Part shown: positions 1 through 64,000 of the stretch, one piece after another
Layout: each line of letters starts with the position of its first letter
Numbering within the stretch: the stretch's first letter is position 1
IMG/VR virus record: IMGVR_UViG_646311924_000007
Coordinates: 33,898 to 97,897 of that record
Origin: a virus
Taxonomy: Duplodnaviria; Heunggongvirae; Uroviricota; Caudoviricetes
Strand: one strand, 5' to 3'
Length of the DNA stretch: 64,000 bases
Notes under the pieces: model-generated
What the model saw: only the letters and a program-made list of their open reading frames with translations
Told to the model about the DNA's origin: nothing
Databases searched by the model: none
Made by a program: the position numbers and the translations under genes

Positions 1-2986
1 GTGCGCCGAGCTGGTCAAAGTAACTTGAGTTGTTGGCCACCGGACGCGCCTCTTCAACTGGCATCGGGGTATCAACATACACATTGCCAGCTGCTGTTGC
101 GGTCCCCTTCCCTCGTGCACGTTCTTCTAGCGTTCCCTGAACGACTTCCCGACGCATCCCCCGGCCATTCATGAATTTGTTGACCAGATCGTTAACGCCA
201 ACAGCATTGCCGATTTTGTCTACCAAACCGCCTTTCTCAAACGGGCTATCACCAGGGGTAAACGCCAGACCAGTAGACTGATCGATAACGGCGTTATCAG
301 GTAGTGGTTCCCTCACTCCATATTGCGCCCCACCCTGTGCTCCTGCCCCAGGTGTATAGATTTCACCACCTAAATAGCGAGCACGATGAGTATTGACCTT
401 GATCGCGTACTCACGGTTTTCCTTCGATAAGTCACCGGTGCCTTTTTTCCACTTATTAATAGTGCCAAACCCAGCGTTATATGCAGTGATGGCCTCGTTT
501 AAGTCTCCATTGGCTTGCTTCAGATACTTGCTCATGAGAAGAGCCGCAGCTTCTGCCGATTTCACAGGATCAAACGATTCACCTTCAGCTAAGCCAGTCT
601 CTTCACGAGCAATGCCCGTGAACTGAAACATTCCTAGAGCACCAGTTTGTGATTTTGCGTACGGATTACCACCAGATTCAGTTGCAGCAATCGCGTAAAG
701 AGTGCCTTCAGGAAGACCATATTTATTCTCCAGTTCAGCAAAATACGGAGCTAACTTATCGAGATTTGCCTTACCTTCAGCGCCAAGGCTTCCGACTTTT
801 ACATCTAAGTTGCCATTATTGTAGGTATCAGCAGCTTTCTGAATGTCATTCCTGGTGCCGGTGGTATTACGCGACGATGATGACGAGCTATTTTGTCCAA
901 TAGCTGAATCAATTTTCCGCACCGCGCTATTGCCCGTTTCTACGGCATTTGCATTGATAATCTGATTGGCAGTTTCTTTAACTGTTTTATTGCTATCTTT
1001 CGCCGTGTCCAGTGCCGCATTTATCACGCGGGTAGCAATATTAGTCTGTTTAGCATCGGATTCAGTTTTAGAATCAGATGTCTCCTGGTGGCTATTAACC
1101 GGAGCTTTTAACTCTGGAGTGATTTCTTTTGCATTAGCCTCGCCGATCGGATTGGGTATTTTTGATACAATCATTGCCGCAGGGGTATTTTTAACGGCAT
1201 CAACCGCTGCATCTAATGCTTTACCGGGTAAATTTTTAACCCCATCCCAAATATTACCAGCCGCCTCTTTAATGTGTTTTCCTGGGTTCTTAATGAAGTC
1301 AATTGCACTATCAATTGCATCACTGAAAACCTGTTTCAGGTTATCGACAGTAAAGAAGTCTTTTATGGCATCCAGCTTTTCAAGCAACTTATTAGATGTA
1401 TCGCTAAACCATGCTGAAACAGCATCACCAATCTTTGCTGTGTAATCATCGAACTTGGTAGAAATGGTGTCGCCAAGGTTAGAAATATATGTTTCTAAGT
1501 TGGTAACCCCACTATCAATGGCCTGGGCAATACTTTCCGTCGAAAATGATTGCAACATATTGCCGATATCCTCAAATCCAAGTGATTTGAGAACATCACC
1601 AATAGCACTGCTAATACCAGATACCAGTCCCCCCATATCGAGAACATTGGCTAACGTATAAGCGGCTTTTTGCTGGAATGATGGATCTTGTCCTGATTTA
1701 AGCCCAAACGCTCGACGTTGCGCTTCTGTATCATTCCAACCGGTTACCGCATCATAAATACCTCCAGCCACTGTGCCGACTAGGGGAATTGCGCGTAACG
1801 CCCCTTTACCAACTGCCTTTAATCCAAGTTTACCTGCTGCCCGGGCAGCCAAATCTCCGCCTTCATGGGCGAGAGTCTTCTTGCCACCACCGCGTAGCAT
1901 TCCTACAAGTTTCTTTGCCCCCAGAGCGCCAAAAGCGAGTGCTCCAGCTTTTTTCAGCATGCCACGCCCCATTAACAACGACGCGACGCCACCGGCCCCC
2001 TTCCCTAACAGGCTAAATAGTTTGGACAGCAAGCCGCCCTTCTTTTTACCGGTGTTTTTGGCTATCTGATCAAGGGCGCGGAGAATCTTGTCATTGCCCT
2101 CTTTAATTTCGCTGGTCTGCTCCTGAAGTTCCTGAACCGTCCGTTTTTGGGTGTTAACCTGAACGACATCGGCACTATTTTGCGATTTACGCCTAAAAAA
2201 ACCTTTTCTACGGCTGTTATCGTCATTGCCACGAATCACATCGGCAATAGACTTTCTGGCACCATTAAGCGATCCACCAACTTCTTTTGATATCCCGCCA
2301 AGCTCCTTCCCTGCTGCCCACAATGGACCAGCAACGGCATAACCTAACGCATCGACAGCACGAGTCTCTGAAGGGTTGCCTATGCCTTCAGCTACTTTTG
2401 ACAGTTTTTTTAATAAACCTGATTCAGCATTTAGACGCTCATCATCCTCTTTGCGCCTGGCCTTTTCAGCACGTTCAGCACGGGCATCTTCCGCTGCGGC
2501 CTTACTCCCTGACTTTCCAATAAAACGACCACGCGCATCGCGTTGGTTTTGGCTTTTTTGCGCACCGCCTTTTTGACCGAACATTTCGCGAGCGTGTTCG
2601 GCTGCTTCGGTCCGTTGCGCCTTTACATCTTCTGTTATAGCCTTCTTGCGTCGTTTTTTACCCTTTCGCGTAGTTGATTTGGCCTGCGGTTCCTGTAGAG
2701 CAACATCCTCCTGAACTACACGAGAAACGTCCCCTAAATTAAGCCGTTTCATTGCCTCAACAATAGGGTCCACTGATGGCGCATTGGCCACAAAGTCTGG
2801 CCGGGAATTTTCGATTGTGCGATTTAATGCCGACACACTACGAGAGACAGGATCAACTGTAGCAACTCGCCCCCCTTTCAAATCTTCAACGGCTTCCCGA
2901 ATACCTGCAAGCTCTTCCAGCTCTTTTGCGCTGGCGGTTTCAACCGTCCTTATCACATCGTCAATGTTGGCGTTTTTTCTTTCCAT
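1..2986 (-). CDS. sit: Sit-like tail tape-measure / injection protein with lytic transglycosylase domain (partial; 3' end beyond window start)
   Basis: Minus-strand frame open from ATG at 2984-2986 to position 1 with no stop, so absent from the ORF track; translation contains an SLT-type motif (ESGGNPYAKSQTGALGMFQF) encoded around nt 560-700 and Ala/Lys/Gly-rich low-complexity stretches; only short ORFs on the + strand. Confidence 0.7.
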   Translation of the reverse strand, partial: MERKNANIDDVIRTVETASAKELEELAGIREAVEDLKGGRVATVDPVSRSVSALNRTIENSRPDFVANAPSVDPIVEAMKRLNLGDVSRVVQEDVALQEPQAKSTTRKGKKRRKKAITEDVKAQRTEAAEHAREMFGQKGGAQKSQNQRDARGRFIGKSGSKAAAEDARAERAEKARRKEDDERLNAESGLLKKLSKVAEGIGNPSETRAVDALGYAVAGPLWAAGKELGGISKEVGGSLNGARKSIADVIRGNDDNSRRKGFFRRKSQNSADVVQVNTQKRTVQELQEQTSEIKEGNDKILRALDQIAKNTGKKKGGLLSKLFSLLGKGAGGVASLLMGRGMLKKAGALAFGALGAKKLVGMLRGGGKKTLAHEGGDLAARAAGKLGLKAVGKGALRAIPLVGTVAGGIYDAVTGWNDTEAQRRAFGLKSGQDPSFQQKAAYTLANVLDMGGLVSGISSAIGDVLKSLGFEDIGNMLQSFSTESIAQAIDSGVTNLETYISNLGDTISTKFDDYTAKIGDAVSAWFSDTSNKLLEKLDAIKDFFTVDNLKQVFSDAIDSAIDFIKNPGKHIKEAAGNIWDGVKNLPGKALDAAVDAVKNTPAAMIVSKIPNPIGEANAKEITPELKAPVNSHQETSDSKTESDAKQTNIATRVINAALDTAKDSNKTVKETANQIINANAVETGNSAVRKIDSAIGQNSSSSSSRNTTGTRNDIQKAADTYNNGNLDVKVGSLGAEGKANLDKLAPYFAELENKYGLPEGTLYAIAATESGGNPYAKSQTGALGMFQFTGIAREETGLAEGESFDPVKSAEAAALLMSKYLKQANGDLNEAITAYNAGFGTINKWKKGTGDLSKENREYAIKVNTHRARYLGGEIYTPGAGAQGGAQYGVREPLPDNAVIDQSTGLAFTPGDSPFEKGGLVDKIGNAVGVNDLVNKFMNGRGMRREVVQGTLEERARGKGTATAAGNVYVDTPMPVEEARPVANNSSYFDQLGA

Positions 2987-3067
2987 GATCTTATCGCCTA
3001 CCGCTTCGGTTTAAGTTTTTCTTCCAGTTTCTCCAACAGGAAAAACGCATAGGATTCAGTGAGACTT

Positions 3068-3949
3068 TCAGCGTCCTGAATCGGTATACCCCCATACAAA
3101 ACCAGGTTGGACACTAAGGTCTGATAGCTTTTCAATCCCCACCTGTGGAATGAAGTCGGTAGCCCGAAAGGGCACCCACAGACGGGTATACGCACCCTCT
3201 GTGGACTCCTTTGTATCCTGGTTTGGGCATTTGTGCGGCGGGAGACGAAGACGCATTTCGCCTTTATCGATGTAGCACGGTAAACCATGTTCGAGCTTTT
3301 CATGAGCCAGCCGGATGTGTGCCGCCAGCTTCATAAATTCAGTATCAATGGCCATCCGTTTGATCGTTTCATAACGACGCTCAGCCTGCTCTTCACGAGT
3401 ACCGCTAACATCGTTATAAAGTTCACACTGATAAGCGAATTCCCAAAAACGCAAATCAACGATCGCTTCTTTGAATTCCGCGTCGTCTTCAGGTGGCAAT
3501 GCTGCACGGCGCATCTCCAGCATTTCCATTGCCCAACCATCAAGCGGCACGATACGCCATTGATAAGGCACGCCCTCTACAGACACCTCAATATCGTCAA
3601 TGAACGGTTCCACTTCCAGGACCTGGATATCTTCAGCCAGAGCATTCATATCGCAATCGTAATAATGCTCTTTACCGCAATGTTTACAGGTGTAGGTGAA
3701 TGTCTCGACCGGTGTTTCACGGGAGCCAGTAAATATCCACCATAACGCGGTAATCCGGTCCTGCGCCGTCCATGTCAGGGGATCATATTTCGCGGGTTCA
3801 GCCAGCAAGGCTTTTAAATACGCCGTTGTCTGTTGTTCTTGTTCCTCCGGTGTTATCGAGTTGAAACGCATCGCATCAGCAATATTTGGCTGACGGAACT
3901 GGATCAATTCAGTTGGCCGCGATGGTAGCGGGAAAAGAGGTAAAAGCAT
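3068..3949 (-). CDS. hypothetical phage morphogenesis protein (293 aa)
   Basis: ORF co-oriented with and immediately upstream of sit in a tightly packed minus-strand array; contains a CxxC...C cluster (TYTCKHCGKEHYYDC). Confidence 0.5.
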   Translation of the reverse strand: MLLPLFPLPSRPTELIQFRQPNIADAMRFNSITPEEQEQQTTAYLKALLAEPAKYDPLTWTAQDRITALWWIFTGSRETPVETFTYTCKHCGKEHYYDCDMNALAEDIQVLEVEPFIDDIEVSVEGVPYQWRIVPLDGWAMEMLEMRRAALPPEDDAEFKEAIVDLRFWEFAYQCELYNDVSGTREEQAERRYETIKRMAIDTEFMKLAAHIRLAHEKLEHGLPCYIDKGEMRLRLPPHKCPNQDTKESTEGAYTRLWVPFRATDFIPQVGIEKLSDLSVQPGFVWGYTDSGR

Positions 3950-3963
3950 CCTTGCTCCTTAAT

Positions 3964-4575
3964 TCAAAGAGAAAAACTAAAGCCCAGAAGGGAAGCTAAA
4001 GAACTTGAGGATTGGTTAAACGTGCTGTGCAATGCGAAGGTCATTGGGAATGACTTAAATTCCGTAACCTGATCCCGCGCATAGGTGACATCGCCGGTAG
4101 TGACTGGGAATACCGTCATCTCATTTTCCAGTTTGGTTAAACCGGAGGACAGCAACCGATAAATACGCACATTGAGCAAATATTTAGACGGTATATTCCC
4201 GGTACCGTCCGGATTGATCACCCGACCTTTTGCCGTCTTAAACCAGTCCAAAACGAGGCCATCAACGGTATCCCTGACCATCATTGTTATCTGCCCAGGC
4301 GAACGCTCCGTTGGCTGAAGGATATTCCCTCCGCCGATTTTAATCGTTTCATATTCGATGCTGTAATCGTGGTAGGTAATGTCTTTAGCAAAGAAGTCTG
4401 CCCCCTCCAGACCATCAACTTCGACAGAGAACTGCCATCCTTGCGCGAACAGCATTTTGTTCATGATGATTGACGTCAGCTTACCAACTTCCCGCTCACC
4501 AACGCCGGAGCCAAATAATGTCGTCGTTAATGCCGAAGATACATAAGACTTTACTGAAGCAACATTAAGCCCCAT
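3964..4575 (-). CDS. hypothetical phage structural/morphogenesis protein (203 aa)
   Basis: ORF in the same minus-strand operon, 11-14 nt spacing to neighbours. Confidence 0.5.
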   Translation of the reverse strand: MGLNVASVKSYVSSALTTTLFGSGVGEREVGKLTSIIMNKMLFAQGWQFSVEVDGLEGADFFAKDITYHDYSIEYETIKIGGGNILQPTERSPGQITMMVRDTVDGLVLDWFKTAKGRVINPDGTGNIPSKYLLNVRIYRLLSSGLTKLENEMTVFPVTTGDVTYARDQVTEFKSFPMTFALHSTFNQSSSSLASLLGFSFSL

Positions 4576-4585
4576 ATCAGCCCCC

Positions 4586-5176
<591 letters not shown>

Positions 5177-5210
5177 TTAACCGATTCTACGAGTAGTCAT
5201 TTGTGACAGG

Positions 5211-5714
5211 TCATTTTGCGCGCTTCAGGCAGCCATCTTCAGGTGCCGCGTTGAAAAGCTCTGCGGCCTTACGTAGCGTAAATGTTGCGATTTTTTTTCC
5301 GTCTACGTATGCATCGAATGTTTTAACTTCCATATCAGGGGTATCTGACCAAAAACCATACCAGTAACTATCACCCACAGAGGAACCGATAGAACTGATA
5401 GGATATTCATCATCACCAACTTTCAGCGTTATTTGTTCTTTTTTAGCATCAAATGACTCACCACCTGGTTCTGTTTTCATGAGTGTGAGTAGTCGTGTTC
5501 CTACTTGATTGGGATCCGTATTATTAAATCCAACATCGCACTCAAATGTAAGCGTATAATTATCTTTGCTGGAAACAGCATAAGAGCGAACACCATGAGT
5601 CTCGCTGGTGGACCATTTGCTTACATTTGCCATTGACGAAAAAGGAGTAAGCAAAGCAAGAATTAGAAAAAATCGTTTGATGCGCATTAATTTATCTCCT
5701 TTGTATATTAACAA
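5211..5714 (-). CDS. secreted/lipoprotein-like protein (167 aa ORF; probable start at internal Met giving MRIKRFFLILALLTPFSSMA signal peptide)
   Basis: N-terminal hydrophobic signal-peptide-like segment; AT-rich upstream region. Confidence 0.5.
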   Translation of the reverse strand: MLIYKGDKLMRIKRFFLILALLTPFSSMANVSKWSTSETHGVRSYAVSSKDNYTLTFECDVGFNNTDPNQVGTRLLTLMKTEPGGESFDAKKEQITLKVGDDEYPISSIGSSVGDSYWYGFWSDTPDMEVKTFDAYVDGKKIATFTLRKAAELFNAAPEDGCLKRAK

Positions 5715-5751
5715 TTATTATCAATATTTTAATTAATTACCCATCATATAT

Positions 5752-6426
5752 TTACCATTCATAGGGTAAATTAAGCGCTTTTAAACCTTGCTGGAAGGTA
5801 TTAAGTGAGCCGTTCTTTTGTTGTTCCATTTTTTCGCGTGCCGCTTTCTCATACTGCTCCATCCGTTGGTTATACTCTTGCAATTCTTCTGGAGAGAGGT
5901 TTCCCATTGGGGAGTTTGTACCCGGCCCCCTGGCCCGCTCTTCAAGCGTACCCTGAACGTTTTGATAGCGCATTCCTGGGGCATTTCTGATTGAGTCAAT
6001 GCCATTTCTTCCAACATCTTCTTTATTAACGGCATTGCTCGCCACCAGCACCCCCCAGCTAGGGATAGCAAAATCAGGAGCGGTTTCGCATGCCTTTACC
6101 ATATAATCGAAAGAGCTTCGATTGATCTCGTTTGCGTCGGGATTTAATAGGCGAGAATATTGATATTTAGCATTTTCGTTGGTTGCGACTTTATACAGTT
6201 CTTGCTGCACCATCGCTTCAGAAAGTTTAAGGCGTTTCATATCTGACAGTAACTTCTTGCGCATGGATTCGTCTTGACTGACAGCAAAGCCGTAAACGTG
6301 CCCAAGGTATTTCGTATAATCGGTACAAATCTCCTTTACGCTTGATGCTGCATTAACAGTCCCAGCCATAAATAATAACGGTAGTAATAGTTTTCTCATT
6401 ATAACCTCACCTGCCTTATAACCCAT
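5752..6426 (-). CDS. exported protein with signal peptide (224 aa)
   Basis: Start codon checked at 6424-6426; internal Met followed by KLLLPLLFMAGTVNAASS signal-like sequence. Confidence 0.5.
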   Translation of the reverse strand: MGYKAGEVIMRKLLLPLLFMAGTVNAASSVKEICTDYTKYLGHVYGFAVSQDESMRKKLLSDMKRLKLSEAMVQQELYKVATNENAKYQYSRLLNPDANEINRSSFDYMVKACETAPDFAIPSWGVLVASNAVNKEDVGRNGIDSIRNAPGMRYQNVQGTLEERARGPGTNSPMGNLSPEELQEYNQRMEQYEKAAREKMEQQKNGSLNTFQQGLKALNLPYEW

Positions 6427-6495
6427 TTAGGGTACATATTTTCGCCTTTAAAAAAAAGAGGTTATTAGATCCAATTGTGTATTTATTAAGCATAT

Positions 6496-6512
6496 AATGC
6501 TCTAATAAATTT
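6496..6512 (+). promoter_or_regulatory. C1 repressor operator-like 17-mer (AATGCTCTAATAAATTT) upstream of the c4/icd/ant module
   Basis: 16/17 match to the phage P1 C1 operator consensus ATTGCTCTAATAAATTT; positioned like P1 Op51. Confidence 0.6.
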
Positions 6513-6699
6513 GTATTTTTAAGTCGCGAATGCTATCTTTTCGCATCATATTGACCTTTTAATCGTTCAGGCTTATAGTTCCGCCGTCGTAGCAAATTCT
6601 GCGACCGGGTTTAGCAGCCTGAATGATTGTGCGGACAGCCGCAGATATCCGATATTGCGGTATTTTTGTGTCCGTAAAACCGCGTTACGCCCAAATTAT

Positions 6700-6776
6700 G
6701 GTGGGGCGTGATGGGGAGGCTTCGGCCTGCTGGTTTCACAATCGCCAGTCTGCTAACCCCGTCACGTCCTGCCACC
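6700..6776 (+). ncRNA. c4: candidate c4-like antisense regulatory RNA
   Basis: GC-rich segment with self-complementary ends (GGTGGGG...CCTGCCACC) between the operator and icd, in the position of P1 c4; has a 7-nt stretch (CTGCTAA) complementary to the icd leader; boundaries approximate. Confidence 0.3.
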
Positions 6777-6826
6777 TGTTTAGCAGCGGGTAGCAGGTTG
6801 TTAAACCTGATTGTGAGGCCGTAACT

Positions 6827-7048
6827 ATGGTTAATGCCAATCCTTGCGCACGCCAAGAATTCATCTGGCGTTTCTATTCCTGTAAAAAACACCACTATCA
6901 CTTCGTTATCGCAGCAACAGAAGACGAAGCACGCTCTCAATTGCCTGATGGCCCCTGCATTTTTACTGCCCGTTTTTCAACTAACTCGCGCAATTCACTT
7001 AGTTACTGGAACCTCCCCTTCTCTGCCGACGTTCAGGGGGGTTTATGA
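6827..7048 (+). CDS. icd: Icd-like protein (73 aa)
   Basis: 73-aa ORF whose TGA overlaps the ant ATG (ATGA), size and position as in P1 icd. Confidence 0.75.
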   Translation: MVNANPCARQEFIWRFYSCKKHHYHFVIAATEDEARSQLPDGPCIFTARFSTNSRNSLSYWNLPFSADVQGGL

Positions 7049-8082
7049 AAAAACCTCTCGTCACCCGTAATGACATAGCCGAAGCTATCGCCCTGCATAC
7101 TGCCTGTATGCCGACACGGGAGATCCCCGGCGCAATTGCCAACTATTTCATGATAACCAGACGTTTTTATACCCGAACAGATAAGGCTGTGATCAACAAG
7201 CTACTGATAGCCGAGATCAGGGATTATTTGATTGAACAAGGACGTCTACGTTACGCAACAGTGGCAGCAGAAATGAGAAAGGAGGCACATAGAATGACCG
7301 GTAATAATTTGAATGTTGAAAAAACAGCACCTGTTACGTCAGCTACGCCAGCACCAGCCGTGAATATCATCCCCAACACCGGAGACACAATCGACAGCCT
7401 GACACTGTTAAAGATGGTCAATGAAGCGCGTAAGTTATGTGGGGAACCAGAGGTTCGGAACAACAAATTCATAGAAAAAATACTCGATGAGCTTGATGGT
7501 GAGCACTACACAAAAAGTGTAGTGGAAAAAATGAACAAAACATCAATGCTTGTCATAACCATGACCTACAAACAAGCCCTGCGAGTCGCCGCACGCGAAT
7601 CAAAAGCCGTCCGCCGTTCGCTGATCGACAAACTGGAAGAATTGCAGCAGGCAAACTCCCCTACCCCATCGATCCCCCAAACATTACCAGAAGCTCTACG
7701 CCTGGCTGCCGAGTTGGCAGAACAGAAAATGCAGTTGGAACAACAGCTGGTGGCCGCAGCCCCTAAAGTCGATTTTGCCGACCGGGTATCAGCGGCTAAT
7801 GGAATCCTGATCGGGAACTTTGCAAAGGTCGTTGGACTTAAGCAAAACGCCCTTTTCTCATGGTTGCGCCAGAACGGCATTCTCATGGCTTTTGGTGCGC
7901 GCAAAAACGTACCGCGCCAACAGTACATCAACGCCGGATATTTCACGGTGAAAGAAGTGGTGCTGGATGATGAAGATGGCTACCAGATACGGCTGACGCC
8001 CCAATTAACGGGTAAAGGCCAGCAGTGGTTAACTCGCAAGCTACTTGATGCTGGTTTGTTAAAACCAGTAGCAATAGGTTAA
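7045..8082 (+). CDS. ant: antirepressor Ant (ORF6N + KilA-C-type domains)
   Basis: 345-aa ORF directly downstream of icd; C-terminal PKVDFADRVS...YFTVKE...TGKGQQWL motif shared with KilA and the second Ant copy. Confidence 0.8.
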   Translation: MKKPLVTRNDIAEAIALHTACMPTREIPGAIANYFMITRRFYTRTDKAVINKLLIAEIRDYLIEQGRLRYATVAAEMRKEAHRMTGNNLNVEKTAPVTSATPAPAVNIIPNTGDTIDSLTLLKMVNEARKLCGEPEVRNNKFIEKILDELDGEHYTKSVVEKMNKTSMLVITMTYKQALRVAARESKAVRRSLIDKLEELQQANSPTPSIPQTLPEALRLAAELAEQKMQLEQQLVAAAPKVDFADRVSAANGILIGNFAKVVGLKQNALFSWLRQNGILMAFGARKNVPRQQYINAGYFTVKEVVLDDEDGYQIRLTPQLTGKGQQWLTRKLLDAGLLKPVAIG

Positions 8083-8095
8083 CAAAAGAAAAAAA

Positions 8096-8120
8096 CCTGC
8101 CAGCAAACTGGCAGGTTTCT
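8096..8120 (+). terminator. rho-independent terminator after ant
   Basis: Hairpin CCTGCCAGC-AA-ACTGGCAGG followed by TTTCT, 14 nt after the ant stop. Confidence 0.6.
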
Positions 8121-8160
8121 GAGCAGATCGACCAACCCGATCTGGATCGAGTCAGAAAAA

Positions 8161-8177
8161 TTTGCTCTAATAAATTT
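8161..8177 (+). promoter_or_regulatory. C1 operator-like 17-mer (TTTGCTCTAATAAATTT) upstream of kilA-repL
   Basis: 16/17 match to C1 operator consensus, 86 nt upstream of kilA ATG; positioned like P1 Op53. Confidence 0.6.
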
Positions 8178-8246
8178 CGTTTTCTAAGTGCAAAGAATCA
8201 CCATTTCGAGCTGGTGATTGAAGGTTGATGCAAATTTGGAGAAAAA

Positions 8247-9047
8247 ATGCAACAAACATTCAATGCGGATATGAATATATCAAACCTTCATCAAAATGTC
8301 GATCCTTCAACCACTCTGCCCGTTATTTGTGGTGTTGAAATTACGACCGACCGCGCTGGCCGTTACAACCTTAATGCTCTACACAGAGCGAGCGGACTCG
8401 GTGCCCATAAAGCGCCAGCTCAATGGCTAAGAACGCTGTCAGCTAAACAGCTCATCGAAGAGCTTGAAAAAGAAACTATGCAGAATTGCATAGTTTCGTT
8501 CGAAGGCCGTGGCGGCGGCACTTTTGCCCATGAATTGCTCGCAGTGGAGTACGCTGGTTGGATTTCTCCCGCGTTTCGGCTGAAGGTAAACCAGACATTT
8601 ATCGACTATCGAGCTGGAAGATTACAACCTGCTATTCCGAAGAGCCTCCCAGAAGCTCTCCGTTTGGCTGCCGACCTGGCAGAGCAAAAGCAACGGCTGG
8701 AGCAAAAAATGCTGATGGATGCACCTAAAGTCGAATTCGCCGAACGCGTTGCTACCGCCAGCGGGGTTCTAATCGGCAACTATGCCAAAGTGCTCGGCCT
8801 GGGCCAAAACTATCTCTTCACCTGGTTGCGTGATAACGGAATTCTGATCGCAACCGGTGAACGCAGGAACGTCCCCAAACAAGAATACATATCCCGTGGG
8901 TATTTCACCCTTAAAGAAACCGTGATCGATACAAGCAATGGAAGCAGGATTTCTTTCACGACTCGTATAACCGGCAAAGGTCAGCAGTGGCTGATGAAGC
9001 GATTGCTTGATGCTGGTGTGCTGGTACCTGTCGCGGCAGCGCGCTAA
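8247..9047 (+). CDS. kilA: KilA (KilA-N + KilA-C domain protein, 266 aa)
   Basis: 266 aa as in P1 KilA; N-terminal RYNLNALH segment; C-terminal KilA-C motif (PKVEFAERVA...YFTLKE...TGKGQQWL). Confidence 0.8.
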   Translation: MQQTFNADMNISNLHQNVDPSTTLPVICGVEITTDRAGRYNLNALHRASGLGAHKAPAQWLRTLSAKQLIEELEKETMQNCIVSFEGRGGGTFAHELLAVEYAGWISPAFRLKVNQTFIDYRAGRLQPAIPKSLPEALRLAADLAEQKQRLEQKMLMDAPKVEFAERVATASGVLIGNYAKVLGLGQNYLFTWLRDNGILIATGERRNVPKQEYISRGYFTLKETVIDTSNGSRISFTTRITGKGQQWLMKRLLDAGVLVPVAAAR

Positions 9048-9076
9048 CAGACGTAGTAAGAACCACCAGCATTGTA

Positions 9077-9922
9077 ATGCTGGCTAAAGTCACTTTCCTG
9101 AGCTGTATAACGATGAGCGATTTTACTTTTTCTGGCTATGAATTGGCCTGCTTTGTAACACACTCCGGTCTATCCCGTAGCGCCGGGCATATCCTGTCGC
9201 AATGTGCAAATCTCGCGGCAACAACCAGTGAATACTTCATTCACAAGCCTCACCGCCTGATCGCGGCAGAAACTGGTTATAGCCAATCAACCGTCGTTCG
9301 TGCATTCCGTGAAGCTGTAAACAAAGGAATCCTGTCAGTAGAGATTGTTATCGGCGATCACCGTGAACGTCGCGCTAACCTGTACCGGTTTACACCATCC
9401 TTTTTGGCCTTCGCACAACAAGCAAAAAATGCGCTGATTGAAAGCAAATTAAAGATCTCTTCAGCGGCAACCAAGGTTAAAGCTGTTCTCGCTAAGACAT
9501 TGGCTTTATTTAATTTTTTATCCACACCCCCATGTCAAAATGATACCCCCTCCCCCTGTCAGGATGACGTGGCAATAAAGAATAAGAAGTCACAATTTAA
9601 AAAAACAAAAAGATCAGTTTCCGGCGCTGCCGGAACGACCAAACTCAAAAAATTGACTTCATGGATCGCTGAGGCAAAAGCAAAGGCTGACAATCTGCGG
9701 TTATCCAAAAAACGCGCTCAAAAACATGAGTTCAAGCAGAAAGTAGAGGCGGCAGCGCGGAAATATGCTTACCTGAAGAACAAGCGTTCTCCTGATATTG
9801 GCGGGGTATCAAACTTCGATAATCTGCCGCATTGCATGACGGTAAACGAAGCTCTTAATGCGGTTTTAGCCAAAAATAAAGATAACGAACAATGGGGTAT
9901 ACCGGCAGGATTCAGAGGGTGA
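9077..9922 (+). CDS. repL: RepL-like lytic replication protein (281 aa)
   Basis: 281-aa ORF immediately downstream of kilA, same size and position as P1 repL; Lys-rich C-terminal half. Confidence 0.7.
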   Translation: MLAKVTFLSCITMSDFTFSGYELACFVTHSGLSRSAGHILSQCANLAATTSEYFIHKPHRLIAAETGYSQSTVVRAFREAVNKGILSVEIVIGDHRERRANLYRFTPSFLAFAQQAKNALIESKLKISSAATKVKAVLAKTLALFNFLSTPPCQNDTPSPCQDDVAIKNKKSQFKKTKRSVSGAAGTTKLKKLTSWIAEAKAKADNLRLSKKRAQKHEFKQKVEAAARKYAYLKNKRSPDIGGVSNFDNLPHCMTVNEALNAVLAKNKDNEQWGIPAGFRG

Positions 9923-10218
9923 TAGATTGCTCTAATCTGGAGTCACCTGGCGTTTTCAGTTTGAGGTCGGAGATGCAATCTGATTTTTTACAGTTAGCGA
10001 TCGCTTTTGCAGGATATGTTTGTATTGGCTTCTGTGTATACATGATCAGCCGAAAAATGCTTGTCGATATCGACCGCAAAGAACAAGCAGAGGAGATCTT
10101 AGTATGGATTTTCTTTGGCGCGGTCTGGCCATTAGGGATCATGTTTGCTGCAACATTTCTTCTGATGTGGATATTCACCCTTCCAGGTGATTTCTATAGA
10201 AAAAAAGCCAGACATTGA
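9892..10218 (+). CDS. small membrane protein (108 aa)
   Basis: Two predicted TM helices (YVCIGFCVYMI, FFGAVWPLGIMFAATFLLMWIF); overlaps the repL 3' end. Confidence 0.4.
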   Translation: MGYTGRIQRVIDCSNLESPGVFSLRSEMQSDFLQLAIAFAGYVCIGFCVYMISRKMLVDIDRKEQAEEILVWIFFGAVWPLGIMFAATFLLMWIFTLPGDFYRKKARH

Positions 10219-10625
10219 TACAATCGTTGCGGGTGCTTGAGGCTATCTGCTTCAGGCATTACCCGAAAAGCAGATAGAAGAAAGCCCCAGATAACATTAC
10301 GCGTCCTGCAAGACGCTTAACATTAATCTGAGGCCACATCTATGCTTAGCATACGTAGATTAGCCTCTTACCGACCAAAAGGTCAAGGAGAAGCAGGCTA
10401 TGAAGCAGCAAAAAGCGATGTTAATCGCTCTGATCGTCATCTGTTTAACCGTCATTGTGACGGCACTGGTAACGAGGAAAGACCTCTGCGAGGTACGAAT
10501 CCGAACCGGCCAGACGGAGGTCACTGTCTTCACAGCCTACGAATCTGAAAGGTAAGAGACCTGGCGGGGAGAGATCCCCGCCACTCTTCGTGTGTCAGGT
10601 ATCCTCAATGCACCCTTTCCTCTCC

Positions 10626-10650
10626 AAATAAAAAAGCTCCCGAAGGAGCT
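10626..10650. terminator. bidirectional intrinsic terminator
   Basis: Hairpin AGCTCCCGAAGGAGCT flanked by an A-run upstream and T-rich sequence downstream, between convergent transcription units; position +/-1. Confidence 0.5.
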
Positions 10651-10671
10651 TTAAAATACAAGGGATTACTA

Positions 10672-11181
10672 TTAATCCCACTCAATCCAGTTGTAGACGA
10701 TACGAAGTGACGGGCGCACAGCGGCAGTCACATCTTCGGTACTAAAGTCGATTGCATCACTGTAGATTTTGCAGTCCAACATTTCAATTGTTGTAGCAGC
10801 TTTTGTCACAGCGTTAACCCCGGAAGATTTGGATTCAGGGGTAGCAGCCATCGTGATATCAACATAGTCCTTCGCCGCAATGCGATCCTTGATGAACTGA
10901 AGAATATCGCCTTCGATAGTCTCCACGCACTGGACCTGGATTTCCCCAGAGTTTCGAATTGGTCCGTGCTGGTTGAACTTCACACCATTCGGACCATAGT
11001 CCTCCACATCCTCGCGGGTCATTTCAGGAATTTGCGACGTGCGAACCAGTACGCTGATATCTTCATGGCCTGCAACAGTGAGCTGGAATTCAGAAGATAC
11101 CAGTCGTTCGCCTTTGGCCGCGTTGGCAGTATAGCGGCCCTTAATAAATTTACGGTTTCCCTTAGTGTTATTGTGCCCCAT
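10672..11181 (-). CDS. virion structural protein (169 aa)
   Basis: ORF at the distal end of the minus-strand structural operon; start codon checked. Confidence 0.5.
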   Translation of the reverse strand: MGHNNTKGNRKFIKGRYTANAAKGERLVSSEFQLTVAGHEDISVLVRTSQIPEMTREDVEDYGPNGVKFNQHGPIRNSGEIQVQCVETIEGDILQFIKDRIAAKDYVDITMAATPESKSSGVNAVTKAATTIEMLDCKIYSDAIDFSTEDVTAAVRPSLRIVYNWIEWD

Positions 11182-11192
11182 ATAAAATCCTT

Positions 11193-11774
11193 TTACTGGA
11201 ACGCCCGAACAATATCGGAGCTGTTATATATCGAAGAACCGGTCAACTGGAGGTTGACGGTGTTTTTCAGGAAATGCCCATTGCTGTCCCTGGGCGCATC
11301 GAGATCGAAACTTATGTCCTGGATAGCGACATCAATGATGTTGATCTGGCGACCAATGTTTAGCGTCACACGCTCCGGGATTCGACCACCAATACTGGCA
11401 TCTTTAAGTTCCGGGCTAATCATCGCTGACAATGCGGCGATAGCTCCTGAAACCTCCGTGAATGGATCAAACAAAGCGATGAAAGTTACTGGCAGCGTGA
11501 AAGTTGGCGGTGTTCCCCCCTCCCAAACCATTAAGCTGTTCCAACGGGCCACCGACGTTGTTTCAGTACCAACCTGCGCAAAACCACTGAAGGCACCAGC
11601 AACAGACCCCATGGACATACCGGTAAACGGCGCTTCCCAATTCTGGGCCATGTTCATTGCTGCCCCCTGGCTGATATATCCGGTAACCTGGTACTGAGAG
11701 TTCGTTAAAGTAACTTTCAGAAATGGCGATACACCGTCAGCCTGGCTGTAAACCCCATAAGGTATAGGTGCCAT
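11193..11774 (-). CDS. virion structural protein, possible tail tube (193 aa)
   Basis: About 21 kDa ORF downstream of the candidate sheath gene; assignment rests on size and order only. Confidence 0.35.
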   Translation of the reverse strand: MAPIPYGVYSQADGVSPFLKVTLTNSQYQVTGYISQGAAMNMAQNWEAPFTGMSMGSVAGAFSGFAQVGTETTSVARWNSLMVWEGGTPPTFTLPVTFIALFDPFTEVSGAIAALSAMISPELKDASIGGRIPERVTLNIGRQINIIDVAIQDISFDLDAPRDSNGHFLKNTVNLQLTGSSIYNSSDIVRAFQ

Positions 11775-11809
11775 TCAAGTTAAAGGCCGGAGTTCTCCGG
11801 CCTCCTCCT

Positions 11810-12625
11810 TTAGCCAAGGCGCTTACGGCGCAGTTTCATTGACTTTTTGCGGGCAAGTTTTGCCGCACCCGTCTGGGCTTTTCGACGCGCTTTTTTCAGC
11901 GCCGATTTTTGAGCCGCAGTCAGACGTTTTTTACGCAGGCGTTTACGGATGAGTTTGATCTCACCGTTACGAACAACCTTCTTAAATGCTTCAGTCAGCA
12001 TTTCATCAGAAGTGCCAGCAACAACAAACGCCGCTTCCAGTTCGTCACGGTCGTCGCTATCTAAACCAGCGATAGAGGCACCAACATCAGCAGCTGCGTC
12101 GTCGTCTTCATCGTCAGCCAGTGCTTCGATCAGGTCATCATCTACACCGCATGCTGCGAGGAAGTCAGCAACATTTGCCCATGCTTCGTTATAGGCATCG
12201 TCCTGTTCTTCTGTAACTTCGGAGTCGTCGTCATCAGAGATACCAGCGATAGCCTGAACGAAACCATCAAGGGAGTCGAAAGTCAGATCACCGCTATCAG
12301 CCCAGGCGAAAACGGCGTCGGCCGCATCACTCAACGCATTCTGCATAGCACTTCTATTTGCAGCTTCCAGAATCATCTGGTGCGCCTGTTCGACGGTCCA
12401 TTCTTTACCGTCTTTCCCTTCCAGGATTTGCTCAGGAGCCGGGGCAGATGGAACGTTATCGTTAGTCTGTGCCGCCGGTTCCGGATTATTATTAATAACC
12501 GGATCTGTTGGCTGTTCGGCGCTTGCTCGGGCAGACTCCATCAGCTGCACAGGATCAGAGTTCAAAGCGAAACGAGACAGTCCATTCCCCAAAAATGCCC
12601 CGGATTGAAAAAAGTTTTTGCTCAT
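11810..12625 (-). CDS. acidic protein with highly basic C-terminal tail (271 aa)
   Basis: Asp/Glu-rich body, Lys/Arg-rich C-terminus (KKRLTAAQKSALKKARRKAQ...). Confidence 0.45.
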   Translation of the reverse strand: MSKNFFQSGAFLGNGLSRFALNSDPVQLMESARASAEQPTDPVINNNPEPAAQTNDNVPSAPAPEQILEGKDGKEWTVEQAHQMILEAANRSAMQNALSDAADAVFAWADSGDLTFDSLDGFVQAIAGISDDDDSEVTEEQDDAYNEAWANVADFLAACGVDDDLIEALADDEDDDAAADVGASIAGLDSDDRDELEAAFVVAGTSDEMLTEAFKKVVRNGEIKLIRKRLRKKRLTAAQKSALKKARRKAQTGAAKLARKKSMKLRRKRLG

Positions 12626-12634
12626 TGTATTCCC

Positions 12635-14224
12635 TTACTTAATAAGCAGCGGTACGCCCTGGATACGACGGGCTACGCCAGTCGGGCAGCAGGCCCAGAC
12701 TACTTCCCATTTATCGAATTCCGCCTGCGTAACTTTCAGCACATACGGTTCTGTACCGTCAGCATCAGGATCACGAGGAGCCACCAGAGCGCCGGAGGCG
12801 ACAAAGCGATCTAAAAGTTTGGTCATCCCTTTAGTCAGGCCAGCCGCAGTAATACCGTCCGGGCTATGCTTCATCTGTCGGGCTAACTGGACAAAGAAAC
12901 GGCTGATTGCATTCATCAGGGATGGGACGTGCTGGAAGTGCAGATAGTTATCCTGCGTGCAGCAAGTTAAAGCATCGTCGATGATCATCTGGCCAGAGGT
13001 GCCAACAGATACTTTATTGAGACGGCCCTTGACCATTGCTTCTTCGTCCGGGGTATCTTCCGGATACAGCGGTTGAATTGACGCACGAGCAATGACGGCA
13101 CGTTCTTCACCAGCCGGTGAGTAATGCCAACCGCCGACATCAGAGTTTTTCTTGACGCCACGAGCTTTCGCCGCATACGCCACGCCAGACAGACCAAAGA
13201 CCACACGGGATTGGGTCCATTTGTCTTTGCAGGAGAACGGGTAGTGATAGACAGCACAGCTTACATAATCGGTACCAAGTAAACCGGTATCTTCAACAGC
13301 AGAGAGCGCTTCCGTATACGTCAATGTCGGTTTGACATCAAAGAAGCCATCAATCAGGCGATCAGAACAGATATTACCTAACGCGGTGATCGCCGCATTG
13401 TCATAGCAACCCAGGCCGAGAACAGCGGTGTACATGTACGGCGCATTGTTCAGCACCTTAACCGCACGCAGGTACGCAGCGGTTGAGATTTTCGACTGAT
13501 CACCGTTGGTACCACCAGTGAACGCCAGCGATTTTTTATTTGTTACTTTCGCCGTCGAAATCAGCTCTTCATTAACAACCGCGCGCAGATATTTAGAACG
13601 GGCTTCCAGAGCCGTAGGCAGATAACACAAGCGGCCCATGTCATCTTTCGCTTCTTCCGCCAAAGACACAGTGTGTGTCTCCAGGGTCGTTACCACGCCG
13701 AGCGAAGTCGTCTGGGTCAGTTTTAAGAGGAAGCGTTCATTACCCGCGCTGTCCGCTGTTGCCGTTTCGATGGTTAACTCACGGGTAGGTGAAATACACG
13801 GATCACCATCATCAACGTAGATAGCAAAGGCTTCGCCACTATCAAGTTCAATTTCAGAACCGTATGGCAACGCACTGTAAGCCGGTTCGCCTGATTCATC
13901 GAACATAATAATCGGGAACTTCGCATCATCCGGAACAGCACGAACAACATAACCTGACGTTTGCTGAATAGCTTCGTATACATGGCGAATTGGTTCGAAC
14001 TGTGAGCCGGAAGACGGCTTCAGCGGTTCGCCGAGAACATCTTTGTAATTGGACTCAGTAACCGCAAGAACAGTAAACGGCTTGCCACGCGCAAATACGC
14101 CAATACCAGCCCACAAGCTGCTATTTAATGCAACACCGGTAGATAACGTCGCATCGGCATTGATCGGGCTAACCGCGACGCCGGATGCATTACCTAATGA
14201 CTGTTGAATTGAATATTGAGACAT
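12635..14224 (-). CDS. large virion protein, possibly contractile tail sheath (529 aa)
   Basis: 529-aa ORF in structural operon; size and position comparable to P1 gene 22; no motif-level confirmation. Confidence 0.4.
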   Translation of the reverse strand: MSQYSIQQSLGNASGVAVSPINADATLSTGVALNSSLWAGIGVFARGKPFTVLAVTESNYKDVLGEPLKPSSGSQFEPIRHVYEAIQQTSGYVVRAVPDDAKFPIIMFDESGEPAYSALPYGSEIELDSGEAFAIYVDDGDPCISPTRELTIETATADSAGNERFLLKLTQTTSLGVVTTLETHTVSLAEEAKDDMGRLCYLPTALEARSKYLRAVVNEELISTAKVTNKKSLAFTGGTNGDQSKISTAAYLRAVKVLNNAPYMYTAVLGLGCYDNAAITALGNICSDRLIDGFFDVKPTLTYTEALSAVEDTGLLGTDYVSCAVYHYPFSCKDKWTQSRVVFGLSGVAYAAKARGVKKNSDVGGWHYSPAGEERAVIARASIQPLYPEDTPDEEAMVKGRLNKVSVGTSGQMIIDDALTCCTQDNYLHFQHVPSLMNAISRFFVQLARQMKHSPDGITAAGLTKGMTKLLDRFVASGALVAPRDPDADGTEPYVLKVTQAEFDKWEVVWACCPTGVARRIQGVPLLIK

Positions 14225-14284
14225 AACTTTCCCTGTTATGCGCCCCGCACGGGGGCGCTATGTTAAACGGAGAACTTCCCCTGA

Positions 14285-16012
14285 TTACTCAGAGTCACCG
14301 GCATCAATCGTGTCGCCGCTTATGAAGTTAAGCCCGCCTTTTTTGGCCATTGTCAGCGTTACACGAGTGAAGTAATCAGCGCCGTTGCGTGGGTGCATAT
14401 CGTTGATAGCCGAACCCCACAGTGTGGTACGGTTGACCAGCGCCGGAGTGGTCGGATGCTGGAACGGGATAGCCGGGACAGCATCACCAGTCACGAAGCC
14501 TGCTTTACCCGGATTTTCATCACGGACGTAGCACAGCACATCCATCGAGCTGAACTGAATGTTCTCTGTCGTTAAGTTCTTACAAATACCAGCAGGTACT
14601 TCGTACACTTTCACGTTACCGAACAGGGTACCGATGTAGTGAACATACGGAGTCTGGATATAGTCTTCGGCTGGCTGGAAGAAATCCTTCGGCAACTGTT
14701 TGAAGAAAGATGCTGCATCAGCACCAGCAAACATCCCCATCGCACCAGAAGATTTAACGCGCTCAATAATGTCGCGATATACAGTCTGGAATTTGCCACG
14801 AATGATGGTTGCCCATACATTAAAGGACTGGTTAACCGGCAGAGCGATGTCAAAGGTGTCGGTCGCAAGAGTACGCCAGATCATGATGCGAAGACGCAGC
14901 ATATCCTGTTCATGAGACAGGTATTCCTTCAGGGTGCGGAACTGTAGGGAACCCAGGTCCAGACCAAATTCACGCTGTGCTTCATACGCCGCCTGTACCG
15001 TGTGCTCAGCCGCGATAACGAACTGACTTGGGAACAGGGTGTATTTCTTCATTTCGTGGTTGATCAGCGGGATCAGCTCAGGTGCGGCTTCAATATTGAT
15101 TTCCGTCTCAATTGCGATCTCAGTGCCTTTATCCGGCGCTTTGGAGAACGACAGGGCAATCTGACCAATGTTGTAGTTCAGAGAGCAGGTAACAGTGATT
15201 TGCTCACCAGCAGCATTAGTAAACGAGTGAAGTAGGCTGCCGGAACCGTTATCAACAACAGACTTAATACGGTTAACGTAGATGTTAGTGCGACCTTTTC
15301 GGATTGGTACATTCTGGCCTTCGAAGTCTTCCATCTTGAAGGTTGCGGTTTTGCTGGTGCCATCGGAGCTTGCCACCAGCACATAGCGGCGACGTAACTG
15401 GCTGTACACACCAACGGATTGCATGTCCAGAACATCACCAGCAGCATAAGAACCAAAAGAGGAACCTGCCACGTTAAAGACTTCATAGATGTCGGACTGG
15501 TCACGCGTAACCGGAATGAAGGTACACGCATCAGCGGTAGCTGCCCCCAACTGAACAGGCAGGATCATCGCGAGGAATAAAGGCAGACGCATAACACCGT
15601 CAGAAACGCTCATCATCTCTGCTGCGACGGATTCCAGCATCGCTTTATTAGTGGCATCCATGCTATTGCGGGTGGACTCAATCAGGCAGTTTTCCAGCGT
15701 CTGGTGGCAGGAGGCCAGAATTTCCGGACGCGGCATAGATTTATGTGCTGCGGCGTAGTCAGCCAGTGCACTTGCCCACGCTGTAGCGATTTGAGCGGTG
15801 GCATTATCAGAGATACCCGCAAAAACCGGGTCTTTACGTGCAGCTTCAAGGATAGATGCGGCACGCGCGGCATCATCTTTAATGAATTGGTTATCAGTAC
15901 CGAACTGCGCAGTGCTTGCCCAGCCAAGCACAGCTTTAGAGCGTTTTGCGATATCTGCAATACGATTCTGGTATTCGCGTAAGTTACTCAATTTACTCTT
16001 CCTTAAACACAA
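14285..16012 (-). CDS. large virion protein, possibly major capsid protein precursor (575 aa)
   Basis: 575-aa ORF adjacent to parS, the position of P1 gene 23; size and position only. Confidence 0.4.
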   Translation of the reverse strand: MCLRKSKLSNLREYQNRIADIAKRSKAVLGWASTAQFGTDNQFIKDDAARAASILEAARKDPVFAGISDNATAQIATAWASALADYAAAHKSMPRPEILASCHQTLENCLIESTRNSMDATNKAMLESVAAEMMSVSDGVMRLPLFLAMILPVQLGAATADACTFIPVTRDQSDIYEVFNVAGSSFGSYAAGDVLDMQSVGVYSQLRRRYVLVASSDGTSKTATFKMEDFEGQNVPIRKGRTNIYVNRIKSVVDNGSGSLLHSFTNAAGEQITVTCSLNYNIGQIALSFSKAPDKGTEIAIETEINIEAAPELIPLINHEMKKYTLFPSQFVIAAEHTVQAAYEAQREFGLDLGSLQFRTLKEYLSHEQDMLRLRIMIWRTLATDTFDIALPVNQSFNVWATIIRGKFQTVYRDIIERVKSSGAMGMFAGADAASFFKQLPKDFFQPAEDYIQTPYVHYIGTLFGNVKVYEVPAGICKNLTTENIQFSSMDVLCYVRDENPGKAGFVTGDAVPAIPFQHPTTPALVNRTTLWGSAINDMHPRNGADYFTRVTLTMAKKGGLNFISGDTIDAGDSE

Positions 16013-16124
16013 GGCACTTGTGTGAATCCCTTTTCGGAAGAGATTTTATTGAAAGTCACTTGTTGACTTTCTCGTGACAAGCAATTTTTTTATTTTTTCG
16101 GGAGTAGGGGAGGAAGGTAAAATC

Positions 16125-16214
16125 CAAGGTGAAATCGTGGCGATTTCACCTTGAAATTTTAGATGGATTTACTTTAAAAACAGTAGGTTAATAGTGAAAT
16201 TTGAATGGCGAAAG
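16125..16214 (-). other. parS: parS partition site (P1 type)
   Basis: Reverse complement reads ATTTCAAGGTGAAATCGCCACGATTTCACCTTGG with ATTTCAC heptamers and TCGCCA hexamers plus an AT-rich IHF-like spacer, directly downstream of parB. Confidence 0.75.
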
Positions 16215-16215
16215 T

Positions 16216-17217
16216 TTAAGGCTTCGGCTTTTTATCGAGGCTCTTTCTAAGGATATGCCCAATCATCCTGTCGAGTTCTTCCTGTAGCTCTTTTGAAAGT
16301 CGATTAAACTCATAAGAAAATGCACGGCCTTTCACGCGCTTCCTTGCAAAGCGATCCTTGTCCTCAAATTTCCATAATTCAGTAACTACGGACTTATCTT
16401 TAGAACCTTTATCCGTGAGTAGTGAGGCTTCCTTTGTTATCAAGCGCAGGATTTTATTTTTAACTTCATCTTCGGCCATTTCTTCAATGGATAAGATGTC
16501 GTTTATTTCCGGGGATATGTTTTGAATAAGCTGATCAAACTCTAAATTCTTGTTCCCCATTTCGTCGCCAACAGCACAAAGCGTTTTGTAGTCCGAAAAG
16601 GTTAATTCCGACTGCACAGGGAAAAGGGCGACTAATTCTTCCGGAGCACTCGCTGCCTGGAGAGCACGCGTGACCTTAGCCTGAGACAGCCCTTCTTTGG
16701 CTGCAATATCCTTCTGACTCATCCCATCATTTTTCATTCGCATCAAACGCAGACCTATTTCTCGAATGCTGTGCTGCAATGCTGTCTGAACGTCTTTCGC
16801 TAAATTTTGCGCTTCCTGAACGCTGATCTCCTGGTCCGTGACTAAAACCCGCAACCCTACGTTCTCTAAGATGGCAGAAGCTCGACGCCGGGAACCATCC
16901 AAAATTTCAATTTTCCCTGTACCCCGTCTAACACCTATTGCAGGGTAAAATTGCTGATGCTTAATAGTGCTTCGGATACTTTTTAATGATTTTGGCGTAA
17001 GAGATGCCTGGTCACGCCCGTTGTTATGCTGATCAACAAAGGTATCGCTTTCTACCTGGTTCGGAGGTATTACCTCTTCAATAAATGTGGCCTGGCGACC
17101 AGTTGATAACTTGAATACCTGCTCGACTCGATCGCCAGAGGCTGAAGAACTATCAAATCCGCTTAATATTGAAGGATTAAGGGTTCGCCCAATTGTTGGT
17201 CTGTTTTTCTTTGACAT
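16216..17217 (-). CDS. parB: ParB partition protein (333 aa)
   Basis: 333 aa as in P1 ParB; HTH region (MSQKDIAAKEGLSQAKVTRALQ); downstream of parA and followed by parS. Confidence 0.85.
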   Translation of the reverse strand: MSKKNRPTIGRTLNPSILSGFDSSSASGDRVEQVFKLSTGRQATFIEEVIPPNQVESDTFVDQHNNGRDQASLTPKSLKSIRSTIKHQQFYPAIGVRRGTGKIEILDGSRRRASAILENVGLRVLVTDQEISVQEAQNLAKDVQTALQHSIREIGLRLMRMKNDGMSQKDIAAKEGLSQAKVTRALQAASAPEELVALFPVQSELTFSDYKTLCAVGDEMGNKNLEFDQLIQNISPEINDILSIEEMAEDEVKNKILRLITKEASLLTDKGSKDKSVVTELWKFEDKDRFARKRVKGRAFSYEFNRLSKELQEELDRMIGHILRKSLDKKPKP

Positions 17218-17233
17218 GGGGGTTTCTTACTCC

Positions 17234-18430
17234 TCAGTTAGATCTGATAAATTCAATACGGTCAAAAACTGCTTTAGCAAAATCTTCCGCGGCAATTCGC
17301 GCGTTCTTCAATGCATCAGCACTACCAACATACGTTGCCGGGTTAGCTGAAATAACAGTGTCAAAAGACTCGCCGCAACGTTCAAAACCGTCAAGGCGAG
17401 GGAGGACGACATCGAGCATATCCCCACCGAACACTTCTTTAGCCAGGCTATGGCAATACTTATGATCTGCCTTGTTACTCAACTTGGACATAAAACCAAT
17501 GTTAGTCGCAAGCTGGCACTCGCAGCCTTCATCCGAAATGAGTTTCACCAACTCAGGAAGGCGGGCAACGTATTTAAGCGATGAGTGGAAATCGACAGTT
17601 GCTGGCGGCAGAGGTGTAAACAGTATATTGGCCGAGGCCAAAGCATTTTTCAGGAAGGCGTCAAGGTGAGGACCACTATCAACGAGGATAAAGTCATAAT
17701 CGCTCTTCAGCTTATCAATCACATTTTCTTTCAGGACAGCATGGATGTTCTGACCCGGTAGATGCTCATTGCACAGCTCTCTCCAATCGGATGCAATAAA
17801 GGCATCGTCAATCGACGCAGGCATAACGTCAACCCCAGGTACAACAGAAGGAACAATAAACTCCTCTAACAGCTCTTCACGGCTTACATTCTGCAACATA
17901 GCCTGTGCAGATGTTGCGTTTACGATACCAATAGAGTGTTTATGGCTTAAAAACATCGTTGCTGAAGATTGCGGATCAAGGTCAATAACCAGAATCCTTA
18001 AATCTTCCATCAGAAGATGAGGGTGAGCACGCATTGCATGCGCCAGAGAAACCGTCGATACAGTTTTTGACACACCGCCTTTAAGATTGGAGATGAAAAT
18101 CACATACGCTTCGCTGTAGCGATCCCGGTATTTTGGCACTCCGCGATGTTCATATATGTCAATGATGTTCTGAATTGACATCGCATATTTCATTGAAGAG
18201 CCAGCAGGGCGTTTATCGAAAACATAACCCTTTTCTTCCATTTCACTTACGGCATAGTCAACGTTCGCTCGAGTCAGTAGAGGCAATTTTGCCAGTGCCG
18301 CTTTCGCATAGACCTGGTAAAACTCGTTCGCGTGTAGCTCATCCTTTTGCAACTGTACTTGTTCAGTCAGAACATTGAGCATTCTGTTTGCTCTTTGAGC
18401 AACCTTGTGAAGCTGGCTGGAATCACTCAT
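17234..18430 (-). CDS. parA: ParA partition ATPase (398 aa, long N-terminal type)
   Basis: Deviant Walker A (ISNLKGGVSKT) after an N-terminal regulatory extension; 398 aa as in P1 ParA. Confidence 0.9.
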   Translation of the reverse strand: MSDSSQLHKVAQRANRMLNVLTEQVQLQKDELHANEFYQVYAKAALAKLPLLTRANVDYAVSEMEEKGYVFDKRPAGSSMKYAMSIQNIIDIYEHRGVPKYRDRYSEAYVIFISNLKGGVSKTVSTVSLAHAMRAHPHLLMEDLRILVIDLDPQSSATMFLSHKHSIGIVNATSAQAMLQNVSREELLEEFIVPSVVPGVDVMPASIDDAFIASDWRELCNEHLPGQNIHAVLKENVIDKLKSDYDFILVDSGPHLDAFLKNALASANILFTPLPPATVDFHSSLKYVARLPELVKLISDEGCECQLATNIGFMSKLSNKADHKYCHSLAKEVFGGDMLDVVLPRLDGFERCGESFDTVISANPATYVGSADALKNARIAAEDFAKAVFDRIEFIRSN

Positions 18431-18570
18431 CGAAAGTCATCCTTTATGCTGTATTTTTGAATTTAATTAAAAATGCTGCATAAAATAATAATGTATGCGT
18501 AGATGCTTGTACATGGCATTCTCTGCATGTTTTGTTCATTTTGCACGATTGAGAGTTACAAGAAAGGCAC

Positions 18571-18591
18571 AAAAAAGCCCCGTTCAGGGGC
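18571..18591 (-). terminator. rho-independent terminator (minus strand)
   Basis: On the minus strand GCCCCTGAACGGGGC hairpin followed by TTTTTT, 8 nt after the stop of the 134-aa ORF and just upstream of the par promoter region. Confidence 0.6.
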
Positions 18592-18598
18592 ATCAGTG

Positions 18599-19003
18599 TT
18601 ATTTGCTAAGAGCAGCGAATAATCGTTCGAAATCGATAGTATCTATAGCACGCGTAAGCGCCGGAAGTTCAGCCTCAAAGTACCCGTGTCGATCGTAAAA
18701 GAAGGGACCGAAGAGCGAGGCATGTTGGATTCTACTTCGCCCCAGCCCGGACACACAGTTAAGCCCATTACCGGCTAAAAGGCTAAAAAACTTCTCTGGA
18801 TTATCGTGGTAAAGCTGAGAATCAATGGTGGCGGTTAACTCTTCCATAGGGAAGCACACCCGCCCTGTCTCCCAGGGATATTTAGTCCGAAGCATAAACA
18901 TTGCTTTCAGCAATTCACATTGAGCGCGGATCGCGTCCGGTTCATAGCCAGATATGGAGACATAAGCCACGTCCCTCATTCCTGCGTCATCTTTGAAAGT
19001 CAC
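18599..19003 (-). CDS. hypothetical protein (134 aa), partner of the T5orf172-like gene
   Basis: ORF co-oriented with and 70 nt downstream of the 111-aa gene, followed by its own terminator; no recognisable motif. Confidence 0.5.
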   Translation of the reverse strand: MTFKDDAGMRDVAYVSISGYEPDAIRAQCELLKAMFMLRTKYPWETGRVCFPMEELTATIDSQLYHDNPEKFFSLLAGNGLNCVSGLGRSRIQHASLFGPFFYDRHGYFEAELPALTRAIDTIDFERLFAALSK

Positions 19004-19072
19004 GATAGAAGTAACATCCAGTTCTTTTTCGAAAGAGCGAGCAGCATCTACTGGACGCTGAAGTAAATCATT

Positions 19073-19408
19073 CTACTTAATGCGCTCGAGAATCCCTCCC
19101 CACATATCATTTAGATATTCGATATGAGCCAAAACCTTATCAAGACACTCTCGTGTAAACCATTCAGTATGCCCGCCACCGGCGCTTTTCTCCCACGGCG
19201 CATTCCAGGGGAAAAAGGTTGCGTGTAAAGCCCGCTCAAGATTAACCATTGCCAAACGCGTACCACGATAGACCCGTGAAAGCGCAAAATCGGGACTCAC
19301 TTGTAGCCCTTTAAACCGTGCCAATGGACCACATGAAATGCCGATTTTAAAAGTATCTCCGTTCTCCGGCACCAGAACGTAGAGGTAGTGTTGTTTCTCT
19401 TCTTGCAT
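19073..19408 (-). CDS. T5orf172-type (GIY-YIG-like) domain protein (111 aa)
   Basis: Motifs matching the T5orf172/GIY-YIG-like pattern: YLYVL...GDTFKIGIS...LERALH...GGGHTEWF; start codon checked at 19406-19408. Confidence 0.55.
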   Translation of the reverse strand: MQEEKQHYLYVLVPENGDTFKIGISCGPLARFKGLQVSPDFALSRVYRGTRLAMVNLERALHATFFPWNAPWEKSAGGGHTEWFTRECLDKVLAHIEYLNDMWGGILERIK

Positions 19409-19442
19409 ATCAATACCACTGCTTGATGAGAACCGCGCAAAT

Positions 19443-19699
19443 GTTGACTATGCGCGAAAGTTAATGTGAATAGTTGACTATGCGCGATGTGACTACAGTC
19501 AAAAGTTGACTGTAGTCGATTTAACTCCACCAAAGATCGACTATGTAAGATATTGTCGGGAGAAACGTTGACTATACGCGATGAAATGACCCTAAAAGCC
19601 ATCTCAATAGCGACTTGCAGAATATTGACGCCAGCAAAAATCCACCAGCGTCAACGAATGTCGCCTATAGTCAACTTCTCGCTATCGCATATAGTCAAT
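19443..19699. repeat. incA: incA-like iteron array downstream of repA
   Basis: At least 7 copies of the 15-bp repeat GTTGACTATGCGCGA and variants, in both orientations. Confidence 0.7.
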
Positions 19700-19700
19700 A

Positions 19701-20642
19701 TTATGGATTGCGCTTATGGATCTGAAAGCCGATTTTCCTGCCGTTTTTTATCTCTGAAAATTTAAGATATTCAATAGCTTCCAAATCTTTCATGGCTTTT
19801 CTGATAACGCTATTTTGCACGCTAACGGATGATTTGAGATTAAGCCTTGCTCTAAGGCGCTCAATGCTGACAGGTGCCGGGTTGGCGGGTAGAGCCTCAA
19901 AGAATGTATACAGTACCTTGGCCGTCTCTTTGCGCCCGAGCTTATCCAGCATCTTCAGCTTCAGGATTCGCTTATAGTCAACATAGTAAAGTTCAGATAG
20001 CTGTTTCTGCGGCTGGATCTCGATAACATCAAGCTCGGTATTCAGGCTGCTATATGCCAACAAGTTGACGTTAATGTTATTGAGATGACCTTTTGCCGCC
20101 GGGAAGCGGAATTTGACAACTGTCTGCTGAATGCGTGTCAGAGAGTCATCAATACTTTTACGGAACGCCTTTGAAAGGCGCTTACGTGGATAGCCGCATC
20201 GATCGGCAAACTCGGAGAATGGCAGGGTGATTATGCCGTCATCATCAGGTGCGTAGTCAAACAACGCGGAGGTTATGCCCACCCACACCTTAAAATCAGT
20301 ATCCATATCCAGGCGTGGACCATGAATTTCAATTCCCTCATAGCCTTCCTGCTCAACAATTTTGAGGCTTGATAGTTCTTCGGTTGCGTTCGTTGTGTTT
20401 GTAGTAACTGACGATCCGCGACGTAGTGCCACATTGGTAGATTTTAAGGTTGGCACAAACACACCTAAGCGCAACAAAGCAATGGGTTGTATAGTGCTAT
20501 TGTTATTGGGTTTCAGGCTGTGGATTTCTCCTGTATTTCCTGCAACTTCTTCAACGCTAAGGAAGCCTTTATTTTCTTCCAGCATCGTGGTTTCTCCATA
20601 TGTGGCGCGGCCTGGCGTCATCTGGATTGCAGTTATCAACAA
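19701..20642 (-). CDS. repA: RepA plasmid replication initiator
   Basis: Conserved GPRLDMDTDFK core of P1/RepFIB-type initiators; flanked by iteron arrays; ORF starts with TTG in the track, so the true start is probably an internal ATG. Confidence 0.8.
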   Translation of the reverse strand: MLITAIQMTPGRATYGETTMLEENKGFLSVEEVAGNTGEIHSLKPNNNSTIQPIALLRLGVFVPTLKSTNVALRRGSSVTTNTTNATEELSSLKIVEQEGYEGIEIHGPRLDMDTDFKVWVGITSALFDYAPDDDGIITLPFSEFADRCGYPRKRLSKAFRKSIDDSLTRIQQTVVKFRFPAAKGHLNNINVNLLAYSSLNTELDVIEIQPQKQLSELYYVDYKRILKLKMLDKLGRKETAKVLYTFFEALPANPAPVSIERLRARLNLKSSVSVQNSVIRKAMKDLEAIEYLKFSEIKNGRKIGFQIHKRNP

Positions 20643-20665
20643 CTGTGAATAGTCAGGCTCTAAAA

Positions 20666-20765
20666 TCGCGTACAGTCAATGTTTCTGTCGCATATAGTCA
20701 ACAATAAATCGCGTGCAGTCAACAATAAATCGTGCACAGTCAACATAAAATCGCGTATAGTCAAT
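20666..20765. repeat. incC/oriR iterons (5 direct repeats, 21-22 bp spacing)
   Basis: TCGCGTACAGTCAA, TCGCATATAGTCAAC, TCGCGTGCAGTCAAC, TCGTGCACAGTCAAC, TCGCGTATAGTCAAT immediately upstream of repA. Confidence 0.75.
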
Positions 20766-20767
20766 GT

Positions 20768-20876
20768 TGATCCCATTTCAGGCCAGAAATGGCGCGGCTT
20801 ACAGCGATCCGGGATCTTCTTTGGATCTTCCTGGGTTCTCTTTAGGATCTGTTTATTGGATCTATGCTGTGGATAA
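20768..20876. other. oriR accessory region: GATC cluster and DnaA box
   Basis: Seven GATC sites within about 95 bp followed by TGTGGATAA (DnaA box, reverse orientation); architecture matches P1 oriR. Confidence 0.55.
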
Positions 20877-20918
20877 GTTGAATAAACCGGCCAACATAGC
20901 CGGTTGGAAGGAAGGGTA

Positions 20919-21311
20919 TTATTCTACGCTTTCGATAAGAAGACCATGTTCATAACATTTAAGCTCATCGCCTTCGTACAGGAATTGGTATCCAATACCA
21001 CCATTTTCATGGACATTAGGGAATAACTCATAACTCACTGAAGAGCAAATCACACCAATGCAGCGATCAACGCCTTCTCGTTCTTCAGTGCTGAAAAAAT
21101 CCTCTTCGGTAAGAACATGAGTACATTGCTCATCAGCATAGGTCGGAAATACATGCTCGATGCAATCCGGGTGTTTTAAACCAAGCTGATCGGCAAGCTC
21201 GAAAGCATGACGGTATTGTTCAGATCCTGGCTTGCCAACAGTGATGTGCTCAATTTTGTAGATTGAAGTCGCTTTGTTGATAGTTTGCTTTACTGTTACT
21301 TTATCAGACAT
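20919..21311 (-). CDS. hypothetical protein (130 aa)
   Basis: ORF; Cys/His-containing acidic protein; no clear motif. Confidence 0.45.
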   Translation of the reverse strand: MSDKVTVKQTINKATSIYKIEHITVGKPGSEQYRHAFELADQLGLKHPDCIEHVFPTYADEQCTHVLTEEDFFSTEEREGVDRCIGVICSSVSYELFPNVHENGGIGYQFLYEGDELKCYEHGLLIESVE

Positions 21312-21322
21312 AAAAATCCCTT

Positions 21323-21655
21323 TTAGTTACCGCTGATAGCGCGGTTGTAATCATTAACGTTGCGATTCTTCCTGTTAATCCCCATCAGCATCGTTTCTGT
21401 ATCGAGGATATACGCTGGCAGATCATCAAAATATTCACTGCTAAACTCTGGCATCCTGCACATAAACGCACTTTTGGGGGCAGGGTGGTTAACCTTTGTC
21501 GGCGTCGGCGTTAAATTCGCTGATCGACTCCCGGAGCAACCGCTGAGTGTCAGCAGGAATGCGCTGGCGAACATTACCCGCCGCAACCAGTTGTTTCTGA
21601 ACTTCAGCTTTTCGTTCCATTTGCCTGTCAGCATATTTGGCTTGTTCTGATTCAT
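21323..21655 (-). CDS. lipoprotein, o-spanin-like (probable start at internal Met, lipobox LTLSGC)
   Basis: Lipobox L-S-G-C followed by Pro-rich mature sequence; reading frame overlaps the 3' end of the upstream i-spanin-like gene. Confidence 0.45.
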   Translation of the reverse strand: MNQNKPNMLTGKWNEKLKFRNNWLRRVMFASAFLLTLSGCSGSRSANLTPTPTKVNHPAPKSAFMCRMPEFSSEYFDDLPAYILDTETMLMGINRKNRNVNDYNRAISGN

Positions 21656-21938
21656 TTTTCACTTCCTGGCTGTGAAAATGTTGCTCTGCTTTGTTCATCG
21701 TCTCAATGGTCTGGTTAAGATCCATTATTGACTTATCACGTTCCTTAACAGCCTGATCAAGACTGCCAATTTTCTCCATGGCTTGCTTTAGCTGATGACG
21801 TTCCCATGCAAACCCAGCACCAACAAGTGCGCAAATCAGAACAAGAACACCAGTAGCAGCAAGTTTCTCCTTCAAAGACAAAGCTGTTTTTAACGTAGAA
21901 AAGAATGACATGTCTTCCTCCTGAAGAAAAATTATCAA
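21489..21938 (-). CDS. i-spanin-like protein (N-terminal TM helix + coiled coil)
   Basis: TM segment LAATGVLVLICALVGAGFAW then charged coiled-coil region; overlapped by the lipoprotein ORF in another frame. Confidence 0.45.
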   Translation of the reverse strand: MIIFLQEEDMSFFSTLKTALSLKEKLAATGVLVLICALVGAGFAWERHQLKQAMEKIGSLDQAVKERDKSIMDLNQTIETMNKAEQHFHSQEVKNESEQAKYADRQMERKAEVQKQLVAAGNVRQRIPADTQRLLRESISEFNADADKG

Positions 21939-21950
21939 TGAAGTCCTTTG

Positions 21951-22796
21951 TTACCGTGCCGCTTTGTTTAATTCATCAAGAACAGAATCAGGAACCAAAG
22001 CGGCGACTGCGCTGGCTGTGCTGGCCTTATTTGCTGATGCTTCCGCAAGCGCGGTACCGATAGCATGGTTATAAGCAGTTATGGCTACGTTGGCGCTTTC
22101 ATTCGCTCGTTCATACTGCTGTTGTAACGCAGTTGTGGGTGCTGTTGTCTGGTTGAAAACAACCCCAAACTGTTCAGTTGCTACTTTCAGAGATTCAATT
22201 TGCTCTTCTGTTAGTGCTGGTGGGGGAGTGGCAGTGCCGCCGCCTGAACCAGAGCCTGACGAGCTTTCTGAGCCAGTGTTAAGGGCCTGGTTAATCTCCC
22301 CCATTGCAGCGACTAAACTTGATGTATTAAGCGCGTTAACAGCGTCCTCAAGCGATTTAGTAATATTCACATCACCAATGGCAATAGAGATCGGCAGTTC
22401 TGAAACTTCTCGCTCATTAGCACGGCAGTAAACATCCCAACCAATATCGAGTTGAAGCAGCATTGACAGATCTGCATAACCAGCCAACAGGTCCGCGTGC
22501 TTAGTTGCCAGTTCTCCAATGTTCGTTAAGCCGGTTGTGGTTGTTCTGATCGTTGAAACATAGCTGGTAATAGTGTCGGGATAGACAATTGTATCCAGAA
22601 TTAATCCGGTCAATTCTTCTGCAAGCAGTTTTGCTGTGTTAGCACTGTTTCGTGCCGATGTTATGGCACCAGGTGTTTTCATCCCACCGGCGGCGGCCAA
22701 TTTTTTATATGCGGATAACTGGTAGTCTTTTTCCAGCATGATATCTCCTAACTTACCTGAACCAGGCCGTCTCCGGACGCTACGGTAGATCCGCAT
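21951..22796 (-). CDS. hypothetical protein with Gly/Ser-rich linker (281 aa)
   Basis: ORF; SSGSGSGGG linker between two domains. Confidence 0.4.
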   Translation of the reverse strand: MRIYRSVRRRPGSGKLGDIMLEKDYQLSAYKKLAAAGGMKTPGAITSARNSANTAKLLAEELTGLILDTIVYPDTITSYVSTIRTTTTGLTNIGELATKHADLLAGYADLSMLLQLDIGWDVYCRANEREVSELPISIAIGDVNITKSLEDAVNALNTSSLVAAMGEINQALNTGSESSSGSGSGGGTATPPPALTEEQIESLKVATEQFGVVFNQTTAPTTALQQQYERANESANVAITAYNHAIGTALAEASANKASTASAVAALVPDSVLDELNKAAR

Positions 22797-23032
22797 GAAA
22801 CAGGGTCACCAACGCATACGATCCCTTTACCATTGACGGTAAACCATGCCCTGGTTGATATAGCTTGCCCACCGTGCGTACTGTTTCCATCGGTATGCTG
22901 TGCATATTGCTTACCATCAACTAACACTTCGACTCCGTTGACTTTAAGTAGTGGTTCACTCTCTACAGGAGGCCTGGATGGGAATCCTCCGTGCCCCGAA
23001 CAAATGCTGTCTTTTGTTGCAATGCTTGCCAC
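22748..23032 (-). CDS. small Gly/Cys-rich protein, possibly PAAR-like (94 aa)
   Basis: Repeated G-rich motifs (CSGHGG, THGG, GDPVSCGSTVASGDG); assignment tentative. Confidence 0.3.
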   Translation of the reverse strand: MASIATKDSICSGHGGFPSRPPVESEPLLKVNGVEVLVDGKQYAQHTDGNSTHGGQAISTRAWFTVNGKGIVCVGDPVSCGSTVASGDGLVQVS

Positions 23033-23113
23033 GCCATCACCAATTATTTGCTCTGATTTTCGTTATTTTAACTTAGGTTATTTGTGGTCTGTATGGCGTT
23101 TACTTATCGCAAA

Positions 23114-23130
23114 ATTGCTCTAATAAATAT
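23114..23130 (+). promoter_or_regulatory. C1 operator-like 17-mer (ATTGCTCTAATAAATAT) at the start of the uhr-hrdC-dmt operon
   Basis: 16/17 match to consensus; its last base is the first base of the uhr start codon. Confidence 0.6.
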
Positions 23131-23486
23131 TGTTTTTTATGTCGTATTTTCGGTACCATTCAGCCATCGCCCTTCAATGGGCATTTGTTTGGAGTCGTCA
23201 GATGCAGATGGAGCTAATAAGCCGCAAAGAGTTCGATAGCCGTGTAACCAGCGGTGAACTCGACAACTTGCAGGCTATCAAGGTGAAAGAAGGCTTTTGC
23301 CTCATTGGGAATCAGAGCGGAATAAATCGCGTTTTTATGCTTCGCCGTACGGATTTGAAGCCATTTGTCTGGAAGAACGAAATTGGTCCCAGCTCATACG
23401 CTCAAACGAGGGGGTGCCACAACCTGGCCTTTTTCTACAAAGACGAGCTTTCTGTGGTTGATATTCAAGGGTTACAACATGTTTAA
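23130..23486 (+). CDS. hypothetical protein upstream of hrdC (118 aa ORF)
   Basis: ORF overlapping the hrdC start by 8 nt. Confidence 0.45.
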
Positions 23487-24384
23487 GCACTGGAAAAACA
23501 TTACTATTTATAAACTTTCTCGTGAGGCGGATCTGACCGACTTAGAAGATAAAAAGAAAATGATCCTTTTCACGCCATGCGGTAGTCAGGATATGGCCAA
23601 GTTCGGTTTTGTATCGCCATTTGGTGATAATTCTGAAGTTATCGCTATGCATGGAAATGGTTTTATCCTTGTTGAAGCAAAGCGCGAAACAAAAATTCTT
23701 CCCCCGCCGGTTATCCAGCGAGCTATTCAAGAAAAAATTGAAAAACTTGAGCAAGAACAAGCGCGTAAACTGAAGAAAACAGAGAAGGACTCCCTGAAAG
23801 ACGAAGTTCTGCATTCTCTTCTGCCACGGGCTTTTTCAAAGTTTTCTGTTATCCAGGCGATCTACGACGGTTCAACTAAACGTATCTATATCAATGCCAG
23901 CGCGCGGCAGGCAGAGGATATGCTCGCGCTTATGCGTAAGTCTCTGGGTTCTCTTCCTGCTGTTCCCCTGAGTGTTGAAAATCCCATTGAATTAACGCTG
24001 ACCGACTGGGTACGTGATGGTAGTGCTCCACAGGGATTTCAAATGGGGGATGCGGCAGAACTTAAGGCAGTGCTTGAGGATGGCGGTATTGCCCGAGTGA
24101 AAAAGCAGGATTTGGGAAGCGATGAAATTTCCACACACCTGGAAGCTGGCAAGCTCGTCACTAAGTTGGCACTCGACTGGCAGAACCGCATTAAATTTAC
24201 ACTGGACCATAACTTCAGCCTTACCAGCGTCAAATTTGCGGATGAATTGCTTGAGCAGAACTCTGATATTGATAGTGAAGATGTTGCGCAGCGACTGGAC
24301 GCAGATTTCTTCCTGTTGACCAGTGAAATTTCGTGCCTGGTTGATGCTCTGGTAAATGCCCTTGGCGGAGAGGCTAAGCAGTGA
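23479..24384 (+). CDS. hrdC: RdgC-like recombination-associated protein (HrdC)
   Basis: Strong similarity to E. coli RdgC as I recall it ([13 protein letters not shown]..., [34 protein letters not shown]); ATG at 23479 chosen over the longer track ORF starting 23365. Confidence 0.8.
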
Positions 24385-27300
24385 AAGAGCTGTGCTATGG
24401 ATCTGTTTGCAGTGGAATTGAAGCCGCGAGTATTGCCTGGGAACCGTTGGGTATGCGTCCGGCGTGGTTTGCTGAAATCGAGCCTTTTCCATCGGCCGTT
24501 CTTGCGCTCCGCTGGCCCCATGTTGCCAACCTTGGCGACATGAAAAAACTTGCCAAAAAAGTCTTGGCTGGGGAAATCGAATCCCCTGACGTGCTCGTCG
24601 GGGGAACACCATGTTTTACCGCGGGGCATATGGTTCTTTGTAAAAATGGCTATAAACCAATAGAAAATGTTTGCCCTGGTGATTACGTAGTCAGTCATCT
24701 CGGGCGGTTACAACAAGTAAAAAGAGTTGGTTCAAAAATAGCTAATACGGGGTTACTTAATGCCGTTGGGCAGCCTTTAGGTATAAGAACAACCAATGAC
24801 CATCCCTTCCTGGCTGTTCGGTGGAAAGCCCAAAACACCCGGAAAAATGGCACATATTTTAAGAGAGAGTTGTTGTCTGAACCGGAATGGCGAGCAGCAT
24901 GTGATATGCCGGGATATCAATGGTGCGCTCTAACTAATTTCAATATTGCATTTCCAGATATTTGTTCTCGGTTCTTGTCTGAAGAACAGGCTATGTATCT
25001 TGCGGGCGCTTATGTTGGCGATGGATATATTAGGAGATGGAGAGGTAAATCTAAGAAGGCGGTTGTTTTTGGCATAAATTGCCAGAAATTGAGAAAGTTT
25101 CATTGCCGCATACCAGAAAACATATTTTCCGTGGCAAGCGAAATCCGAGGGAGCATCAAAGTAACCTTGAATGATACGTGTTATGCCAATTGGCTTAATG
25201 AACATTTTGGCGAGTTAAGCCATGCTAAGCGTATCCCTGCATGGGTGATGTCGCATCCATTGCGTCATGTGTTTTTACAAGGCTATCTTGATACTGATGG
25301 GACACCAAGTGGTAAAGCGGGATTTAGAATTAATAGTGTTAGTTCTGCGCTTGCTTGGGGCGTTGCGGGGTTGTCACAGACTTGTGGTTATGTTTCTTCG
25401 GTCAGCTTTATTGAAGTTGAGCCCAAAAAAGTGATCGAGGATCGCGTGGTAAATCAACGGAATTATTATCAGGTAACAATCTGCCCGCAGAAATTGTCAC
25501 GTAAATCAAGATTGGCTCATGGAATGCTTTTACGAACAGTCAAAGAGTTTAAATCGGTAGGCCTAGATACTGTATACAACATAGAAGTCGAAGGTGATCA
25601 TTCCTATATCCTCAATGGTGCGGTGGTCCATAACTGTCAGGCATTCAGTATCGCGGGATTACGTGGTGGGCTTGATGATGAGCGTGGCGCGCTAACTTTA
25701 AAGTATGTGGAGCTTGCAAATGCAATTGACGACAAACGGGCTGAGTCATTTCTCAAACCAGCCGTTATCGTCTGGGAAAATGTCCCAGGAGTCTTGTCAT
25801 CGGCAGATAACGCCTTCGGATGTTTCCTTGCCGGATTGGCTGGAGAAGATGTGCCATTTGAACCAGGTGATCGACCTGAATCAGGAAAAAGCAACGCGTT
25901 CTGGCGGTGGGATGGCAAAACCGGTTGCCATGTTCCAAAGTGGCCGCAGTGTGGTTGTATTTATGGACCGCAGCGAAAAGTGGCCTGGAGAATCCTTGAT
26001 GCCCAATACTTCGGAGTGGCACAACGACGCCGACGCGTGTTTGTTGTCGCAAGTGCTCGAACAGATCTCGATCCCGCAACGGTACTTTTTGAGTTCGAAG
26101 GCGTGCGCCGGAATATTGCGCCGAGCAGAGGCGAGGGGAAGGAAACTACCAGATATACTTCAAACATCGCTATCAGAACTTGCGATGATACAAACATAAT
26201 TGCCATGGCACATGGGCAAGGAGGGGCTGAGATAAAAACCGATAATTCGGCACCAACTTTGACATGTAACCATGAAGCACCAATTGTATTGCTCGGCGAC
26301 GGTAGAATGCGCCGTCTTACCCCTGTCGAATGTGAAAGGCTGCAAGGTTTTCCTGATTGGCATACGTTGATCCCTACGGAAAAGCGTAAAAAAGTTAATT
26401 CAGATGAACTGGCATATCTGCACAATCACTATCCAGATTTAAGCGAAGAAGAGGCCGCAATGCTTGCAGCTGACGGACCGCGTTACAAAGCGATCGGCAA
26501 TAGTATGGCAATACCAGTAATGCGCTGGATTGGCGATCGGATTACTAAGGCCGTATGTCGGCAGAAAGAAGGAAGTGAAACAAAAGAGCGAAAAGTTAAA
26601 CCAGCGGCAGAATTCGAACGGTCCATATTCAAATGGGCTGGTGGAAAATTTGGTGTTCTGGAACAAATCTTTCGCTATTTGCCAGAAGGGAAGCGCCTGA
26701 TTGAACCTTTCGTTGGTGGCGGAGCTGTCTTCATGAATGCCGGATACCAGGAAAATCTGCTAAATGATGTGAATGCTGACCTGATTAACTTTTACAAGAC
26801 TCTGCAACGCGAGGCGCATTCACTTATCACTCTGGCACATCGTTTCTTCCAGGACTACAACACACAGGAAGGATACCTGGCAGTACGGAATGCGTTTAAC
26901 AAACAAGTCTATGATGATTTACATCGCGCAGCGGCGTTTTTGTTCCTGAACCGACATTGTTTTAACGGATTGACGCGTTACAACCAGGCCGGTGAGTTCA
27001 ATGTCGGTTATGGGAAGTATAAAACTCCGTATTTCCCATTACAGGAGATGGAAGCCTTCCTCGGTGCGGAAGGGCGGTCTGAGTTTGTATGCGGTGATTT
27101 TGCAGCGGTGATTGAAGCTGCCGGAGAAGGAGATGTCATCTTTTGCGATCCGCCGTATGAACCGCTTCCAAATACAGAGGGATTCACGAACTATTCCGGT
27201 CATGACTTTAAGTTTGAAGAGCAAAAACGCCTGGTGTCTCTGTTGACGGATGCTCATCGTCGAGGTGCAAAGGTTCTCATTACTAACAGTGGCGCGCCAA

Positions 27301-27422
27301 ACATCAGAGAGCTTTATCATGACAGTGGCTTCAGAGTGGAACCTCTTTTTGCCAGACGTTCTGTGTCTTGTAAGGGGGACACTCGAGGTGTAGCTCATGA
27401 CGTTTTGGGTATATTGCTCTAA
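24381..27422 (+). CDS. dmt: bifunctional DNA methyltransferase Dmt (N-terminal C5-cytosine MTase interrupted by an intein; C-terminal Dam-like N6-adenine MTase)
   Basis: C5-MTase motifs I ([13 protein letters not shown]), IV ([12 protein letters not shown] split by insert), VI (ENV), VIII (QRRRRVF), X (GNSMAIPV); C-terminal FVGGGAV and DPPY motifs of Dam-type MTases; GTG start at 24381. Confidence 0.85.
24612..25634 (+). mobile_element. intein with LAGLIDADG homing-endonuclease domain (341 aa; Dmt residues 78-418)
   Basis: Begins with Cys (CFTAGHMVL, block A), block B TTNDHPF, two LAGLIDADG-like motifs ([21 protein letters not shown]), ends VVHN followed by the extein Cys of the PCQ motif. 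Confidence 0.8.
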
Positions 27423-27429
27423 TAAATTT
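27413..27429 (+). promoter_or_regulatory. C1 operator 17-mer (perfect ATTGCTCTAATAAATTT) overlapping the dmt stop codon
   Basis: Exact consensus; a degenerate inverted copy follows (TTTATTAGTGTAAT). Confidence 0.7.
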
Positions 27430-27603
27430 ATTAGTGTAATATCACCTCAATGAATCGTGATTTATAGAGCGATTTAGCTGTTAGCCGCGACAGGCGCGGC
27501 GGTAAGCATGGCTGGGCCTAGTCCTCCCAGACAAACCACCGAGTTGCCAGGTTGACCATGCGCCTAAGTGGCAACGCCGAAGTGCGTTACGAGCGTCCAG
27601 TTT

Positions 27604-27629
27604 GCCCATCTTCGGGTGGGCGTTTTTTT
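27604..27629 (+). terminator. rho-independent terminator-like hairpin
   Basis: GCCCATCTTCGGGTGGGC followed by GTTTTTTT, about 190 nt downstream of the operator. Confidence 0.5.
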
Positions 27630-28094
27630 CAGGGTTTTCGTCATGGTTAGCGACTTTGCGGCGGTTTAGAAACTGACCATTAAAGTAAATGCAAACGATG
27701 ATCTGATGATGGTAGCGGCCTAAGAAGCCAGATGCCATGGGGTATGAGTCGTCCCCCGTCAAAAAATCGACCGCAGAGTGTCCCCGTCTGTGTATTAGGG
27801 AACGGGGAGGCACAACAGGTAAGGGCGCTGGTGTGATTAACCAGATGAACGAGAAGGGGCCATCTGTTGGTCAGCGTCCTTTCCTGTTGCGTTTTCTTTT
27901 CAGCGTAACAGCGGTGCTTAACAGCACTTTGGGTACAGTTCCACGAATTTACGGGTATATCCCGTCATGCTGAAGGCGCTAATCACGCTGGAAGCCAGGG
28001 TTATGCATCCCCTGTTACCGAATTGCAGCCAGGGCGCGGTGCGCCGAAAAGCATACGGAGGTGGAAGCCCTCGCCGGAGACGTACCCGGCAAGT

Positions 28095-28169
28095 GATGGT
28101 GTAGCTCAGCGGTAGAGCAGTTGGCTGTTAACCAACTGGTCGGTAGTTCGAATCCACCCACCATCGCCA
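28095..28169 (+). tRNA. tRNA-Asn (anticodon GUU)
   Basis: Hand-folded cloverleaf: 7-bp acceptor GATGGTG/CACCATC, D-arm GCTCAGCGGTAGAGC, anticodon loop CUGUUAA, T-loop TTCGAAT, 3' CCA encoded; coordinates anchored to overlapping track ORFs. Confidence 0.8.
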
Positions 28170-28174
28170 CTTTA

Positions 28175-28261
28175 GGGGAGTTAGTCCGTAGGGGTAGCGG
28201 GGTAGACTGTAAATCTACTGTCATTGCGACTCGGGTGGTTCGACTCCATCACTCCCCACCA
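28175..28261 (+). tRNA. tRNA-like gene, class II, anticodon GUA (Tyr-like)
   Basis: Acceptor GGGGAGT/ACTCCCC, anticodon stem-loop GTAGA-CUGUAAA-TCTAC, 15-nt variable arm, T-arm GGTGG-TTCGACT-CCATC, CCA encoded; D-arm geometry irregular by 1 nt. Confidence 0.45.
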
Positions 28262-28265
28262 CATT

Positions 28266-28341
28266 GCCGATTTAGCTCAGTTGGTAGAGCAGTCGCTTTG
28301 TAAGCGAATGGTCAGCGGTTCGATCCCGTTAATCGGCACCA
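28266..28341 (+). tRNA. tRNA-Thr (anticodon UGU)
   Basis: Acceptor GCCGATT/AATCGGC, D-arm GCTCAGTTGGTAGAGC, anticodon loop UUUGUAA, T-loop TTCGATC, CCA encoded. Confidence 0.8.
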
Positions 28342-28345
28342 ACAT

Positions 28346-29076
28346 AACAGGTAAGAGCATTCTCCCTTATGGGGCCTGGCTTAAATGCATCGAGTGCTCT
28401 TACCGTTGTGATGAAGTGCAGATCTTAGAAGCAACCAGAAGATAAGCATCTGGCTTCACAACATAAACCGCAGGAACGACCAATAAACGGTAGTCCGTAT
28501 GGAGAACACCCCGTTGAGGAAGAGGCCTGGCCGGAACCGTAACCGGCGACTGGTAATGTGTGTAAATGGAGCGAAATATGTGGGCGTTTAACGGGATACG
28601 GGTTGTAACAGCGATTATTAACGGCGAACTTAAGTATTCACGTTTCGAGACAAATGAACGTGATGGGAAATGTATTGGTGTGCGGTTAGTAAGAGAATAC
28701 GCATAACAACTACAACGTTGAGAACACTGGCGTAACGGGGTCATATCCCAATCTACGAATAAATGTTGCGTTGCCGCGTGACAACCAGTGTTCTCAACAT
28801 TGTGGTGAATGCACAGGCTGATGTGCCGCAACTACAGTAGTGCGCGCTTTGCGGGGCTTGCTACAACCCTGTGTCGGAGTTCAGCACCGACCATCACAGT
28901 TTGATTCTCTGGCATGAGCATAACGCTGAAATAAGTCCAGTCTGGTGCGGTCTGATCACCCGCCGTTAGCTCCACGAAACGGAGCACGTAACAGGTAAGA
29001 GCATTCTCCTGTAACGGGTTCATATCCCAATCTACAGGTCCACCAAGAATGCTCTTTCCGTTGCGGTGAATGCGGC
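28346..29076 (+). repeat. ORF-free tract with three repeated hairpin units (candidate structured RNAs)
   Basis: Repeated blocks ACAGGTAAGAGCATTCTCC (x2), GTAACGGGKTCATATCCCAATCTAC (x2) and TTGYGRTGAAKGC (x3), each embedded in 10-18 bp inverted repeats; only implausible ORFs across it; coordinates +/-1. Confidence 0.45.
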
Positions 29077-29214
29077 TAAGCGCACGCGGGGAAATGGTTA
29101 TATCTGTCCATTATTTCTCCTTGTTTCCACGTCCACGGTGGATAACCAGCCAAAGGACACCGGGAGGAACCCGGCACCGCAGCTTTTTTATTCGTTAAAT
29201 AATGGAGTGAGAGG

Positions 29215-29451
29215 ATGCAGAACAATCCGAACAAATGTCGAACGCTATGGGTGCGGTTATATATTTATGCCGTCCTCTGTTTGATTGTGTCACTGGTTCT
29301 GTATGTTTGGCTTTTGCCAAATATGATCTCATCTAACAGCACAATACTTGTATTGTTGGGAGTCCTTCTCGCGCTCATTTACCCGGCTTTCGCAGTAGTC
29401 TTTTTTCGTGAAAAAACCAGGAAATTAATTAATGAAAAAAACGTTGATTAG
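29215..29451 (+). CDS. small integral membrane protein (78 aa)
   Basis: Two TM helices; overlaps the start of the downstream lipoprotein gene. Confidence 0.45.
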   Translation: MQNNPNKCRTLWVRLYIYAVLCLIVSLVLYVWLLPNMISSNSTILVLLGVLLALIYPAFAVVFFREKTRKLINEKNVD

Positions 29452-42269: not shown

Positions 42270-42812
42270 GTTCACAGATAAAACACTCTCCAGGAAACCC
42301 GGGGCGGTTCAGACCGGATATAACCGATGATCTGTTCTATCTGGATTTGGACACGGTTATTGCCGGTGATATACGCCCAATCCTTGAGAATCCACCAACC
42401 TGCTTCACCATGCTTAGGGATTTTTACCATCCACAATATCGTGGTAGCGGTGCCCTGTGGATACCAAATAGTGTAAAAGCACATATCTGGAGTTCATTCT
42501 GGCAAGATCCGGAAGGTTGGATTGCTCGTTGTGTCACTACTGAGTGCTGGGGTGATCAGGGGTTCTTACGGAAGGTTATGGGCGATGATACACCAGCATT
42601 TCAGGATCTGTATCCAGGATGGTTTGTAAGTTACAAGGCCGATGTTGTGGAACCTGGTTCAAAATATGCGAGCGCGCGTTACTCCAGGGGGAATGGGGCA
42701 TTACCAAAGGACTGCCGAATAATCTTTTTCCACGGCAAACCGCGGCCTCGCGAAGTGTCAGAGGATTGGCTTCCCCTCATTAGCTCGTTTTTTGAGCGAG
42801 AATCAGAATAAT

Positions 42813-42829
42813 ATTGCTCTAATAATTCC
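42813..42829 (+). promoter_or_regulatory. C1 operator-like 17-mer (ATTGCTCTAATAATTCC)
   Basis: 14/17 consensus match immediately after the stop of the interrupted gene. Confidence 0.55.
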
Positions 42830-42861
42830 ATATTTTTAAAACGTGATGTACACTCATCACG

Positions 42862-42878
42862 TTTTTTATTAGAGCAAT
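42862..42878 (-). promoter_or_regulatory. C1 operator-like 17-mer, inverted (ATTGCTCTAATAAAAAA)
   Basis: Inverted partner of the 42813 site; the two flank the palindrome ACGTGATGTACACTCATCACGT. Confidence 0.55.
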
Positions 42879-42892
42879 CTATAAGGTGCACT

Positions 42893-43111
42893 ATGTGGCC
42901 ATTCCGACGGAAATATCACTACTGGCTGATCGCCTTTGTTACGCCGACCGGCGGTATCAGGCATGTCATCACCAGGTATCGCAACAAGAGACTCACCTTA
43001 GCCAGAATTTTACAGGCTGCCATAGGTGAGGGACTGGATACAAATTGCGTAGTCCTTCCACCTTCATACTTAGGAAAAATGACCGAAGCACAAGCTAATA
43101 CGGAACTTTGA
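42893..43111 (+). CDS. small hypothetical protein (72 aa)
   Basis: ORF downstream of the twin operators. Confidence 0.3.
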   Translation: MWPFRRKYHYWLIAFVTPTGGIRHVITRYRNKRLTLARILQAAIGEGLDTNCVVLPPSYLGKMTEAQANTEL

Positions 43112-43112
43112 A

Positions 43113-44375
43113 ATGAGCACTTCAGCACAAAACCAATCAATCGAAAATGTTTCTATCCCTGATGTCCTGAATGCCGGTATCCCGGCCATTATCCAGAACA
43201 TCCGAGCCGCGCAACGCCGCGTTAGTTGTGATGACCTCACAGCGCGTTTTTTTGATAATGCGGTTCAGTCAGCGGAGATGCTTCACGCACAGCTTATTGA
43301 TGTTTATAACGCAGAAGCTGATAGCCATAACTCCCTGGTAGATGCAGCTGAAAATATGCAGTTGGATCTCGGTCTGAAGGGTAAAGAAATTGAAGAGCTT
43401 CAGCTGGAAATTGAACATTTGAAACGCCAGCAACAGGACGCGATCGAAGATGCGACGCATGACGCCAACCAGCGTGCTGATAATGCCGAACGTATAAGCA
43501 TTGAGCTGGAAACAAAACTCAATGAAATGACCGCGATGGTTGTGCTGCGGAACTCACAGATTTCAACTCTAAAATCTCAATATAAAGAGATCATGAAACT
43601 TGATCCTTTTAACCTTGAGAAACGCTATAACAAAGCCAAAAGCGAGCGACAGGAACTGCGTAAGCAGATTGTCGACCTTAACCAACAGCTCAAAAAGGCT
43701 ATTAAAGATGCAAGCGAGGCGCGCGTGGCATTTGCTAATAAAAAAGCAGAGGTTACCGAGCTGGTTAATGAAAACGCCAAATTTGCGACGCTCAAGAAGG
43801 AAATGTATGGCATTACTGAGCGCCGTTTCCCTGCAAGCAAACTCCATCCGACGTTAGGGCAAATCTCATTCTTCCCGCGCCTCCTGGCTTATGGGATCTC
43901 ATCGCCTAAAGAGTTCAATAACGAGCGTCCTTATATCGTTTCTAAGCTGGACTTTGCTTATCAGTTCTGCTGCGACATGGGCTATGCCATTGATATACGT
44001 ATCAACGAATGGTTGATGCCAAACTTCCAGCCGTTGGCCATTTTCCGCGAGTTCCAGCCGGAAGGTTGGGTAGAGTTCTTCCATGAAATGATCTGTAAAG
44101 AGATGGAAAGCCGCCGCCCGGAACTGGTCCGCCGTGTCGAGTGGGCGCAAGAGGTTATGTTGGCAGATGCAGAGCTACCGTTCGAACCGGAATTCATTGA
44201 TGAACTGGCCAATAAAGGGCTGCATACCCTGTTTGATGTGGTTACCCGCCGTCATGAGCAGTTGGTTGTCGAATTGGGTTTAGAGGAAACAGCGGCAAGA
44301 AGACTTCTCGATGTTTGCTATGCACGTAGCGATGCATGGGAAAAAGAGAACGGCGGCACTATTTACGTTCGCTGA
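43113..44375 (+). CDS. coiled-coil protein (420 aa)
   Basis: Long heptad-rich central region (EELQLEIEHLKRQQQ...); terminator follows. Confidence 0.5.
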   Translation: MSTSAQNQSIENVSIPDVLNAGIPAIIQNIRAAQRRVSCDDLTARFFDNAVQSAEMLHAQLIDVYNAEADSHNSLVDAAENMQLDLGLKGKEIEELQLEIEHLKRQQQDAIEDATHDANQRADNAERISIELETKLNEMTAMVVLRNSQISTLKSQYKEIMKLDPFNLEKRYNKAKSERQELRKQIVDLNQQLKKAIKDASEARVAFANKKAEVTELVNENAKFATLKKEMYGITERRFPASKLHPTLGQISFFPRLLAYGISSPKEFNNERPYIVSKLDFAYQFCCDMGYAIDIRINEWLMPNFQPLAIFREFQPEGWVEFFHEMICKEMESRRPELVRRVEWAQEVMLADAELPFEPEFIDELANKGLHTLFDVVTRRHEQLVVELGLEETAARRLLDVCYARSDAWEKENGGTIYVR

Positions 44376-44397
44376 TAGTTACAGTGTCACTTTTAAT

Positions 44398-44429
44398 GCT
44401 GGTGGAGTGCGTCCCACCAGCATTTTTTT
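44398..44429 (+). terminator. rho-independent terminator
   Basis: GCTGGTGG-AGTGCGT-CCCACCAGC hairpin followed by TTTTTTT. Confidence 0.6.
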
Positions 44430-44448
44430 CGTCCAATGAGGAGGGCAT

Positions 44449-44955
44449 TTGAGTATTTTCAATAAACACGCACACCAGGAACGTCCGTATATCGTCATAG
44501 TCGATATTGATGGGACGATATCAGAGGCAACGGAAGACAGGCTGCATTTGCTTCCACCACCTGGCAAAGGTGCATTAACAGAGCACTGGAACGAGTTTAA
44601 CCTTGCCTGTGACACTGATGCTCCCATCACTCCAGTTATTGATATGGTGCGCCAGTTATTTAACGTTTACACGGTCTGGTTTGTAACCGGGCGCTGTGAG
44701 ATAGCCAGGGATAAAACACGAGCCTGGTTGCGTAAGCACGTAACAAACGGGGCTGAGCCTTTGCTATCTATGCGTCCTGCCACCGATGACAGAAATGACG
44801 GCCCAGCAAAGATTGCTCTCCTTAAGAAAATTGGTCTAAGTAAAATCGCGTTCGCGCTGGAAGATAAGATTGAAGTGGCGCGTGTTTTCAGGAGTCACGG
44901 CGTACTTACGTTAATGGTCAGGGAGTATGAAAACGCGCTTCTCCATCAACAGTAA
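44449..44955 (+). CDS. HAD-superfamily phosphatase-like protein (168 aa)
   Basis: N-terminal DxDGT motif (IVDIDGTI). Confidence 0.5.
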   Translation: MSIFNKHAHQERPYIVIVDIDGTISEATEDRLHLLPPPGKGALTEHWNEFNLACDTDAPITPVIDMVRQLFNVYTVWFVTGRCEIARDKTRAWLRKHVTNGAEPLLSMRPATDDRNDGPAKIALLKKIGLSKIAFALEDKIEVARVFRSHGVLTLMVREYENALLHQQ

Positions 44956-44971
44956 TTGCTCTAATAAATCT
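44955..44971 (+). promoter_or_regulatory. C1 operator-like 17-mer (ATTGCTCTAATAAATCT)
   Basis: 16/17 consensus; overlaps the stop codon of the HAD-like gene. Confidence 0.6.
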
Positions 44972-45149
44972 TGATTTTTAAAACAGAGAAAGTGAAAATA
45001 AAAACATGCCGCAAGGCGCGGCATGTATCCAATCAATCACAGGAGCTGAAAATATGAACACGGCATTCAAAATCATTATGGCCGCGATCTATTTCTGGCT
45101 GTTCTCTATCACTTTTGGCGGCATCGTCGCGCATGGGTAAGGGGGATGC

Positions 45150-45878
45150 ATGAAAGGCGAAGTGAAAGAGCGCGGCATGATTTTCAACGATGAGATGGTC
45201 CGAGCCATCCTCGAAGGAAGGAAAACGCAGACGCGGCGGATAATGAAAAATCAGCCTGCGGAAGTTGGTCCAGAAGCACCAGTGATGGTTAGGGAAATTG
45301 GTGCAGGTTTTCAGTGGTACGGGGCTGATGGTGTAAGCAGTGTTTTCAATTGCCCCTTTGGTATCGTCGGCGATCGAATTTGGGTTCGTGAAACATGGGC
45401 GATATTAGGCAATGAAGATGGTTGCAGTGTGGACTGGAACGACAACCTTTGTCGTGGCGATGAGAAGAACGCAGCAAGGATTTATCGGGCCAGTTGTGAG
45501 CAAAAGCCTGGTGATTACGGTTTATGGTCGATACCCGATGATGCCGACTGGAAACCTCACACTGTGAATGAAAAGTTTGATGGTGGGTGGCGTCCATCAA
45601 TTCACATGCCGCGATGGGCATCACGCATCCTGTTGGAAATTACCAACGTGCGCGTTGAGCGGTTGAACAATATCAGCGAATGCGATGCAAGGGATGAGGG
45701 CGTTCCGCCTGCTGGAAGTTTGCTTCCTGATCACCCGGGAACATTCCTTACTCCCAAGGGGGATTTCGCAATGGCCAAGGTTGCGTTCCAGCGCCTGTGG
45801 GAATCCATCTATGGTGAAGAAAGCTGGAACGCTAATCCCTTGGTGTGGGTAATCGAGTTTAAGCGCATTCAGGAATAA
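45150..45878 (+). CDS. ASCH-like domain protein (242 aa)
   Basis: N-terminal IFNDEMVRAILEGRKTQTRR resembles the ASCH/PUA-like motif. Confidence 0.4.
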   Translation: MKGEVKERGMIFNDEMVRAILEGRKTQTRRIMKNQPAEVGPEAPVMVREIGAGFQWYGADGVSSVFNCPFGIVGDRIWVRETWAILGNEDGCSVDWNDNLCRGDEKNAARIYRASCEQKPGDYGLWSIPDDADWKPHTVNEKFDGGWRPSIHMPRWASRILLEITNVRVERLNNISECDARDEGVPPAGSLLPDHPGTFLTPKGDFAMAKVAFQRLWESIYGEESWNANPLVWVIEFKRIQE

Positions 45879-45961
45879 ACCGTGAGTATGCATCAAATCG
45901 TCAGTTTTTCAGGTGGACGAGCATCGGCCTGTCTCGTTCATCTGTTCGAAGAGGTAGTGGC

Positions 45962-46165
45962 ATGACAATCGTAAAAACCCATACCGGCACCGTGATCACC
46001 AAAGACGGGCCGCAGGTAAAAAAACTGCACCAAACAGAGCGGATGTGGGTCGTCGGCAAAAATGAGTTTTACCACAAAGATACCGGACGCCGCCACTTTG
46101 CAGAAAATACGCGCCGTCGACTGCTGTTAGACACCATCAAGCCTATCGAGGTGAAGCATGTTTAA
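45962..46165 (+). CDS. small hypothetical protein (67 aa)
   Basis: ORF in co-oriented compact early-gene array. Confidence 0.3.
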   Translation: MTIVKTHTGTVITKDGPQVKKLHQTERMWVVGKNEFYHKDTGRRHFAENTRRRLLLDTIKPIEVKHV

Positions 46166-46397
46166 ACAGAACGAAAAAGCTATCGCTCAAATTGCTGATT
46201 ATATCCCGCGTGCGTGCCGGGGTATGCAGTTGCAGGAAGCCAAAGCGCGCCTGGAGAAAAAAATTGCGCTCTATATTGATGACGGCTGTGATGCTGCCGT
46301 TCTTAACGCGGCGTTCGCACCAGCTCTTAACAGTCATACTCGGGAGTCTTTTTTTTCGTGCATCGAAGCGCAACTCCGCAAAGGAGGCAGCCAGTGA
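46158..46397 (+). CDS. small hypothetical protein (79 aa)
   Basis: ORF with start overlapping the previous stop. Confidence 0.3.
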   Translation: MFKQNEKAIAQIADYIPRACRGMQLQEAKARLEKKIALYIDDGCDAAVLNAAFAPALNSHTRESFFSCIEAQLRKGGSQ

Positions 46398-47095
46398 GCG
46401 AAATTAATTACCGGGCACTGCGTGAGATAGCAAAACAGGCAACACAGGGCGAATGGGTCGCATTTATTTCGCCGGGTACTGGTACGTATGCGGTGCACAC
46501 GCCCGGTGATGAACGATGTGAAGACGTTATCAAATGGACCGGCTTTGATGGACAGAAAAATGCAGAGAACAACGCTCGTCATGTTGCCGCGTTCAACCCA
46601 AAGGTTGCACTGGAGCTGCTTGGTGAAATTAAGTGCTTGGAGGACACAAATATTGATGCCACGTGCCGAATTTCAGAGCTTGAGACTAATCTCGCGGCGC
46701 TGGTGGCAGAGAACGCCGGGCTGAAACACGCAATGGCCGTAACTCTTGAGCATGTGTCGGTCACGGATGCAGGGCAGGCTGGTGTTGCTGCAATGATTAT
46801 CAACGATGCCCTACACCACAGCGAAACTCCAGCTACCGATGCTTTTCTGGCTGAAATTCGTGCGGAAGCACGCAACGAGGGGATTAACTATACCGCCAGC
46901 CGTCTTGCTGCTGCGTTCAATCACGGATTTATCAATAAGTCTTTGCGTGAAGTTTTCGACGTTACACGCATGATTTTGTCAGCGAAAGAAGAGTTGGCTA
47001 ATGAAGCGCATCCGATTGATGGCCTGTCTGGTGAATATGCGGAGAAATCCCTTGAAGAATGGGCGGAACAGATTCGCAAAGGAAGCAGCCAGTGA
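46358..47095 (+). CDS. hypothetical protein, paralogue family A (245 aa)
   Basis: Shares coiled-coil and TPATDAFLAEIRAEAR block with ORF 47379..48071. Confidence 0.4.
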   Translation: MHRSATPQRRQPVSEINYRALREIAKQATQGEWVAFISPGTGTYAVHTPGDERCEDVIKWTGFDGQKNAENNARHVAAFNPKVALELLGEIKCLEDTNIDATCRISELETNLAALVAENAGLKHAMAVTLEHVSVTDAGQAGVAAMIINDALHHSETPATDAFLAEIRAEARNEGINYTASRLAAAFNHGFINKSLREVFDVTRMILSAKEELANEAHPIDGLSGEYAEKSLEEWAEQIRKGSSQ

Positions 47096-47382
47096 ATATC
47101 GACACGACAATAACGATCGATACGCTCCTAAATACCGGTCTGGCACTTCTCGGTTGGCTTTACATCATGTCCCGTACATGGCGATGGCTGGGTTCCATTT
47201 TCCTAAAACAGTGGAAAAAACGGCGCAAACAGGAACTACGCCAGAAGGCATTAGAAGCGTTCTATGACGCATTTGAGCTTAGCCGCATTGAACCAGGTAC
47301 AACAGCCAGGATAGCGACAAAAGGCGACCTGATGATAGTGATGTTCCGACAGGAGAGAGCAGAGAAAGGGGAATCAGCATGA
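47059..47382 (+). CDS. small membrane-associated protein (107 aa)
   Basis: ORF with one hydrophobic segment; overlaps neighbours. Confidence 0.3.
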   Translation: MGGTDSQRKQPVNIDTTITIDTLLNTGLALLGWLYIMSRTWRWLGSIFLKQWKKRRKQELRQKALEAFYDAFELSRIEPGTTARIATKGDLMIVMFRQERAEKGESA

Positions 47383-48071
47383 AATTTTCCAAATTTTCTG
47401 AGTTGGTGAATCGTATTTTGTCCAACAACCACAGCCATCGTCGCGATATGGATGTAACGATCGTTGTTCATTCGCCTGGCAGCATTGGTTCAACACCTTC
47501 AGTTGAGGTTCAGTCAATTCACGCTGGTTTTGATTGGGATTCCGGGAAAGTGCTTATTTTCCCATCACAGCCACTGACCACGCTAACACCAGAACAGATT
47601 ACTGATATCACTGATAGTGTGCGCAAAGGTCAGTCTTGGCACGCATATCAGGAATACAAGAAGCATCAAGAGCAGTTGGAAAAATTGTCGATTGAACTGG
47701 ATGCCGCAAAACAGCGCATTGCAGAGCTGGATGGTAATCGCACGGCGCTGGCAGTGGAGAATGCCTCAATGAAGCTGTTTATCAGGGGCTGTTGCTACGT
47801 GTTTGATGGCCAGCAGGATGAAATATCTGATGCGTATATCTGCGCAACAGACGGAGGGATGCCGCAAATTCCAGCCACCGACGCTTTCCTGGCTGAAGCT
47901 CGGGCGCAGGGGGTAGAGATGATGCGCGAACACCCATCAATCAAACTTTGCTCTTTGACGCACATATGTGATGAGTTAGCCGCCCAGCTTCGAAAAGGAG
48001 AGCTGCATATGATGTTTGACGCTGGCATTCACATCAAAGGAGAAGAGCATGGAAATAAAACCAGAAGATGA
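47379..48071 (+). CDS. hypothetical protein, paralogue family A (230 aa)
   Basis: IPATDAFLAEARAQG block and coiled-coil shared with ORF 46358..47095. Confidence 0.4.
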   Translation: MKFSKFSELVNRILSNNHSHRRDMDVTIVVHSPGSIGSTPSVEVQSIHAGFDWDSGKVLIFPSQPLTTLTPEQITDITDSVRKGQSWHAYQEYKKHQEQLEKLSIELDAAKQRIAELDGNRTALAVENASMKLFIRGCCYVFDGQQDEISDAYICATDGGMPQIPATDAFLAEARAQGVEMMREHPSIKLCSLTHICDELAAQLRKGELHMMFDAGIHIKGEEHGNKTRR

Positions 48072-48408
48072 GTTAAGTAATATTGTTTTATTTCCGGTAA
48101 AAGAGGATGACCCACGTAATCAGGTTAATTTTCTTTATGAACCATCGGAAAGACCATATTGCCATCATGCCTCTGTCCGGGTTGATGAAAAAGAGCGTCA
48201 GGTCCGCTGTAAAATCTGCGGTGCAGTTGTGGAGCCATTTGACTGGATGCTCTCTGTTGCGAAAAGAGAAACCAGGCTGGCAGATGATGTAAAACTATTG
48301 CGCCAGGAGGAACAGGAAAGGCGAAAAAATATAGAAAAGCTAATTCAGATTGAGCGTAACGCGAAAGCGCGGATACGCAGAGCGACAAAATCCAGAACTG
48401 AATATTAA
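48016..48408 (+). CDS. zinc-ribbon protein (130 aa ORF; likely start at internal Met)
   Basis: CHHASVRVDEKERQVRCKICG pattern; basic C-terminus. Confidence 0.35.
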   Translation: MTLAFTSKEKSMEIKPEDELSNIVLFPVKEDDPRNQVNFLYEPSERPYCHHASVRVDEKERQVRCKICGAVVEPFDWMLSVAKRETRLADDVKLLRQEEQERRKNIEKLIQIERNAKARIRRATKSRTEY

Positions 48409-48453
48409 ATCAGCACTGTAAATAAAATTTAATCCTTAACCGGAGGTATATCT

Positions 48454-48666
48454 ATGTTAAATACACAGAAAACCATTAACGCGGAAAAATATAACGAGTG
48501 GGTAAAAAAATTCTCTGAGCAGATTTTTAAAATTACTGCTGACGAGAATGTAGCAAAAAATGAATTAGAGCCGTGGACACCTGAAGGAACCGACCCAAAT
48601 TATTGCTGGTGGGAGGTTGATCCGGTTGATGCTGCAAATGAAGCCATGAGTTACCACAACGATTAA
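48454..48666 (+). CDS. small hypothetical protein (70 aa)
   Basis: ORF with good GGAGG spacing upstream. Confidence 0.35.
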   Translation: MLNTQKTINAEKYNEWVKKFSEQIFKITADENVAKNELEPWTPEGTDPNYCWWEVDPVDAANEAMSYHND

Positions 48667-48813
48667 TGTCGGGATGCCGCCCGAAAGGGCGGTAATAAAA
48701 ATGGCTGAACTAATCGGAGAACAAAACGATGAAAAACCGTAAAGCTAAGATGCTTATCTCCCGTGTATACAGATTTTGCTACCCCAGCCAGTGGTTGAGA
48801 GTTAGCAATCGCC

Positions 48814-49131
48814 GTGTGGTGTTGTTTTCATTTTCTGGAATTGCCAGAGAGGGAGGCCGAGATAAGCGCAGCGCGGCGCAAAACCGCTGGAAAAACCACT
48901 TGCGCACTAAAGGAGAGTGATATGGCTATTGCTGCAAGTTACACCATGCATCTCTATTGTGATTGCCTCCAGTGTACAGATGGCAAATATAAGTCGCCAG
49001 ACTTCGGTGAGTATATAGGTACGTCATGGGCTGGCTGTGCAAAAGAGGCGCGCAAGGATGGCTGGCGAATAAGCAAAGACAAAACGCGTGCTTTTGCGCC
49101 CGGGCATAAAGTTTTGAGGATTAACAAATGA
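48814..49131 (+). CDS. small Cys-rich protein (105 aa ORF)
   Basis: CDCLQCTDGKY...C cluster; probable start at internal Met. Confidence 0.3.
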   Translation: MWCCFHFLELPEREAEISAARRKTAGKTTCALKESDMAIAASYTMHLYCDCLQCTDGKYKSPDFGEYIGTSWAGCAKEARKDGWRISKDKTRAFAPGHKVLRINK

Positions 49132-49970
49132 CCACTATTACCAAAGAGCGACTGCTGACAATCAAGCAGTGGCGCGAAACATACGGACCTGGTAGCAACG
49201 TTGTACTGCCAGCAGAAGAAGCGGAAGAACTGGCACGGATTGCTCTGGCAGCGCTGGAAGCTGAACCTGTTCTGTATCAGTCCTGCACTCGCCCCACTTG
49301 GAATAGCGGTGTTCCGTGGACGGAATGGAAAGAACGTAGTCGTGAGGGCTACGAAAACGATTTGCGCTTTACAGACACGCCTGACCATGCCGGTTGGATA
49401 AACAAATGCCGAAAACTATATACCACTCCGCCAGTTCCGGTAATACAGGCTGATGTCGCGCAAGCAATTGAAAACCTCAAGCAGAAGTTAGTGGAATGCA
49501 ATCGCTATAACTACTGCGCAGATGCAGTTAAAGGCGTAGAGGATGCCTGCCGTGCTGTTAGCTATAGCCAAGCCGACAATCAACCAGCATCTGGCAACCA
49601 GGCTGCCGAATCCAATCGCGGTAATGAGTGGACTGGCAATCCTGATATTGATAACGCCATCATCATGCTCGACCGCATAGATACGCTGGAAAATTGCGAT
49701 GATGACCGTATTGAGGCTGTTAAGGCTGTTTTGCGTAGACTGGCTGGCAACTCTCCGGTAACTCCGGATAGTTGGATAAGCTGTAGTGAGCGAATGCCGG
49801 AAGAAACGGGTGACATTATTGTTGTTTCTGATGGCATTGTAATGTCAGGGATTTCTTATTCTCGTCGTGACGGGTTCTATATAGCCGCATTGGAGTACGA
49901 CGACGATGAGCCAATTGGCGGTGTAACCCACTGGATGCCGTTACCAGAACCGCCGCAGGAGGCAAAATGA
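49128..49970 (+). CDS. DUF551-like C-terminal domain protein (280 aa)
   Basis: C-terminal THWMPLPEPP motif typical of DUF551 prophage proteins. Confidence 0.45.
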   Translation: MTTITKERLLTIKQWRETYGPGSNVVLPAEEAEELARIALAALEAEPVLYQSCTRPTWNSGVPWTEWKERSREGYENDLRFTDTPDHAGWINKCRKLYTTPPVPVIQADVAQAIENLKQKLVECNRYNYCADAVKGVEDACRAVSYSQADNQPASGNQAAESNRGNEWTGNPDIDNAIIMLDRIDTLENCDDDRIEAVKAVLRRLAGNSPVTPDSWISCSERMPEETGDIIVVSDGIVMSGISYSRRDGFYIAALEYDDDEPIGGVTHWMPLPEPPQEAK

Positions 49971-50227
49971 TGGATGTAAAAGAGAAGGTTTTGCAGGTGA
50001 TGCGTTCCCGTGCTGCCCTGCAAGAGAAAGCTCTCGGCGGGGAATATCCATTCAGGATGGCAACCTGGAATTTGCGGTTGGCAATGGAGAAGGAATTTCC
50101 TGATGAAGAATGGCGTTCGGCAGATTTGCGCAAAATTCTTATGGAGCTGGCTAAAGACGGAGCAGTATCCAAAGATACCTATGCCAGCCGGATTGGTCAG
50201 GCGGTATGGAGACTGGAGGTGCGGTAA
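49967..50227 (+). CDS. small hypothetical protein (86 aa)
   Basis: ORF, start overlaps previous stop. Confidence 0.3.
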   Translation: MMDVKEKVLQVMRSRAALQEKALGGEYPFRMATWNLRLAMEKEFPDEEWRSADLRKILMELAKDGAVSKDTYASRIGQAVWRLEVR

Positions 50228-50508
50228 TGGCTAACCTGCAACTTGCCGTTAAAGGTGAATACTTCGATGCCATGATTCGCGGGGAGAAAACGGAAGAGTA
50301 TCGCCTGTGTAATGACTACTGGAATAAGCGCCTCGTTAACTGTAAGTATGACCGCCTGATTATCACAAAGGGATATCCGAAGCGCGAAGACTTCAGTCGC
50401 AGAATTGACGTCCCGTATAACGGATATGAAATAAAAACAATCACACATCCACACTTCGGTGATAAACCGGTAAAGGTGTTCGCGATAAAAGTGAAGATTA
50501 ATAGCTAA
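50206..50508 (+). CDS. ASCH/DUF3850-like small protein
   Basis: GEYFDAMIRGEKTEEYR motif. Confidence 0.35.
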   Translation: METGGAVMANLQLAVKGEYFDAMIRGEKTEEYRLCNDYWNKRLVNCKYDRLIITKGYPKREDFSRRIDVPYNGYEIKTITHPHFGDKPVKVFAIKVKINS

Positions 50509-50531
50509 ATTTCAATTAACACGGAGTAATT

Positions 50532-50825
50532 ATGTGGCGCGGTAATAATCATGGCGGAAGTCAGATGATACTTACCGAATATACGTTCGACCACAAAACC
50601 AATAAATCACGTTCAGTATATTTGCTTCGGCACAATAGCCGCGTAAGAAATACCGTTCTGGAGCAAAATCTGACCGTTGAAATGGATAATTTGGGAAACT
50701 TCAAGCCAACAATATCGCTTGATGATTTTCCGTGTGGTTTAAGCGAAAGAGAAGCAATGCTGAAATTAGCAGAATGGCTACAAAGATTAAGCATTGCTAT
50801 TGAAGATAACTGGCCTGAACCTTAA
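50532..50825 (+). CDS. small hypothetical protein (97 aa)
   Basis: ORF in the early-gene array. Confidence 0.3.
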   Translation: MWRGNNHGGSQMILTEYTFDHKTNKSRSVYLLRHNSRVRNTVLEQNLTVEMDNLGNFKPTISLDDFPCGLSEREAMLKLAEWLQRLSIAIEDNWPEP

Positions 50826-50831
50826 ATTAAT

Positions 50832-51206
50832 ATGATGACACTAAAACATTTTCTTGACCGCCCATTATGGGCGGCAGCCGCAGGCTATGACTTTAATTAT
50901 ATGGATTGCATGTCTTATACTGCCAATGCATACGACCATTCGTTCAGCCTGCTGTTTAATTCTTTAAGAATATTGCCGGAAACAGAAGTTGGAGAGCTTC
51001 ATTTATGGATATTGGGCTTTATCGCGGCTGGAGTTGGTATTGCCGTATGGCCTTTTATTTTCTGGCTGGTGGCTGTTGTAGTGTGGTTTAAGTGCAAGAC
51101 GTACCGGAAAAAGTATTTCTTAGGTGATGGAATGACTGATATTGCCAAAATGAACATTGAAAAATGGACTAAGGAATGTGAAAAGAAATGGCGCAAAAAG
51201 AAATGA
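50832..51206 (+). CDS. membrane protein (124 aa)
   Basis: Two TM helices (LWILGFIAAGVGIAVWPFIFWLVAVVVWF). Confidence 0.35.
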   Translation: MMTLKHFLDRPLWAAAAGYDFNYMDCMSYTANAYDHSFSLLFNSLRILPETEVGELHLWILGFIAAGVGIAVWPFIFWLVAVVVWFKCKTYRKKYFLGDGMTDIAKMNIEKWTKECEKKWRKKK

Positions 51207-51877
51207 CTACTCTAACGACAGCATACTTACAGCAATTGGTATTTTTTGCAGGCGAGGCTACTTGTCATCCTGACGCAAACTATTTATTGGAATTTGAGAG
51301 GTTAGCGTCACCCGGTATCGTTCTGGAACTGGCCCAACAGGTGCTGGCCTTGAGACAAAAAGAGCAACATGAAAGTAATACGTGTAGATTGAATTTTGAG
51401 CAGTGGCTGGAACAGCAACGCGGAAAAATCGATGTGGACTGTGGTTGTGTGTCCACTGAAACATTCATGCACTGGCTGCGGGTAGCTTACGAGGCTGGCA
51501 ACTATCCGGATATTCCGGATATTCCGGATAGTTCGGTGCCAGCGCCAGGAAAGGGCGTCACAGGTGAGCGTATCCGCATTAAGCCGCATGTTTATCGCGA
51601 ACTGGTTAACCGTCTCCACGATACAGCGATCAAGTGTGCAGGCACCCAGCAATTACGAGAAAGAATTAGCCGTGTTTTGGGCGACGTTATTACGCCAGAC
51701 CATCATAAACAAGCCGAGAAAAGTGACCTGGAAAGGTGTCACCTTGAGGCGGCATTAAACATTAAGCCGGGGCATACGCTTGGCATTATCGATGCTCTGT
51801 TGGTTCATAAGATGGCCAGGGCTTTATTGCCGCTGGTGGCTGAAAAGCATGAGGCGGACCATGCCAACGAAAGCTGA
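51188..51877 (+). CDS. hypothetical protein (229 aa)
   Basis: ORF; PDIPDIPD repeat. Confidence 0.35.
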   Translation: MAQKEMTTLTTAYLQQLVFFAGEATCHPDANYLLEFERLASPGIVLELAQQVLALRQKEQHESNTCRLNFEQWLEQQRGKIDVDCGCVSTETFMHWLRVAYEAGNYPDIPDIPDSSVPAPGKGVTGERIRIKPHVYRELVNRLHDTAIKCAGTQQLRERISRVLGDVITPDHHKQAEKSDLERCHLEAALNIKPGHTLGIIDALLVHKMARALLPLVAEKHEADHANES

Positions 51878-52145
51878 GTTACAGGCGCGCATAGATATTC
51901 TTGAAAAAGAGAATGCGAGTCTAAAAGGAATGCTGGCGCGGGCGGAAAGGGAATTATCAGGCAAATTATTGCCAGAAGAGCTGCCACCAGCAGATATACC
52001 TGATCGAGTGTCCTGGTGGATGAAGTATTTCCGTGCACCGTGGGAGGCGTTTTGGTGCTACGACCATCGCAGATGGTGTGATGAGCTTGATAGCAGTTTC
52101 CCCTATTTTGCGGAAGGGAACTCTTGCCCTGAATGTAGGAGTTAA
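51780..52145 (+). CDS. coiled-coil/Cys-motif small protein, paralogue family B (121 aa ORF)
   Basis: C-terminal W..F.C.DH..W.DELD.SFPYF.E..CP.CR motif shared with ORF 52145..52450. Confidence 0.4.
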   Translation: MALSMLCWFIRWPGLYCRWWLKSMRRTMPTKAELQARIDILEKENASLKGMLARAERELSGKLLPEELPPADIPDRVSWWMKYFRAPWEAFWCYDHRRWCDELDSSFPYFAEGNSCPECRS

Positions 52146-52450
52146 TGATGACCGGCGAGCTTTATTTTAAAATGGCACGGGAGCGGCGTGTGCATCTGGA
52201 TCGGATATTTCATCTCCAGAAGAGAGTAGAAGAACTGGAACGTCGTCTGAACTGTTATCCTGTTGATATGGTGTCTGCAATACCGCCGATTCCAATAGAA
52301 ATGCAGATCCGCCTATGGATGGAAGAATATGGAATGCCGTGGGAGATATTTTTCTGCTTCGACCATAAACAGTGGGTAGATGAGCTGGATAATAGTTTCC
52401 CATATTTCACAGAGAACACATGCCCAGTATGCAGGAAGAACGGAATATGA
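52145..52450 (+). CDS. coiled-coil/Cys-motif small protein, paralogue family B (101 aa)
   Basis: Same C-terminal motif (MPWEIFFCFDHKQWVDELDNSFPYFTENTCPVCR). Confidence 0.4.
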   Translation: MMTGELYFKMARERRVHLDRIFHLQKRVEELERRLNCYPVDMVSAIPPIPIEMQIRLWMEEYGMPWEIFFCFDHKQWVDELDNSFPYFTENTCPVCRKNGI

Positions 52451-52971
52451 CAAAATTTGGAAAGCTGGAAGCTCATTTGCTAACTCGTAACTACCGCCAT
52501 GATATACACCCATATAGACAGTGGATCGATGAAAGTGAAGGAGTAGTTACATTCCCTCTATACAGGTTTGATGGGATGTTGGCTGGGTATCAGACATATA
52601 GACCAGGTGCTCCTAAGCAGCATAGCAATCCGAAGATGGCCCGGTATTTCACGCGATCACATGGCAGACAGTTACTTTGGGGAACCTATCTTCCTTTAAA
52701 AGATGGCCCAATATGGATAACTGAGTCTATTTTTAAGAGCGCAGCTGTACACAACGCGGGCGGCAATTCGTGGGCGCTGTTAGGTTCGACTTTCTCCGCA
52801 GGATTACGCCGTCAACTTGCGATGCTGCCGTATGACTTTCGTGTAATAGGTGACAATGATGCGGCTGGTGAATTACTTGTGAAGTCTTTCGGAAAAGGTT
52901 TTGTGGCCCCGGATCTTGACGAGCTACAACCACATGAAGTGTCTCATTTGATTTTTAGCCATAGCCAATAA
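52420..52971 (+). CDS. small Toprim-like domain protein (183 aa)
   Basis: Conserved Glu (PIWITESIF) and DxD (RVIGDNDAAG) in Toprim-like spacing. Confidence 0.4.
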   Translation: MPSMQEERNMTKFGKLEAHLLTRNYRHDIHPYRQWIDESEGVVTFPLYRFDGMLAGYQTYRPGAPKQHSNPKMARYFTRSHGRQLLWGTYLPLKDGPIWITESIFKSAAVHNAGGNSWALLGSTFSAGLRRQLAMLPYDFRVIGDNDAAGELLVKSFGKGFVAPDLDELQPHEVSHLIFSHSQ

Positions 52972-53031
52972 GCATCTCTCCCCTTTGAGGCCACAATTAG
53001 TGGCCTTAAACAATGTGTTTTCTACCTCGAT

Positions 53032-53247
53032 TTAGCCTCTATTATCGTTTTGCATTTCTCTAATCCGGTTCAGAACTACTTCATGCTGGGCTTGGATAGC
53101 GGCTTTTTCGTTTTCAAGTCGGGCAATAGACATCTCTAATTCTTTGCTGTACCAGGCGAGTTGGGCCAGGTTCATCCGGTTGTGGTCGAGAGTTGGAGAC
53201 ACTTCGACGCGATCCCTTTCTTCCTGCTTTAATGAGAAGAGATTCAT
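53032..53247 (-). CDS. small coiled-coil protein (71 aa)
   Basis: ORF on opposite strand to the early array. Confidence 0.35.
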   Translation of the reverse strand: MNLFSLKQEERDRVEVSPTLDHNRMNLAQLAWYSKELEMSIARLENEKAAIQAQHEVVLNRIREMQNDNRG

Positions 53248-53277
53248 CTCATCCCTTGAGGAAAATTCAGCAACAAT

Positions 53278-53613
53278 TTATTGTTGATGATCCGGTCGCT
53301 GCGGCATCCTCGCCAGTATAAATGGCGGTTCTTTTGAAAACATGAATGTCGGTTCAGACCGTGTTTTTACCCAGCTTGCCTGCTGTCTTTCGGCAAGTTC
53401 ACAGGCTTCATCATAGTTATTTGCCAAACCAAGCACGGATGGACGGTCCCACGCGCCACCATTCAGACAATAAACAACAATTTTCCCGTCATGTTCTGTA
53501 ACCCCATAGGGATGGTCCCACCAGGCGTCCAGCTGAGCTTTAGAGCGTTTCTCGTTAGGAGTGCAGTCAAAATTTTTGGGCAATACAGGATCGAGAGGAA
53601 TGCGATTAGGCAT
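53278..53613 (-). CDS. hypothetical protein (111 aa)
   Basis: ORF; Trp-rich. Confidence 0.35.
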   Translation of the reverse strand: MPNRIPLDPVLPKNFDCTPNEKRSKAQLDAWWDHPYGVTEHDGKIVVYCLNGGAWDRPSVLGLANNYDEACELAERQQASWVKTRSEPTFMFSKEPPFILARMPQRPDHQQ

Positions 53614-53787
53614 AGCTAATTCCTTATTAACTGATTGGCAACGAGGTTACGCTGATCCCGCGGTGATGAATAGTAGCAAAGCGCACAAAAATCATCAGCG
53701 GTGGTTGATGTACATAACGCGTTTGCACCAAAGGTGCTTCTTTAATGTATACTGTACAGATAAACAGTATTTTTGAGGTAAAACGCT

Positions 53788-54177
53788 ATGGGTTTCCCTT
53801 CTCCTGCGGCGGATTATGTTGAAAGCCGAATTTCTCTTGATCAGCAGATAATTAGACATCCATCAGCAACCTACTTCATGCGGGCAGCTGATAGCCATCA
53901 CCGTGAGGGAATATTGCAGGGTGCTTTGCTGGTGGTTGATTCCTCGCTTACTCCGGTTGATGGTTCTCTGCTTGTGTGCGCTATGGAGGGTGAATATCGC
54001 ATAAAGAGATACAGGAAGTATCCGCGCCAGCACCTGGAGGATTTAAGCACCGGGAAGAAAGAGGCGTTACCAGTAGATGACGATGGTTACACGGGTAGTA
54101 ATGCTGTTTTTGGTGTGATCACTCATGTCATCAATGATGCCCGAAGTGGGGAATTTGATGATTGTCCGGTGATTTAA
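53788..54177 (+). CDS. humD: UmuD'-like protein HumD
   Basis: GFPSPAADYVESRISLDQQIIRHPSATYF closely matches the UmuD N-core; C-terminal VFGVITHVIN. Confidence 0.8.
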   Translation: MGFPSPAADYVESRISLDQQIIRHPSATYFMRAADSHHREGILQGALLVVDSSLTPVDGSLLVCAMEGEYRIKRYRKYPRQHLEDLSTGKKEALPVDDDGYTGSNAVFGVITHVINDARSGEFDDCPVI

Positions 54178-54249
54178 GCTGCAAAGTGCTGGTGCTTTAT
54201 GCCTGTGAAGTTTATAATTGTGTACACATAACGAGTACACGAGGTGTTT

Positions 54250-54471
54250 ATGCAATCCATTAACTTCCGTACCGCGCGTGGCAACCTTTCTGAAGTGCTC
54301 AACAATGTTGAAGCCGGGGAAGAGGTTGAAATCACCCGCAGAGGCCGTGAGCCAGCAGTAATTGTCAGCAAGGCTACTTTCGAAGCCTACAAAAAAGCGG
54401 CGCTGGATGCTGAATTTGCATCCCTGTTTGACACCCTGGACTCCACCAACAAGGAACTGGTTAACCGATAA
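54250..54471 (+). CDS. phd: Phd antitoxin (73 aa)
   Basis: Sequence [40 protein letters not shown]... is P1 Phd as I recall it; stop overlaps doc start (TAATG). Confidence 0.9.
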
Positions 54472-54851
54472 TGAGGCATATATCACCGGAAGAACTTATT
54501 GCGCTTCATGATGCGAATATAAACCGCTACGGCGGCCTGCCGGGAATGTCAGATCCGGGTAGGGCAGAGGCCATTATCGGGAGAGTTCAGGCCAGAGTTG
54601 CCTACGAAGAGATCACCGACCTTTTCGAAGTCTCCGCCACCTACCTGGTGGCTACAGCGAGAGGGCATATATTCAATGATGCCAATAAGCGTACCGCGCT
54701 AAACAGTGCGCTGTTATTTCTACGCCGTAACGGGGTGCAGGTATTTGATTCACCTGAACTGGCAGACCTTACCGTAGGGGCTGCGACCGGAGAGATATCT
54801 GTATCTTCTGTCGCCGACACGTTACGTAGATTGTATGGTTCCGCGGAGTAG
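54471..54851 (+). CDS. doc: Doc toxin (Fic-fold kinase, 126 aa)
   Basis: 126 aa, HxFx(D/N)(A/G)NKR-type motif ([11 protein letters not shown]). Confidence 0.9.
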
Positions 54852-55035
54852 ATTAATGGCACGTAAATACAACAAATTGTCCCGTGAAGCGTTAAAGATG
54901 CTTCTTGATGGCGTGAGTCGCCGCGAGGTAAAGCAATACCTGGTTGGTAAGCAAATTGGTGCCAGGACCGCTATTGCTGTGTTATGCCGTCAGGAAATGG
55001 TAGTGCTTAAACAGAGAATGCCGGGCAGCAGATAA
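54835..55035 (+). CDS. small basic protein downstream of doc (66 aa)
   Basis: ORF overlapping doc 3' end. Confidence 0.4.
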
Positions 55036-55062
55036 AGCCCAATCAGTGATTAAAGGTGTGAT

Positions 55063-56106
55063 GTGAAAGCCGTAATTACTCCCTTTGTACAGAAAGAGCT
55101 TGGCCTCGCCACGTTCAAAGTGGATCAGGAGGTCAGAAAGCTGGTGGAGGCTGGCCGTAAATTTATTATGGAGCCGGTGCCGCGTGAGTTAATCGAGCAC
55201 ATGGAAGACGGCCTCGTTGTTACCGAGCAAACCATGGCAACAAATGAGGCGTTGCAGCCGTTTTTTAACAGCGATGAACTGTTTCGCCGTATTGGTGGAA
55301 TTGACGCGCTGGTGGCGTGGTTGCGCAGGAAAGAGGGGCAATGCCAGGCCGCAGATCGTAGCTGGTGTGACAACCATATTGTCCACGCAGAACGAGACAA
55401 TAGCGCGGTGTTGTTGTGCTGGCATCACGATAACCATTACCGGATGCGTGGTTTTAATGAGCTGAAAGAAACGCTGCATAATAATCGCGTTAACTGGATA
55501 CTGGATGTCGCCCGTCAGGAAATGGGGCTTTCAGATGGCCATGATTTAAGTATTCAGGAACTGTGCTGGTGGGCTTTCATGCGCAACATGATGCACCTGA
55601 TGCCGGAAGAAGTTTGCCGTATATCAATAAATAAGATGAAAGCCGCAACGCAGGATAGCGGACCTCTGAAAGAGGCGGATATTCGCCCGTATGACGATCG
55701 CGCTACAGCATATGTTCAGATGATGGAAGAACGCGCCGCGCCGATGCGTGCAAAAGTATGCCCTGTGGATGTTGACTCCGACCCAGGTATGGCGCATTTC
55801 AAGATACCAAAACTTCAATCGCTAAAATTACCTGAGTACATGGACTTTGTTGCTTCCCGTCCATGCTGTGGGTGTGGAGCGGCGGGAGCTGGCGCTCACA
55901 TTACGCCTTATATCGTTCGTCATAGTCGATTATGCGCGCATGACATTTACGCAATTCCTCTGTGCCAGTCATGCCAGCGTGATATTGAGCGTGACCGCGA
56001 TAATTGGGAGAAGACGCACGGTAGGCTGGCGATGCATCAACGATTGTTCTTTGATTACGCGCTTGGAGTCGGCGCTATCACAAGTCACTCGTCGAGCGTT
56101 AGATAA
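55063..56106 (+). CDS. hypothetical protein with Cys/His clusters (347 aa)
   Basis: ORF; multiple CxxC/HxxH-like clusters; followed by an operator-like site. Confidence 0.45.
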
Positions 56107-56107
56107 A

Positions 56108-56124
56108 ATTGCTCTAATGTATTG
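56108..56124 (+). promoter_or_regulatory. C1 operator-like 17-mer (ATTGCTCTAATGTATTG) upstream of lpa
   Basis: 13/17 match to consensus, 2 nt after the preceding stop. Confidence 0.5.
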
Positions 56125-56194
56125 CTATTTCTTTAATAGAGGGTATTATATTCCACGTTGATTAGTTGACATGGGCTAATCAGTAGGTGACAGG

Positions 56195-56647
56195 ATGTTA
56201 CTTAACTGGCAGGGACGCCACTTCATGGAAATAAATCACTCACGAATAACATCGTATGAGATTGCGGATTACATGATCCGCACTAAGTCTTTTCTATCAG
56301 CGAAAGAACTCGCAGCAATCCTTGAAAAGGAATACCCGCATCTGGATGTCGATAAGCGCGATGTTTATCTGCGCTTAAAGGCTATCGCTGTGTCTAAGTA
56401 TTCGTCTGTTTTGATTGATGACAGTACACGCCCACGTAGATTTCAGATCCACTCTCTGAATCCTGAATTCTTTCGCCGTAGCCGCGCTCCGCGCCGGTTT
56501 GATGAAAAACTCCAGAACGAACTCTATATGACGCAGGACGAAAAGGAACGCCGGGAGCACCAGCCTTGGGTAATGGCGCGTCAACTTTTCAATAAGGTGG
56601 CCCGTCAGCACCGTCATTACGGTAATGCCACATCCGCACGTATCTGA
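56195..56647 (+). CDS. lpa: late promoter activator Lpa-like protein (150 aa ORF)
   Basis: Position (C1-operator-controlled gene immediately upstream of pacA) and size as P1 lpa. Confidence 0.55.
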   Translation: MLLNWQGRHFMEINHSRITSYEIADYMIRTKSFLSAKELAAILEKEYPHLDVDKRDVYLRLKAIAVSKYSSVLIDDSTRPRRFQIHSLNPEFFRRSRAPRRFDEKLQNELYMTQDEKERREHQPWVMARQLFNKVARQHRHYGNATSARI

Positions 56648-56732
56648 TTGATTGCTTGCCCGTTCCGGGCCTTTTGACATGTGACTTTCGTTACCCTCGC
56701 GTCAAAAAGAGTTTTTACGAAAGGAAGCATAA

Positions 56733-57926
56733 GTGACCTGGGACGATCACAAGAAGAATTTTGCTCGCCTGGCGCGAGATGGTGGTTACACCATCGCACA
56801 GTATGCCGCCGAGTTTAATCTTAACCCTAATACCGCACGTCGTTATCTCCGTGCCTTCAAAGAAGACTCCAGGACTGCGGACAGCCGCAAGCCAAATAAG
56901 CCAGTCAGGAAGCCACTAAAAAGCATGATCATTGATCACTCTAATGATCAACATGCAGGTGATCATATTGCGGCTGAAATAGCGGAAAAACAGAGAGTTA
57001 ATGCCGTTATCAGTGCCGCAGTCGAGAATGCGAAGCGCCAAAATAAGCGCATAAATGATCGTTCAGATGATCATGACGTGATCACCCGCGCCCACCGGAC
57101 CTTACGTGATCGCCTGGAACGCGACACCCTGGATGATGATGGTGAACGCTTTGAATTCGAAGCTGGCGATTACCTGATAGATAACGTTGAAGCGCGGAAG
57201 GCCGCGCGCGCTATGTTGCGTCGGTCCGGGGCCGATGTTCTGGAAACCACTCTTCTTGAAAAGTCTCTTTCTCATCTCCTTATGCTGGAGAACGCCAGGG
57301 ATACGTGTATTCGCCTGGTGCAGGAAATGCGCGATCAGCAAAAAGACGATGATGAAGGTACTCCGCCTGAATACCGTATCGCGAGCATGCTAAACAGCTG
57401 TTCCGCGCAGATAAGCAGTCTGATCAACACCATTTACAGCATCCGGAATAACTATCGAAAAGAAAGCCGGGAGGCGGAAAAGCACGCTTTATCTATGGGG
57501 CAAGCTGGCATTGTTAAGCTGGCATACGAACGAAAGCGTGAAAATAACTGGTCAGTGCTGGAAGCAGCTGAATTCATCGAGGCGCATGGTGGGAAAGTTC
57601 CGCCCCTGATGCTGGAGCAAATCAAAGCCGATCTGCGTGCTCCTAAGACCAATACCGATGATGAGGAAAGGCAAACAGCCGTCGGTGGCCCTTCTCTTGA
57701 AGATCTGGACAAAGTTGCGCGAGAACGGGCCGCCAGCCGCCGCGCTGATGCCGCATTGTGGATTGAGCATCGTAGAGAAGAAATTGCCGATATCGTCGAT
57801 ACAGGTGGTTATGGTGATGTCGATGCGGAAGGCATATCAAACGAAGCATGGCTTGAACAGGATCTGGACGAAAACGAGGAGGAAGACGAAGAAGTTACCC
57901 GCAAACTGTACGGGGATGATGATTAA
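56733..57926 (+). CDS. pacA: terminase small subunit PacA (397 aa)
   Basis: 397 aa as in P1 PacA; contains the pac GATC-hexamer cluster near its 5' end; acidic C-terminus. Confidence 0.8.
56925..57085 (+). other. pac: pac packaging site (4 + 3 TGATC(A/G/C) hexamers)
   Basis: GATC at 56927, 56934, 56946, 56961 and 57057, 57069, 57080 separated by about 90 bp. Confidence 0.75.
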
Positions 57927-59410
57927 TGGCCAGAAGTTGCGTAACGGACCCACGTTGGCGCGAGCTGGTGGCGCTATATCGTTATGACTGGATTGCGGCC
58001 GCTGATGTGTTGTTTGGGAAGACACCAACCTGGCAGCAGGATGAGATCATTGAGTCCACGCAGCAGGACGGCAGTTGGACAAGTGTGACCTCCGGCCATG
58101 GTACTGGTAAGTCGGATATGACGAGTATCATTGCAATACTCTTCATCATGTTTTTCCCCGGCGCTCGCGTTATTCTGGTCGCTAACAAAAGACAGCAAGT
58201 CCTTGATGGTATTTTCAAATACATAAAGAGCAATTGGGCTACTGCTGTTAGCAGATTCCCGTGGTTGTCGAAGTATTTCATTCTTACAGAAACGTCTTTT
58301 TTTGAGGTGACTGGCAAGGGTGTTTGGACAATATTGATAAAGTCCTGTCGCTCCGGAAATGAGGAGGCGTTGGCTGGTGAACACGCCGATCATCTCTTGT
58401 ATATCATCGACGAAGCGTCGGGTGTGAGTGATAAAGCATTCAGTGTGATAACAGGTGCGCTGACCGGTAAGGATAACCGTATTCTGCTTCTTTCCCAGCC
58501 TACGCGACCTTCAGGCTATTTCTACGATTCACACCACAGACTAGCTATTCGCCCGGGAAATCCTGATGGATTGTTTACTGCGATAATACTGAATAGTGAA
58601 GAATCTCCGCTTGTAGATGCAAAATTTATACGAGCAAAACTTGCGGAGTATGGCGGTCGTGATAACCCCATGTACATGATCAAAGTACGTGGTGAATTTC
58701 CCAAATCTCAAGATGGCTTTCTTCTTGGTCGTGATGAGGTTGAGCGGGCGACGCGGCGAAAGGTCAAGATTGCCAAAGGATGGGGCTGGGTTGCATGTGT
58801 TGACGTTGCTGGTGGCACAGGACGAGATAAGTCCGTTATTAATATCATGATGGTGTCCGGCCAGCGAAATAAACGCCGTGTAATCAACTATCGTATGCTG
58901 GAATACACAGACGTTACAGAAACGCAGTTAGCCGCCAAGATTTTCGCAGAATGTAACCCAGAACGGTTCCCGAACATAACCATAGCTATTGATGGCGATG
59001 GCTTGGGGAAATCGACGGCTGATCTGATGTACGAACGCTATGGTATTACCGTCCAGCGTATCCGCTGGGGTAAAAAGATGCACAGCCGTGAAGATAAAAG
59101 CCTTTATTTCGATATGCGCGCTTTCGCGAATATTCAGGCGGCAGAAGCTGTAAAATCAGGGCGTATGCGGCTTGATAAGGGGGCTGCGACTATAGAGGAA
59201 GCATCAAAGATACCGGTAGGGATAAATTCCGCAGGTCAATGGAAGGTGATGTCAAAGGAAGATATGAAGAAAAAACTCAACCTGCACTCACCGGACCATT
59301 GGGATACATATTGTTTCGCTATGTTGGCGAACTATGTTCCCCAAGATGAAGTGCTTAGCGTCGAAGACGAAGCGCAGGTTGATGAAGCTCTGGCATGGCT
59401 TAATGAATGA
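57926..59410 (+). CDS. pacB: terminase large subunit PacB (494 aa)
   Basis: 494 aa; translationally coupled to pacA (ATGA overlap); ATPase-like GTGKSD motif. Confidence 0.8.
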
Positions 59411-59413
59411 ATA

Positions 59414-59430
59414 TTTGCTCTAATAAATTG
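59414..59430 (+). promoter_or_regulatory. C1 operator-like 17-mer (TTTGCTCTAATAAATTG)
   Basis: 15/17 consensus, 4 nt after the pacB stop. Confidence 0.6.
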
Positions 59431-59612
59431 TGTTTTTTAACTACCGATGTTACATTGAGCCTGACCTCTTGCGCCTTGAGGCATTTTCGGTTTATGCTTA
59501 TCAGGCACCTCATTAAAACGGGTGCCGGGATTGGCCTCCCGCTTAAGTCTAAGGCGATACAGACGCCGCTCGCGTCTTTTTTTGTATCGGCGTACACGCA
59601 CACCTCTACAAT

Positions 59613-59691
59613 GGTGGGCTGTATGGGGCTACCTTCGGGTAGGCTGGTTACCTTGGACGCCAGTAAGGCCAACTCCGTACAGTCCACCGCC
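59613..59691 (+). ncRNA. candidate second c4-like antisense RNA
   Basis: Begins GGTGGGC and ends CCACCGCC like the module-1 candidate; contains CCTTGGACG, 8/9 complementary to the icd-2 RBS region; boundaries approximate. Confidence 0.3.
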
Positions 59692-59748
59692 AGCAAGATT
59701 GGTCTCTTCTGCGGTGGTTACATACCAACGTCTAAGGAGGCTGCCAAT

Positions 59749-59970
59749 ATGGCTACTATCCCTACCCCAACTCATCCTGAATTTATCTGGCGCTTTTACT
59801 CCTGCCAAAAACGTCACTATCACTTCGTTATTGCACCAACAGAAGATGAGGCTCGCTCTCAGCTTCCTGACGCCCCATGTATTTTCTCTGCCCGTTTTTC
59901 CACTGATTCACGCAATTCTCTCAGTTACTGGTGCCTCCCTGTTAACGCTTCTGCTCAGGAGGGACTATGA
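59749..59970 (+). CDS. Icd-like protein, second copy (73 aa)
   Basis: MATIPTPTHPEFIWRFYSCQKRHYHFVIAPTEDEARSQLPDAPCIF... is a clear paralogue of Icd; stop overlaps the original ATG of the downstream ant-like gene. Confidence 0.7.
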   Translation: MATIPTPTHPEFIWRFYSCQKRHYHFVIAPTEDEARSQLPDAPCIFSARFSTDSRNSLSYWCLPVNASAQEGL

Positions 59971-60015
59971 GAATGAACCGCCCCGGGTTTCCTGGAGAGT
60001 GTTTTATCTGTGAAC

Positions 60016-60906
60016 TCAGGCTGCCAGATCATCGTTTCCGATGGAAGCATAATAAGCTTTTTCTGCTTCTGCCGGAGGAGTATGGCCCAGCCTTCCCAGC
60101 AATCGTCGATTGTTATACCAGTCCACCCACGTTAGTGTGGCCAGTTCCACTTCTGCACGGTTTTTCCAGCTCTTACGGTGTATTACCTCCGCTTTGTAAA
60201 GACCATTGATGCTCTCAGCCATCGCGTTGTCATACGAGTCGCCTGTACTCCCTGTTGATGCCAGTAATCCGGCTTCTTTTAGTCGCTCCGTATAGGCCAG
60301 TGACACATACTGAGAGCCTTTATCGCTGTGATGGATGGTGCCAGACGGACGACGGGCCCACAACGCCTGCTCCAGCGCATCCAGCACGAATGTCGTTTCC
60401 ATAGACGATGAGACCCGCCACCCCACGATGTATCCGGCAAACACATCAATGATAAACGCCACATAGACGAAGCCCTGCCATGTGCTGACGTAAGTAAAAT
60501 CAGCCACCCACAGCTGGTCAGGTCGTTCTGCCACGAACTGACGGTTTACGCGGTCGCCTGCGGCAACGGCTTTCCGGCTGATGGTCGTACGGACCTTTTT
60601 ACCCCGGAGAACACCGGCAAGTCCCATAACCGCCATGAGACGTGCCACTGTACATCTGGCCACCCTGATTCCTTCCCGTAACAACTGACGCCAGACTTTA
60701 CGCACACCGTACACCTGATGATTTTCATCGTATACGCGCTGTATCTCTCTCTTCAGCCAGTCGTCGTGCTGCGCACGGGCACTGCGTTTATCCGGATGAT
60801 GTCGCTGTTGCTGACAATGGTAATACGTTGACGGGGCAATATGCAGTTCGCTGCATACCGGTCCGACCCCGTACTGCTCACGCAGCTTATCCAGCAGTGG
60901 CATCAT
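60016..60906 (-). CDS. IS3-family transposase OrfB
   Basis: Protein identical to 41379..42269. Confidence 0.85.
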
Positions 60907-61229
60907 TTTTTCCAGAGGCGGTCGAACTCCGCCTTCGCAAAATAAGCGGAAGCCTGGCGAAGGATATCGTTACTGCGGCGCAGTTCACGATTTTCACGTT
61001 CCAGCTCTTTCAGACGCTGACGTTCAGCGCTGGTGAGCCCACCATCACCGCCCCCGGTATCCCGCTCATGCTGGCGAACCCAGACACGCAGAGTCTCCGG
61101 CGTACAGCCAATCTTTGGGGCAATGGAACAAATTGCCGCCCACTGTGAGTCATATTCATCCTGACTTTCCAGAACCATACGAATCGCCCGCTGACGGACT
61201 TCGGGGGAAAAACGAGTATTTTTAGTCAT
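60903..61229 (-). CDS. IS3-family transposase OrfA
   Basis: Protein identical to 41056..41382. Confidence 0.85.
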
Positions 61230-61309
61230 CCTGTTTACCTCTTTCTCAGGGAGTTTAGTCTCCAGGATTTCCGGGGCGGTTCAGAACGTCATTAGTCACC
61301 CGTGAAGAG

Positions 61310-62398
61310 ATGATCGAGGCAATTGAACAGCACACAATCTGTATCAGCACCAGGGATATACCTGGCGTTATTGCCAACTACTTCATGATCACCAAACAAC
61401 TTTACCGGAGAAAGGACAAGAACGCGGTTCACCGTATCCTGTTGTCTGATATCCGCGAATACCTGCTCGAACAGGGTCATCTGAATTACGCAACCGTCGC
61501 AGCCGAAGCACGCAAGGAGGCACACAGAATGAAAGCAAATAACGTTAAATTAGAAAAAATTCATGCACCTTCAGTTCAGGAATCGGAGCTGGTGGTTGTT
61601 CAGAATCAGTCTGATGAAATTCCCGTTCTGGAATGGCAGGGAGTGCGTGTAGTGACAACCGAGACTCTTGCGAGAGGGTATGGGACAGAAACAATCCGTA
61701 TTCGCCAAAATCATCATGAGAACAAAGTACGCTTTGTTGAAGGGAAGCACTTTTTCAAAGTTGAAGGAGAATCATTGCGCGAGTTGAAGCACAGAGTAGC
61801 TTTAAACTACTCTGTAAAAATTGCTCGCAATGTTCGCTCACTCACCCTCTGGACAGAACGCGGCGCAGCCCGCCACGCTAAAATGCTCGAAACCGATCAG
61901 GCATGGGCATTCTTTGAAAAACTGGAAGACAGCTACTTCCGACAAAAAGAACAGCAACCGATCGCAATCCCCCAGACGCTTCCTGAAGTCCTACGCCTGG
62001 CTGCCGAACTGGCTGAACAAAAGCAACTTCTGGAACAGAAAGCCCACCAGCTAAATCAGCAGCTGGTGGCCGCCGCTCCTAAAGTCGATTTTGCCGACCG
62101 GGTATCAGTAGCTAAAGGGATCCTGATTGGGAATTTTGCAAAGGTTGTTGGACTTAAGCAAAACGCGCTGTTTGTCTGGTTACGGGAGAACGGCATCCTG
62201 ATAGCGTCCGGTGGACGTAAAAATGTGCCGTTCCAGCAGTACATCAACGCGGGGTATTTCACGGTGAAAGAAGTGGTGCTGGATGATGAAGATGGCTACC
62301 AGATACGGTTGACGCCTCAATTAACGGGTAAAGGCCAGCAGTGGTTGACGCGTAAACTGCTCGATGCTGGCTTGTTAAAACCGGTGGCGGCTGAATAA
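61310..62398 (+). CDS. antirepressor Ant paralogue (ORF6N + KilA-C-type), 5' end displaced by the IS insertion
   Basis: 362-aa ORF; C-terminal 150 aa about 85-90% identical to Ant; original start ATG lies at 59967 on the other side of the IS. Confidence 0.65.
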   Translation: MIEAIEQHTICISTRDIPGVIANYFMITKQLYRRKDKNAVHRILLSDIREYLLEQGHLNYATVAAEARKEAHRMKANNVKLEKIHAPSVQESELVVVQNQSDEIPVLEWQGVRVVTTETLARGYGTETIRIRQNHHENKVRFVEGKHFFKVEGESLRELKHRVALNYSVKIARNVRSLTLWTERGAARHAKMLETDQAWAFFEKLEDSYFRQKEQQPIAIPQTLPEVLRLAAELAEQKQLLEQKAHQLNQQLVAAAPKVDFADRVSVAKGILIGNFAKVVGLKQNALFVWLRENGILIASGGRKNVPFQQYINAGYFTVKEVVLDDEDGYQIRLTPQLTGKGQQWLTRKLLDAGLLKPVAAE

Positions 62399-62430
62399 TG
62401 GAAGAATGCCCGGTTGATGCCGGGCATAAT

Positions 62431-63282
62431 TTATTGCGCGCTTTCGGGGTTGTCGTTTACTGGCTGCCCCTTCTTGGTTTTACGGCTGCGCGCAACTGAT
62501 GCGGCTGACTTAACCTTTTTCTCTTCGCGAGTGATGGCAATTTGTTTTTTTACATTTTCAATATCTGCCAGGCGATATATTTTTGCCTGCGGCCAGCGGT
62601 CGCAGATGATCGGTTCTATAGAGTCATAAAGGCTAAATTTTGCTTTCTCGAATTCACCGTTGATGATGATTCCATCACGGAGAGTTTCATCGCAGATAAA
62701 CACACCACACAGCGGCACATGGTAACTAACTGATTTACCATCATTGTAGTTAGGGCTACTGGAAATGTAATGGACGCGCAGCATTGTTTCGCTAAAGCCG
62801 TGTACACGCATACGGAATTTTTCATCCTCCGGGTACTGCTTCATTAGCTCTTTTGTTGCTTCCAGGTTCTCTATGTATTTCGCACTGTGCTCATTGATCC
62901 CCGCGCTTTTCTGGATGCGAATGTCCTTATCAATCAGATGAATAATGCGGCCAGCGGTCATGTTGACGCTGTTCACAGCTTCTGTCTGATAAGTTGTAAC
63001 CTTACGCACACCGCGAAGGATGTTAGGCACTGGATATAAAATAGTCTTTGGGATATTGAGGTCTGGGTACTGTTCCAGTTCCCGCGCCATTAAAGTCCAT
63101 TTATCAATTTCAGCCTGAATGCTGTCCGTTTCTTTGAACGGCAGAACGACAACCGGGCGTACAGGACGACCGTCGCTGGCGGCATCAACGTGTTGGGCGC
63201 GTGCAACAGCTTTTTTTAGAAAGAGATCCCTGAAGCTGACGAACTCCTGGTACAGTTGTTCGCCGTAGACATAATTTATCAT
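62431..63282 (-). CDS. c1: C1 repressor of lysogeny (283 aa)
   Basis: 283 aa; MINYVYGEQLYQEFVSFRDLFLKKAVARAQ... is P1 C1 as I recall it; operators upstream. Confidence 0.9.
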   Translation of the reverse strand: MINYVYGEQLYQEFVSFRDLFLKKAVARAQHVDAASDGRPVRPVVVLPFKETDSIQAEIDKWTLMARELEQYPDLNIPKTILYPVPNILRGVRKVTTYQTEAVNSVNMTAGRIIHLIDKDIRIQKSAGINEHSAKYIENLEATKELMKQYPEDEKFRMRVHGFSETMLRVHYISSSPNYNDGKSVSYHVPLCGVFICDETLRDGIIINGEFEKAKFSLYDSIEPIICDRWPQAKIYRLADIENVKKQIAITREEKKVKSAASVARSRKTKKGQPVNDNPESAQ

Positions 63283-63375
63283 TGATCCTCCTCCAGAATT
63301 GACATGGCCAACAACTCACAGCGGATTACACTGGGAGTTGTTGGCCACCATTATAGAAGGATCCAACGAAAATAA

Positions 63376-63392
63376 TAGATTTATTAGTGCAT
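63376..63392 (-). promoter_or_regulatory. C1 operator-like 17-mer between coi and c1 (ATGCACTAATAAATCT core)
   Basis: Operator-like site abutting the coi stop codon, upstream of c1. Confidence 0.5.
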
Positions 63393-63602
63393 TTATTGTG
63401 AGTCTGGCTGGTTAGTGGCCATGAGATATTCGATTGTGTCAGTGAGATCATCCAGGTCGTCTTGGGTGATGCGGTACTCCTGATTGGATATCTTTGAGTA
63501 GTGTTCAGCAATGGCGCGGGCAGCGTCGGTTTCGGCAGGGTCTACAGATAAAGCGTTAGAGCAATGTCTAACGTCGTCGATGGTTGGTTGAATGAAAGCC
63601 AT
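63393..63602 (-). CDS. coi: Coi, C1 inactivator (69 aa)
   Basis: 69 aa as P1 Coi; located upstream of c1 on the same strand. Confidence 0.85.
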   Translation of the reverse strand: MAFIQPTIDDVRHCSNALSVDPAETDAARAIAEHYSKISNQEYRITQDDLDDLTDTIEYLMATNQPDSQ

Positions 63603-63840
63603 AATTATGCCTCACTGTATTGACAACACAGAGCCTGAAGCTCTGACCTACTGTTTCACCCATGATCCATGCTGGGGTAATCTAACAACATTGCGCTGTG
63701 TGTAAGATGAGCAATGCATAGCTGTAATGCCGTTGTATAAGGTTTCCCTGTTTGCTCATTTCCTTCTGAGCCGCTCTACAACGCTGAAGACACATTAAAT
63801 AGTGAATCCAAAGTCGTATTACGTAACGGCGGCAAAACTA

Positions 63841-63857
63841 TAATTTATTAGAGCAAT
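63841..63857 (-). promoter_or_regulatory. C1 operator 17-mer (inverted; ATTGCTCTAATAAATTA)
   Basis: 16/17 consensus match in the immC control region. Confidence 0.6.
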
Positions 63858-63923
63858 TGTCAAACAACTATGAAAAACAATCCAGTTTTTGGCTGGTGGA
63901 GTGGGATTTTTCTCTCAAAATTT

Positions 63924-63940
63924 ATTGCTCTAATAATTCT
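63924..63940 (+). promoter_or_regulatory. C1 operator-like 17-mer (ATTGCTCTAATAATTCT)
   Basis: 14/17 consensus; divergent pair with the 63841 site. Confidence 0.6.
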
Positions 63941-63983
63941 TGATTTTTATGCGTAGCTGGACGTAAACTCCTCTTCGGACCTA

Positions 63984-64000
63984 ATAACTTCGTATAGCAT
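63984..64000 (+). other. loxP: loxP recombination site, first 17 of 34 bp (window edge)
   Basis: ATAACTTCGTATA + GCAT matches the left arm and start of the spacer of loxP; anchored to the window end. Confidence 0.8.

Follow-up and report, generated by a model that had tools for sequence, protein, structure and literature searches.

The direct repeat shared by the two ant genes of this phage-plasmid is, in all likelihood, explained by two paralogous immI-type immunity cassettes rather than by a structural element, and the shared KilAC-coding end acts as an occasional recombination site in what is otherwise ordinary mosaicism. The stretch of 64,000 nucleotides analysed here (the window) can be assigned by sequence comparison to a P1-like (Punavirus) plasmid prophage. 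Between tub/pmgC and c1/coi it is collinear with P1, and positions 6500-9100 are 96-98% identical to the immI-kilA-repL region of P1, P7, RCS47 and other Punavirus. Since this region matches P1 immI and the window is collinear with P1, the first ant gene is P1 ant1/ant2. The explanation is carried by the anatomy of the two loci, their paralogy, the pattern of selection on the shared end and the natural recombinants found in relatives, all of which are observed. The relevant features are the following.

6496-7048, plus strand: upstream part of immI (Rfam RF03163 and RF01695, operator search, P1 annotation)
6496-6512, plus strand: C1 operator-like site of cassette 1, equal to P1 Oc4 (operator search)
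6573-6625, plus strand: c4 a1b1 targets of cassette 1 (Rfam, P1 annotation)
6694-6779, plus strand: C4 RNA of cassette 1 (RF01695, 69.6 bits)
6827-7048, plus strand: icd of cassette 1, its stop overlapping the ant ATG at 7045
7045-8082, plus strand: ant1 ORF, 345 aa, start overlapping the icd stop (96% identical to P1 immI, where ant1 and ant2 are annotated)
7672-8082, plus strand: 3' end of ant1, linker and KilAC domain, repeat copy 1 (blastn, register, Pfam ANT at aa 232-334)
8247-9047, plus strand: kilA, with KilA-N and KilAC domains (ORF list, Pfam)
59409-59973, plus strand: left part of cassette 2 (Rfam, operator search, insert boundary relative to P1)
59414-59430, plus strand: C1 operator-like site of cassette 2 (operator search)
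59505-59582, plus strand: isrK-like RNA of cassette 2 (Rfam RF01394, 60.8 bits)
59607-59694, plus strand: C4-like RNA of cassette 2 (Rfam RF01695, 75.9 bits)
59749-59970, plus strand: icd-like ORF of cassette 2 (81% identical to icd)
59967-59973, plus strand: original start of the second ant gene, ATG at 59967, codons 1 to 2 1/3 (IS629 junction)
59974-61283, minus strand: IS629, 1310 bp, in codon 3 of the second ant gene (ORFs, pseudoknot, ends, duplication)
60903-61229, minus strand: IS629 orfA (ORF list)
60016-60906, minus strand: IS629 orfB (ORF list)
61287-62398, plus strand: remainder of the second ant gene (longest intact ORF 61310-62398, 362 aa, ORF6N and KilAC)
61967-62398, plus strand: 3' end of the second ant gene in the c1-proximal cassette, repeat copy 2 (blastn, register, Pfam ANT at aa 250-351)
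62406-62427, plus strand: hairpin terminator between the second ant gene and convergent c1, unrelated to the hairpin after ant1 (8091-8120)
62431-63282, minus strand: c1 repressor gene, outside the repeat-bounded interval (ORF list, P1 comparison)

The first-pass annotation of this DNA described near-identical repeats of about 450 bp in 7600-8082, roughly 85-90% identical and lying in the same orientation 54 kb apart. Orientation and distance are borne out, the register offset between the copies being exactly 54,316 bp, and the observation is real and partly confirmed, but it was overstated. Self-blast of the window gives a single alignment, 7672-8072 against 61967-62388, with 80.9% identity over 423 columns; the core (7741-8066 against 62057-62382) reaches 87.2% over 327 columns (blastn, E ~1e-104). 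What was taken for a near-identical repeat is therefore a diverged one of about 340-420 bp. In ungapped register, the last 342 nt before the end of both genes are 84.8% identical, and the copies close with the stop codons at 8080-8082 and 62396-62398. Upstream of 7741 the register between the copies is broken by a 21-nt indel; the upstream piece (7672-7724 against 61967-62019) is 81% identical (blastn). Homology begins at 7672, whereas 7600-7670, included in the original claim, is unrelated to its ant-2 counterpart (27-33% identity in register). Identical runs of more than 50 bp were also reported, and there is a single one, of 54 bp at 7939-7992, the next-longest being 31, 29 and 20 bp. Pairwise alignment thus upholds the long exact run and places identity over the full stretch below the earlier estimate. 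The self-blast returns only two copies, with no third ant copy in the window, and the repeat is the largest there apart from two copies of IS629. Its E-value excludes a chance origin.

The last 342 nt contain 52 differences, 40 of which fall on third positions of codons (dS 0.73, dN 0.055), with a dN/dS of about 0.08 for the shared 3' end, and homology between ant1 and ant-2 ends at the stop codons, the downstream hairpins being unrelated. Because the differences are mostly synonymous and the homology stops where the coding sequence does, the similarity of the DNA reflects constraint on the protein. The so-called direct repeat is the KilAC-coding 3' end, held similar by purifying selection on the protein and not on the DNA; it represents an old paralogous domain and not a piece of DNA maintained for its own sake. 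If the differences were placed at random, an exact run as long as 54 bp would seldom be expected (P ~0.003-0.006), and either past conversion or local constraint may account for it.

The proteins are consistent with this arrangement. The ANT/KilAC domain (Pfam PF03374, cutoff 25.3 bits) is present in ant1 (E-value 3e-31, 108.2 bits), ant-2 (5e-31, 107.8 bits) and kilA (2e-32, 112.2 bits), as had been noticed at the protein level for the KilA-C motif, and all three proteins fall into PHROG 63, 'anti-repressor Ant'. Nothing but this protein domain is common to kilA and the ant genes; in related loci, the KilAC part of kilA has about 66% nucleotide identity to both ant 3' segments. The two ant genes are homologous over their first ~85 codons (~60% aa, 62-70% nt) and again over the last ~135 residues, and their middles are unrelated. 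Since ORF6N (PF10543) is matched in ant-2 alone (aa 106-192, 69.8 bits, cutoff 27.8) with no match in ant1, the central domains of the two differ. The middle of ant1 has no Pfam match, and a PDB search with the ant-2 protein gave no sequence relative.

Each cassette consists of a C1 operator-like site, a small antisense C4 RNA, icd and then ant. Translation of ant would be coupled to that of icd, and a second start farther inside the same frame would give a shorter product of the Ant2 type. Cassette 1 is the canonical immI upstream of kilA and repL, and cassette 2 a counterpart between pacB and c1 that is broken by IS629. An operator search finds 15 C1-operator-like sites in the window against 0.35 expected. 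The predicted site of cassette 1, AATGCTCTAATAAATTT at 6496-6512, has one mismatch and equals P1 Oc4. Within ant1 there is an internal start of the Ant2 type at 7294 with AAGGAGG ahead of it, and P1 annotates ant2 at the equivalent position. In P1, Ant1/Ant2 act as antirepressor by binding and inactivating C1, and c4 RNA represses their synthesis (PMC8546580).

Judged from its layout, the second ant gene belongs to a second, complete immI-like cassette, and the part of it that first drew attention would be only the best-conserved third of a paralogy extending over the whole cassette. Cassette 2, 1.71 kb in size, is inserted between pacB and c1; in the window, 59409-62431 stands in place of the 27-bp spacer that separates pacB from convergent c1 in P1. 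At its left edge lies a predicted C1-operator-like site with two mismatches, TTTGCTCTAATAAATTG at 59414-59430. Both C4 RNA matches (69.6 and 75.9 bits) exceed the Rfam gathering threshold of 45, and the C4 RNAs of the two cassettes are strongly diverged; the two icd genes are 81% identical over 161 nt (blastn). With IS629 and one copy of the target duplication removed, the icd-like stop overlaps the ant ATG at 59967 (ATGA). The sequence AAGGAGGCACAyAGAATG is conserved at 7294 and 61529 (AAGGAGG-N8-ATG, internal Ant2-type start with predicted products). Every immI feature that can be looked for in sequence is thus found in cassette 2: a C4 RNA, the icd overlap, the internal start and the C1-operator-like site. 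By analogy with P1 genetics, icd and ant are probably coupled in translation in both cassettes, and the putative Ant of cassette 2 would presumably antagonise C1 as well.

As found here, this second gene is interrupted. IS629 (IS3 family) at 59974-61283 has TGAACCGCCCCGG... ends, is flanked by a GAA target duplication (59971-59973 and 61284-61286), carries an ALIL frameshift pseudoknot (121.5 bits, Rfam) and is 99.8-100% identical to the annotated IS629 of Stx phages. A second copy, 100% identical and inverted, lies at 41001-42311 inside pmgQ. When IS629 is taken out, the reading ATG AGA ACG TCA TTA GTC ACC CGT GAA GAG ATG... is restored, with its ATG overlapping the icd-like stop. The 'ant-2' ORF at 61310 is what is left of a longer gene and begins at an internal Met. 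An insertion in codon 3 severs the long form of Ant from its start codon, its ribosome-binding site and the coupling to icd, and IS629 probably silences or weakens the second ant gene. The same insertion in cassette 2 was found neither in any complete E. coli record searched nor in phage records.

Cassette 2 itself is common. P1 and P7 lack it. Its ant occurs at full length in about 320 plasmids of PLSDB and in 241 complete records of E. coli, and hundreds of full-size plasmids keep both ant genes. An ant gene between pacB and c1 has already been noted in RCS47 and pTZ20_1P (Venturini et al. 2019, PMC6906374). Relatives also hold cassettes elsewhere. A 1713-bp unit of C1 operator, C4, icd and ant lies between dbn and gene 5, a site that is empty in the window (32998-33056, with a bidirectional terminator); another cassette is found inverted, some 2 kb past coi; and one 97-kb IMG/VR contig has three cassettes.

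Whether such genes recombine was addressed through these relatives. For 3 loci from closed plasmids (L003, L004 and L005) and 159 from IMG/VR, the icd, 5', middle, 3' and downstream-flank segments were each assigned a type, and in about 160 related loci the 3' allele was typed at the 52 sites that differ between ant1 and ant-2. Canonical loci dominate, with 76 being entirely of type 1 before kilA and 50 entirely of type 2 before c1. In some 135 loci the 3' allele tracks the downstream flank (type 1 with kilA, type 2 with c1) whatever the middle domain, and in L003 and L062 it does so though the 5' and middle segments are of the other type. The immI-locus gene of closed plasmid NZ_CP058684.1 (L004) is of type 2 at 35 sites and of type 1 at the last 17, switching from ant-2 to ant1 type between 7938 and 7993, that is, within the 54-bp run; a contig (L082/L163) switches in the opposite direction at this point. 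In L153, L069, L027/28/37/40, L054 and L092, short stretches of the other type lie inside the gene end and resemble conversion tracts. Most conversion patches come from draft IMG/VR contigs, and L003-L005 are the mosaics seen in closed plasmids, L005 (pLH85-a-A) having cassette-2 ends around an ant1-like middle. Crossover points in relatives are spread over several exact-match runs, and the two 3' ends in the present genome are cleanly of type 1 and of type 2, respectively. The earlier proposal that the repeat is a recombination substrate is thus supported by comparison with relatives (L004, L082/L163 and the patches) and not by this genome.

Two chimeric queries with the crossover set in the 54-bp run were also searched against PLSDB. 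The combination of ant-2 5' part, ant1 3' end and kilA (chimera-B) is contiguous in 44 plasmids, those among the matches listed (25 of 44) being 87-268 kb and all of full size; the reciprocal query (chimera-A) is contiguous in 3 plasmids (86-88% identity, 95-131 kb). An ORF6N-type 5' part and middle thus stands upstream of an ant1-type 3' end and kilA in about 44 PLSDB plasmids, while an ant1-like middle in the c1-locus gene is seen in few. These hybrid architectures indicate that the central domain is exchanged between loci and the 3' end stays with its locus. As exact runs of 20-54 bp are present, the repeat can host occasional homologous recombination and gene conversion, probably of the RecA type. 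Exchange would move the central domain between loci, leaving the 3' end linked to its downstream flank, and the partner might be the genome's own second cassette or one that belongs to a co-resident relative; the recombinants in relatives could stem from exchange between separate phages that share or infect the same cell. Identity between the 3' ends is 83-86% in 14 other contigs that contain both loci, and an identity kept at that level means that exchange is occasional and does not homogenise the copies. The idea that antirepressor specificity is swapped holds in a structural sense only, in that the central domain moves between loci. The known specificity determinant of immI in P1 is the C4 RNA with its targets, not the C-terminus of Ant.

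A broader reading can be offered tentatively, and we think it rather unlikely. A few cassettes of C1 operator, C4, icd and ant at no more than four fixed intergenic sites (immI, pacB-c1, dbn-gene 5 and beyond coi) would form an exchange system that diversifies antirepressor or anti-immunity specificity in the population. The 5' segment (the Ant1-specific N-terminus) and the 3' segment (KilAC) would serve as homology arms, and the variable central domain would be swapped between loci and between co-resident relatives.

At the opposite end, the similarity might be a mere by-product of domain conservation with no part in recombination, the mosaics arising by illegitimate recombination or by independent acquisition of ant genes. 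The low dN/dS, the heavily diverged synonymous sites and the 83-86% identity of the 3' ends in 14 genomes, with no general homogenisation, speak for this. However, within the homologous stretch the parental type changes cleanly at runs that match exactly (L004, L082/L163, L159), and short patches of the other type have locus-native sequence on either side (L153, L069, L027/28/37/40). Homologous exchange leaves such signatures, end-joining and independent acquisition do not, and this account is improbable.

A further proposal was that the repeat could resolve the circular genome into two circles, which would matter for the biology of the element. A RecA crossover between the direct copies would yield a 54.3-kb circle and a complementary one of about 41-44 kb. 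The copies are indeed in direct orientation, and Shen and Huang are said to have put the minimum for RecA recombination in E. coli at about 25 bp in 1986, which the exact runs of 54, 31 and 29 bp attain or exceed. Yet copies that differ by 13-19% should recombine far less readily in the presence of active mismatch repair, and the gene content of the products argues against them. Between the repeats lie kilA, repL, parA (17234-18430), a Rep3-type initiator (19701-20642), phd/doc and pacAB, and outside are c1 (62431-63282) and coi. With the replicons on one side and c1 on the other, crossover would leave a 54,316-bp circle without the repressor and a complementary circle without a replicon. In P1, C1 represses kilA/repL, ban and lpa (PMC8546580; P1 annotation). 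The first circle should consequently be derepressed and toxic and the circle lacking a replicon should be lost, so that the reciprocal products of an intramolecular crossover would probably both be non-viable.

Plasmid records point the same way. No closed plasmid among the PLSDB matches listed combines a hybrid junction with the size expected after deletion; the contiguous chimera matches listed are all of full size and therefore represent locus variants rather than deletion products. A single small candidate, NZ_CP069970.1 (39.4 kb), was set aside because its record is linear and partial and pacB, icd, ant and c1 follow one another in it as usual. Plasmid MBT-5 is of full size (89.6 kb) despite far more similar copies, its two ant genes sharing about 600 nt at 96-100% and about 420 nt at ~98% identity. 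Deletion-type junctions do occur in two draft contigs: L159 joins immI upstream sequence and the 5' end of ant1 to an ant-2-type 3' end and c1, and L163 (a 25.8-kb contig) joins the pacB flank to the flank of a third cassette site. As these are short-read contigs that meet at repeats, where misassembly is possible, the junctions are not to be trusted. With hybrid-junction plasmids listed at full size and hundreds of plasmids retaining both genes, the two-circle claim is not sustained, and we regard a deletion substrate as very unlikely. The two genes might also stem from a tandem-like duplication of ant that took place recently in this genome, the repeat being its remainder. This is suggested by the shared orientation and cassette architecture but is hardly credible and was rejected on divergence, given a dS of 0.73 in the best-conserved part, unrelated central domains and strongly diverged C4 RNAs, with the same two-cassette arrangement and divergence in many relatives and no cassette 2 in P1 or P7.

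Two paralogous cassettes with an occasionally recombining KilAC-coding end give a concrete picture of how antirepressor genes are reshuffled in P1-like phage-plasmids, elements that commonly carry resistance genes in E. coli. The repeat looks harmless for genome stability, as its deletion product is predicted to be non-viable and is not observed in closed plasmids. In the present element, IS629 appears to have disabled the second antirepressor gene or to have uncoupled it. Where P1-like elements reside together, the possession of several antirepressor cassettes that can be exchanged could have an effect on heteroimmunity and cross-induction between them.

How do these cassettes compare with known systems? 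A site-specific switch (lox, cix or an sfx-like shufflon) is a poor likeness, since the repeat is coding, has a dS of 0.73 and ends at stop codons, and no recombinase gene adjoins it. The likeness is closest to the immI operon of P1 and P7. Cassette 1 is this operon, 96% identical to that of P1. Cassette 2 resembles it in the C1-operator-like site, the C4-family RNA, the icd-ant overlap (ATGA), the internal Shine-Dalgarno sequence with ATG and the KilAC C-terminus. It differs in lying between pacB and c1 instead of upstream of kilA, in an isrK-like RNA that replaces the a1/b1 leader, in its strongly diverged C4, in the ORF6N central domain and in the interruption by IS629. The extra ant of RCS47 (FO818745) and pTZ20_1P is the same gene at the same locus. 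With IS629 removed, cassette 2 is 97.8% identical to RCS47 over 1466 nt (3' ant and c1) and 88% over 983 nt (left part). The RCS47 and pTZ20_1P reports list the gene as an insertion and do not describe the C4 and icd elements, the 3' end shared with ant1 or exchange between loci, and a keyword search of the open-access literature, which may miss work, found no paper on exchange between ant loci. The extra ant gene is thus already known; the multi-locus exchange pattern was not found there, yet it does not come as a surprise.

In Gifsy-1 of Salmonella, isrK-orf45-anrP offers a further parallel, its downstream antirepressor requiring translation of a small ORF (Hershko-Shalev et al. 2016, PMC4825925). 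Cassette 2 likewise has an IsrK-family RNA upstream of a small ORF and an antirepressor gene. In contrast, Gifsy-1 is a lambdoid prophage, the present element is a plasmid prophage whose repressor is of the C1 type, and an AntQ-type antiterminator is not seen next to cassette 2.

At the level of the protein, the nearest relatives are antirepressors with shuffled domains. Iyer and colleagues, in Genome Biology in 2002, reportedly described antirepressor-like phage proteins in which KilA-N, Bro-N and ORF6N domains are shuffled in front of a KilAC (ANT) C-terminus, and here one KilAC C-terminus is found with three different N-terminal or central domains. Phage mosaicism is said to be accounted for by the modular theory of Botstein, from which the present case has no essential difference, the recombination joints in relatives lying at the edges of conserved segments. 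The shared 3' end is a standard case of a domain-shuffled KilAC antirepressor combined with mosaicism at the boundaries of conserved segments.

As a substrate for homologous recombination, a pair of IS629 copies is far better than the ant repeat, the direct repeat formed by the KilAC-coding 3' ends of ant1 and ant-2.

41001-42311, + strand: IS629 copy 1, interrupting the P1 pmgQ homologue (P1 coordinates 81646-81653)
59974-61283, - strand: IS629 copy 2, within the second cassette

The copies are 100% identical and lie in inverted orientation about 17.7 kb apart, and recombination between them would invert the intervening segment (42312-59973). An IS629 copy is also found immediately adjoining a gene annotated as 'anti-repressor protein Ant' in the record of the Stx2 phage VT2phi_272 (HQ424691.1 / NC_028656.1), which raises the question of whether icd/ant junctions are a preferred target of this element.

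Two draft contigs carry an ant gene joining the flanks of different loci. In one (L163/L082; IMGVR_UViG_2548876964_000006, 25.8 kb) it links the pacB flank to the gene 5 flank, and in the other (L159; IMGVR_UViG_2534681832_000025, 45.5 kb) it links the region upstream of immI to c1. Either recombination between cassettes truly generated these structures, as deletion or circle products, or the flanks were joined via the repeat during assembly.

Relatives of the window hold cassettes at further sites, one of them between the following genes.

32007-33005: dbn
33052-33684: gene 5

The intergenic terminator here (32998-33056) is an empty site in the window, while in four related loci (L042, L057, L079 and L080) it is occupied by a third cassette of 1713 bp comprising a C1 operator, C4, icd and ant. 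Three ant cassettes are present on a single 97-kb IMG/VR contig (UViG_2703718869_000013). A fourth context was found in L033, L038, L072, L075, L077 and L078, where an icd-ant cassette lies about 2.07 kb from an inverted match to window 64000-63171, so that it sits past coi/imc towards cre, on the c1 strand. This may be the same site as 'RD-1' of pSvP1 (PMC6906374).

Other segments of the window also depart from P1. Downstream of repL, 9936-10630 stands in place of P1 rlfA/rlfB and contains the following RNA feature.

10231-10405: hok/sok-type toxin-antitoxin RNA (Rfam sok, 114.8 bits)

Little or no P1 DNA match was found for 18532-20782, which spans the positions of the P1 incA iterons, repA and oriR and encodes a different Rep3-type initiator (19701-20642), or for 45844-53046, which stands where P1 has the greater part of its pmgT-hot region and of which only about 356 bp aligns.

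The second cassette and immI differ in their RNAs as well. Their C4 genes have diverged strongly and cross-repression by the two C4 RNAs is therefore doubtful. Corresponding places in the two cassettes are taken by different elements.

6573-6625: c4 a1/b1 target leader of immI (RF03163)
59505-59582: IsrK-family RNA of the second cassette (Rfam RF01394, 60.8 bits)

This substitution suggests that the second cassette may follow a logic of the Gifsy-1 type, with an sRNA activating translation of an upstream small ORF, rather than pure C4 repression.

Follow-up and report, generated by a model that had tools for sequence, protein, structure and literature searches.

A T5orf172/GIY-YIG-family nuclease gene of the p0111-type replicon block in P1-like phage-plasmids, divided by an amber mutation and proposed to be homing-endonuclease-like

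The interval between the incA-like iterons and the partition operon of a P1-like phage-plasmid, analysed here within a window of 64,000 nucleotides (the whole stretch of DNA studied; IMG/VR record IMGVR_UViG_646311924_000007, positions 33,898 to 97,897), almost certainly holds a single gene that has been divided by a nonsense mutation, referred to below as gene X. Gene X encodes a new, uncharacterised member of the T5orf172 nucleases and is part of the p0111-type replicon block, within which it lies about 40 bp from the recombination boundary on the par side. The complete account, in which one amber-split gene would, when intact, specify a homing-endonuclease-like, site-specific DNase and is now in decay, is held with slightly better than even confidence.

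On the minus strand, the locus runs in the order repA, iterons, 111-aa ORF, 134-aa ORF, hairpin, Ppar-like promoter, parA and parB (Table 1). The initial annotation had described two co-oriented ORFs between the incA iterons and parA, followed by an intrinsic terminator of their own, and both observations stand: the two ORFs lie on the minus strand, and the G+C-rich hairpin with its T-run is kept in all four aligned relatives. The start of gene X is separated by 35 bp from the closest incA-like iteron, which lies upstream, and the iteron consensus has 16 matches in the whole window against a chance expectation of 2.6. The incC-like iterons match those of P1 incC in number and position, and in 398 PLSDB plasmids the p0111-type repA bears the annotation RepB-family initiator. 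No Rfam family was matched in the interval, and no promoter passed in a minus-strand scan from repA to X, so that co-transcription of X with repA is inferred only.

Table 1. Features of the rep-par interval in the window
Feature	Position	Strand	Remarks
parA	17234-18430	minus	99.7% aa identity to P1 ParA
Ppar-like promoter	18485-18513		ahead of parA
Replicon block without P1 homology	18533-20781		2249 bp; blastn against P1
Intrinsic-terminator-like hairpin	18577-18591	minus	GCCCCTGAACGGGGC + T-run TTTTTTGTGC, directly 3' of the gene X stop codon
Gene X	18599-19408	minus	T5orf172/GIY-YIG-family nuclease, 269 codons + stop; pseudogene here, in-frame TAG at codon 112
134-aa ORF	18599-19003	minus	start GTG
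Linker and orphan C-terminal domain, residues 113-269	18599-19072	minus	134-aa ORF = last 134 codons
111-aa ORF	19073-19408	minus	
Amber codon TAG, codon 112	19073-19075	minus	TCG (Ser) in relatives; alignment column 367
Predicted N-terminal T5orf172 (GIY-YIG-like) nuclease domain, residues 1-111	19076-19408	minus	sole part expected to be translated in the window
incA-like iteron array	19443-19699		six copies of GTTGACTATRCGCGA, 4 one way + 2 opposite
repA, p0111-type initiator	19701-20585	minus	41% aa identity to P1 RepA
incC-like origin iterons	20666-20765	minus	five copies, ~21-bp spacing

Several lines of evidence converge on one gene. The starts of the two ORFs, at 19408 and 19003, are 405 nt apart (3 x 135) and therefore share a frame, and translation from 19408 to 18599 yields 269 codons that are unbroken save for a single TAG at codon 112. 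Against PHROG 2876, a profile of 269 positions, the 111-aa ORF corresponds to positions 1-111 (E = 1e-79) and the 134-aa ORF to positions 136-269 (E = 9e-90). In a five-way alignment, the sole difference at the split is TCG (Ser112) in all four relatives versus TAG in the window. Two of these relatives, the phages RCS47 and Ro157c2YLVW, carry the DNA of X at 99% identity, annotated as a single 810-nt CDS whose 269-aa product is named 'GIY-YIG nuclease family protein', and X is 99% identical to protein cluster P0001, which has a length of 269 aa and 1241 member sequences. The 269-aa form is intact in 38 of the 46 loci inspected in full. On the coding strand, a single C>A substitution (TCG>TAG, Ser112>amber) thus truncates X behind the nuclease domain, and ORF callers consequently report ORFs of 111 and 134 aa. 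The two-gene cassette originally proposed is in this way dissolved, and the partner to which an immunity or regulatory role had been tentatively ascribed turns out to be the C-terminal half of X itself, severed by the substitution. Co-folding of two proteins was abandoned on the same grounds of a common frame and a single SNP. When the sequence before the GTG of the 134-aa ORF was read, no purine-rich ribosome-binding sequence was seen, so that the C-terminal part of X is most likely not produced in the window strain.

The amber codon is a minority allele, accounting for 3-7% of copies and specific to one strain clade. With a 46-nt probe that has the TAG at its centre, exact matches were obtained in 11 of the 399 PLSDB plasmids and in 27 of the 410 E. 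coli genomes that carry gene X (among 5426 complete genomes), the remaining matches each being one base off; where serotypes are stated, the genomes with the allele are STEC O111:H8, O157:H7 or O103:H2. In RefSeq, PGAP divides the amber allele into two CDS, one for a GIY-YIG protein of 111 aa and one for a hypothetical protein of 123 aa. This annotation of the amber-allele STEC plasmids is a misreading, and the locus should be read as one pseudogene. The PGAP calls are what speaks for a small nuclease whose immunity or regulatory partner has a gene of its own, a reading that is nevertheless effectively excluded by the shared frame of two ORFs only one SNP apart, by the single 269-aa protein of most loci, by the downstream ORF having no ribosome-binding sequence as read from the sequence, and by the diverged homolog described below being one ORF. 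A toxin/immunity pair was rejected likewise, as the ORFs form one frame with one nonsense SNP and the TAG is missing from 93-97% of copies. Programmed read-through or suppression of the amber codon, by which the window copy would yield some full-length nuclease at a low, regulated dose, might be suggested by an allele that has persisted across several serotypes, in 27 complete genomes, and by the 99.75-100% identity of the downstream sequence. A recent origin of the clade explains this persistence equally well, however; serine occupies codon 112 in all other lineages, the region yielded neither a read-through signal nor an RNA family, and the other knock-outs of X are unrelated nonsense or frameshift events, which leaves read-through with almost no probability.

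The variation of X was assessed in a p0111-type sample of 46 loci comprising 31 alleles. Variant codons of X include 32 synonymous, 37 missense and 3 nonsense changes, of which 56% are non-synonymous compared with a neutral expectation of 77% (p = 3e-5). The pN/pS ratio is 0.31 for X, 0.02 for repA, 0.003 for parA and 0.06 for parB; constraint on X is weaker than that on its neighbours yet significantly below neutral expectation. Null alleles arose through S112* in the window clade, Q228* in SJ46, W68* in locus L044, and L93* together with W103* in CP062896, as well as through frameshifts caused by a 2-bp deletion in E. albertii CP043240 and by two 1-bp deletions in 673R5, the latter possibly a sequencing error. 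At least five, and possibly six, independent knock-outs are represented, and no stops were found in repA, parA or parB at the same loci. The null alleles reside in otherwise intact plasmids, including complete circular STEC plasmids, and X is therefore dispensable for plasmid maintenance: it is a real coding gene that has been lost repeatedly. The residual purifying selection on X fits a function beneficial to the host or to the plasmid equally well.

The assignment of the 111-aa protein to the T5orf172/GIY-YIG-like domains, initially made from motifs, is confirmed by a profile search: residues 8-86 match Pfam T5orf172 (PF10544) with 30.3 bits (E = 6e-7), above the curated gathering cut-off of 20 bits, and the same domain is precomputed for clusters P0001, P0002 and P0004. 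Y8/Y10, K21-I-G23, R31, E58 and H62 are invariant across both lineages of X described below, in a domain with about 60-61% identity. In BLASTP, residues 4-62 of X align with residues 115-184 of ICP1 Odn (E 0.009), so that E58 falls opposite Odn E180, the position changed in catalytically dead Odn* (PMC8263062). The GIY-YIG protein 1YWL aligns weakly (E 0.31), with YxYVL, the F-x-x-G of the YIG-like motif and the arginine in register. Residues 1 to about 105 of X are thus predicted to constitute a T5orf172/GIY-YIG-type nuclease domain.

Behind a poorly predicted linker, intact X carries a C-terminal domain of about 140 aa. Searches of Pfam, NCBIfam and PDB sequences gave nothing significant for this domain (PDB returned chance matches only), and HMMER over 1.84 billion representative proteins gave five matches, all belonging to the X family, frameshifted fragments included. 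A word-index search seeded with the diverged homolog retrieved no further homologs of the C-domain, and tblastn against plasmids and phages returned only echoes of the N-domain, in Cupriavidus and one Vibrio phage. AF2 modelled full-length X with a pLDDT of 56 and the 134-aa ORF alone with a pLDDT of 68 and a pTM of 0.64; winged-helix-type DNA binders were among the top weak structural matches of two independent AF2 models, and a winged-helix-like DNA-binding domain is a reasonable but weakly supported prediction. Because replication initiators recurred among the structural matches, an Odn-style mimic of RepA was tested directly. The C-domain and a RepA alignment gave an hhalign probability of 0.07%, neither the resident RepA nor P1 RepA shows sequence similarity to the C-domain, and no Rep proteins occur among its matches in the 1.84 billion representatives. 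A BFVD structure search with X gave no significant match (E 0.44), and generic winged-helix proteins (CRP-like, MarR, TcpK) score level with Rep proteins against the C-domain model. The RepA-mimic interpretation was rejected on the profile-profile result and the non-significance of the structural echoes.

Comparison with P1 by blastn reveals homology at 99.25% identity over 16000-18532 and at 95% over 20782-23469, between which a 2249-bp block stands where P1 has a 1491-bp IncY block (breakpoints 18532/18533 and 20781/20782). Since P1 homology stops at the first breakpoint and resumes at the second, the incC-repA-incA block has been replaced, not interrupted. The block comprises the five origin iterons, the p0111-type repA, the incA-like iterons, gene X and its terminator. 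Its right breakpoint falls just past the fifth origin iteron; on the left, the break precedes the Ppar -35 box by 19 bp and is separated from the X terminator by about 44 bp. Identity to P1 is 99.7% for both ParA and ParB and 96% for UpfA, as against 41% for RepA. The closeness of incA and the par promoter in P1, mentioned in the initial annotation, is borne out, the first incA iteron and the Ppar -35 box being only about 190 bp apart with no gene in the gap; in IncY-type plasmids, whether their par is of the P1 or the P7 type, this spacer measures 115-190 bp and no gene was found in it. The accessory insertion that had been suggested on this basis is not upheld, given that the entire block was exchanged and that X is about as frequent as p0111 repA. 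In three classes of P1-like plasmids, modules meet in the incA-Ppar spacer, which is a general junction of rep/par module reassortment. The gene has been encountered before: JL22 gp57 was described as an unknown gene which, along with repA' (p0111), takes the place of IncY repA (PMC9603915). JL22 gp57 and the 'GIY-YIG nuclease family protein' of Punavirus of the SJ46/RCS47 type are the same gene as X (98-99% identity), the window copy being distinguished by its Ser112>amber allele, and no function was assigned to this gene in the literature found. X is an uncharacterised annotated gene within a known swap of replicon types; it is dispensable, its copy in the window is dead, and its function is inferred here.

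In PLSDB, X occurs in 400 records and p0111 repA in 398, with alike host breakdowns, from which X appears fixed in the p0111 lineage; it was also seen in every sampled p0111-type P1-like phage-plasmid. As no copy of the same P1-like replicon block without X was found in PLSDB, the present/absent polymorphism of a classic homing site is missing. X is absent from the IncY-type P1 and P7-par types, in which the entire rep block differs, so that these offer no true empty-site allele. Whether the locus is a conserved core component of all P1-family replicons, a point raised in the initial annotation, has a divided answer: X appears fixed within the p0111 type and is missing from IncY-type P1. The only relative without X is a 76%-identical repA with iterons in a non-P1 backbone, and X is not needed by this initiator family as such. 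Two lineages of the X family are known. The first is the p0111 type of E. coli, Salmonella, Shigella and Klebsiella, with all copies at least 96% identical; a scan of one genome per species yielded 1 X locus and IMG/VR yielded 41, all again at least 96% identical. The second is represented by one 95.7-kb P1-like contig (L006), in which the X homolog is a single ORF and the order repA-iterons-X-parA is retained. Between this contig and the p0111 lineage, identity is 89% for ParA, 84% for RepA, 61% for the X N-domain and 32% for the X C-domain, the lowest among all genes compared, and this divergence suggests that the C-domain is a fast-evolving specificity domain.

The homing endonuclease I-TevI and SegA-G of T4 combine an N-terminal catalytic domain with a flexible linker and a C-terminal DNA-binding domain. 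Free-standing GIY-YIG endonucleases of T4 are intergenic and optional among close relatives, and co-conversion of flanking markers is expected of them. X shares with I-TevI and SegA-G the intergenic position, an absence from close relatives such as P1 and, as predicted, the domain order; it belongs to the T5orf172 subfamily and not to the canonical GIY-YIG type, and the similarity is confined to core motifs. A closer parallel is provided by the T5orf172 genes of ICP1, T5-like and other phages described by Barth et al. 2023 (PMC10448857), putative homing-endonuclease genes that occupy the boundaries of genetic exchange between phages. These genes and X share the same Pfam domain, above threshold in X, and place the nuclease at one end of the protein, apart from a putative DNA-binding region; they stand alone between genes, next to essential ones (those for replication and partition in the case of X), lie at an exchange boundary, and have a non-nuclease domain that diverges quickly. 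They differ in that X resides in the replicon module of a temperate phage-plasmid rather than in a lytic phage, is present in single copy per genome, and is not seen to be missing from any allele of its module. Moreover, CapR-like zinc-finger DNA-binding domains are found in 87% of the described T5orf172 homing-endonuclease genes (PMC10448857), whereas X has none of the CapR, DUF723 or DUF4397 zinc fingers and carries instead the orphan C-domain with its weak winged-helix prediction.

The reading ranked first, and given about an even chance of being correct, is that intact X is a homing-endonuclease-like, site-specific DNase that travels with the p0111 block; the domain layout, the intergenic seat, the exchange boundary, the diverging C-domain and the decay all fit such an enzyme. 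Two features of homing genes are observed for X, namely a position at an exchange boundary (the breakpoint at 18532, in a spacer that serves as junction in three plasmid classes) and degeneration after fixation (a pN/pS of 0.31 and recurrent nulls). In the proposed mechanism, intact X would be a free-standing, sequence-specific DNase whose winged-helix-like C-domain binds a DNA site and whose tethered T5orf172 domain cuts nearby, comparable to I-TevI, the Seg enzymes and those of ICP1. The likely substrate would be a related P1-type genome without X, and repair after the cut would copy X together with the linked replicon block. Once X had become fixed in the lineage, selection on it would have weakened and repeated decay would have followed. 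The window copy would be non-functional, since a nuclease domain cut off from its DNA-binding domain is expected to retain little specific activity, if any.

Other roles for an intact nuclease or a former nuclease have to be weighed against homing. X might be a competitor-directed or defence nuclease comparable to Odn, which does not home and instead cuts a competing element, for example another P1-type replicon at its origin or iterons, a satellite or a superinfecting phage. ICP1 Odn (gp88, PMC8263062) is, like X, a T5orf172 nuclease joined to a DNA-binding domain (putative in X) and tied to conflicts over replicon modules or iterons; the shared nuclease family with its aligned catalytic Glu, the physical linkage of X to the replicon specificity module beside the iterons, and a pN/pS below 1, indicative of some retained function, all lend this possibility some appeal. 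Odn, however, has the opposite domain order, with an N-terminal DNA-binding domain, and this domain is 42% identical to the RepA_N domain of its donor, whereas the C-domain of X has no detectable sequence similarity to Rep proteins in the profile and sequence comparisons described above. PADLOC-DB 2.0 gave zero families at E values up to 1 and NCBIfam also gave zero, and frequent knock-outs persist across several STEC serotypes, making such a nuclease unlikely. A known anti-phage defence system was discarded as a candidate on the same PADLOC and NCBIfam searches, which gave no model match. An initiator-related variant, in which X is a replicon-linked 'drive' nuclease with a strongly diverged winged helix of the initiator kind as its C-domain and would recognise and cut the rep/par junction or the iterons of rival P1-type plasmid prophages lacking X, eliminating them or converting them to the p0111 block, is decidedly improbable. 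A rather improbable alternative dispenses with a nuclease role: X would be a domesticated DNA-binding regulator that binds near incA or Ppar and tunes replication or partition or insulates the operons. Its model is PLE CapR, a homing-endonuclease-derived repressor that provides a precedent for the domestication of T5orf172-related proteins (PMC10448857; bioRxiv 10.1101/2020.11.28.402263), and the incA-Ppar position of X, conserved in both known lineages, together with a frequency matching that of p0111 repA in plasmids, is consistent with it. Against a regulator stand the retention of all catalytic motif residues, E58 included, the very strong constraint on the neighbouring replication and partition genes that does not extend to X, the occurrence of at least five independent nulls in otherwise intact plasmids, and the existence of a related repA that works in a different backbone lacking X.

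Resistance genes are commonly carried by P1-like phage-plasmids, whose nearly identical backbones bear one of two replicon types. Were the drive reading true, it would account for the coexistence of both replicon types on P1 backbones that hardly differ, and X would be the first case of a nuclease demonstrably driving the replacement of replicons in phage-plasmids. On the preferred, homing-endonuclease-like reading, a T5orf172 nuclease at the exact edge of an exchanged replicon block is a testable candidate for the factor that favoured that exchange and, if this is true, the pattern by which nucleases mark the boundaries of genetic exchange would reach from lytic phages to plasmid replicons.

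The short spacer that separates the par promoter (Ppar) from the first incA iteron in P1 and P1-like plasmids is a general recombination junction. PLSDB matches to the P1 rep/par spacer region are of three kinds. In 144 records at least 80% of the query is covered; in a second group the match begins at the first iteron, representing IncY rep with P7-type par and a spacer of approximately 115 bp; and in a third the match ends at P1 61312-61315, representing the p0111 block (p0111-type repA with its iterons) together with gene X, the T5orf172/GIY-YIG nuclease gene.

Only L006, a 95.7 kb Logan contig (ERR2144811) from a diverged P1-like phage-plasmid, supplies a diverged homolog of gene X; the identity of this phage-plasmid to the window amounts to 89% for ParA, 80% for gp23, 67% for ParB, and 49% for PpfA. 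The called ORF of this homolog extends 41 codons upstream, reading through the iterons, and therefore an internal Met is probably the true start. The longest ORF of the window repA comprises 313 aa from the TTG at 20642; the annotation in relatives gives 294 aa from the ATG at 20585. An additional iteron copy within repA is separate from both the incA-like and incC-like arrays.

Features of the rep/par region and other elements of the window
Feature	Position	Strand	Basis or remark
Ppar-to-first-incA-iteron spacer	P1 record 61312-61487 (L005 3813-3988)		Equivalent spacer in other P1-like plasmids
Extra iteron copy	19968-19982	-	Within repA coding sequence; near-perfect, one mismatch
repA 5' extension (longest ORF)	20586-20642	-	TTG at 20642
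C4 antisense RNA gene	6573-6779	+	Rfam scan
sok antitoxin RNA	10231-10405	+	Rfam scan, 114.8 bits
tRNA cluster (4 genes)	28095-30359	+	Rfam RF00005
ALIL pseudoknot 1 (IS3-family frameshift element)	41337-41453	+	Rfam scan
C4 antisense RNA gene	59505-59694	+	Rfam scan
ALIL pseudoknot 2 (IS3-family frameshift element)	60832-60948	-	Rfam scan

Among the RNA genes, the sok match suggests that the window has a post-segregational killing module of the hok/sok type; the known addiction module of P1 is phd/doc. As in P1 immI, one of the two C4 RNA genes is accompanied by its a1/b1 target; the second is preceded by isrK, an arrangement that suggests a second antirepressor-control region within the same 64 kb. 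The two ALIL pseudoknots, which have equal scores and lie in inverted orientation approximately 19 kb apart, suggest two IS copies flanking a stretch of P1-like backbone; the enclosed segment may be a composite transposon or a cargo region.

A relative of the window repA, 76% identical and with its iterons included, occurs in L049 (CP042620.1, 83524-93655), where it belongs to a different phage-like plasmid backbone. Its neighbour there is a tail gene in convergent orientation, and both gene X and parA are missing from its side. The initiator family is thus common to unrelated phage-plasmid backbones.

Follow-up and report, generated by a model that had tools for sequence, protein, structure and literature searches.

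Phage-plasmids related to P1 carry one of two replicon types, IncY or p0111, with about half of these elements using p0111 as their plasmid replicon (PMC9603915; PMC11165635). The phage-plasmid JL22, for example, was typed as p0111, with a gene designated repA' (p0111) and an unknown gene in place of repA (IncY) (PMC9603915). A survey of Salmonella recorded 132 p0111 and 94 IncY elements and inferred approximately 17 switches between the two on a core-gene tree (PMC11165635), and a large clinical survey has used both the IncY and the p0111 genes as screening targets (bioRxiv 10.1101/2025.09.12.675607). In the openly searchable literature, the rep gene of p0111 is named, but its iterons, their spacing, and the junctions of the replicon are not described, and the replicon has apparently never been dissected experimentally. 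For P1 itself, all 14 annotated iterons are variants of the 19-mer GATGTGTGCTGGAGGGAAA.

The current analysis concerns a 64-kb stretch of DNA (64,000 nucleotides, hereafter called the window). Its positions 18533-20885 can be identified, with a probability of about 0.9, as the p0111-type plasmid-prophage replicon of a P1-like phage-plasmid, which is an iteron-controlled theta replicon of the RepFIB/P1-RepA family located at the site of the P1 IncY replicon. The p0111-type module is an already documented alternative to IncY that is very common and is not new. As judged from the searchable literature, some small details are apparently undescribed, including the map of its iterons, the iteron spacing that it shares with P1, and an extra iteron inside repA. 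Beyond annotation the finding carries little importance, and what is added by mapping the iterons, by locating the junctions, and by recognizing the iteron copy within repA is small.

Extent of the replaced module

Comparison of the window with the P1 record NC_005856 by using blastn and local alignment defines a replacement module of ~2.35 kb (18533-20885, no strand assigned). Positions 12000-18532 are 98.9% identical to P1, a match of ~96% resumes in blastn from position 20782, and nothing between these two segments matches at the nucleotide level. The left break at 18532 is just upstream of the par promoter. The right break is graded. Local alignment of the segment 20782-20885, in which the GATC repeats are followed by the DnaA box, yields ~75-80% identity to P1 oriR with insertions and deletions, and near-identity returns only at ~20886, past the GATC/DnaA segment, so the replaced unit is the complete basic replicon rather than repA alone. 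In the P1 record, the stretch that has been replaced runs from 61316 to ~62915 and covers incA and repA as well as the incC iterons and the portion of oriR with the GATC sites and DnaA boxes. In the window, its place is taken by a module made up of a pair of small ORFs, the incA-like and the origin iterons with repA between them, and a GATC/DnaA segment that has diverged. The module lies on a P1-like backbone between parA and upfA in place of the IncY repA gene, and the flanking regions are 96-99% identical to P1.

The P1-type partition system has not been replaced. It occupies positions 16129-18532 on the minus strand at 98.9% identity to P1, and consists of parS (16129-16211), parB (16216-17217), parA (17234-18430), and the par promoter/operator, with Pfam matches to ParA HTH_54, AAA_31, and ParB. 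An earlier reading made from the sequence alone (hereafter the sequence-only reading) stated that parS matches that of P1 essentially exactly, and this description is acceptable. All annotated ParB A-boxes and B-boxes are identical to those of P1, and five substitutions are present elsewhere, two of which fall in the annotated IHF site.

The p0111 label is assigned to the module on the basis of its 99.1% identity to JL22, which was typed p0111 in PMC9603915; the PlasmidFinder reference for p0111 is AP010962, and the label used here comes from the JL22 comparison. Over the whole 1.5 kb compared, nucleotide identity is 97.7-99.5% for the phages Ro157c2YLVW, SJ46, JL22, phi456, and RCS47. The module is present in 398 PLSDB plasmids, for which the best matches are 100% identical and include several plasmids of STEC. 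Among 5,426 complete E. coli genomes, 414 (~8%) carry the module with 97-100% conservation, compared to 361 that carry the P1 IncY module, and 456 of its 464 places in these genomes are on plasmid-sized records. On two records, NZ_CP027223.1 and pHum4b, the same replicon is typed as 'IncHI1B' by MOB-suite (as given in PLSDB), although the name used in the literature and by PlasmidFinder is p0111. This discrepancy could mislead automated typing.

Two small ORFs on the minus strand are located between the control iterons and parA. One encodes 134 amino acids (18599-19003), has no Pfam or NCBIfam match, and has no counterpart at this position in P1. The other encodes 111 amino acids (19073-19408) and is GIY-YIG-like, with a match to Pfam T5orf172 (E = 6e-07) and the RefSeq name 'GIY-YIG nuclease family protein'. 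The two ORFs are found together in 411 E. coli genomes, compared to 414 with the replicon, and they are contiguous with it wherever the listed coordinates can be compared. This co-distribution and contiguity argue that both ORFs belong to the module. Thus, the replicon and the two small ORFs move as one unit in hundreds of phage-plasmids of E. coli, Salmonella, and Shigella. It can be speculated that the GIY-YIG/T5orf172 ORF might aid the exchange of the module.

The replication initiator and its relatives

The repA gene (19701-20585, minus strand) encodes a predicted iteron-binding initiator of 294 amino acids. The same coordinates are used for the RefSeq coding sequence WP_000888906.1, annotated on an identical plasmid under the name 'RepB family plasmid replication initiator protein'. 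The longest ORF for this gene extends from 19701 to 20642 with a TTG start. The ATG at 20585 is taken as the start codon because it is the start chosen by RefSeq, is preceded by GGAG, and is consistent with an alignment that reaches residue 2 of P1 RepA.

Several observations indicate that this protein is homologous to the characterized WH1-WH2 winged-helix initiators of the Rep_3 and RepFIB/P1-RepA type. Its alignment with P1 RepA spans the full length at 41% identity (E = 2e-71) and begins with residue 5 against residue 2 of the P1 protein. The Pfam domain Rep3_C is matched with 27.0 bits (cut-off 21.1), and Rep3_N is matched with 21.7 bits, which is just under its cut-off of 22.4. The identity to RepFIB initiators described below points in the same direction. 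No NCBIfam model matches RepA or the 111-aa ORF, and a PDB sequence search found no usable relative with a solved structure.

A tblastn search of PLSDB with RepA reveals a sharp gap in identity among the 5,000 best-scoring records, of which 394 have at least 95% identity, four have 60-95%, and 4,602 have less than 60%. The nearest distinct relatives are initiators from Klebsiella IncFIB plasmids (44-49%), pO157 RepFIB (47%), Pantoea (46%), and Mixta (43%). Judged by sequence identity, the window RepA is slightly closer to RepFIB-type initiators than to P1 RepA. The hint of a RepFIB-type relationship in the sequence-only reading was therefore reasonable given the values for pO157 RepFIB and the Klebsiella IncFIB plasmids. 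Two matches were considered as donor intermediates and rejected. The match in pHum4b (90% identity), which was the one record examined of the four between 60% and 95%, is uninformative, as its ORFs are fragmented and it has the look of an IncHI2/P1 cointegrate assembled with many errors. The Mixta match is an ordinary RepFIB-like relative.

Iterons upstream, downstream, and inside of repA

Iterons were mapped by scanning the entire window with the 15-mer TCGCGTATAGTCAAC, allowing up to three mismatches, and by comparing the outcome with 100 shuffles. There are 13 matches, of which 12 are clustered within 1.3 kb (19443-20765). The shuffled sequences give 1.22 ± 1.08 matches with a maximum of 4, and none of the 100 reaches 13. 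The sole match outside the replicon, at 39959-39973 (minus strand, three mismatches), fits the chance expectation of ~1.2 per window.

Five iterons on the plus strand form the incC-like origin set (20666-20765), with starts at 20666, 20688, 20709, 20730, and 20751 and a spacing of 22, 21, 21, and 21 bp. Downstream of repA there are seven intergenic copies in both orientations, one of which is degenerate. The distal incA-like set (19443-19581, minus strand) is inverted relative to the origin iterons and has a spacing of 30, 32, 31, and 31 bp. Its copies are located at 19443-19457, 19473-19487, 19505-19519, 19536-19550, and 19567-19581. Four of these come from the scan, and the copy at 19536-19550 was found by direct reading; it is degenerate, with five mismatches as read by eye, and lies exactly on the 31-bp period of the set. 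The two proximal incA-like iterons (19661-19675 and 19685-19699, plus strand) are oriented like those of the origin, and the second of the pair ends 2 bp before the repA stop codon. This map bears out the sequence-only reading with respect to the five evenly spaced upstream iterons, and its count of at least seven iteron-like repeats downstream in both orientations is fair. The span of 19443-20876 that it assigned to the replicon is bounded exactly by the first distal iteron and the DnaA box.

One additional iteron resides within the 3' part of repA (19968-19982, plus strand), where TCGCTTATAGTCAAC, with a single mismatch, covers codons V202-R206. By our own estimate, the chance expectation for a copy with at most one mismatch within 885 bp is ~8e-5. 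Comparable searches of P1 repA for the P1 iteron, allowing up to six mismatches, yield no internal copy, and no iteron copies were found inside the rep genes of pO157 RepFIB or the Pantoea relative. In Mixta, the RepFIB-like rep gene does contain copies of the Mixta iteron, close to the corresponding position. The intragenic copy in the window is accordingly noted as no more than a local peculiarity. If RepA binds the intragenic site, the bound copy may block transcription as a roadblock or offer one more place for handcuffing or titration, providing an intragenic layer of control that P1 IncY is without. A broader proposal holds that the intragenic iteron is a working RepA-binding site and, in addition, that the two replicon types are exchanged among P1-like backbones when recombination takes place within the par promoter and the GATC/DnaA segments common to both. 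Taken as a whole, this proposal should be regarded as rather unlikely.

The GATC/DnaA segment and the repA promoter

Adjacent to the origin iterons is a cluster of six GATC sites (20769-20862, no strand assigned) at positions 20769, 20806, 20813, 20824, 20846, and 20859. In P1 oriR, the homologue of this segment is the Dam-methylated repeat region. Four of the six sites in the window read AGATCC on the repA strand. Six sites in 94 bp can be compared to a mean of 3.8 per kb in the window, for which we estimate a Poisson probability of ~2e-6 for six or more. The sequence-only reading had counted seven sites, which is one too many, but it correctly noted a DnaA box. A perfect copy is present at 20868-20876 on the minus strand, matching TGTGGATAA and given as TTATCCACA on the repA strand. 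A DnaA-box-like 9-mer, TTATCAACA, with one mismatch, is found at 20633-20641 (plus strand), in the interval that separates the origin iterons from the start of repA.

Each origin iteron includes TTGACT on the repA strand, which agrees with the consensus for the -35 element at five of six positions. No promoter on the repA strand passed a scan with the sigma-70 consensus, and therefore the placement of the repA promoter within the iterons is inferential, being suggested by TTGACT and by analogy.

Competing explanations for the replicon

The simplest competing explanation is that the window carries the canonical P1 (IncY) replicon and that the difference in iterons was an error of the sequence-only reading. 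The window resembles P1 in its layout, its iteron spacing, parABS, upfA on the flank, and the GATC/DnaA segment, and the oriR/incC - repA - incA architecture with a DnaA box and Dam-site repeats is indeed present. However, RepA is far from near-identity with P1 RepA, the product of the typing target K02380 repA, and neither the incC-like nor the incA-like iterons are of the 19-bp GATGTGTGCTGGAGGGAAA type. The best ungapped match between TCGCGTATAGTCAAC and GATGTGTGCTGGAGGGAAA is 8 of 17 positions, which is at the random level (mean 7.8), and megablast with the module did not retrieve P1, P7, or K02380. These findings refute the canonical explanation, which retains essentially no probability. 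They come from the alignment to P1 that the sequence-only reading had proposed as a check, in which neither RepA nor the iterons proved to be identical to the reference. Its statement that P1 iterons are a different 19-bp sequence was correct, and its suggestion of a different RepA/iteron specificity on a P1 backbone gains support from the diverged initiator and the random-level iteron match.

A second possibility is that RepFIB proper was recently captured from a conjugative F-type plasmid or a Klebsiella IncFIB plasmid. Several depositors annotate the gene as 'RepFIB replication protein A', RepA is nearer to its pO157 RepFIB (47%) and Klebsiella IncFIB (up to 49%) counterparts than to P1 RepA (41%), and the window iteron agrees with the pO157 RepFIB repeat at 11 of 19 positions, a marginal similarity at the ~99th percentile of random sequences. 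A recent capture is nevertheless improbable given the sharp gap in identity, with just the four PLSDB records between 60% and 95% noted above, the lack of any nucleotide-level match to an F-type RepFIB in blastn at a word size of 11, and a GATC/DnaA segment that is a recognizable homologue of P1 oriR. Still less credible is the notion that the module is a nonfunctional remnant and that the prophage is maintained by something else. Neither the repA ORF, which is preceded by a Shine-Dalgarno sequence, nor any of the iteron sets is disrupted, conservation is 97-100% across the 414 complete genomes with nearly all copies on plasmid-sized records, and the literature treats p0111 as the plasmid replicon of P1-like phage-plasmids. 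The preferred interpretation thus continues to be a p0111-type replicon located at the IncY site of a P1-like element.

Predicted mechanism of replication control and its consequences

The steps by which the p0111-type replicon might operate can be proposed by analogy with P1 and RepFIB. RepA monomers would bind the five origin iterons with their 21-bp spacing, host DnaA would bind the flanking box, and the duplex would be expected to open in the segment of Dam-methylated GATC repeats. If the repA promoter is embedded in the origin iterons, RepA would repress its own synthesis. The array of iterons downstream of the gene, and possibly the intragenic copy as well, would sequester RepA by titration and become coupled to the origin in the process called 'handcuffing'. 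Together, titration and handcuffing would be predicted to hold the copy number near one per chromosome.

By the same analogy, some predictions can be made regarding incompatibility. Because the iterons and RepA are unlike those of P1, incompatibility with an IncY P1 through incA and incC is predicted to be absent. Partition incompatibility through parS (incB) is predicted to persist because the ParB boxes of parS are identical, and phage immunity would probably stay P1-like. Thus, two P1-like elements that meet in one cell should have compatible replicons, but the shared parS specificity and phage immunity would probably still exclude their co-residence. The finding rightly distinguishes the specificity of the replicon, that of a p0111-type RepA and its iterons, from the phage backbone and partition system of P1 type, and this distinction is relevant to the typing of phage-plasmids in STEC and Salmonella.

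Other differences from P1 in the window

Certain differences from P1 occur outside of the replicon module. The dmt ORF (24381-27422, plus strand) carries a clean in-frame insertion of 1,020 bp relative to P1 dmt, located at 24615-25634 in the part encoding the C5-methyltransferase. The junctions read GGTP/CFTAGH...VVHN/CQAFS, in which the slashes mark the boundaries of the insertion. In Pfam, LAGLIDADG_3 passes its cut-off and Hint_2 narrowly misses its own (28.2 versus 28.4 bits). The insertion has the appearance of an intein that bears a homing-endonuclease domain and is placed at the catalytic PC motif. Another short stretch of dmt, at 26125-26310, has no match in P1 and stands in place of positions 12352-12783 of the P1 locus, so that this bifunctional methyltransferase is a mosaic.

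Three tandem tRNA genes, Asn-GTT, Tyr-GTA, and Thr-TGT, are present at 28095-28341. Only the Asn and Thr genes are annotated in reference P1, and therefore tRNA-Tyr (28175-28261) is extra. The segment at 28236-28547, after the tRNA genes, is only 82% identical to P1.

Comparison with known replicons

Among described systems, the p0111 replicons of SJ46, RCS47, and JL22 are closest, since they occupy the same position between parA and upfA and have the same accompanying gene or genes, with nothing of substance that differs from the window. The RepFIB-type relatives are more distant. Replicons of Pantoea, Mixta, and pO157 RepFIB follow the same overall scheme as the window, each with its own iteron sequence. 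Those of Pantoea and Mixta have five upstream repeats with a spacing of 21-23 bp, and all three have inverted copies downstream. Unlike the window replicon, RepFIB and IncFIB replicons sit in conjugative or large plasmids and are not found beside P1 parABS.

With regard to P1, the layout of oriR/incC, repA, and incA recognized in the sequence-only reading is confirmed by the spacing and orientation of the iterons and by the GATC/DnaA segment. The genes follow the same order and occupy the same place in the phage genome. P1 iterons 10-14, with starts at 62688, 62710, 62731, 62752, and 62773, have the identical 22/21/21/21-bp spacing of the window origin iterons. The incA iterons 1-6 of P1 are inverted and spaced by 30-31 bp, as in the distal set of the window, and P1 incA iterons 7-9 are the counterpart of the proximal pair, with the last of these likewise abutting the repA stop codon. 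The logic of orientation is therefore common to both replicons, with proximal copies direct with respect to the origin and distal copies inverted. P1 also has a DnaA box with one mismatch, at locus position 7869, in the interval corresponding to 20633-20641 of the window.

Set against these likenesses are several differences. The two RepA proteins are homologous but have diverged at 59% of positions, and there are seven intergenic control iterons in the window compared to nine in P1. Of the five P1 GATC sites, four persist at their positions and one has disappeared; the window has gained a site next to the lost one and has an extra site at the edge of the iterons. P1 has two tandem DnaA boxes (annotated site 62891-62908), whereas the window has one. 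The window also has the iteron inside repA and the two added ORFs between the control iterons and parA. Overall, the sequence comparisons indicate that, within the RepFIB/P1-RepA family, the window replicon represents a specificity type of its own, which is distinct from the replicon of P1 itself and was not recently captured from an F-type RepFIB.

What the first reader, a model, noticed from the sequence alone, without database searches (positions are those of the whole stretch)
24612..25634. Intein with LAGLIDADG endonuclease inserted in the catalytic PCQ motif of the Dmt C5-methyltransferase
Seen: the 1013-aa ORF reads motif I ([13 protein letters not shown]) ... VGGTP | CFTAGHMVL ... VVHN | CQAFSIAG ... 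ENV ... QRRRR ... GNSMAIPV, then a Dam-like domain (FVGGGAV, DPPY). The 341-aa insert starts with Cys, carries a TxxH block B, two LAGLIDADG-like motifs, and ends His-Asn before the extein Cys. Removing it restores a canonical [12 protein letters not shown] motif IV and a 672-aa bifunctional MTase. Established: these are the defining intein and C5-MTase blocks. Inference: the MTase catalytic cysteine doubles as the intein +1 nucleophile, so cytosine methylation would require splicing. I am not aware of an intein described at this position in P1-family dmt.
Basis: partly seen in the sequence, partly recalled or inferred. Interest (0 to 1): 0.85.

Follow-up and report, generated by a model that had tools for sequence, protein, structure and literature searches.

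The report
Intein splitting P1 Dmt's catalytic cysteine motif
The DNA methyltransferase gene of this P1-like phage-plasmid is interrupted, exactly at its catalytic cysteine, by a self-splicing mobile protein element (an intein with a homing endonuclease) that is common in E. coli data but hidden under a plain 'Dam methyltransferase' name.

Summary
Window 24612-25634 encodes a 341-aa in-frame insert in the 1013-aa Dmt ORF (24381-27422). It begins with Cys and ends His-Asn, and the next residue is the Cys of the C5-methyltransferase PCQ motif. Phage P7 Dam (672 aa) and reference P1 Dmt lack exactly these 341 residues.

Profiles, invariant splicing residues across relatives, and a confident predicted structure all identify a canonical class-1 intein with a two-motif LAGLIDADG endonuclease. 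The closest solved folds are PI-SceI, Tli VMA, PI-PfuI and PI-PkoII. The +1 Cys aligns with catalytic Cys81 of M.HhaI.

It is not unique to this window. It occurs in about 26% of P1-like plasmids, in 151 of 5426 complete E. coli genomes, and in three target-recognition backgrounds. The codon before the insertion is CCA in 29/29 intein alleles and in none of the P1-like empty alleles. The intein is 3-5 times less diverse than its flanks, which fits horizontal spread.

Related inteins occupy the same site in at least 72 other C5-methyltransferase clusters. I found no literature report.

Verdict: a real, probably active intein. It is a new member and new insertion site of a known kind. Splicing and homing remain untested.

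The parts
24381..27422 (+). dmt precursor ORF (1013 aa plus stop): N-extein, intein, then C-extein holding the rest of the C5-MTase and the Dam domain
   Evidence: It is 99% identical to the dmt of a P1 isolate (OP279344).
24381..24611 (+). N-extein (77 aa): C5-MTase motif I-like [10 protein letters not shown], motif II AEIE, motif III NLGDM, and the GGTP half of motif IV
   Evidence: PF00145 match.
24612..25634 (+). Intein (341 aa), Cys1 to Asn341
24612..24941 (+). N-terminal Hint splicing lobe (about residues 1-110; boundary approximate), including block A (CFTAGH) and block B TNDH at 24792-24803
   Evidence: Hint_2 match to residues 1-49. C1, T61 and H64 are invariant in relatives. The model shows beta strands over residues 7-107.
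24969..25496 (+). LAGLIDADG homing-endonuclease domain (about residues 120-295; boundaries approximate). Motif 1 LAGAYVGDG is at 24999-25025 and motif 2 LQGYLDTDG at 25275-25301
   Evidence: PF14528 E=3e-8. The helix-strand pattern in the model and Foldseek hits to I-DmoI and I-SceI for this part support it. The acidic residues D137 and D229 are conserved.
25497..25634 (+). C-terminal Hint lobe with blocks F and G ([21 protein letters not shown], 25572-25634)
   Evidence: TIGR01443 is above its cut-off. N341 is invariant.
25635..25637 (+). +1 Cys codon (TGT): the intein's C-extein nucleophile and the C5-MTase catalytic cysteine of PCQ
   Evidence: It aligns with Cys81 of M.HhaI (FPCQAFSISG against [10 protein letters not shown]).
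25635..26621 (+). C-extein part 1: C5-MTase motifs IV (CQ) to X with a short, P7-type target-recognition region
26622..27419 (+). C-extein part 2: Dam-type N6-adenine MTase domain (FVGGGAV, DPPY)
   Evidence: PF02086 E=2e-56; TIGR00571 at 249 bits against a cut-off of 115.
24609..24611 (+). Pro(-1) codon CCA: a synonymous marker linked completely to intein presence
   Evidence: CCA in 29/29 intein alleles. It is CCT, CCG or CCC in 84/85 empty alleles; the one exception is a divergent non-P1 gene.

Best explanation
Window 24612-25634 is a canonical class-1 intein carrying a two-motif LAGLIDADG homing endonuclease. It is inserted in the P1-family dmt gene between Pro77 and the catalytic Cys of C5-MTase motif IV (PCQ).

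Shown: the insertion is precise, empty alleles exist, all the splicing and endonuclease signature residues are present, and the predicted fold is that of an intein.

Inferred from the established class-1 mechanism: the 1013-aa precursor splices itself. Cys1 forms a thioester, and the +1 Cys thiol attacks it. Asn341 then cyclises and releases the 341-aa intein. An S-to-N shift restores the Pro-Cys peptide bond, giving a 672-aa Dmt with an intact [12 protein letters not shown]. The same thiol then serves as the nucleophile for cytosine C5 methylation, so m5C activity should depend on splicing. The C-terminal Dam domain probably does not depend on it.

Inferred at the DNA level: the freed endonuclease (or the precursor) cuts the uninterrupted site ...GGTACGCCT|TGTCAGGCATTCAG... 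in an intein-less P1-like element sharing the cell. Repair from the intein-bearing copy then copies in the intein together with adjacent extein bases. I put about 0.85 on its being a splicing-competent intein and about 0.55 on the endonuclease still being active.
For: - Exact 341-aa presence/absence polymorphism: 5-way alignment; 26 intein junctions against 83 empty sites in viral contigs.
- Profile hits: LAGLIDADG_3, Hint_2, Intein_splicing and TIGR01443. The whole insert also matches an intein inside a phage anaerobic RNR family (phrog_26446, E=1e-11).
- C1, T61, H64, N341 and the +1 Cys are invariant or nearly so in relatives of 29-53% identity.
- The AF2 model has pLDDT 91.6 and pTM 0.89. 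Its best solved matches are PI-SceI, Tli VMA intein, PI-PfuI and PI-PkoII, at E=3e-16 to 3e-9.
- The +1 Cys aligns with M.HhaI Cys81.
- All 25 complete copies are open and end HN|C. pN/pS is about 0.3, with no change at catalytic splicing residues. Every complete intein-bearing ORF runs to the normal stop.
- Mobility signals: the intein sits in long, short and a third TRD background (11, 11 and 1). Association with the intein is r2=1.0 at -1, 0.83 at -22 and 0.61 at -48 to -118. Third-position diversity is 0.010 in the intein against 0.057 (N flank) and 0.019 (C flank) in the same alleles. GC is 42.7% against 54.5% in the N-extein.
Against: - No experiment has been done. Splicing, m5C activity of any Dmt, and endonuclease cleavage are all untested.
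- The Hint_2 score is 0.3 bits below Pfam's cut-off, and Intein_splicing is well below its cut-off.
- Flank and intein distances among intein alleles correlate (r=0.64), so much of the distribution is vertical.
- The N flanks of intein alleles are always at least 5 differences from any empty allele. That would also fit a single old insertion followed by ordinary recombination.
- C5-MTase motif I is non-canonical (SGIEA rather than FxGxG). P1 Dmt is annotated as methylating cytosine only 'perhaps'.
Confidence: 0.8

Rival explanations
1. The intein splices, but its endonuclease is no longer active. Its patchy distribution would then come from one old insertion, vertical descent, and ordinary homologous recombination among P1-like elements.
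For: The N-extein flanks of intein alleles form a distinct set, at least 5 differences from any empty allele. Intein and flank distances correlate at r=0.64. No intein-less allele carrying the CCA marker was found, and no direct sign of cleavage exists. Mini-inteins without an endonuclease occur at the same site in relatives, so endonuclease loss does happen in this family.
Against: Both LAGLIDADG motifs keep their acidic residues. The endonuclease domain is intact in 25/25 copies, with pN/pS about 0.3. The intein is 2-5 times less diverse at third positions than its own flanks and sits in three TRD backgrounds.
Confidence: 0.25
2. The insert is a splicing-dead relic. The C5-MTase domain is permanently disrupted and the protein works only as a Dam methylase, with the intein carried along as a passenger.
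For: P1 needs only the Dam activity, for pac-site methylation (review PMC12707154). C5 activity of Dmt has never been shown (annotation note). A related Mannheimia prophage copy has a broken C-extein.
Against: Every residue needed for splicing is present, and these residues are invariant across distant relatives. No frameshift or stop occurs in 25 copies. The C5-MTase motifs downstream are fully conserved in intein alleles. A dead insert would be expected to decay or be deleted.
Confidence: 0.07
3. The intein has been domesticated as a post-translational switch (conditional splicing, for example redox control through Cys1 and Cys+1). It would gate cytosine methylation separately from adenine methylation during the P1 life cycle.
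For: It sits on the catalytic nucleophile, a placement said to be rare for inteins (PMC4760082). It persists at an intermediate frequency of about 26%. The same site is used in many C5-MTases. Conditional splicing of native inteins is documented in general (PMC4760082).
Against: Nothing in these data indicates regulation. Three quarters of P1-like elements do without it. The retained endonuclease and the co-conversion-like footprint point to selfish spread.
Confidence: 0.06
4. The insert is an ordinary domain of this methyltransferase family, or an assembly artefact.
For: None found. Database product names do not mention an intein.
Against: It is absent from 83 empty-site loci and from P1 and P7. 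It is present at 95-100% identity in 128 plasmid records and 151 complete genomes from independent assemblies. It has an intein fold.
Confidence: 0.01

Closest known systems
PI-SceI (yeast VMA1 intein) and the archaeal VMA, PI-PfuI and PI-PkoII inteins
   Same: Same two-part architecture: a Hint splicing domain interrupted by a two-motif LAGLIDADG endonuclease. It has Cys1, a block B TxxH, a C-terminal His-Asn and a +1 Cys. These are the best structural matches (profile hits).
   Different: Only 10-17% sequence identity. The host protein is a DNA C5-methyltransferase rather than an ATPase, RNR or polymerase. At 341 aa it is smaller than PI-SceI (454 aa), and no counterpart of PI-SceI's extra DNA-recognition region was identified. 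Here the +1 residue is the host enzyme's catalytic nucleophile.
Inteins in actinophage DNA methylases (mycobacteriophage DNMT-1/2; the Dorothy_75 methylase family)
   Same: These are phage orphan methylases carrying LAGLIDADG inteins, present in only a fraction of alleles, inserted in conserved regions, with evidence of horizontal transfer (PMC5050341; PMC9957025).
   Different: The mycobacteriophage DNMT-1/2 hosts are N6_N4 (amino) methyltransferases (PMC5050341). The Dorothy_75 paper does not state the methylase class in the text I searched. This intein is in a C5-cytosine methyltransferase (PF00145), at the PCQ catalytic motif, in enterobacterial P1-like phage-plasmids.
Metagenomic and prophage C5-MTases with an intein at the same PC|Q site (P0007-P0098; Mannheimia haemolytica prophage P0010)
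   Same: Same insertion point, (T/F/S)P|CF...(H/K/F/N)N|C(Q/T), in 72 cluster representatives. They are 26-57% identical to this intein. 65 are full-size and 7 are mini-inteins.
   Different: Their hosts are mostly ~260-aa C5-MTases once the intein is subtracted (inferred from ~600-aa totals; one search lists only PF00145 as the MTase domain), not the bifunctional C5+Dam Dmt. None has a published description that I could find, and database names are generic ('Hint domain-containing protein', 'DOD-type homing endonuclease').
Intein-less P1 Dmt (754 aa) and P7 Dam (672 aa)
   Same: The exteins are 91-97% identical, with the same uhr-hrdC-dmt operon and downstream tRNA genes.
   Different: They lack the 1023-bp insert and have CCT rather than CCA at Pro(-1).

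Membership tests
Intein (class 1 protein-splicing element, Hint fold) | In-frame insertion that is absent from orthologous alleles whose flanks are contiguous | tested here: met
   P7 Dam and P1 Dmt are gapped over exactly 341 columns. There are 83 empty-site loci against 26 intein loci.
Intein (class 1 protein-splicing element, Hint fold) | N-terminal nucleophile (Cys or Ser) at residue 1 and a block B TxxH | tested here: met
   Cys1 is present, with T61-N-D-H64. C1, T61 and H64 are invariant in relatives.
Intein (class 1 protein-splicing element, Hint fold) | C-terminal Asn (usually preceded by His), followed by a +1 Cys, Ser or Thr | tested here: met
   The sequence is ...VVHN|C. TIGR01443 scores 25.9-28.9 bits against a cut-off of 15.6. 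N341 is invariant. All 25 complete copies end HN|C.
Intein (class 1 protein-splicing element, Hint fold) | Hint fold | tested here: met
   This rests on a predicted structure only. The AF2 model has pLDDT 91.6, and Foldseek matches PI-SceI and other solved inteins at E=3e-16 to 3e-9. Hint_2 is 0.3 bits below the Pfam cut-off.
Intein (class 1 protein-splicing element, Hint fold) | Actual self-excision with ligation of the exteins | not testable with these tools
   This needs protein expression with SDS-PAGE or mass spectrometry.
LAGLIDADG homing endonuclease (monomeric, two-motif) | Two LAGLIDADG motifs, each ending in a conserved acidic residue | tested here: met
   The motifs are LAGAYVGD137G and LQGYLDTD229G. 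PF14528 scores E=3e-8, above its cut-off. Both Asp residues are conserved in relatives.
LAGLIDADG homing endonuclease (monomeric, two-motif) | Pseudo-dimeric alpha-beta-beta-alpha-beta-beta-alpha fold | tested here: met
   The model shows alternating helices and strands over residues 124-292. Foldseek matches I-DmoI and I-SceI for this domain at E about 1e-4. The structure is predicted, not solved.
LAGLIDADG homing endonuclease (monomeric, two-motif) | Site-specific cleavage of the intein-less allele and super-Mendelian spread (homing) | tested here: inconclusive
   Population signals fit homing: the linked -1 marker, decay of association with distance, low intein diversity, and several TRD backgrounds. 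They do not exclude one insertion followed by ordinary recombination. Cleavage itself cannot be tested here.
C5-cytosine DNA methyltransferase (PF00145) | Conserved motifs including motif IV PCQ (catalytic Cys), VI ENV, VIII QxRxR, and IX/X | tested here: met
   PF00145 scores E=7e-30 in 4 stretches. The spliced sequence aligns with M.HhaI across PCQAFSI and the ENV region. Motif I is atypical (SGIEA).
C5-cytosine DNA methyltransferase (PF00145) | Demonstrated m5C formation | not testable with these tools
   The P1 record says only 'perhaps at C5 cytosine'.
Dam-family N6-adenine methyltransferase (D12 class) | Match to the D12/Dam profile with the FxGxG and DPPY motifs | tested here: met
   PF02086 scores E=2e-56. 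TIGR00571 scores 249 bits against a cut-off of 114.85. FVGGGAV and DPPY are located.

The most novel reading that the evidence does not exclude
This is the founding described example of a widespread class of inteins that use the catalytic cysteine of DNA C5-methyltransferases as their +1 splicing nucleophile. In P1-like elements, splicing would act as a condition-dependent gate, for example redox control of the Cys1/Cys+1 pair. That gate would switch cytosine methylation on separately from the always-available Dam activity of the same polypeptide, giving the phage-plasmid a post-translational control over its epigenetic and anti-restriction state.
Probability: 0.06. Interest if true: 0.8.

Novelty: new member of a known kind. 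Interest (0 to 1): 0.5.

Why it matters
- **A natural intein in an easy system.** The intein sits in a classic, genetically tractable phage-plasmid of E. coli. Intein-bearing and empty alleles coexist at roughly 1:3, so natural homing, co-conversion and splicing can be tested directly in E. coli.
- **An unusual placement.** The intein lies on the host enzyme's catalytic nucleophile. [quoted passage not shown] One thiol must therefore serve both protein splicing and DNA methylation.
- **An annotation blind spot.** The exact protein is seen on at least 1000 contigs and in 151 complete E. coli genomes, but it is named only 'Dam family methyltransferase'. The intein and the C5 domain are invisible to anyone reading product names.
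- **A wider unnamed family.** The same site is occupied in at least 72 other C5-methyltransferase clusters, so this points to an insertion-site family that has no published description I could find.

Tried and rejected
- **Literature.** Ten full-text searches combined intein with cytosine or C5 methyltransferase, DNA methylase, P1, P1-like, dmt, Mannheimia and prophage (one search failed on a short term). Targeted reads of nine candidate papers followed. No paper describes this intein. The library lacks most subscription journals, and InBase could not be consulted, so absence is not proof. The intein census paper has no supplementary files held.
- **L024.** This intein locus appeared to have a divergent N-extein. 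It turned out to be a poly-C assembly artefact and was dropped.
- **Internal late promoter.** I tested whether the promoter annotated inside P7 dam (LPdam2) is conserved, since it could express Dam independently of the intein. The -22 box has 2 mismatches in the window (AAGTTAATT against AAGTTTCTT) and the original is itself only a prediction, so this stays inconclusive.
- **Precise intein loss.** I looked for an empty allele carrying the CCA marker. None was found among the 69 P1-like empty alleles with complete flanks.
- **Ordinary domain.** I considered that the insert is a normal family domain and rejected it on the basis of the empty alleles.
- **Not run.** I did not use the 1.84-billion-protein representative search, because one search already gave the family picture.
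Full report
**1. Observation**

The window has a 1013-aa ORF at 24381..27422 on the + strand. Translating 24612-25634 gives 341 codons that start CFTAGHMVL and end NGAVVHN. The next codon, TGT at 25635-25637, begins CQAFSIAG. Pfam and NCBIfam identify the exteins as a C5-cytosine methyltransferase (PF00145, E=7e-30, split into four stretches) followed by a Dam-type adenine methyltransferase (PF02086 E=2e-56; TIGR00571 at 249 bits against a cut-off of 115).

**2. The insert is an insertion, not a family domain**

Megablast against phage records identifies the gene as dmt of P1-like phages. P7 dam is 2019 bp, exactly 3042 minus 1023. In a five-way protein alignment, P7 Dam (672 aa) and reference P1 Dmt (754 aa) are gapped over exactly the 341 residues, with ...VGGTP|CQAFSIAG... 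contiguous. A P1 isolate (OP279344) and phage vB_EcoM-Ro157c2YLVW carry the insert; phage RCS47 gave the same 3288-bp match pattern.

Two junction-pattern scans of IMG/VR viral contigs found 26 loci with the intein N-junction and 83 with the uninterrupted site.

**3. It is an intein with a LAGLIDADG endonuclease**

- Profile matches on the insert alone: LAGLIDADG_3 E=3e-8 (above cut-off), Hint_2 E=3e-6 (28.1 bits against 28.4), Intein_splicing E=2e-4 (below cut-off), and the TIGR01443 intein C-terminal region E=8e-6 (above cut-off). There are also weak matches to intein-containing RNR, GyrA, RFC and DnaB models.
- In PHROGs the whole insert matches the intein embedded in an anaerobic ribonucleotide reductase family (E=1e-11).
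- In an alignment with relatives of 29-53% identity, C1, T61 and H64 (block B), N341 and the +1 Cys are invariant or nearly so. So are the Asp-Gly of both LAGLIDADG motifs.
- An AlphaFold2 model built on that alignment is confident (pLDDT 91.6, pTM 0.89).
- Its best solved matches are all endonuclease-containing inteins: PI-SceI (E=3e-16), Tli VMA intein (7e-16, TM 0.64), PI-PfuI and PI-PkoII. The central domain alone matches I-DmoI and I-SceI.

**4. The +1 residue is the methyltransferase catalytic cysteine**

The conceptually spliced extein aligns [12 protein letters not shown] with AGFPCQAFSISG of M.HhaI, and the +1 Cys falls on HhaI residue 81. That Cys81 is the catalytic nucleophile of M.HhaI is established knowledge, not tested here.

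The intein therefore separates motifs I-III and the Pro of motif IV from the catalytic Cys and everything downstream. That m5C activity needs splicing follows from this geometry but is an inference. Dam activity, in a separate C-terminal domain, probably does not need it. A review notes that P1 requires GATC methylation at pac and that dmt is essential only in dam- hosts (PMC12707154). C5 activity of Dmt is annotated only as 'perhaps'.

**5. Distribution**

| Collection | With intein | Reference total |
|---|---|---|
| PLSDB plasmid records | 128 (95-100% identity) | 491 records with the Dam part of dmt (about 26%) |
| Complete E. coli genomes | 151 | 5426 genomes |

- In the complete genomes, 147 places are on plasmids and 5 on chromosomes, and all are full length.
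- The exact 1013-aa protein is on at least 1000 contigs and is named 'Dam family site-specific DNA-(adenine-N6)-methyltransferase'. No record inspected mentions an intein.

**6. Signs of selection and mobility**

- All 25 complete intein copies are open and end HN|C. There are 14 synonymous and 15 non-synonymous segregating changes (pN/pS about 0.3), and none touches a catalytic splicing residue.
- Every complete intein-bearing ORF reads through to the normal stop.
- The intein occurs equally in the long (P1-type) and short (P7-type) target-recognition backgrounds, 11 each, plus one of a third type.
- The Pro(-1) codon is CCA in 29/29 intein alleles. It is CCT, CCG or CCC in 84/85 empty alleles, and the exception is a divergent non-P1 gene.
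- On 57 distinct P1-like flank haplotypes, association with intein presence is r2=1.0 at -1, 0.83 at -22 and 0.61 at -48, -104 and -118. On the 3' side, intein alleles share one of two common haplotypes.
- Third-position diversity is 0.010 in the intein, against 0.057 in the N flank and 0.019 in the C flank of the same alleles.
- The intein's GC content is 42.7%, against 54.5% for the N-extein.

These patterns fit an element that entered from outside with a piece of donor flank and has since moved among dmt backgrounds. They do not separate endonuclease-driven homing from ordinary recombination. Intein and flank distances still correlate (r=0.64), and the N flanks of intein alleles are always at least 5 differences from any empty allele.

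**7. A wider family**

A profile of the intein plus 8-residue flanks retrieved 128 proteins at E<1e-5, of which about 100 carry PF00145. In 72 cluster representatives both junctions can be read, and both lie at the same place: (T/F/S)P|CF...(H/K/F/N)N|C(Q/T). Of these, 65 inteins are 309-375 aa and 7 are mini-inteins of 141-165 aa.

Two contexts were inspected:
- A phage-like contig with several methylases and a dCMP deaminase.
- A Mannheimia haemolytica prophage in which the C-extein is broken just after CQ and is followed by an HNH endonuclease gene.

**8. Comparison with what is known**

This is a standard class-1 intein in architecture and presumed chemistry. Published phage methylase inteins are in actinophages: mycobacteriophage DNMT-1/2 are N6_N4 methyltransferases (PMC5050341), and the Dorothy_75 methylase family is a second case whose methylase class is not stated in the text I searched (PMC9957025). 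I found none in a C5-methyltransferase or in P1 dmt.

[quoted passage not shown] It does not mention methyltransferases.

The literature library is incomplete, and automated domain annotation already flags some relatives ('Hint domain-containing protein', 'DOD-type homing endonuclease'). So the novelty lies in recognition and description, not in kind.

**9. Verdict**

This is a real and probably functional intein at a new host protein and insertion site: a new member of a known kind.

It is moderately interesting for three reasons:
- It sits on the catalytic nucleophile.
- It is polymorphic in a model E. coli phage-plasmid.
- It is systematically hidden by product naming.

Splicing, endonuclease activity and any regulatory role remain to be shown.

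Noticed in passing
window 41001-42311 and 59974-61284: Two 1311-nt copies of an insertion sequence, 100% identical and in inverted orientation. Each contains an ALIL frameshift pseudoknot of the IS3 family (Rfam hits at 41337-41453 + and 60832-60948 -). They bracket 17.7 kb that is P1 backbone (pacA, pacB, pmgS and others), not cargo. The segment could invert or move as a composite unit.
   Followed up: partly
window 59505-59694 and 6573-6779: There are two C4 antisense RNA genes. One is with its a1/b1 target (6573-6779), as in P1 immI. The second (59607-59694) is next to an isrK-like sRNA (59505-59582), just inside the right-hand IS copy. A second immunity-type RNA module on a P1-like element is unexplained.
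   Followed up: no
window 28095-28341: A tRNA-Tyr (28175-28261) lies between tRNA-Asn and tRNA-Thr downstream of dmt. The same is seen in phage vB_EcoM-Ro157c2YLVW. The P1 reference, P7 and OP279344 have only Asn and Thr there. A further tRNA-Met lies at 30287-30362.
   Followed up: no
L004 (NC_005856 P1 reference) dmt codon 74: Reference P1 Dmt reads VWGTP where the other four aligned alleles read VGGTP, immediately before the catalytic PCQ motif (G to T at position 220 of the gene). The laboratory reference allele may have an impaired C5 domain.
   Followed up: no
L001 (OP279344.1, 'Escherichia phage P1 isolate del res del mod', host MG1655 Z1): A record labelled as an engineered P1 isolate carries the intein and a short P7-type target-recognition region, unlike the P1 reference sequence. 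Either laboratory P1 stocks differ at dmt or the label is loose. Either way, an intein-bearing P1 may already be in laboratory use.
   Followed up: partly
L115 6001-8321 (Mannheimia haemolytica chromosome, prophage): A related intein (47% identity) sits in a C5-MTase whose C-extein ends 19 residues after the +1 Cys (P0010 ends ...VVHN|CQSDKGGTVKASGGGFEWRE). The gene is followed by a separate PF00145 fragment and an HNH_3 endonuclease gene. The intein ORF itself is intact and is found on hundreds of contigs. An intein that outlives its host gene, beside a second homing-type nuclease, is odd.
   Followed up: partly
window 26392-26410: This is the position matching the late promoter LPdam2 predicted inside P7 dam, upstream of the Dam domain. 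The -10 (TGAACT) is kept, but the -22 box has 2 mismatches. In-frame Met codons follow at 26460, 26505 and 26520. If it is used, a Dam-only product could be made independently of the intein.
   Followed up: partly
window 10231-10405: An RNA of the sok antitoxin (hok/sok type) family, 114.8 bits against a gathering score of 59.
   Followed up: no
L024 (IMGVR_UViG_2597489893_000002), about 70-110 nt upstream of the intein junction: A run of C and G replaces about 40 nt of the N-extein and shifts the frame. It looks like a sequencing or assembly artefact rather than biology.
   Followed up: yes
P0019, P0093, P0095, P0096, P0098 (proteins): Mini-inteins of 141-165 aa with no endonuclease domain occupy the same PC|Q site in other C5-MTases. 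This is the pattern expected from the cycle of endonuclease gain and loss.
   Followed up: partly

Follow-up and report, generated by a model that had tools for sequence, protein, structure and literature searches.

A putative C1-gated leader with a terminator ahead of an unannotated tmRNA-derived RNA in the ban operon of a P1-type phage

The window analysed here is a stretch of 64,000 nucleotides (64 kb) that belongs to a P1-type phage or plasmid. Around the end of the dmt gene (27350-28100) it matches Escherichia phage vB_EcoM-Ro157c2YLVW at 100% identity and P1 at 99.2%, and the same stretch is carried by 641 plasmid records. On its plus strand the C1 operator consensus ATTGCTCTAATAAATTT is matched perfectly at 27413-27429, and the window contains 10 C1 sites with at most two mismatches (0.03 expected by shuffling). 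The dmt ORF runs to 27422, which places its TAA (27420-27422) within the operator, as the preliminary description of this DNA had it. In P1, whose operator is the same and whose sequence around Op72ab and Pban is 99-100% identical to the window, the following features are annotated and can be transferred:

27413 to 27429, plus strand: C1 operator Op72a (Obana), an exact 17-mer covering the dmt stop, a monovalent C1 operator in NC_005856 (locus coordinate + 23849)
27424 to 27440, minus strand: C1 operator Op72b (Obanb), ATTACACTAATAAATTT, two mismatches, overlapping Obana in inverted orientation and forming the bivalent operator with it, from the P1 annotation
27414 to 27442, plus strand: promoter P1ban, -35 TTGCTC at 27414-27419 and -10 TAATAT at 27437-27442, P1 annotation transferred at 99% identity
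27397 to 27428, plus strand: predicted promoter P2ban, from the P1 annotation

The bivalent C1 operator overlaps both the annotated promoter hexamers and the end of dmt, and the P1 record words it as the divalent C1-controlled operator Obanab (formerly Op72ab), which 'controls expression of ban'. In line with the earlier reading of a transcription unit under C1 control, the operator overlaps annotated promoters, P1ban and P2ban, that are aimed into the interval. Since the P1 reference record annotates Obanab, P1ban and P2ban exactly at this place, C1 control of a promoter directed into the interval is established annotation and no discovery. In vivo, Op72ab-Pban is presumably repressed by C1 (and Bof), as the annotation of the P1 record and the older literature have it.

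Transcription from Pban probably starts at about 27449. Promoter prediction, which had been suggested as a check, gives a divided answer: the annotated hexamers TTGCTC-17-TAATAT are present, but a generic sigma-70 scan (at least 4/6 matches per hexamer) calls no promoter here and is insensitive to the weak, operator-embedded Pban. Simple scans found no other promoter-like site on the plus strand between 27630 and ban, a silence that is weak evidence because the generic scan misses Pban itself. The window phage differs from P1 in having T7 instead of T6 after the hairpin described next, in one G/T difference at 27593 and in an extra tRNA-Tyr downstream.

The operator is followed, 190 nt from its start, by a hairpin with a T-run, which confirms the strong hairpin reported at this distance:

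27603 to 27629, plus strand: intrinsic terminator, an 8-bp stem UGCCCAUC-UUCG-GGUGGGCG (27603-27622) and then T7 (U7) at 27623-27629

As in Rho-independent terminators, a G+C-rich hairpin stands directly before a U tract. Its folding energy is -12.8 kcal/mol (z -4.2 against shuffles), and when the whole leader is folded it persists in the MFE structure and also in the centroid, which keeps just three elements. As a class, terminator-like sites show no enrichment: the 3-kb stretch here has 3, and 2.8 are expected. The hairpin is conserved in D6 (L246:2503-2528), where the upstream context is completely different, and in the P7-like copy U-to-C and C-to-U changes preserve its pairs. By sequence and predicted fold it is a canonical intrinsic terminator, conserved across the P1, P7-like and D6 lineages.

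The interval between operator and hairpin had been described as free of any credible ORF, and this stands. On the plus strand it holds only TTG and GTG ORFs of 32-33 aa, which run across the hairpin. Neither Pfam nor PHROG matches a 110-aa GTG ORF on the minus strand (27481-27813), which covers three separately conserved RNA modules, the relatives of which differ by indels of 1-3 nt. A protein-coding explanation of the interval by this frame and a 78-aa plus-strand ORF, both without Pfam or PHROG match, was rejected.

The P1 records contain a 'dicF-like region' feature that is equivalent to 27537-27638. The leader here is a conserved structured module, a point missed in the preliminary description together with the fact that the region is already characterised as Op72ab/Pban. 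The module and the stretch that follows it comprise:

27484 to 27575, plus strand: conserved structured leader module, ~90 nt, cloverleaf-like with a pseudoknot, ~77-79% identical to what lies immediately 5' of DicF in Qin and other lambdoid prophages
27485-89 with 27495-99, plus strand: helix CCGCG/CGCGG of the consensus fold
27500-03 with 27538-41, plus strand: helix CGGU/ACCG of the consensus fold
27512-16 with 27526-30, plus strand: helix CUGGG/CCCAG of the consensus fold, with the loop CCUAGUCCU
27543-49 with 27569-75, plus strand: helix GUUGCCA/UGGCAAC of the consensus fold
27506-11 with 27556-61, plus strand: pseudoknot GCAUGG/CCAUGC of the consensus pairing
27576 to 27602, plus strand: single-stranded 'payload' stretch between module and terminator, at the DicF seed position

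Chromosomal sequence that is 77-79% identical to 27485-27579 occurs in 4406 of 5426 complete E. coli genomes, at up to 8 copies per genome, and these copies are never annotated. In a K-12-type genome the homologue lies between ydfC and dicB and ends 25 nt before DicF. The consensus obtained with RNAalifold from 28 diverse copies is cloverleaf-like, with a closing stem GUUGUGG/CCACAAC and three arms; the P1 and P7 copies are without this closing stem of the lambdoid module. With a GYAUGG/CCAURC pseudoknot included, 96.5% of cells are paired compared with 31-58% in slid controls, and 8 pairs are changed on both sides compared with 2.1 in shuffles (0/500 as high), a covariation that is modest because the copies are close relatives. 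The pair counts thus lend the predicted fold moderate support. The stability of the leader as a whole does not differ significantly from that of shuffles (z -1.57). A tRNA identity of the cloverleaf-like module was rejected, as neither a tRNA model nor ARAGORN matches 27484-27575 and the closing stem is absent in P1. The loop of the central hairpin always contains CCUCC or UCCUU, which resembles an anti-Shine-Dalgarno sequence.

This similarity does not extend into DicF itself. A search of 27400-28100 with the Rfam DicF model (RF00039) gave no match at E up to 10; the DicF of Qin, the positive control, scored 76.7 bits (L130:1622-1673), the membership threshold of the covariance model being 48 bits. 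The P1-Qin alignment is strong through the module, decays where DicF begins, losing similarity after 27581, and on the strength of both results DicF membership of the P1 region was rejected. Judged from these alignments, the 'dicF-like' similarity is to the ~90-nt RNA module and not to DicF. Among 70 distinct prophage copies the module precedes DicF or at least four other hairpin-plus-U-run sequences, and the P1 and P7-like copies each have their own hairpin-plus-U-run payload after it. The P1 payload shares the placement of DicF, directly 3' of the module and ending in a hairpin and U-run; its sequence (27576-27602) differs between P1 and the P7-like copy and is unlike all lambdoid payloads. 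Temperate phages appear to reuse the module, placing it before various interchangeable sRNAs that end in a terminator.

Three bases past the terminator starts a further RNA element, which is derived from tmRNA, is unannotated and extends on the plus strand from 27633 to ~27810. With 27633-27826 as query, blastn finds 70-88% identity to unannotated DNA in ~293-300 GenBank phage records, and the carriers include Ackermannviridae, Schitoviridae, Drexlerviridae, Skatevirus, Roufvirus, D6 and P1. By these matches the ~300 GenBank phages that carry it span at least six unrelated lineages. The element and the hairpin behind it are made up as follows:

27633 to 27664, plus strand: 5' arm GGUUUUCGUCAUGGUUAGCGACUUUGCGGCGG, antisense to host tmRNA nt 72-105
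27665 to 27690, plus strand: near-invariant linker UUUAGAAACUGACCAUUAAAGUAAAU, in which U(-5)A(-4) precedes the resume codon and columns are invariant across unrelated phages
27691 to 27723, plus strand: tag frame GCA AAC GAT GAT CTG ATG ATG GTA GCG GCC TAA, that is ANDDLMMVAA and stop, seen in sub-threshold Rfam tmRNA matches
27709-12 with 27735-38 and 27717-19 with 27727-29, plus strand: H5-like helix enclosing the stop codon, from the A3 alignment
27739-42 with 27753-56, plus strand: pseudoknot GGGG/CCCC, its loop GUCG (27748-51) pairing with CGAC (27768-71), from the A3 alignment
27782-87 with 27803-08, plus strand: second (pseudoknotted) hairpin CCCCGU/ACGGGG, from the A3 alignment
27811 to 27889, plus strand: long hairpin CACAACAGGUAAGGGCGCUGG...GUCAGCGUCCUUUCCUGUUG, one instance of an inverted-repeat module found repeatedly in non-coding arrays of phages

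A permissive Rfam search gives a weak match to permuted tmRNA at 27618-27723 (24 bits), which is due to the ANDDLMMVAA reading frame with its stop and the AUAAAU before it. Nine phages retrieved by blastn encode the tags ANDNEFKVAA, ANDDVVLMAA, ANDDLMLMAA, ANDNTFLAVA or ANEEMYLAVA at this position, and a pattern scan of IMG/VR added at least 120 further loci. All 130 of 130 copies have exactly 10 codons and a stop. The copies show synonymous changes at Leu, Val and Ala codons and, with variation at third positions, retain a final A/V-A in 129 of 130; as the IMG/VR retrieval pattern fixed codons 1-3, only the part of the tag beyond these is independent evidence. The tag frame is apparently under coding constraint. 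At 85% identity the copies form 51 clusters. In the A3 alignment of 47 sequences the structure 27709..27808 has 90.2% of cells paired, compared with 79.4% in shuffles and 27-47% in slid controls, and the covariation score is 0.315 against 0.156 in shuffles (0/500 as high), with 12 pairs changed on both sides. A same-strand tRNA lies within 2 kb in 26 of the 51 clusters and the rest have none, so that the idea of a tmRNA-like element always residing in tRNA clusters is wrong.

Enterobacterial tmRNAs are recognised by the U(-5)A(-4) context, the length of the tag and a stop codon inside helix 5. With tmRNA (SsrA; RF00023, clan CL00001) the phage element shares a GCA resume codon after U(-5)A(-4), a short tag with a hydrophobic/Ala end and a stop (codons 1-3 being fixed by the pattern in the IMG/VR set), and a stop codon inside an H5-like helix with pseudoknots downstream. 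The phage tag AND....AA has 10 codons, the same length as the enterobacterial ANDENYALAA. Unlike tmRNA, the phage RNA has no tRNA-like domain (acceptor stem with G3:U70, T arm, 3' CCA) and its 5' arm is antisense to host tmRNA. ARAGORN at default settings called a tmRNA neither in the window nor in eight further phage loci, and Rfam found no tmRNA family at the gathering score in the 64 kb, with 22-33 bits against a gathering score of 47. With thresholds lowered to 80% ARAGORN recognised the 'resume consensus' but gave three mutually inconsistent assignments of the tRNA domain. Altogether, default and relaxed ARAGORN, T-loop motif scans and scans for CGAAAA partners yielded only inconsistent or lineage-specific candidates for a tRNA-like domain, all of which were rejected. 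Flanking features also limit its size: in KFS-SE2 a TTGACA-17-TAGATT promoter ends ~15 nt before the element and in SG01 a CDS begins ~130 nt past the tag, and this leaves a minimal unit of ~190 nt without room for an acceptor or T arm. Judged by its sequence, the element at 27633-~27810 is not a tmRNA.

Two groups of RNAs invite comparison. In the two-piece (permuted) tmRNAs of alpha- and beta-proteobacteria and of cyanobacteria, the coding and the acceptor piece are separate molecules held together by base pairs. The best Rfam match of the phage RNA is to this permuted family; unlike there, however, the 'acceptor piece' would hypothetically be a complete host tmRNA, and pairing would be to the message region and not to strands of the tRNA domain. 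The other group consists of the full-length phage tmRNAs, which are reported for mycobacteriophages and Streptomyces BE-cluster phages, often beside tRNA genes (PMC1475703, PMC5764925). Such tmRNAs are called complete by standard tools, whereas the P1-type element is neither called by them nor annotated in its GenBank carriers.

The 5' arm and the reverse complement of nt 72-105 of E. coli tmRNA are collinear. The complementary target comprises GCCGCAA in PK1 (its 3' strand), codons 2-5 with AAC GAC GAA AAC and, between these, AGUCGC around the resume codon. In local alignments against the reverse complement of E. coli ssrA the arm scores 33-35, compared with 15 +/- 2.4 for shuffles (0/2000 and 0/1000 as high), and the arms of other lineages score 20-36. 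In all 51 of 51 clusters the score against host tmRNA exceeds that against the phage's own RNA (median 27 against 15). The three blocks of the arm that are conserved among phages are the three complementary blocks, and indels fall between them. The arm was also aligned locally with the sense strand of tmRNA; the similarity was at chance, and homology with the tmRNA 5' end in sense orientation was rejected. RNAduplex energies for arm and tmRNA are weak (z -1.3 to -4.7), with shuffled queries reaching similar energies, and for this reason the alignment-based test was used instead. Across Enterobacterales, Aeromonas and Vibrio the target segment hardly varies. This near-invariance precludes a compensatory-change test of host-specific pairing and fits the idea that one arm may serve phages of many hosts.

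Read-through beyond the tmRNA-derived RNA would lead to the following genes:

28095 to 28341, plus strand: tRNA-Asn, tRNA-Tyr and tRNA-Thr, which read-through would reach next
30637 to 32007, plus strand: ban, after the tRNAs

Since P1 encodes plp and upl on the other strand, the order of the P1 operon is leader, RNA genes, tci genes, tRNA and ban, and the name 'tRNA-plp-ban operon' used in the preliminary description is inaccurate. Its placement of the unit upstream of the tRNAs holds as to position, but the first product of read-through would be the tmRNA-derived RNA and not the tRNAs.

The known system to compare with is the dicF locus of Qin and other lambdoid prophages (ydfABC-dicF-dicB), which has the same ~90-nt module directly upstream. 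In both the dicF locus and P1 a hairpin-plus-U-run RNA lies within ~25 nt of the module, and distal genes need read-through. P1 differs in its payload, which is not DicF, in the absent closing stem, in being controlled by C1 where the dicF locus is controlled by DicA/DicC, and in the downstream cargo, RNA genes and a helicase in the place of dicB. DicF results from early Rho-independent termination inside the dicBF operon and RNase E trimming, while read-through transcripts undergo RNase III processing and continue to dicB (PMC9438474). Because P1 has the same layout of module, short single-stranded stretch, terminator and distal genes, 27449-27629 can be read as a dicF-type cassette. By this analogy the P1 unit looks like a C1-gated sRNA cassette of the dicF-locus type, in which the terminator would be partly read through to reach ban.

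The interval comprises the Op72ab operator and Pban of a P1-type prophage and, beyond them, what would be the opening ~180 nt of the ban-operon transcript. It is proposed that, once C1 is inactive, Pban would fire from ~27449 and part of the transcripts would stop at 27629, giving an RNA of ~180 nt that is probably trimmed, like DicF, to a short RNA with a 3' hairpin. The remaining transcripts would read through into the tmRNA-derived RNA (27633-~27810), the three tRNAs and, 3 kb on, the gene for the Ban helicase. With some transcripts stopping and others reading through, the terminator would set the ratio of short leader RNA to long operon transcript. A C1-repressed short RNA, as suggested earlier, is thus a reasonable product by homology to the dicF locus with its early termination and RNase E trimming (PMC9438474). 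The search of the window for targets of the putative leader sRNA returned nothing beyond a chance 10-mer.

Other readings of the leader and its hairpin have been considered. The preliminary description also raised an attenuator-type leader, and ~180 nt of structured RNA before a terminator would be in keeping with a classical attenuator, in which alternative leader structures or a leader peptide choose between termination and read-through. However, a conserved leader ORF is absent (only the 32-33-aa TTG/GTG frames run across the hairpin), the MFE and centroid folds contain no pairing that competes for the terminator stem, and the conserved leader helices exclude the terminator arms. With neither a competing structure nor a leader ORF, attenuation in the classical sense is very improbable and was rejected. 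It is doubtful, if less so, that the module is a cis-acting processive antiterminator RNA like HK022 put, by which the Pban polymerase would ignore this and later terminators. HK022 put is ~70 nt long and folds into two stem-loops (PMC9378689), whereas the leader module has four helices and a pseudoknot; among the blastn matches listed for the module there is no sequence similarity to put, and HK022 is absent from them although it is present in the phage collection. Measured by length (~70 nt), two stem-loops and relation to putL/putR, the module is not of the put type. What the two may have in common is that a structured RNA, while nascent, precedes terminators of an early phage operon, and an antiterminator would account for a compact, conserved fold that in P1 and the dicB operon alike stands just before an intra-operon terminator which has to be read through.

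Two further readings concern the hairpin alone, and both are unlikely as its main role. It could be the terminator of the upstream uhr-hrdC-dmt operon (Pdmt/Op68), with its place in the Pban leader being incidental, and it is the first terminator-like site past the dmt stop codon, 180 nt downstream. Yet transcripts from Pban would meet the hairpin anyway, as it lies downstream of Pban, and D6, in which it is not preceded by dmt, conserves it too. Alternatively the hairpin could belong to the tmRNA-derived RNA, as an insulating terminator or as a 5'-flanking stem for protection or processing, and not be the end of an sRNA. The D6 homology block starts at 27601, and in D6 the hairpin stands 3-5 nt before the arm in an unrelated upstream context; because D6 keeps it there despite the different upstream sequence, the hairpin may also serve the element that follows. 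In other phages a hairpin lies ~20 nt before the arm and has no U run. In lambdoid prophages, on the other hand, the module always precedes a hairpin-plus-U-run payload, which fits a unit of module and terminator. The roles of leader terminator and of part of the downstream element are mutually compatible. The best reading, and a fairly probable one, is a leader gated by C1 that has a partial terminator and follows the plan of the dicF locus while lacking DicF.

The feature first flagged at this locus is real and largely annotated already, as Op72ab/Pban and as 'dicF-like'. What is new is that 'dicF-like' refers to a structured module and not to DicF, and that an unannotated tmRNA-derived RNA lies past the terminator. 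The 20-year-old P1 annotation is corrected in this respect, as the 'dicF-like region' contains no DicF. The interest of the flagged feature stems from what its terminator gates downstream: ahead of the tRNAs, the ban leader terminator would first gate a tmRNA-derived RNA with an anti-tmRNA arm.

A tag frame combined with an anti-tmRNA arm and no tRNA-like domain suggests an RNA that works through the host tmRNA, and some functional engagement of the phage RNA with host tmRNA is rather likely. A more specific and tentative proposal is that the phage RNA rides on host ribosome rescue as part of a two-piece tmRNA that is assembled in trans and swaps the degradation tag. The arm would dock on host tmRNA nt 72-105, mask the host resume codon and the first tag codons and invade PK1, and the phage linker, resume codon, 10-codon tag and stop would emerge at the PK1 end of the duplex. 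The host would then supply the alanyl-tRNA-like domain and SmpB and the phage the message, so that the degradation tag of rescued proteins is swapped. The polarity fits such a swap, because the phage linker and resume codon exit the duplex at the PK1 end, where the host linker begins. As a weaker alternative, the RNA could be a plain antisense inhibitor of host trans-translation. The openly accessible literature that was searched describes no such RNA and no such tags, nor any direct RNA-level attack on tmRNA, and it yielded nothing relevant on Op72 or ban. If the proposal is true, the element would represent a new class of RNA, a phage counter-measure or a means of host take-over, that is unannotated in ~300 GenBank phages, and if the arm engages tmRNA, P1 and T1-like, N4-like and Vi1-like viruses would share a way to silence or re-programme trans-translation.

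Directly behind the UUCG terminator hairpin lies an unannotated RNA derived from tmRNA. It has an arm antisense to nt 72-105 of the host tmRNA and a tag frame of 10 codons (ANDDLMMVAA*); pseudoknots and an H5-like helix are present, but the tRNA-like domain is missing. About 300 GenBank phages from families unrelated to one another carry this RNA, as do at least 120 contigs of IMG/VR. The features of this region and their counterparts elsewhere are:

27517-27525, loop at the tip of the leader module's central hairpin (alignment A4 columns 50-62)
27633-27810 (+), tmRNA-derived RNA, also in other phages (L002-L009) and IMG/VR loci (L010-L129)
27811-27889, inverted repeat of the CACAACAGGUAAGAGC...GCUCUUUCCGUUGUG type, also in IMG/VR loci L018, L031, L047, L067, L077, L114 and L125, with related pieces in the Qin prophage (L130:1690-1830)
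28071-28088 (+), hairpin GCCGGAGACGUACCCGGC, immediately upstream of tRNA-Asn
28175-28261 (+), tRNA-Tyr (GTA), 87 nt with a long variable arm, between tRNA-Asn and tRNA-Thr
29062-29181 (+), STnc100-like match of P1, 38 bits
L130:1671-1880, STnc100-like match downstream of dicF in Qin, 34 bits
L003:3701-3784 and 4791-4871, STnc100-like matches in the N4-like phage Bp4, 24-29 bits

The central-hairpin loop of the leader module contains CCUCC or UCCUU in every copy aligned in A4 (CCUAGUCCU in P1). This loop resembles an anti-Shine-Dalgarno sequence and could seed base-pairing to ribosome-binding sites. In phage D6, the stretch leading up to the UUCG terminator hairpin holds a different long hairpin, AAGAAAGAAGCCGACU...AGUCGGCUUCUUUCUU (L246:2405-2485), together with some 750 nt of non-coding sequence that follows pmgS; it contains no dicF-type module.

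Further RNAs in the window reach the Rfam gathering level:

6573-6779 and 59505-59694 (+), C4 antisense RNAs, one with its own a1b1 target, the other adjoining isrK
10231-10405 (+), sok antitoxin RNA
41337-41453 (+) and 60832-60948 (-), identical ALIL frameshift pseudoknots of IS3-family insertion sequences

The STnc100 matches all score below the gathering threshold of 47 bits; STnc100-like sequence is a further non-coding piece common to P1, Qin and Bp4. Whereas the P1 reference carries only the Asn and Thr tRNAs at the tRNA cluster, the window phage has tRNA-Tyr in addition. The GCCGGAGACGUACCCGGC hairpin is similar to the T-arm-like hairpin GCCGGAGUUCAGCACCGGC, the closing element of many cargo modules in the arrays of T1-like phages.

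The CACAACAGGUAAGAGC...GCUCUUUCCGUUGUG-type inverted repeats bear a boxA-like UGCUCUUU and are present as a single copy in P1. They recur in tandem in T1-like phages, where they flank variable cargos of about 60-150 nt, tRNAs and the tmRNA-like element, and related pieces occur in the dicF-dicB spacer of Qin. These boxA-bearing repeats suggest modular non-coding RNA arrays that share processing or antitermination signals.

Follow-up and report, generated by a model that had tools for sequence, protein, structure and literature searches.

A phage-type tRNA-Tyr gene in the exchangeable tRNA cassette of a P1-like phage-plasmid

The window analysed here, a stretch of 64,000 nucleotides from an IMG/VR virus record, carries at 28175-28261 a genuine class II tRNA gene with a Tyr anticodon. 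We assign the window to a P1-like phage-plasmid (genus Punavirus) other than reference P1. Taken as a whole, we consider it quite probable that the gene encodes a functional phage-type tRNA-Tyr, that it is expressed from an Asn-Tyr-Thr cassette during lytic growth, and that its likeliest benefit is replenishment of the tRNA-Tyr pool against PtuAB nucleases. The tRNA-Tyr of these P1-like elements is real and already annotated, so it is not new; no discussion of tRNA-Tyr in P1-like phages was found in the literature searched.

Identification and structure of the tRNA-Tyr gene

ARAGORN calls a tRNA-Tyr with anticodon gta at exactly these positions on the + strand. The Rfam model RF00005 matches 28175-28258 at 41.9 bits, above its curated gathering score of 29, with E-values of 1.7e-05 for the whole window and 2.6e-08 for the local stretch, and every one of model positions 1-71 is matched by the gene. 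A sequence-only reading of this DNA had proposed a class II Tyr(GUA) tRNA between the Asn and Thr genes, to be checked with a tRNA predictor. The ARAGORN coordinates are identical to those it gave, and with both ARAGORN and Rfam calling a tRNA-Tyr, the gene is not a pseudo-tRNA that scores below threshold. The details it had listed for the acceptor stem, the anticodon arm, the variable arm, the T loop and the encoded CCA are likewise all present in the ARAGORN call, the RF00005 alignment and the MFE fold (Table 1).

The MFE fold is the same cloverleaf as that of the covariance-model alignment. Its stability does not exceed that of shuffled sequences (z -0.67), as is usual for tRNAs, and thermodynamic stability was therefore left unused as evidence. 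As for a class II tRNA-Tyr, the anticodon GUA is flanked by U33 and by a purine at position 37 within a loop of 7 nt. Identity elements of E. coli tRNA-Tyr for TyrRS include G34, U35, A73, the G1-C72 pair and a long variable arm; the gene in the window has the long variable arm, A73 (28258) and G1-C72 (G28175 : C28257).

Table 1. Features of the tRNA region in the window (positions are those of the window).
Feature	Position	Strand	Evidence
Bivalent C1 operator Oban (former Op72ab), overlaps P1ban and P2ban promoters	27413-27440	.	C1 consensus matches
Terminator-like hairpin and T7 run, end of dicF-like leader	27603-27629	+	conserved with P1 dicF-like region
tRNA-Asn(GUU), 75 nt, first cassette gene	28095-28169	+	ARAGORN, RF00005 69.9 bits
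tRNA-Tyr(GUA), 87 nt, class II, CCA encoded	28175-28261	+	ARAGORN, RF00005 alignment, MFE fold, family covariation, MH160767.1 annotation
tRNA-Tyr acceptor stem, perfect 7 bp, GGGGAGU/ACUCCCC	28175-28181 / 28251-28257		
tRNA-Tyr U8 A9	28182-28183		
tRNA-Tyr 2-nt insertion GU (G10 U11)	28184-28185		covariance-model alignment
tRNA-Tyr D stem CCGU/GCGG	28186-28189 / 28197-28200		
tRNA-Tyr D loop AGGGGUA	28190-28196		
tRNA-Tyr anticodon stem, 5 bp	28202-28206 / 28214-28218		
tRNA-Tyr anticodon loop C-U-G-U-A-A-A	28207-28213		
tRNA-Tyr anticodon GTA	28209-28211		
tRNA-Tyr variable region, 15 nt with 3-bp arm	28219-28233		
tRNA-Tyr T arm (5-bp stem, loop UUCGACU)	28234-28250		
tRNA-Tyr discriminator A	28258		
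tRNA-Tyr CCA	28259-28261		
tRNA-Thr(UGU), 76 nt, third cassette gene	28266-28341	+	ARAGORN, RF00005 67.8 bits
Stable hairpin directly 3' of tRNA-Thr	28342-28410	+	MFE -32 kcal/mol, z -5.9
CAU-anticodon tRNA	30287-30362	+	ARAGORN, RF00005; sequence identical to P1 trnI
DnaB-like ban ORF	30637-32004	+	

A conserved insertion before the D stem

The D arm had been read as irregular by one nucleotide; it is irregular, but the RF00005 alignment puts the size at two. The insertion falls between positions 9 and 10 of an otherwise canonical D arm, and the acceptor and D stems are separated by four nucleotides (U A G U) where the canonical number is two. A D stem lengthened by a pair between nucleotide 11 and position 26, which would leave an irregularity of one nucleotide, was considered and rejected. 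These two positions are unpaired in 23 of 35 relatives, and the two extra nucleotides are thus a conserved unpaired insertion, kept across the members of the phage tRNA-Tyr lineage in our alignment.

E. coli tyrU/tyrT shares with the window gene the loop CUGUAAA, the G1-C72 pair, A73, a class II variable arm and the 20-nt length from the acceptor stem to the anticodon stem. Host and phage types differ in the connector, which has the normal 2 nt in the host and 4 nt in the phage type, in the D stem (3 bp against 4 bp), in the D loop (11 nt against 7 nt) and in the loop of the variable arm (3 nt against 5 nt).

Generic tRNA scores are depressed because of this insertion. With RF00005, E. coli tyrU scores 53.4 bits, the window gene 41.9 and the tRNA-Tyr of the rV5-like phage LL12 29.9, while the T6 and T5-like copies fall under the Rfam threshold even though the T6 copy has been detected experimentally. 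The window gene has the top Rfam score among the phage copies scored here; the neighbouring tRNAs of the window reach 65-70 bits. Some T4-like phage homologues are labelled tRNA-OTHER or tRNA-Val in GenBank, labels that the insertion probably explains. Phage LL12 also has a 99-nt tRNA-like gene (L010:1892-1990), to which ARAGORN gives a 4-base anticodon (atcc) and GenBank the label tRNA-Lys with a remark on inconsistent isotype.

A phage-borne tRNA-Tyr lineage

The window gene groups with a phage-borne tRNA-Tyr lineage that is already known and has experimentally studied members. It is 96.6% identical to the tRNA-Tyr of the SSU5-like CMS-2020a, 93.1% to that of LL12, 89.7% to that of T6 and 79.5% to that of the T5-like phage IrisVonRoten; identity to E. 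coli tyrU is 71.3%. The lineage motif, UA-NN-CCGUAG(N)GGUAGCGG-N followed by the anticodon loop CUGUAAA and the T loop UUCRACU, is matched by the window gene, and the same D-arm motif is present in T6, rV5-like, T5-like, Felix O1-like and SSU5-like copies.

At least 120 IMG/VR viral contigs match the pattern of D-arm motif and anticodon loop, as against only 2 of 185,579 species-representative prokaryotic genomes. A bacterial origin of the lineage was considered and set aside, as a Ruminococcus MAG and a Tissierella contig were the only matches to what is a narrow pattern that divergent bacterial relatives could escape.

Covariation among 35 distinct aligned relatives supports the structure. 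Base pairing holds in 97.3% of cells, with compensatory changes at 17 pairs; none of 500 shuffles attained the observed values, and sliding the 3' partners by 1-3 columns reduced pairing to 42-52%. Four helices (acceptor, anticodon, variable and T) vary in sequence; they are 99-100% paired, and all display strong compensatory covariation. The D stem is invariant, but the search pattern fixed three quarters of its pairs (the CCG/CGG core), so this invariance carries little weight. A73 is the same in 35 of 35 relatives, which also show strict conservation of the anticodon loop and of the TyrRS identity elements.

Among the IMG/VR matches listed, the tRNA-Tyr is the sole gene of its tRNA cluster at 20 viral loci and is accompanied by one other tRNA at 18. 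Many contigs, roughly 40-100 kb in length, have a lone Tyr gene or only Tyr and a CAU tRNA (L023, L028 and about 36 other loci). The many clusters of one or two genes suggest a benefit that is specific to Tyr.

Relationship of the window to P1 and other P1-like elements

The closest annotated element is Escherichia phage vB_EcoM-Ro157c2YLVW (MH160767.1 / NC_050153.1). The 351 bp around Asn-Tyr-Thr are 100% identical between the two, with the same gene order and spacers and no differences in the Asn-Tyr-Thr sequence, and the wider comparison of window positions 24000-33000 gives 99.3% identity at 98% coverage. The window may thus come from a sibling plasmid. In both records of that phage, the corresponding positions are annotated as tRNA-Asn, tRNA-Tyr(gta) and tRNA-Thr. 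The suggestion that the gene was unannotated or extra therefore holds in its second part, against P1 (NC_005856), and fails in its first, since MH160767.1 and RefSeq already have tRNA-Tyr.

Reference P1 (NC_005856) has only trnA (Asn), trnT (Thr) and trnI (CAU), which agrees with the set of Asn, Thr and Ile that the sequence-only reading had given. The comparison with the P1 tRNA region that it had proposed was run; in P1, as in RCS47, the Asn and Thr genes lie 2 nt apart with no Tyr gene between them. The window itself is not P1 but a P1-like variant. The two clusters share the locus, Oban/Pban and the leader (about 99%), the downstream CAU tRNA and ban, and the flanks are about 99% identical to P1 as far as the first tRNA. 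The P1 cluster differs in the missing Tyr gene, in Asn and Thr genes to which the window alleles are 88-90% identical, and in tciABC, which is replaced in the window. Because the Asn and Thr alleles differ as well, the whole cassette is an alternative allele, and there is no clean insertion of a Tyr gene.

In place of P1 tciA, tciB and tciC, the window has a 275-aa ORF at 29432-30256 (+), between the cassette and the CAU tRNA. Related records label it a putative serine protease, a lipoprotein or an SPFH-domain protein, and it also occurs in Stx-converting phages at about 86% identity.

The cassette and its mosaicism

ARAGORN finds four tRNAs in the window (Asn, Tyr, Thr and CAU). The cassette spacers are 5 nt (Asn-Tyr) and 4 nt (Tyr-Thr), and CCA is encoded in all three cassette genes. 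The Asn allele is of the N4/SSU5 type, with 94.7% and 98.7% identity, respectively, against 88.2% to P1. The Thr gene and P1 trnT are 89.5% identical and differ mostly in the anticodon and T stems. The CAU tRNA is the tRNA-Ile2 of the P1 record and is 89% identical to E. coli ileX.

Several arrangements of these genes exist. Besides Asn-Thr in P1 and RCS47 and Asn-Tyr-Thr in the window, there is Arg(tct)-Tyr-Thr in the P1-like plasmids CP125036 and NZ_CP027309 (Arg at L005/L006:146-222), Asn-Tyr-Thr with Ser(tga) as a fourth gene in Escherichia phage CMS-2020a, and Asn-Thr in D6, where Ser(tga) lies at a distance. In N4-like phages the order is Asn-Ser(tga)-Thr; the spacers there are again 5 nt and 4 nt long, and the Asn gene is 94.7% identical to that of the window. 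The junctions after CCA are recurrent A/T-rich spacers (AATT, ATTTA and similar). CMS-2020a is an SSU5-like phage-plasmid, whose flanks contain a DNA ligase gene and match SSU5 at 79% identity; the 96.6% identity of its Tyr gene makes the module common to two unrelated families of phage-plasmids, P1-like and SSU5-like. The tRNA-Arg(tct) of CP125036 and NZ_CP027309 has the acceptor stem and T arm of the window tRNA-Asn, while the D and anticodon arms differ, which resembles the outcome of an anticodon-arm swap on a common tRNA scaffold.

The hairpin directly downstream of tRNA-Thr is probably a 3' boundary or processing element of the cassette. Its P1 counterpart (L002:3472-3560) has a folding energy of -41.6 kcal/mol (z -5.4). 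The outer stem (ACAACAGGTAAG... / ...CTTACCGTTGTG) is common to the window and P1, with compensatory changes, and the interior is replaced. Inside the P1 hairpin there is a T-arm-like AGGGTTCGAATCCCT, possibly the remnant of a tRNA.

On plasmids, the P1-like region is matched by 748 PLSDB entries and the Tyr gene by 243, so roughly a third carry the gene. It is at least 95% identical in 242 of the 243 and at least 99% identical in 82 plasmids. Among complete E. coli genomes, 268 of 5,426 have the gene, on a plasmid in every case and never on the chromosome, and the carriers include STEC strains of O26, O111 and O157. RefSeq labels it tRNA-Tyr in 59 of 60 E. coli plasmid matches, among the matches listed.

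Predicted expression from the ban operon

The tRNA genes lie between Oban/Pban and ban, all on the + strand, and thus within the ban-operon cluster. Oban, about 650 bp upstream of the array, has two matches to the C1 operator consensus, one perfect and one with 2 mismatches, and the two lie on opposite strands. This stretch is identical to the annotated Oban/Pban region of P1, and the leader, 680 bp long, has about 99% identity to its P1 counterpart. Since the array is downstream of C1-repressed Pban, lytic growth is probably the phase in which the tRNA-Tyr is made. If the array behaves like the P1 ban operon, it should stay silent in a lysogen and be switched on by derepression, with Pban as the likely source of lytic-phase transcription. 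A consensus scan of 27300-28700 found no promoter nearer than Pban, although the scan was insensitive and missed the annotated Pban too. The terminator-like hairpin sits between Pban and the tRNAs, and so transcripts from Pban that are bound for the tRNAs must read through it.

Proposed function and rival explanations

In the mechanism that we propose, derepression of the prophage would lead to transcription of the array, host RNase P and 3'-processing enzymes would process the transcript into mature tRNAs, host TyrRS would charge the tRNA-Tyr, in which the identity elements listed above are all present, and the charged tRNA would read UAU and UAC in lytic growth. The benefit would be that the Tyr-tRNA pool is kept filled against PtuAB-type nucleases (Septu and retron-Eco7).

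This proposal builds on studies of virulent phages. PtuAB of retron-Eco7 depletes host tRNA-Tyr, and the tRNA-Tyr of T5/SP15 restores infection, provided that its anticodon and stems are intact (PMC11555353). The tRNA-Tyr of T6 is seen on a northern blot, and T6 is rescued from Septu by overexpression of tRNA-Tyr or by amplification through SegB, with the T6 tRNA-Tyr itself being cut by Septu at C48; T4, which lacks a tRNA-Tyr gene, is unable to escape Septu (PMC13096335). The tRNA-Tyr of the window probably works like the T6 and T5/SP15 copies, and the benefit proposed for it is the same as that of the T5/SP15 tRNA-Tyr (PMC11555353). With T6 it shares the acceptor stem, the variable arm UGUCAUUGCGACUCG, the 2-nt insertion, the anticodon loop and CCA, and with the T5-like IrisVonRoten copy the lineage and the D-arm motif.

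There are also differences. The window and T6 copies differ in the D connector, position 26 and the anticodon stem. In T6, a virulent phage, the tRNA-Tyr gene adjoins segB, a homing endonuclease gene that amplifies it, whereas the window gene is present in single copy in a temperate phage-plasmid, within a repressor-controlled operon and with no segB nearby. The T5 tRNA-Tyr acting against retron-Eco7 has its own exceptionally strong promoter and is reported to be cleavage-resistant through a distinctive variable loop; the variable arm of the window gene, in contrast, is of the cleavable T6 type. As the T6 tRNA-Tyr with this same arm is cleaved at C48, any protection would come by dosage and not by resistance, and a single copy in a temperate phage may not reach a protective dose. 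It also counts against the proposal that a Tyr gene is lacking in most P1-like plasmids (243 carriers among 748 PLSDB region matches).

Codon usage was compared between 45 mechanically called ORFs of the window and 45 ORFs of one 50-kb stretch of E. coli K-12, and it bears on the chief rival, namely that the gene simply lets late phage genes be translated faster at their Tyr codons, much as the neighbouring tRNAs do for rare codons, and has no connection with host defence. Such codon supply is the classical view of phage tRNAs and is discussed in PMC13096335. The ACA, AUA, AGA and UCA codons, read by other tRNAs of P1-like cassettes, are enriched 2-3-fold in the window (2.7x, 3.2x, 2.0x and 2.1x, respectively, relative to the K-12 sample), and UAU alone is modestly enriched (1.31x). 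Tyr codons in total, however, stand at 30.7 versus 26.9 per 1000, just 1.14x the host sample, so the logic of supply suits the Thr, Ile, Arg and Ser tRNAs well and Tyr poorly. Moreover, E. coli has several tRNA-Tyr genes of its own. P1 and RCS47 have nearly the same genes and codon usage but no Tyr gene, and similar demand cannot explain a polymorphism of presence and absence. We therefore hold codon supply alone to be unlikely. Because Tyr codons are barely enriched and the tRNA-Tyr genes of T5 and T6 overcome PtuAB, replenishment of the pool under nuclease attack is favoured over codon matching, although its standing against simple supplementation amounts to about an even chance.

Two further readings were considered. 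The gene could be a non-functional passenger, that is, a pseudo-tRNA or a neutral hitch-hiker acquired by recombination with the array of another phage. The non-canonical connector, an Rfam score lower than those of tyrU and the neighbouring tRNAs and the visibly mosaic cassette would all fit a passenger. Yet the odd connector is kept lineage-wide while the helices covary, the T6 homologue with the same D-arm architecture is expressed and active (PMC13096335), and the gene is near-invariant in hundreds of P1-like and SSU5-like plasmids, which makes this explanation highly improbable. Equally improbable in our view is a non-translational role, in which the RNA would act as a decoy or inhibitor of a nuclease, or as punctuation for RNase P or RNase E processing, and decoding would be unneeded. 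A 'decoy or supplement' function has been raised for the T6 tRNA-Tyr, and exogenous phage tRNA-Tyr partly suppresses the degradation of host tRNA-Tyr (PMC13096335). But changes to the anticodon or stems of the SP15 tRNA abolish rescue, from which its authors conclude that a function in protein synthesis is required (PMC11555353), and the anticodon loop and TyrRS identity elements are strictly conserved in the lineage studied here.

Self-immunity to a nuclease encoded in the window was also considered for the tRNA-Tyr and rejected on the basis of 20 of the 45 large ORFs of the window, for which PADLOC gave no PtuA or PtuB and no known tRNA nuclease, the single candidate match being a weak one to PDC-S22.

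Replenishment of the pool can be extended to a broader idea, which we put forward as possible but doubtful: the exchangeable Tyr module of P1-like and SSU5-like phage-plasmids of E. coli would be an anti-defence gene that outruns depletion by PtuAB, and the 2-nt insertion would be a virus-restricted architecture shaped by the arms race. An anti-defence role would explain why only some of the plasmids, about a third, have the Tyr gene.

Other elements in the window

Two C4 antisense RNA genes are found on the + strand, at 6694-6779 and 59607-59694. A c4 a1/b1 target element (6573-6625) lies upstream of the first, and an isrK-like sRNA match (59505-59582) just upstream of the second, which points to two antisense control regions of the immunity type in a single element. 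Identical matches to the ALIL pseudoknot, a frameshift element of the IS3 family, occur about 19 kb apart at 41337-41453 (+) and 60832-60948 (-), and the two inverted copies point to two copies of one insertion sequence that bracket a segment of the plasmid. A match to the sok antitoxin RNA at 10231-10405 (+), with 114.8 bits, indicates an addiction module of the hok/sok type.

Implications for P1-like phage-plasmids

The consequences for genome annotation are small, as GenBank and RefSeq already say tRNA-Tyr. What does need correction is the expectation of finding the three tRNAs of P1 in P1-like elements. Their ban operon has a tRNA slot filled by a mosaic cassette that can be exchanged and is shared with the unrelated SSU5-like phage-plasmids, and the Tyr gene of the cassette in the window is closest to those of virulent phages. 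The interest that is left lies in the conserved non-canonical connector before the D stem and in a counter-defence role in temperate phage-plasmids, an idea for which P1 genetics offers an easy route to testing. If true, tRNA-based counter-defence would not be confined to virulent phages but would be shared by the widespread temperate phage-plasmids of pathogenic E. coli.
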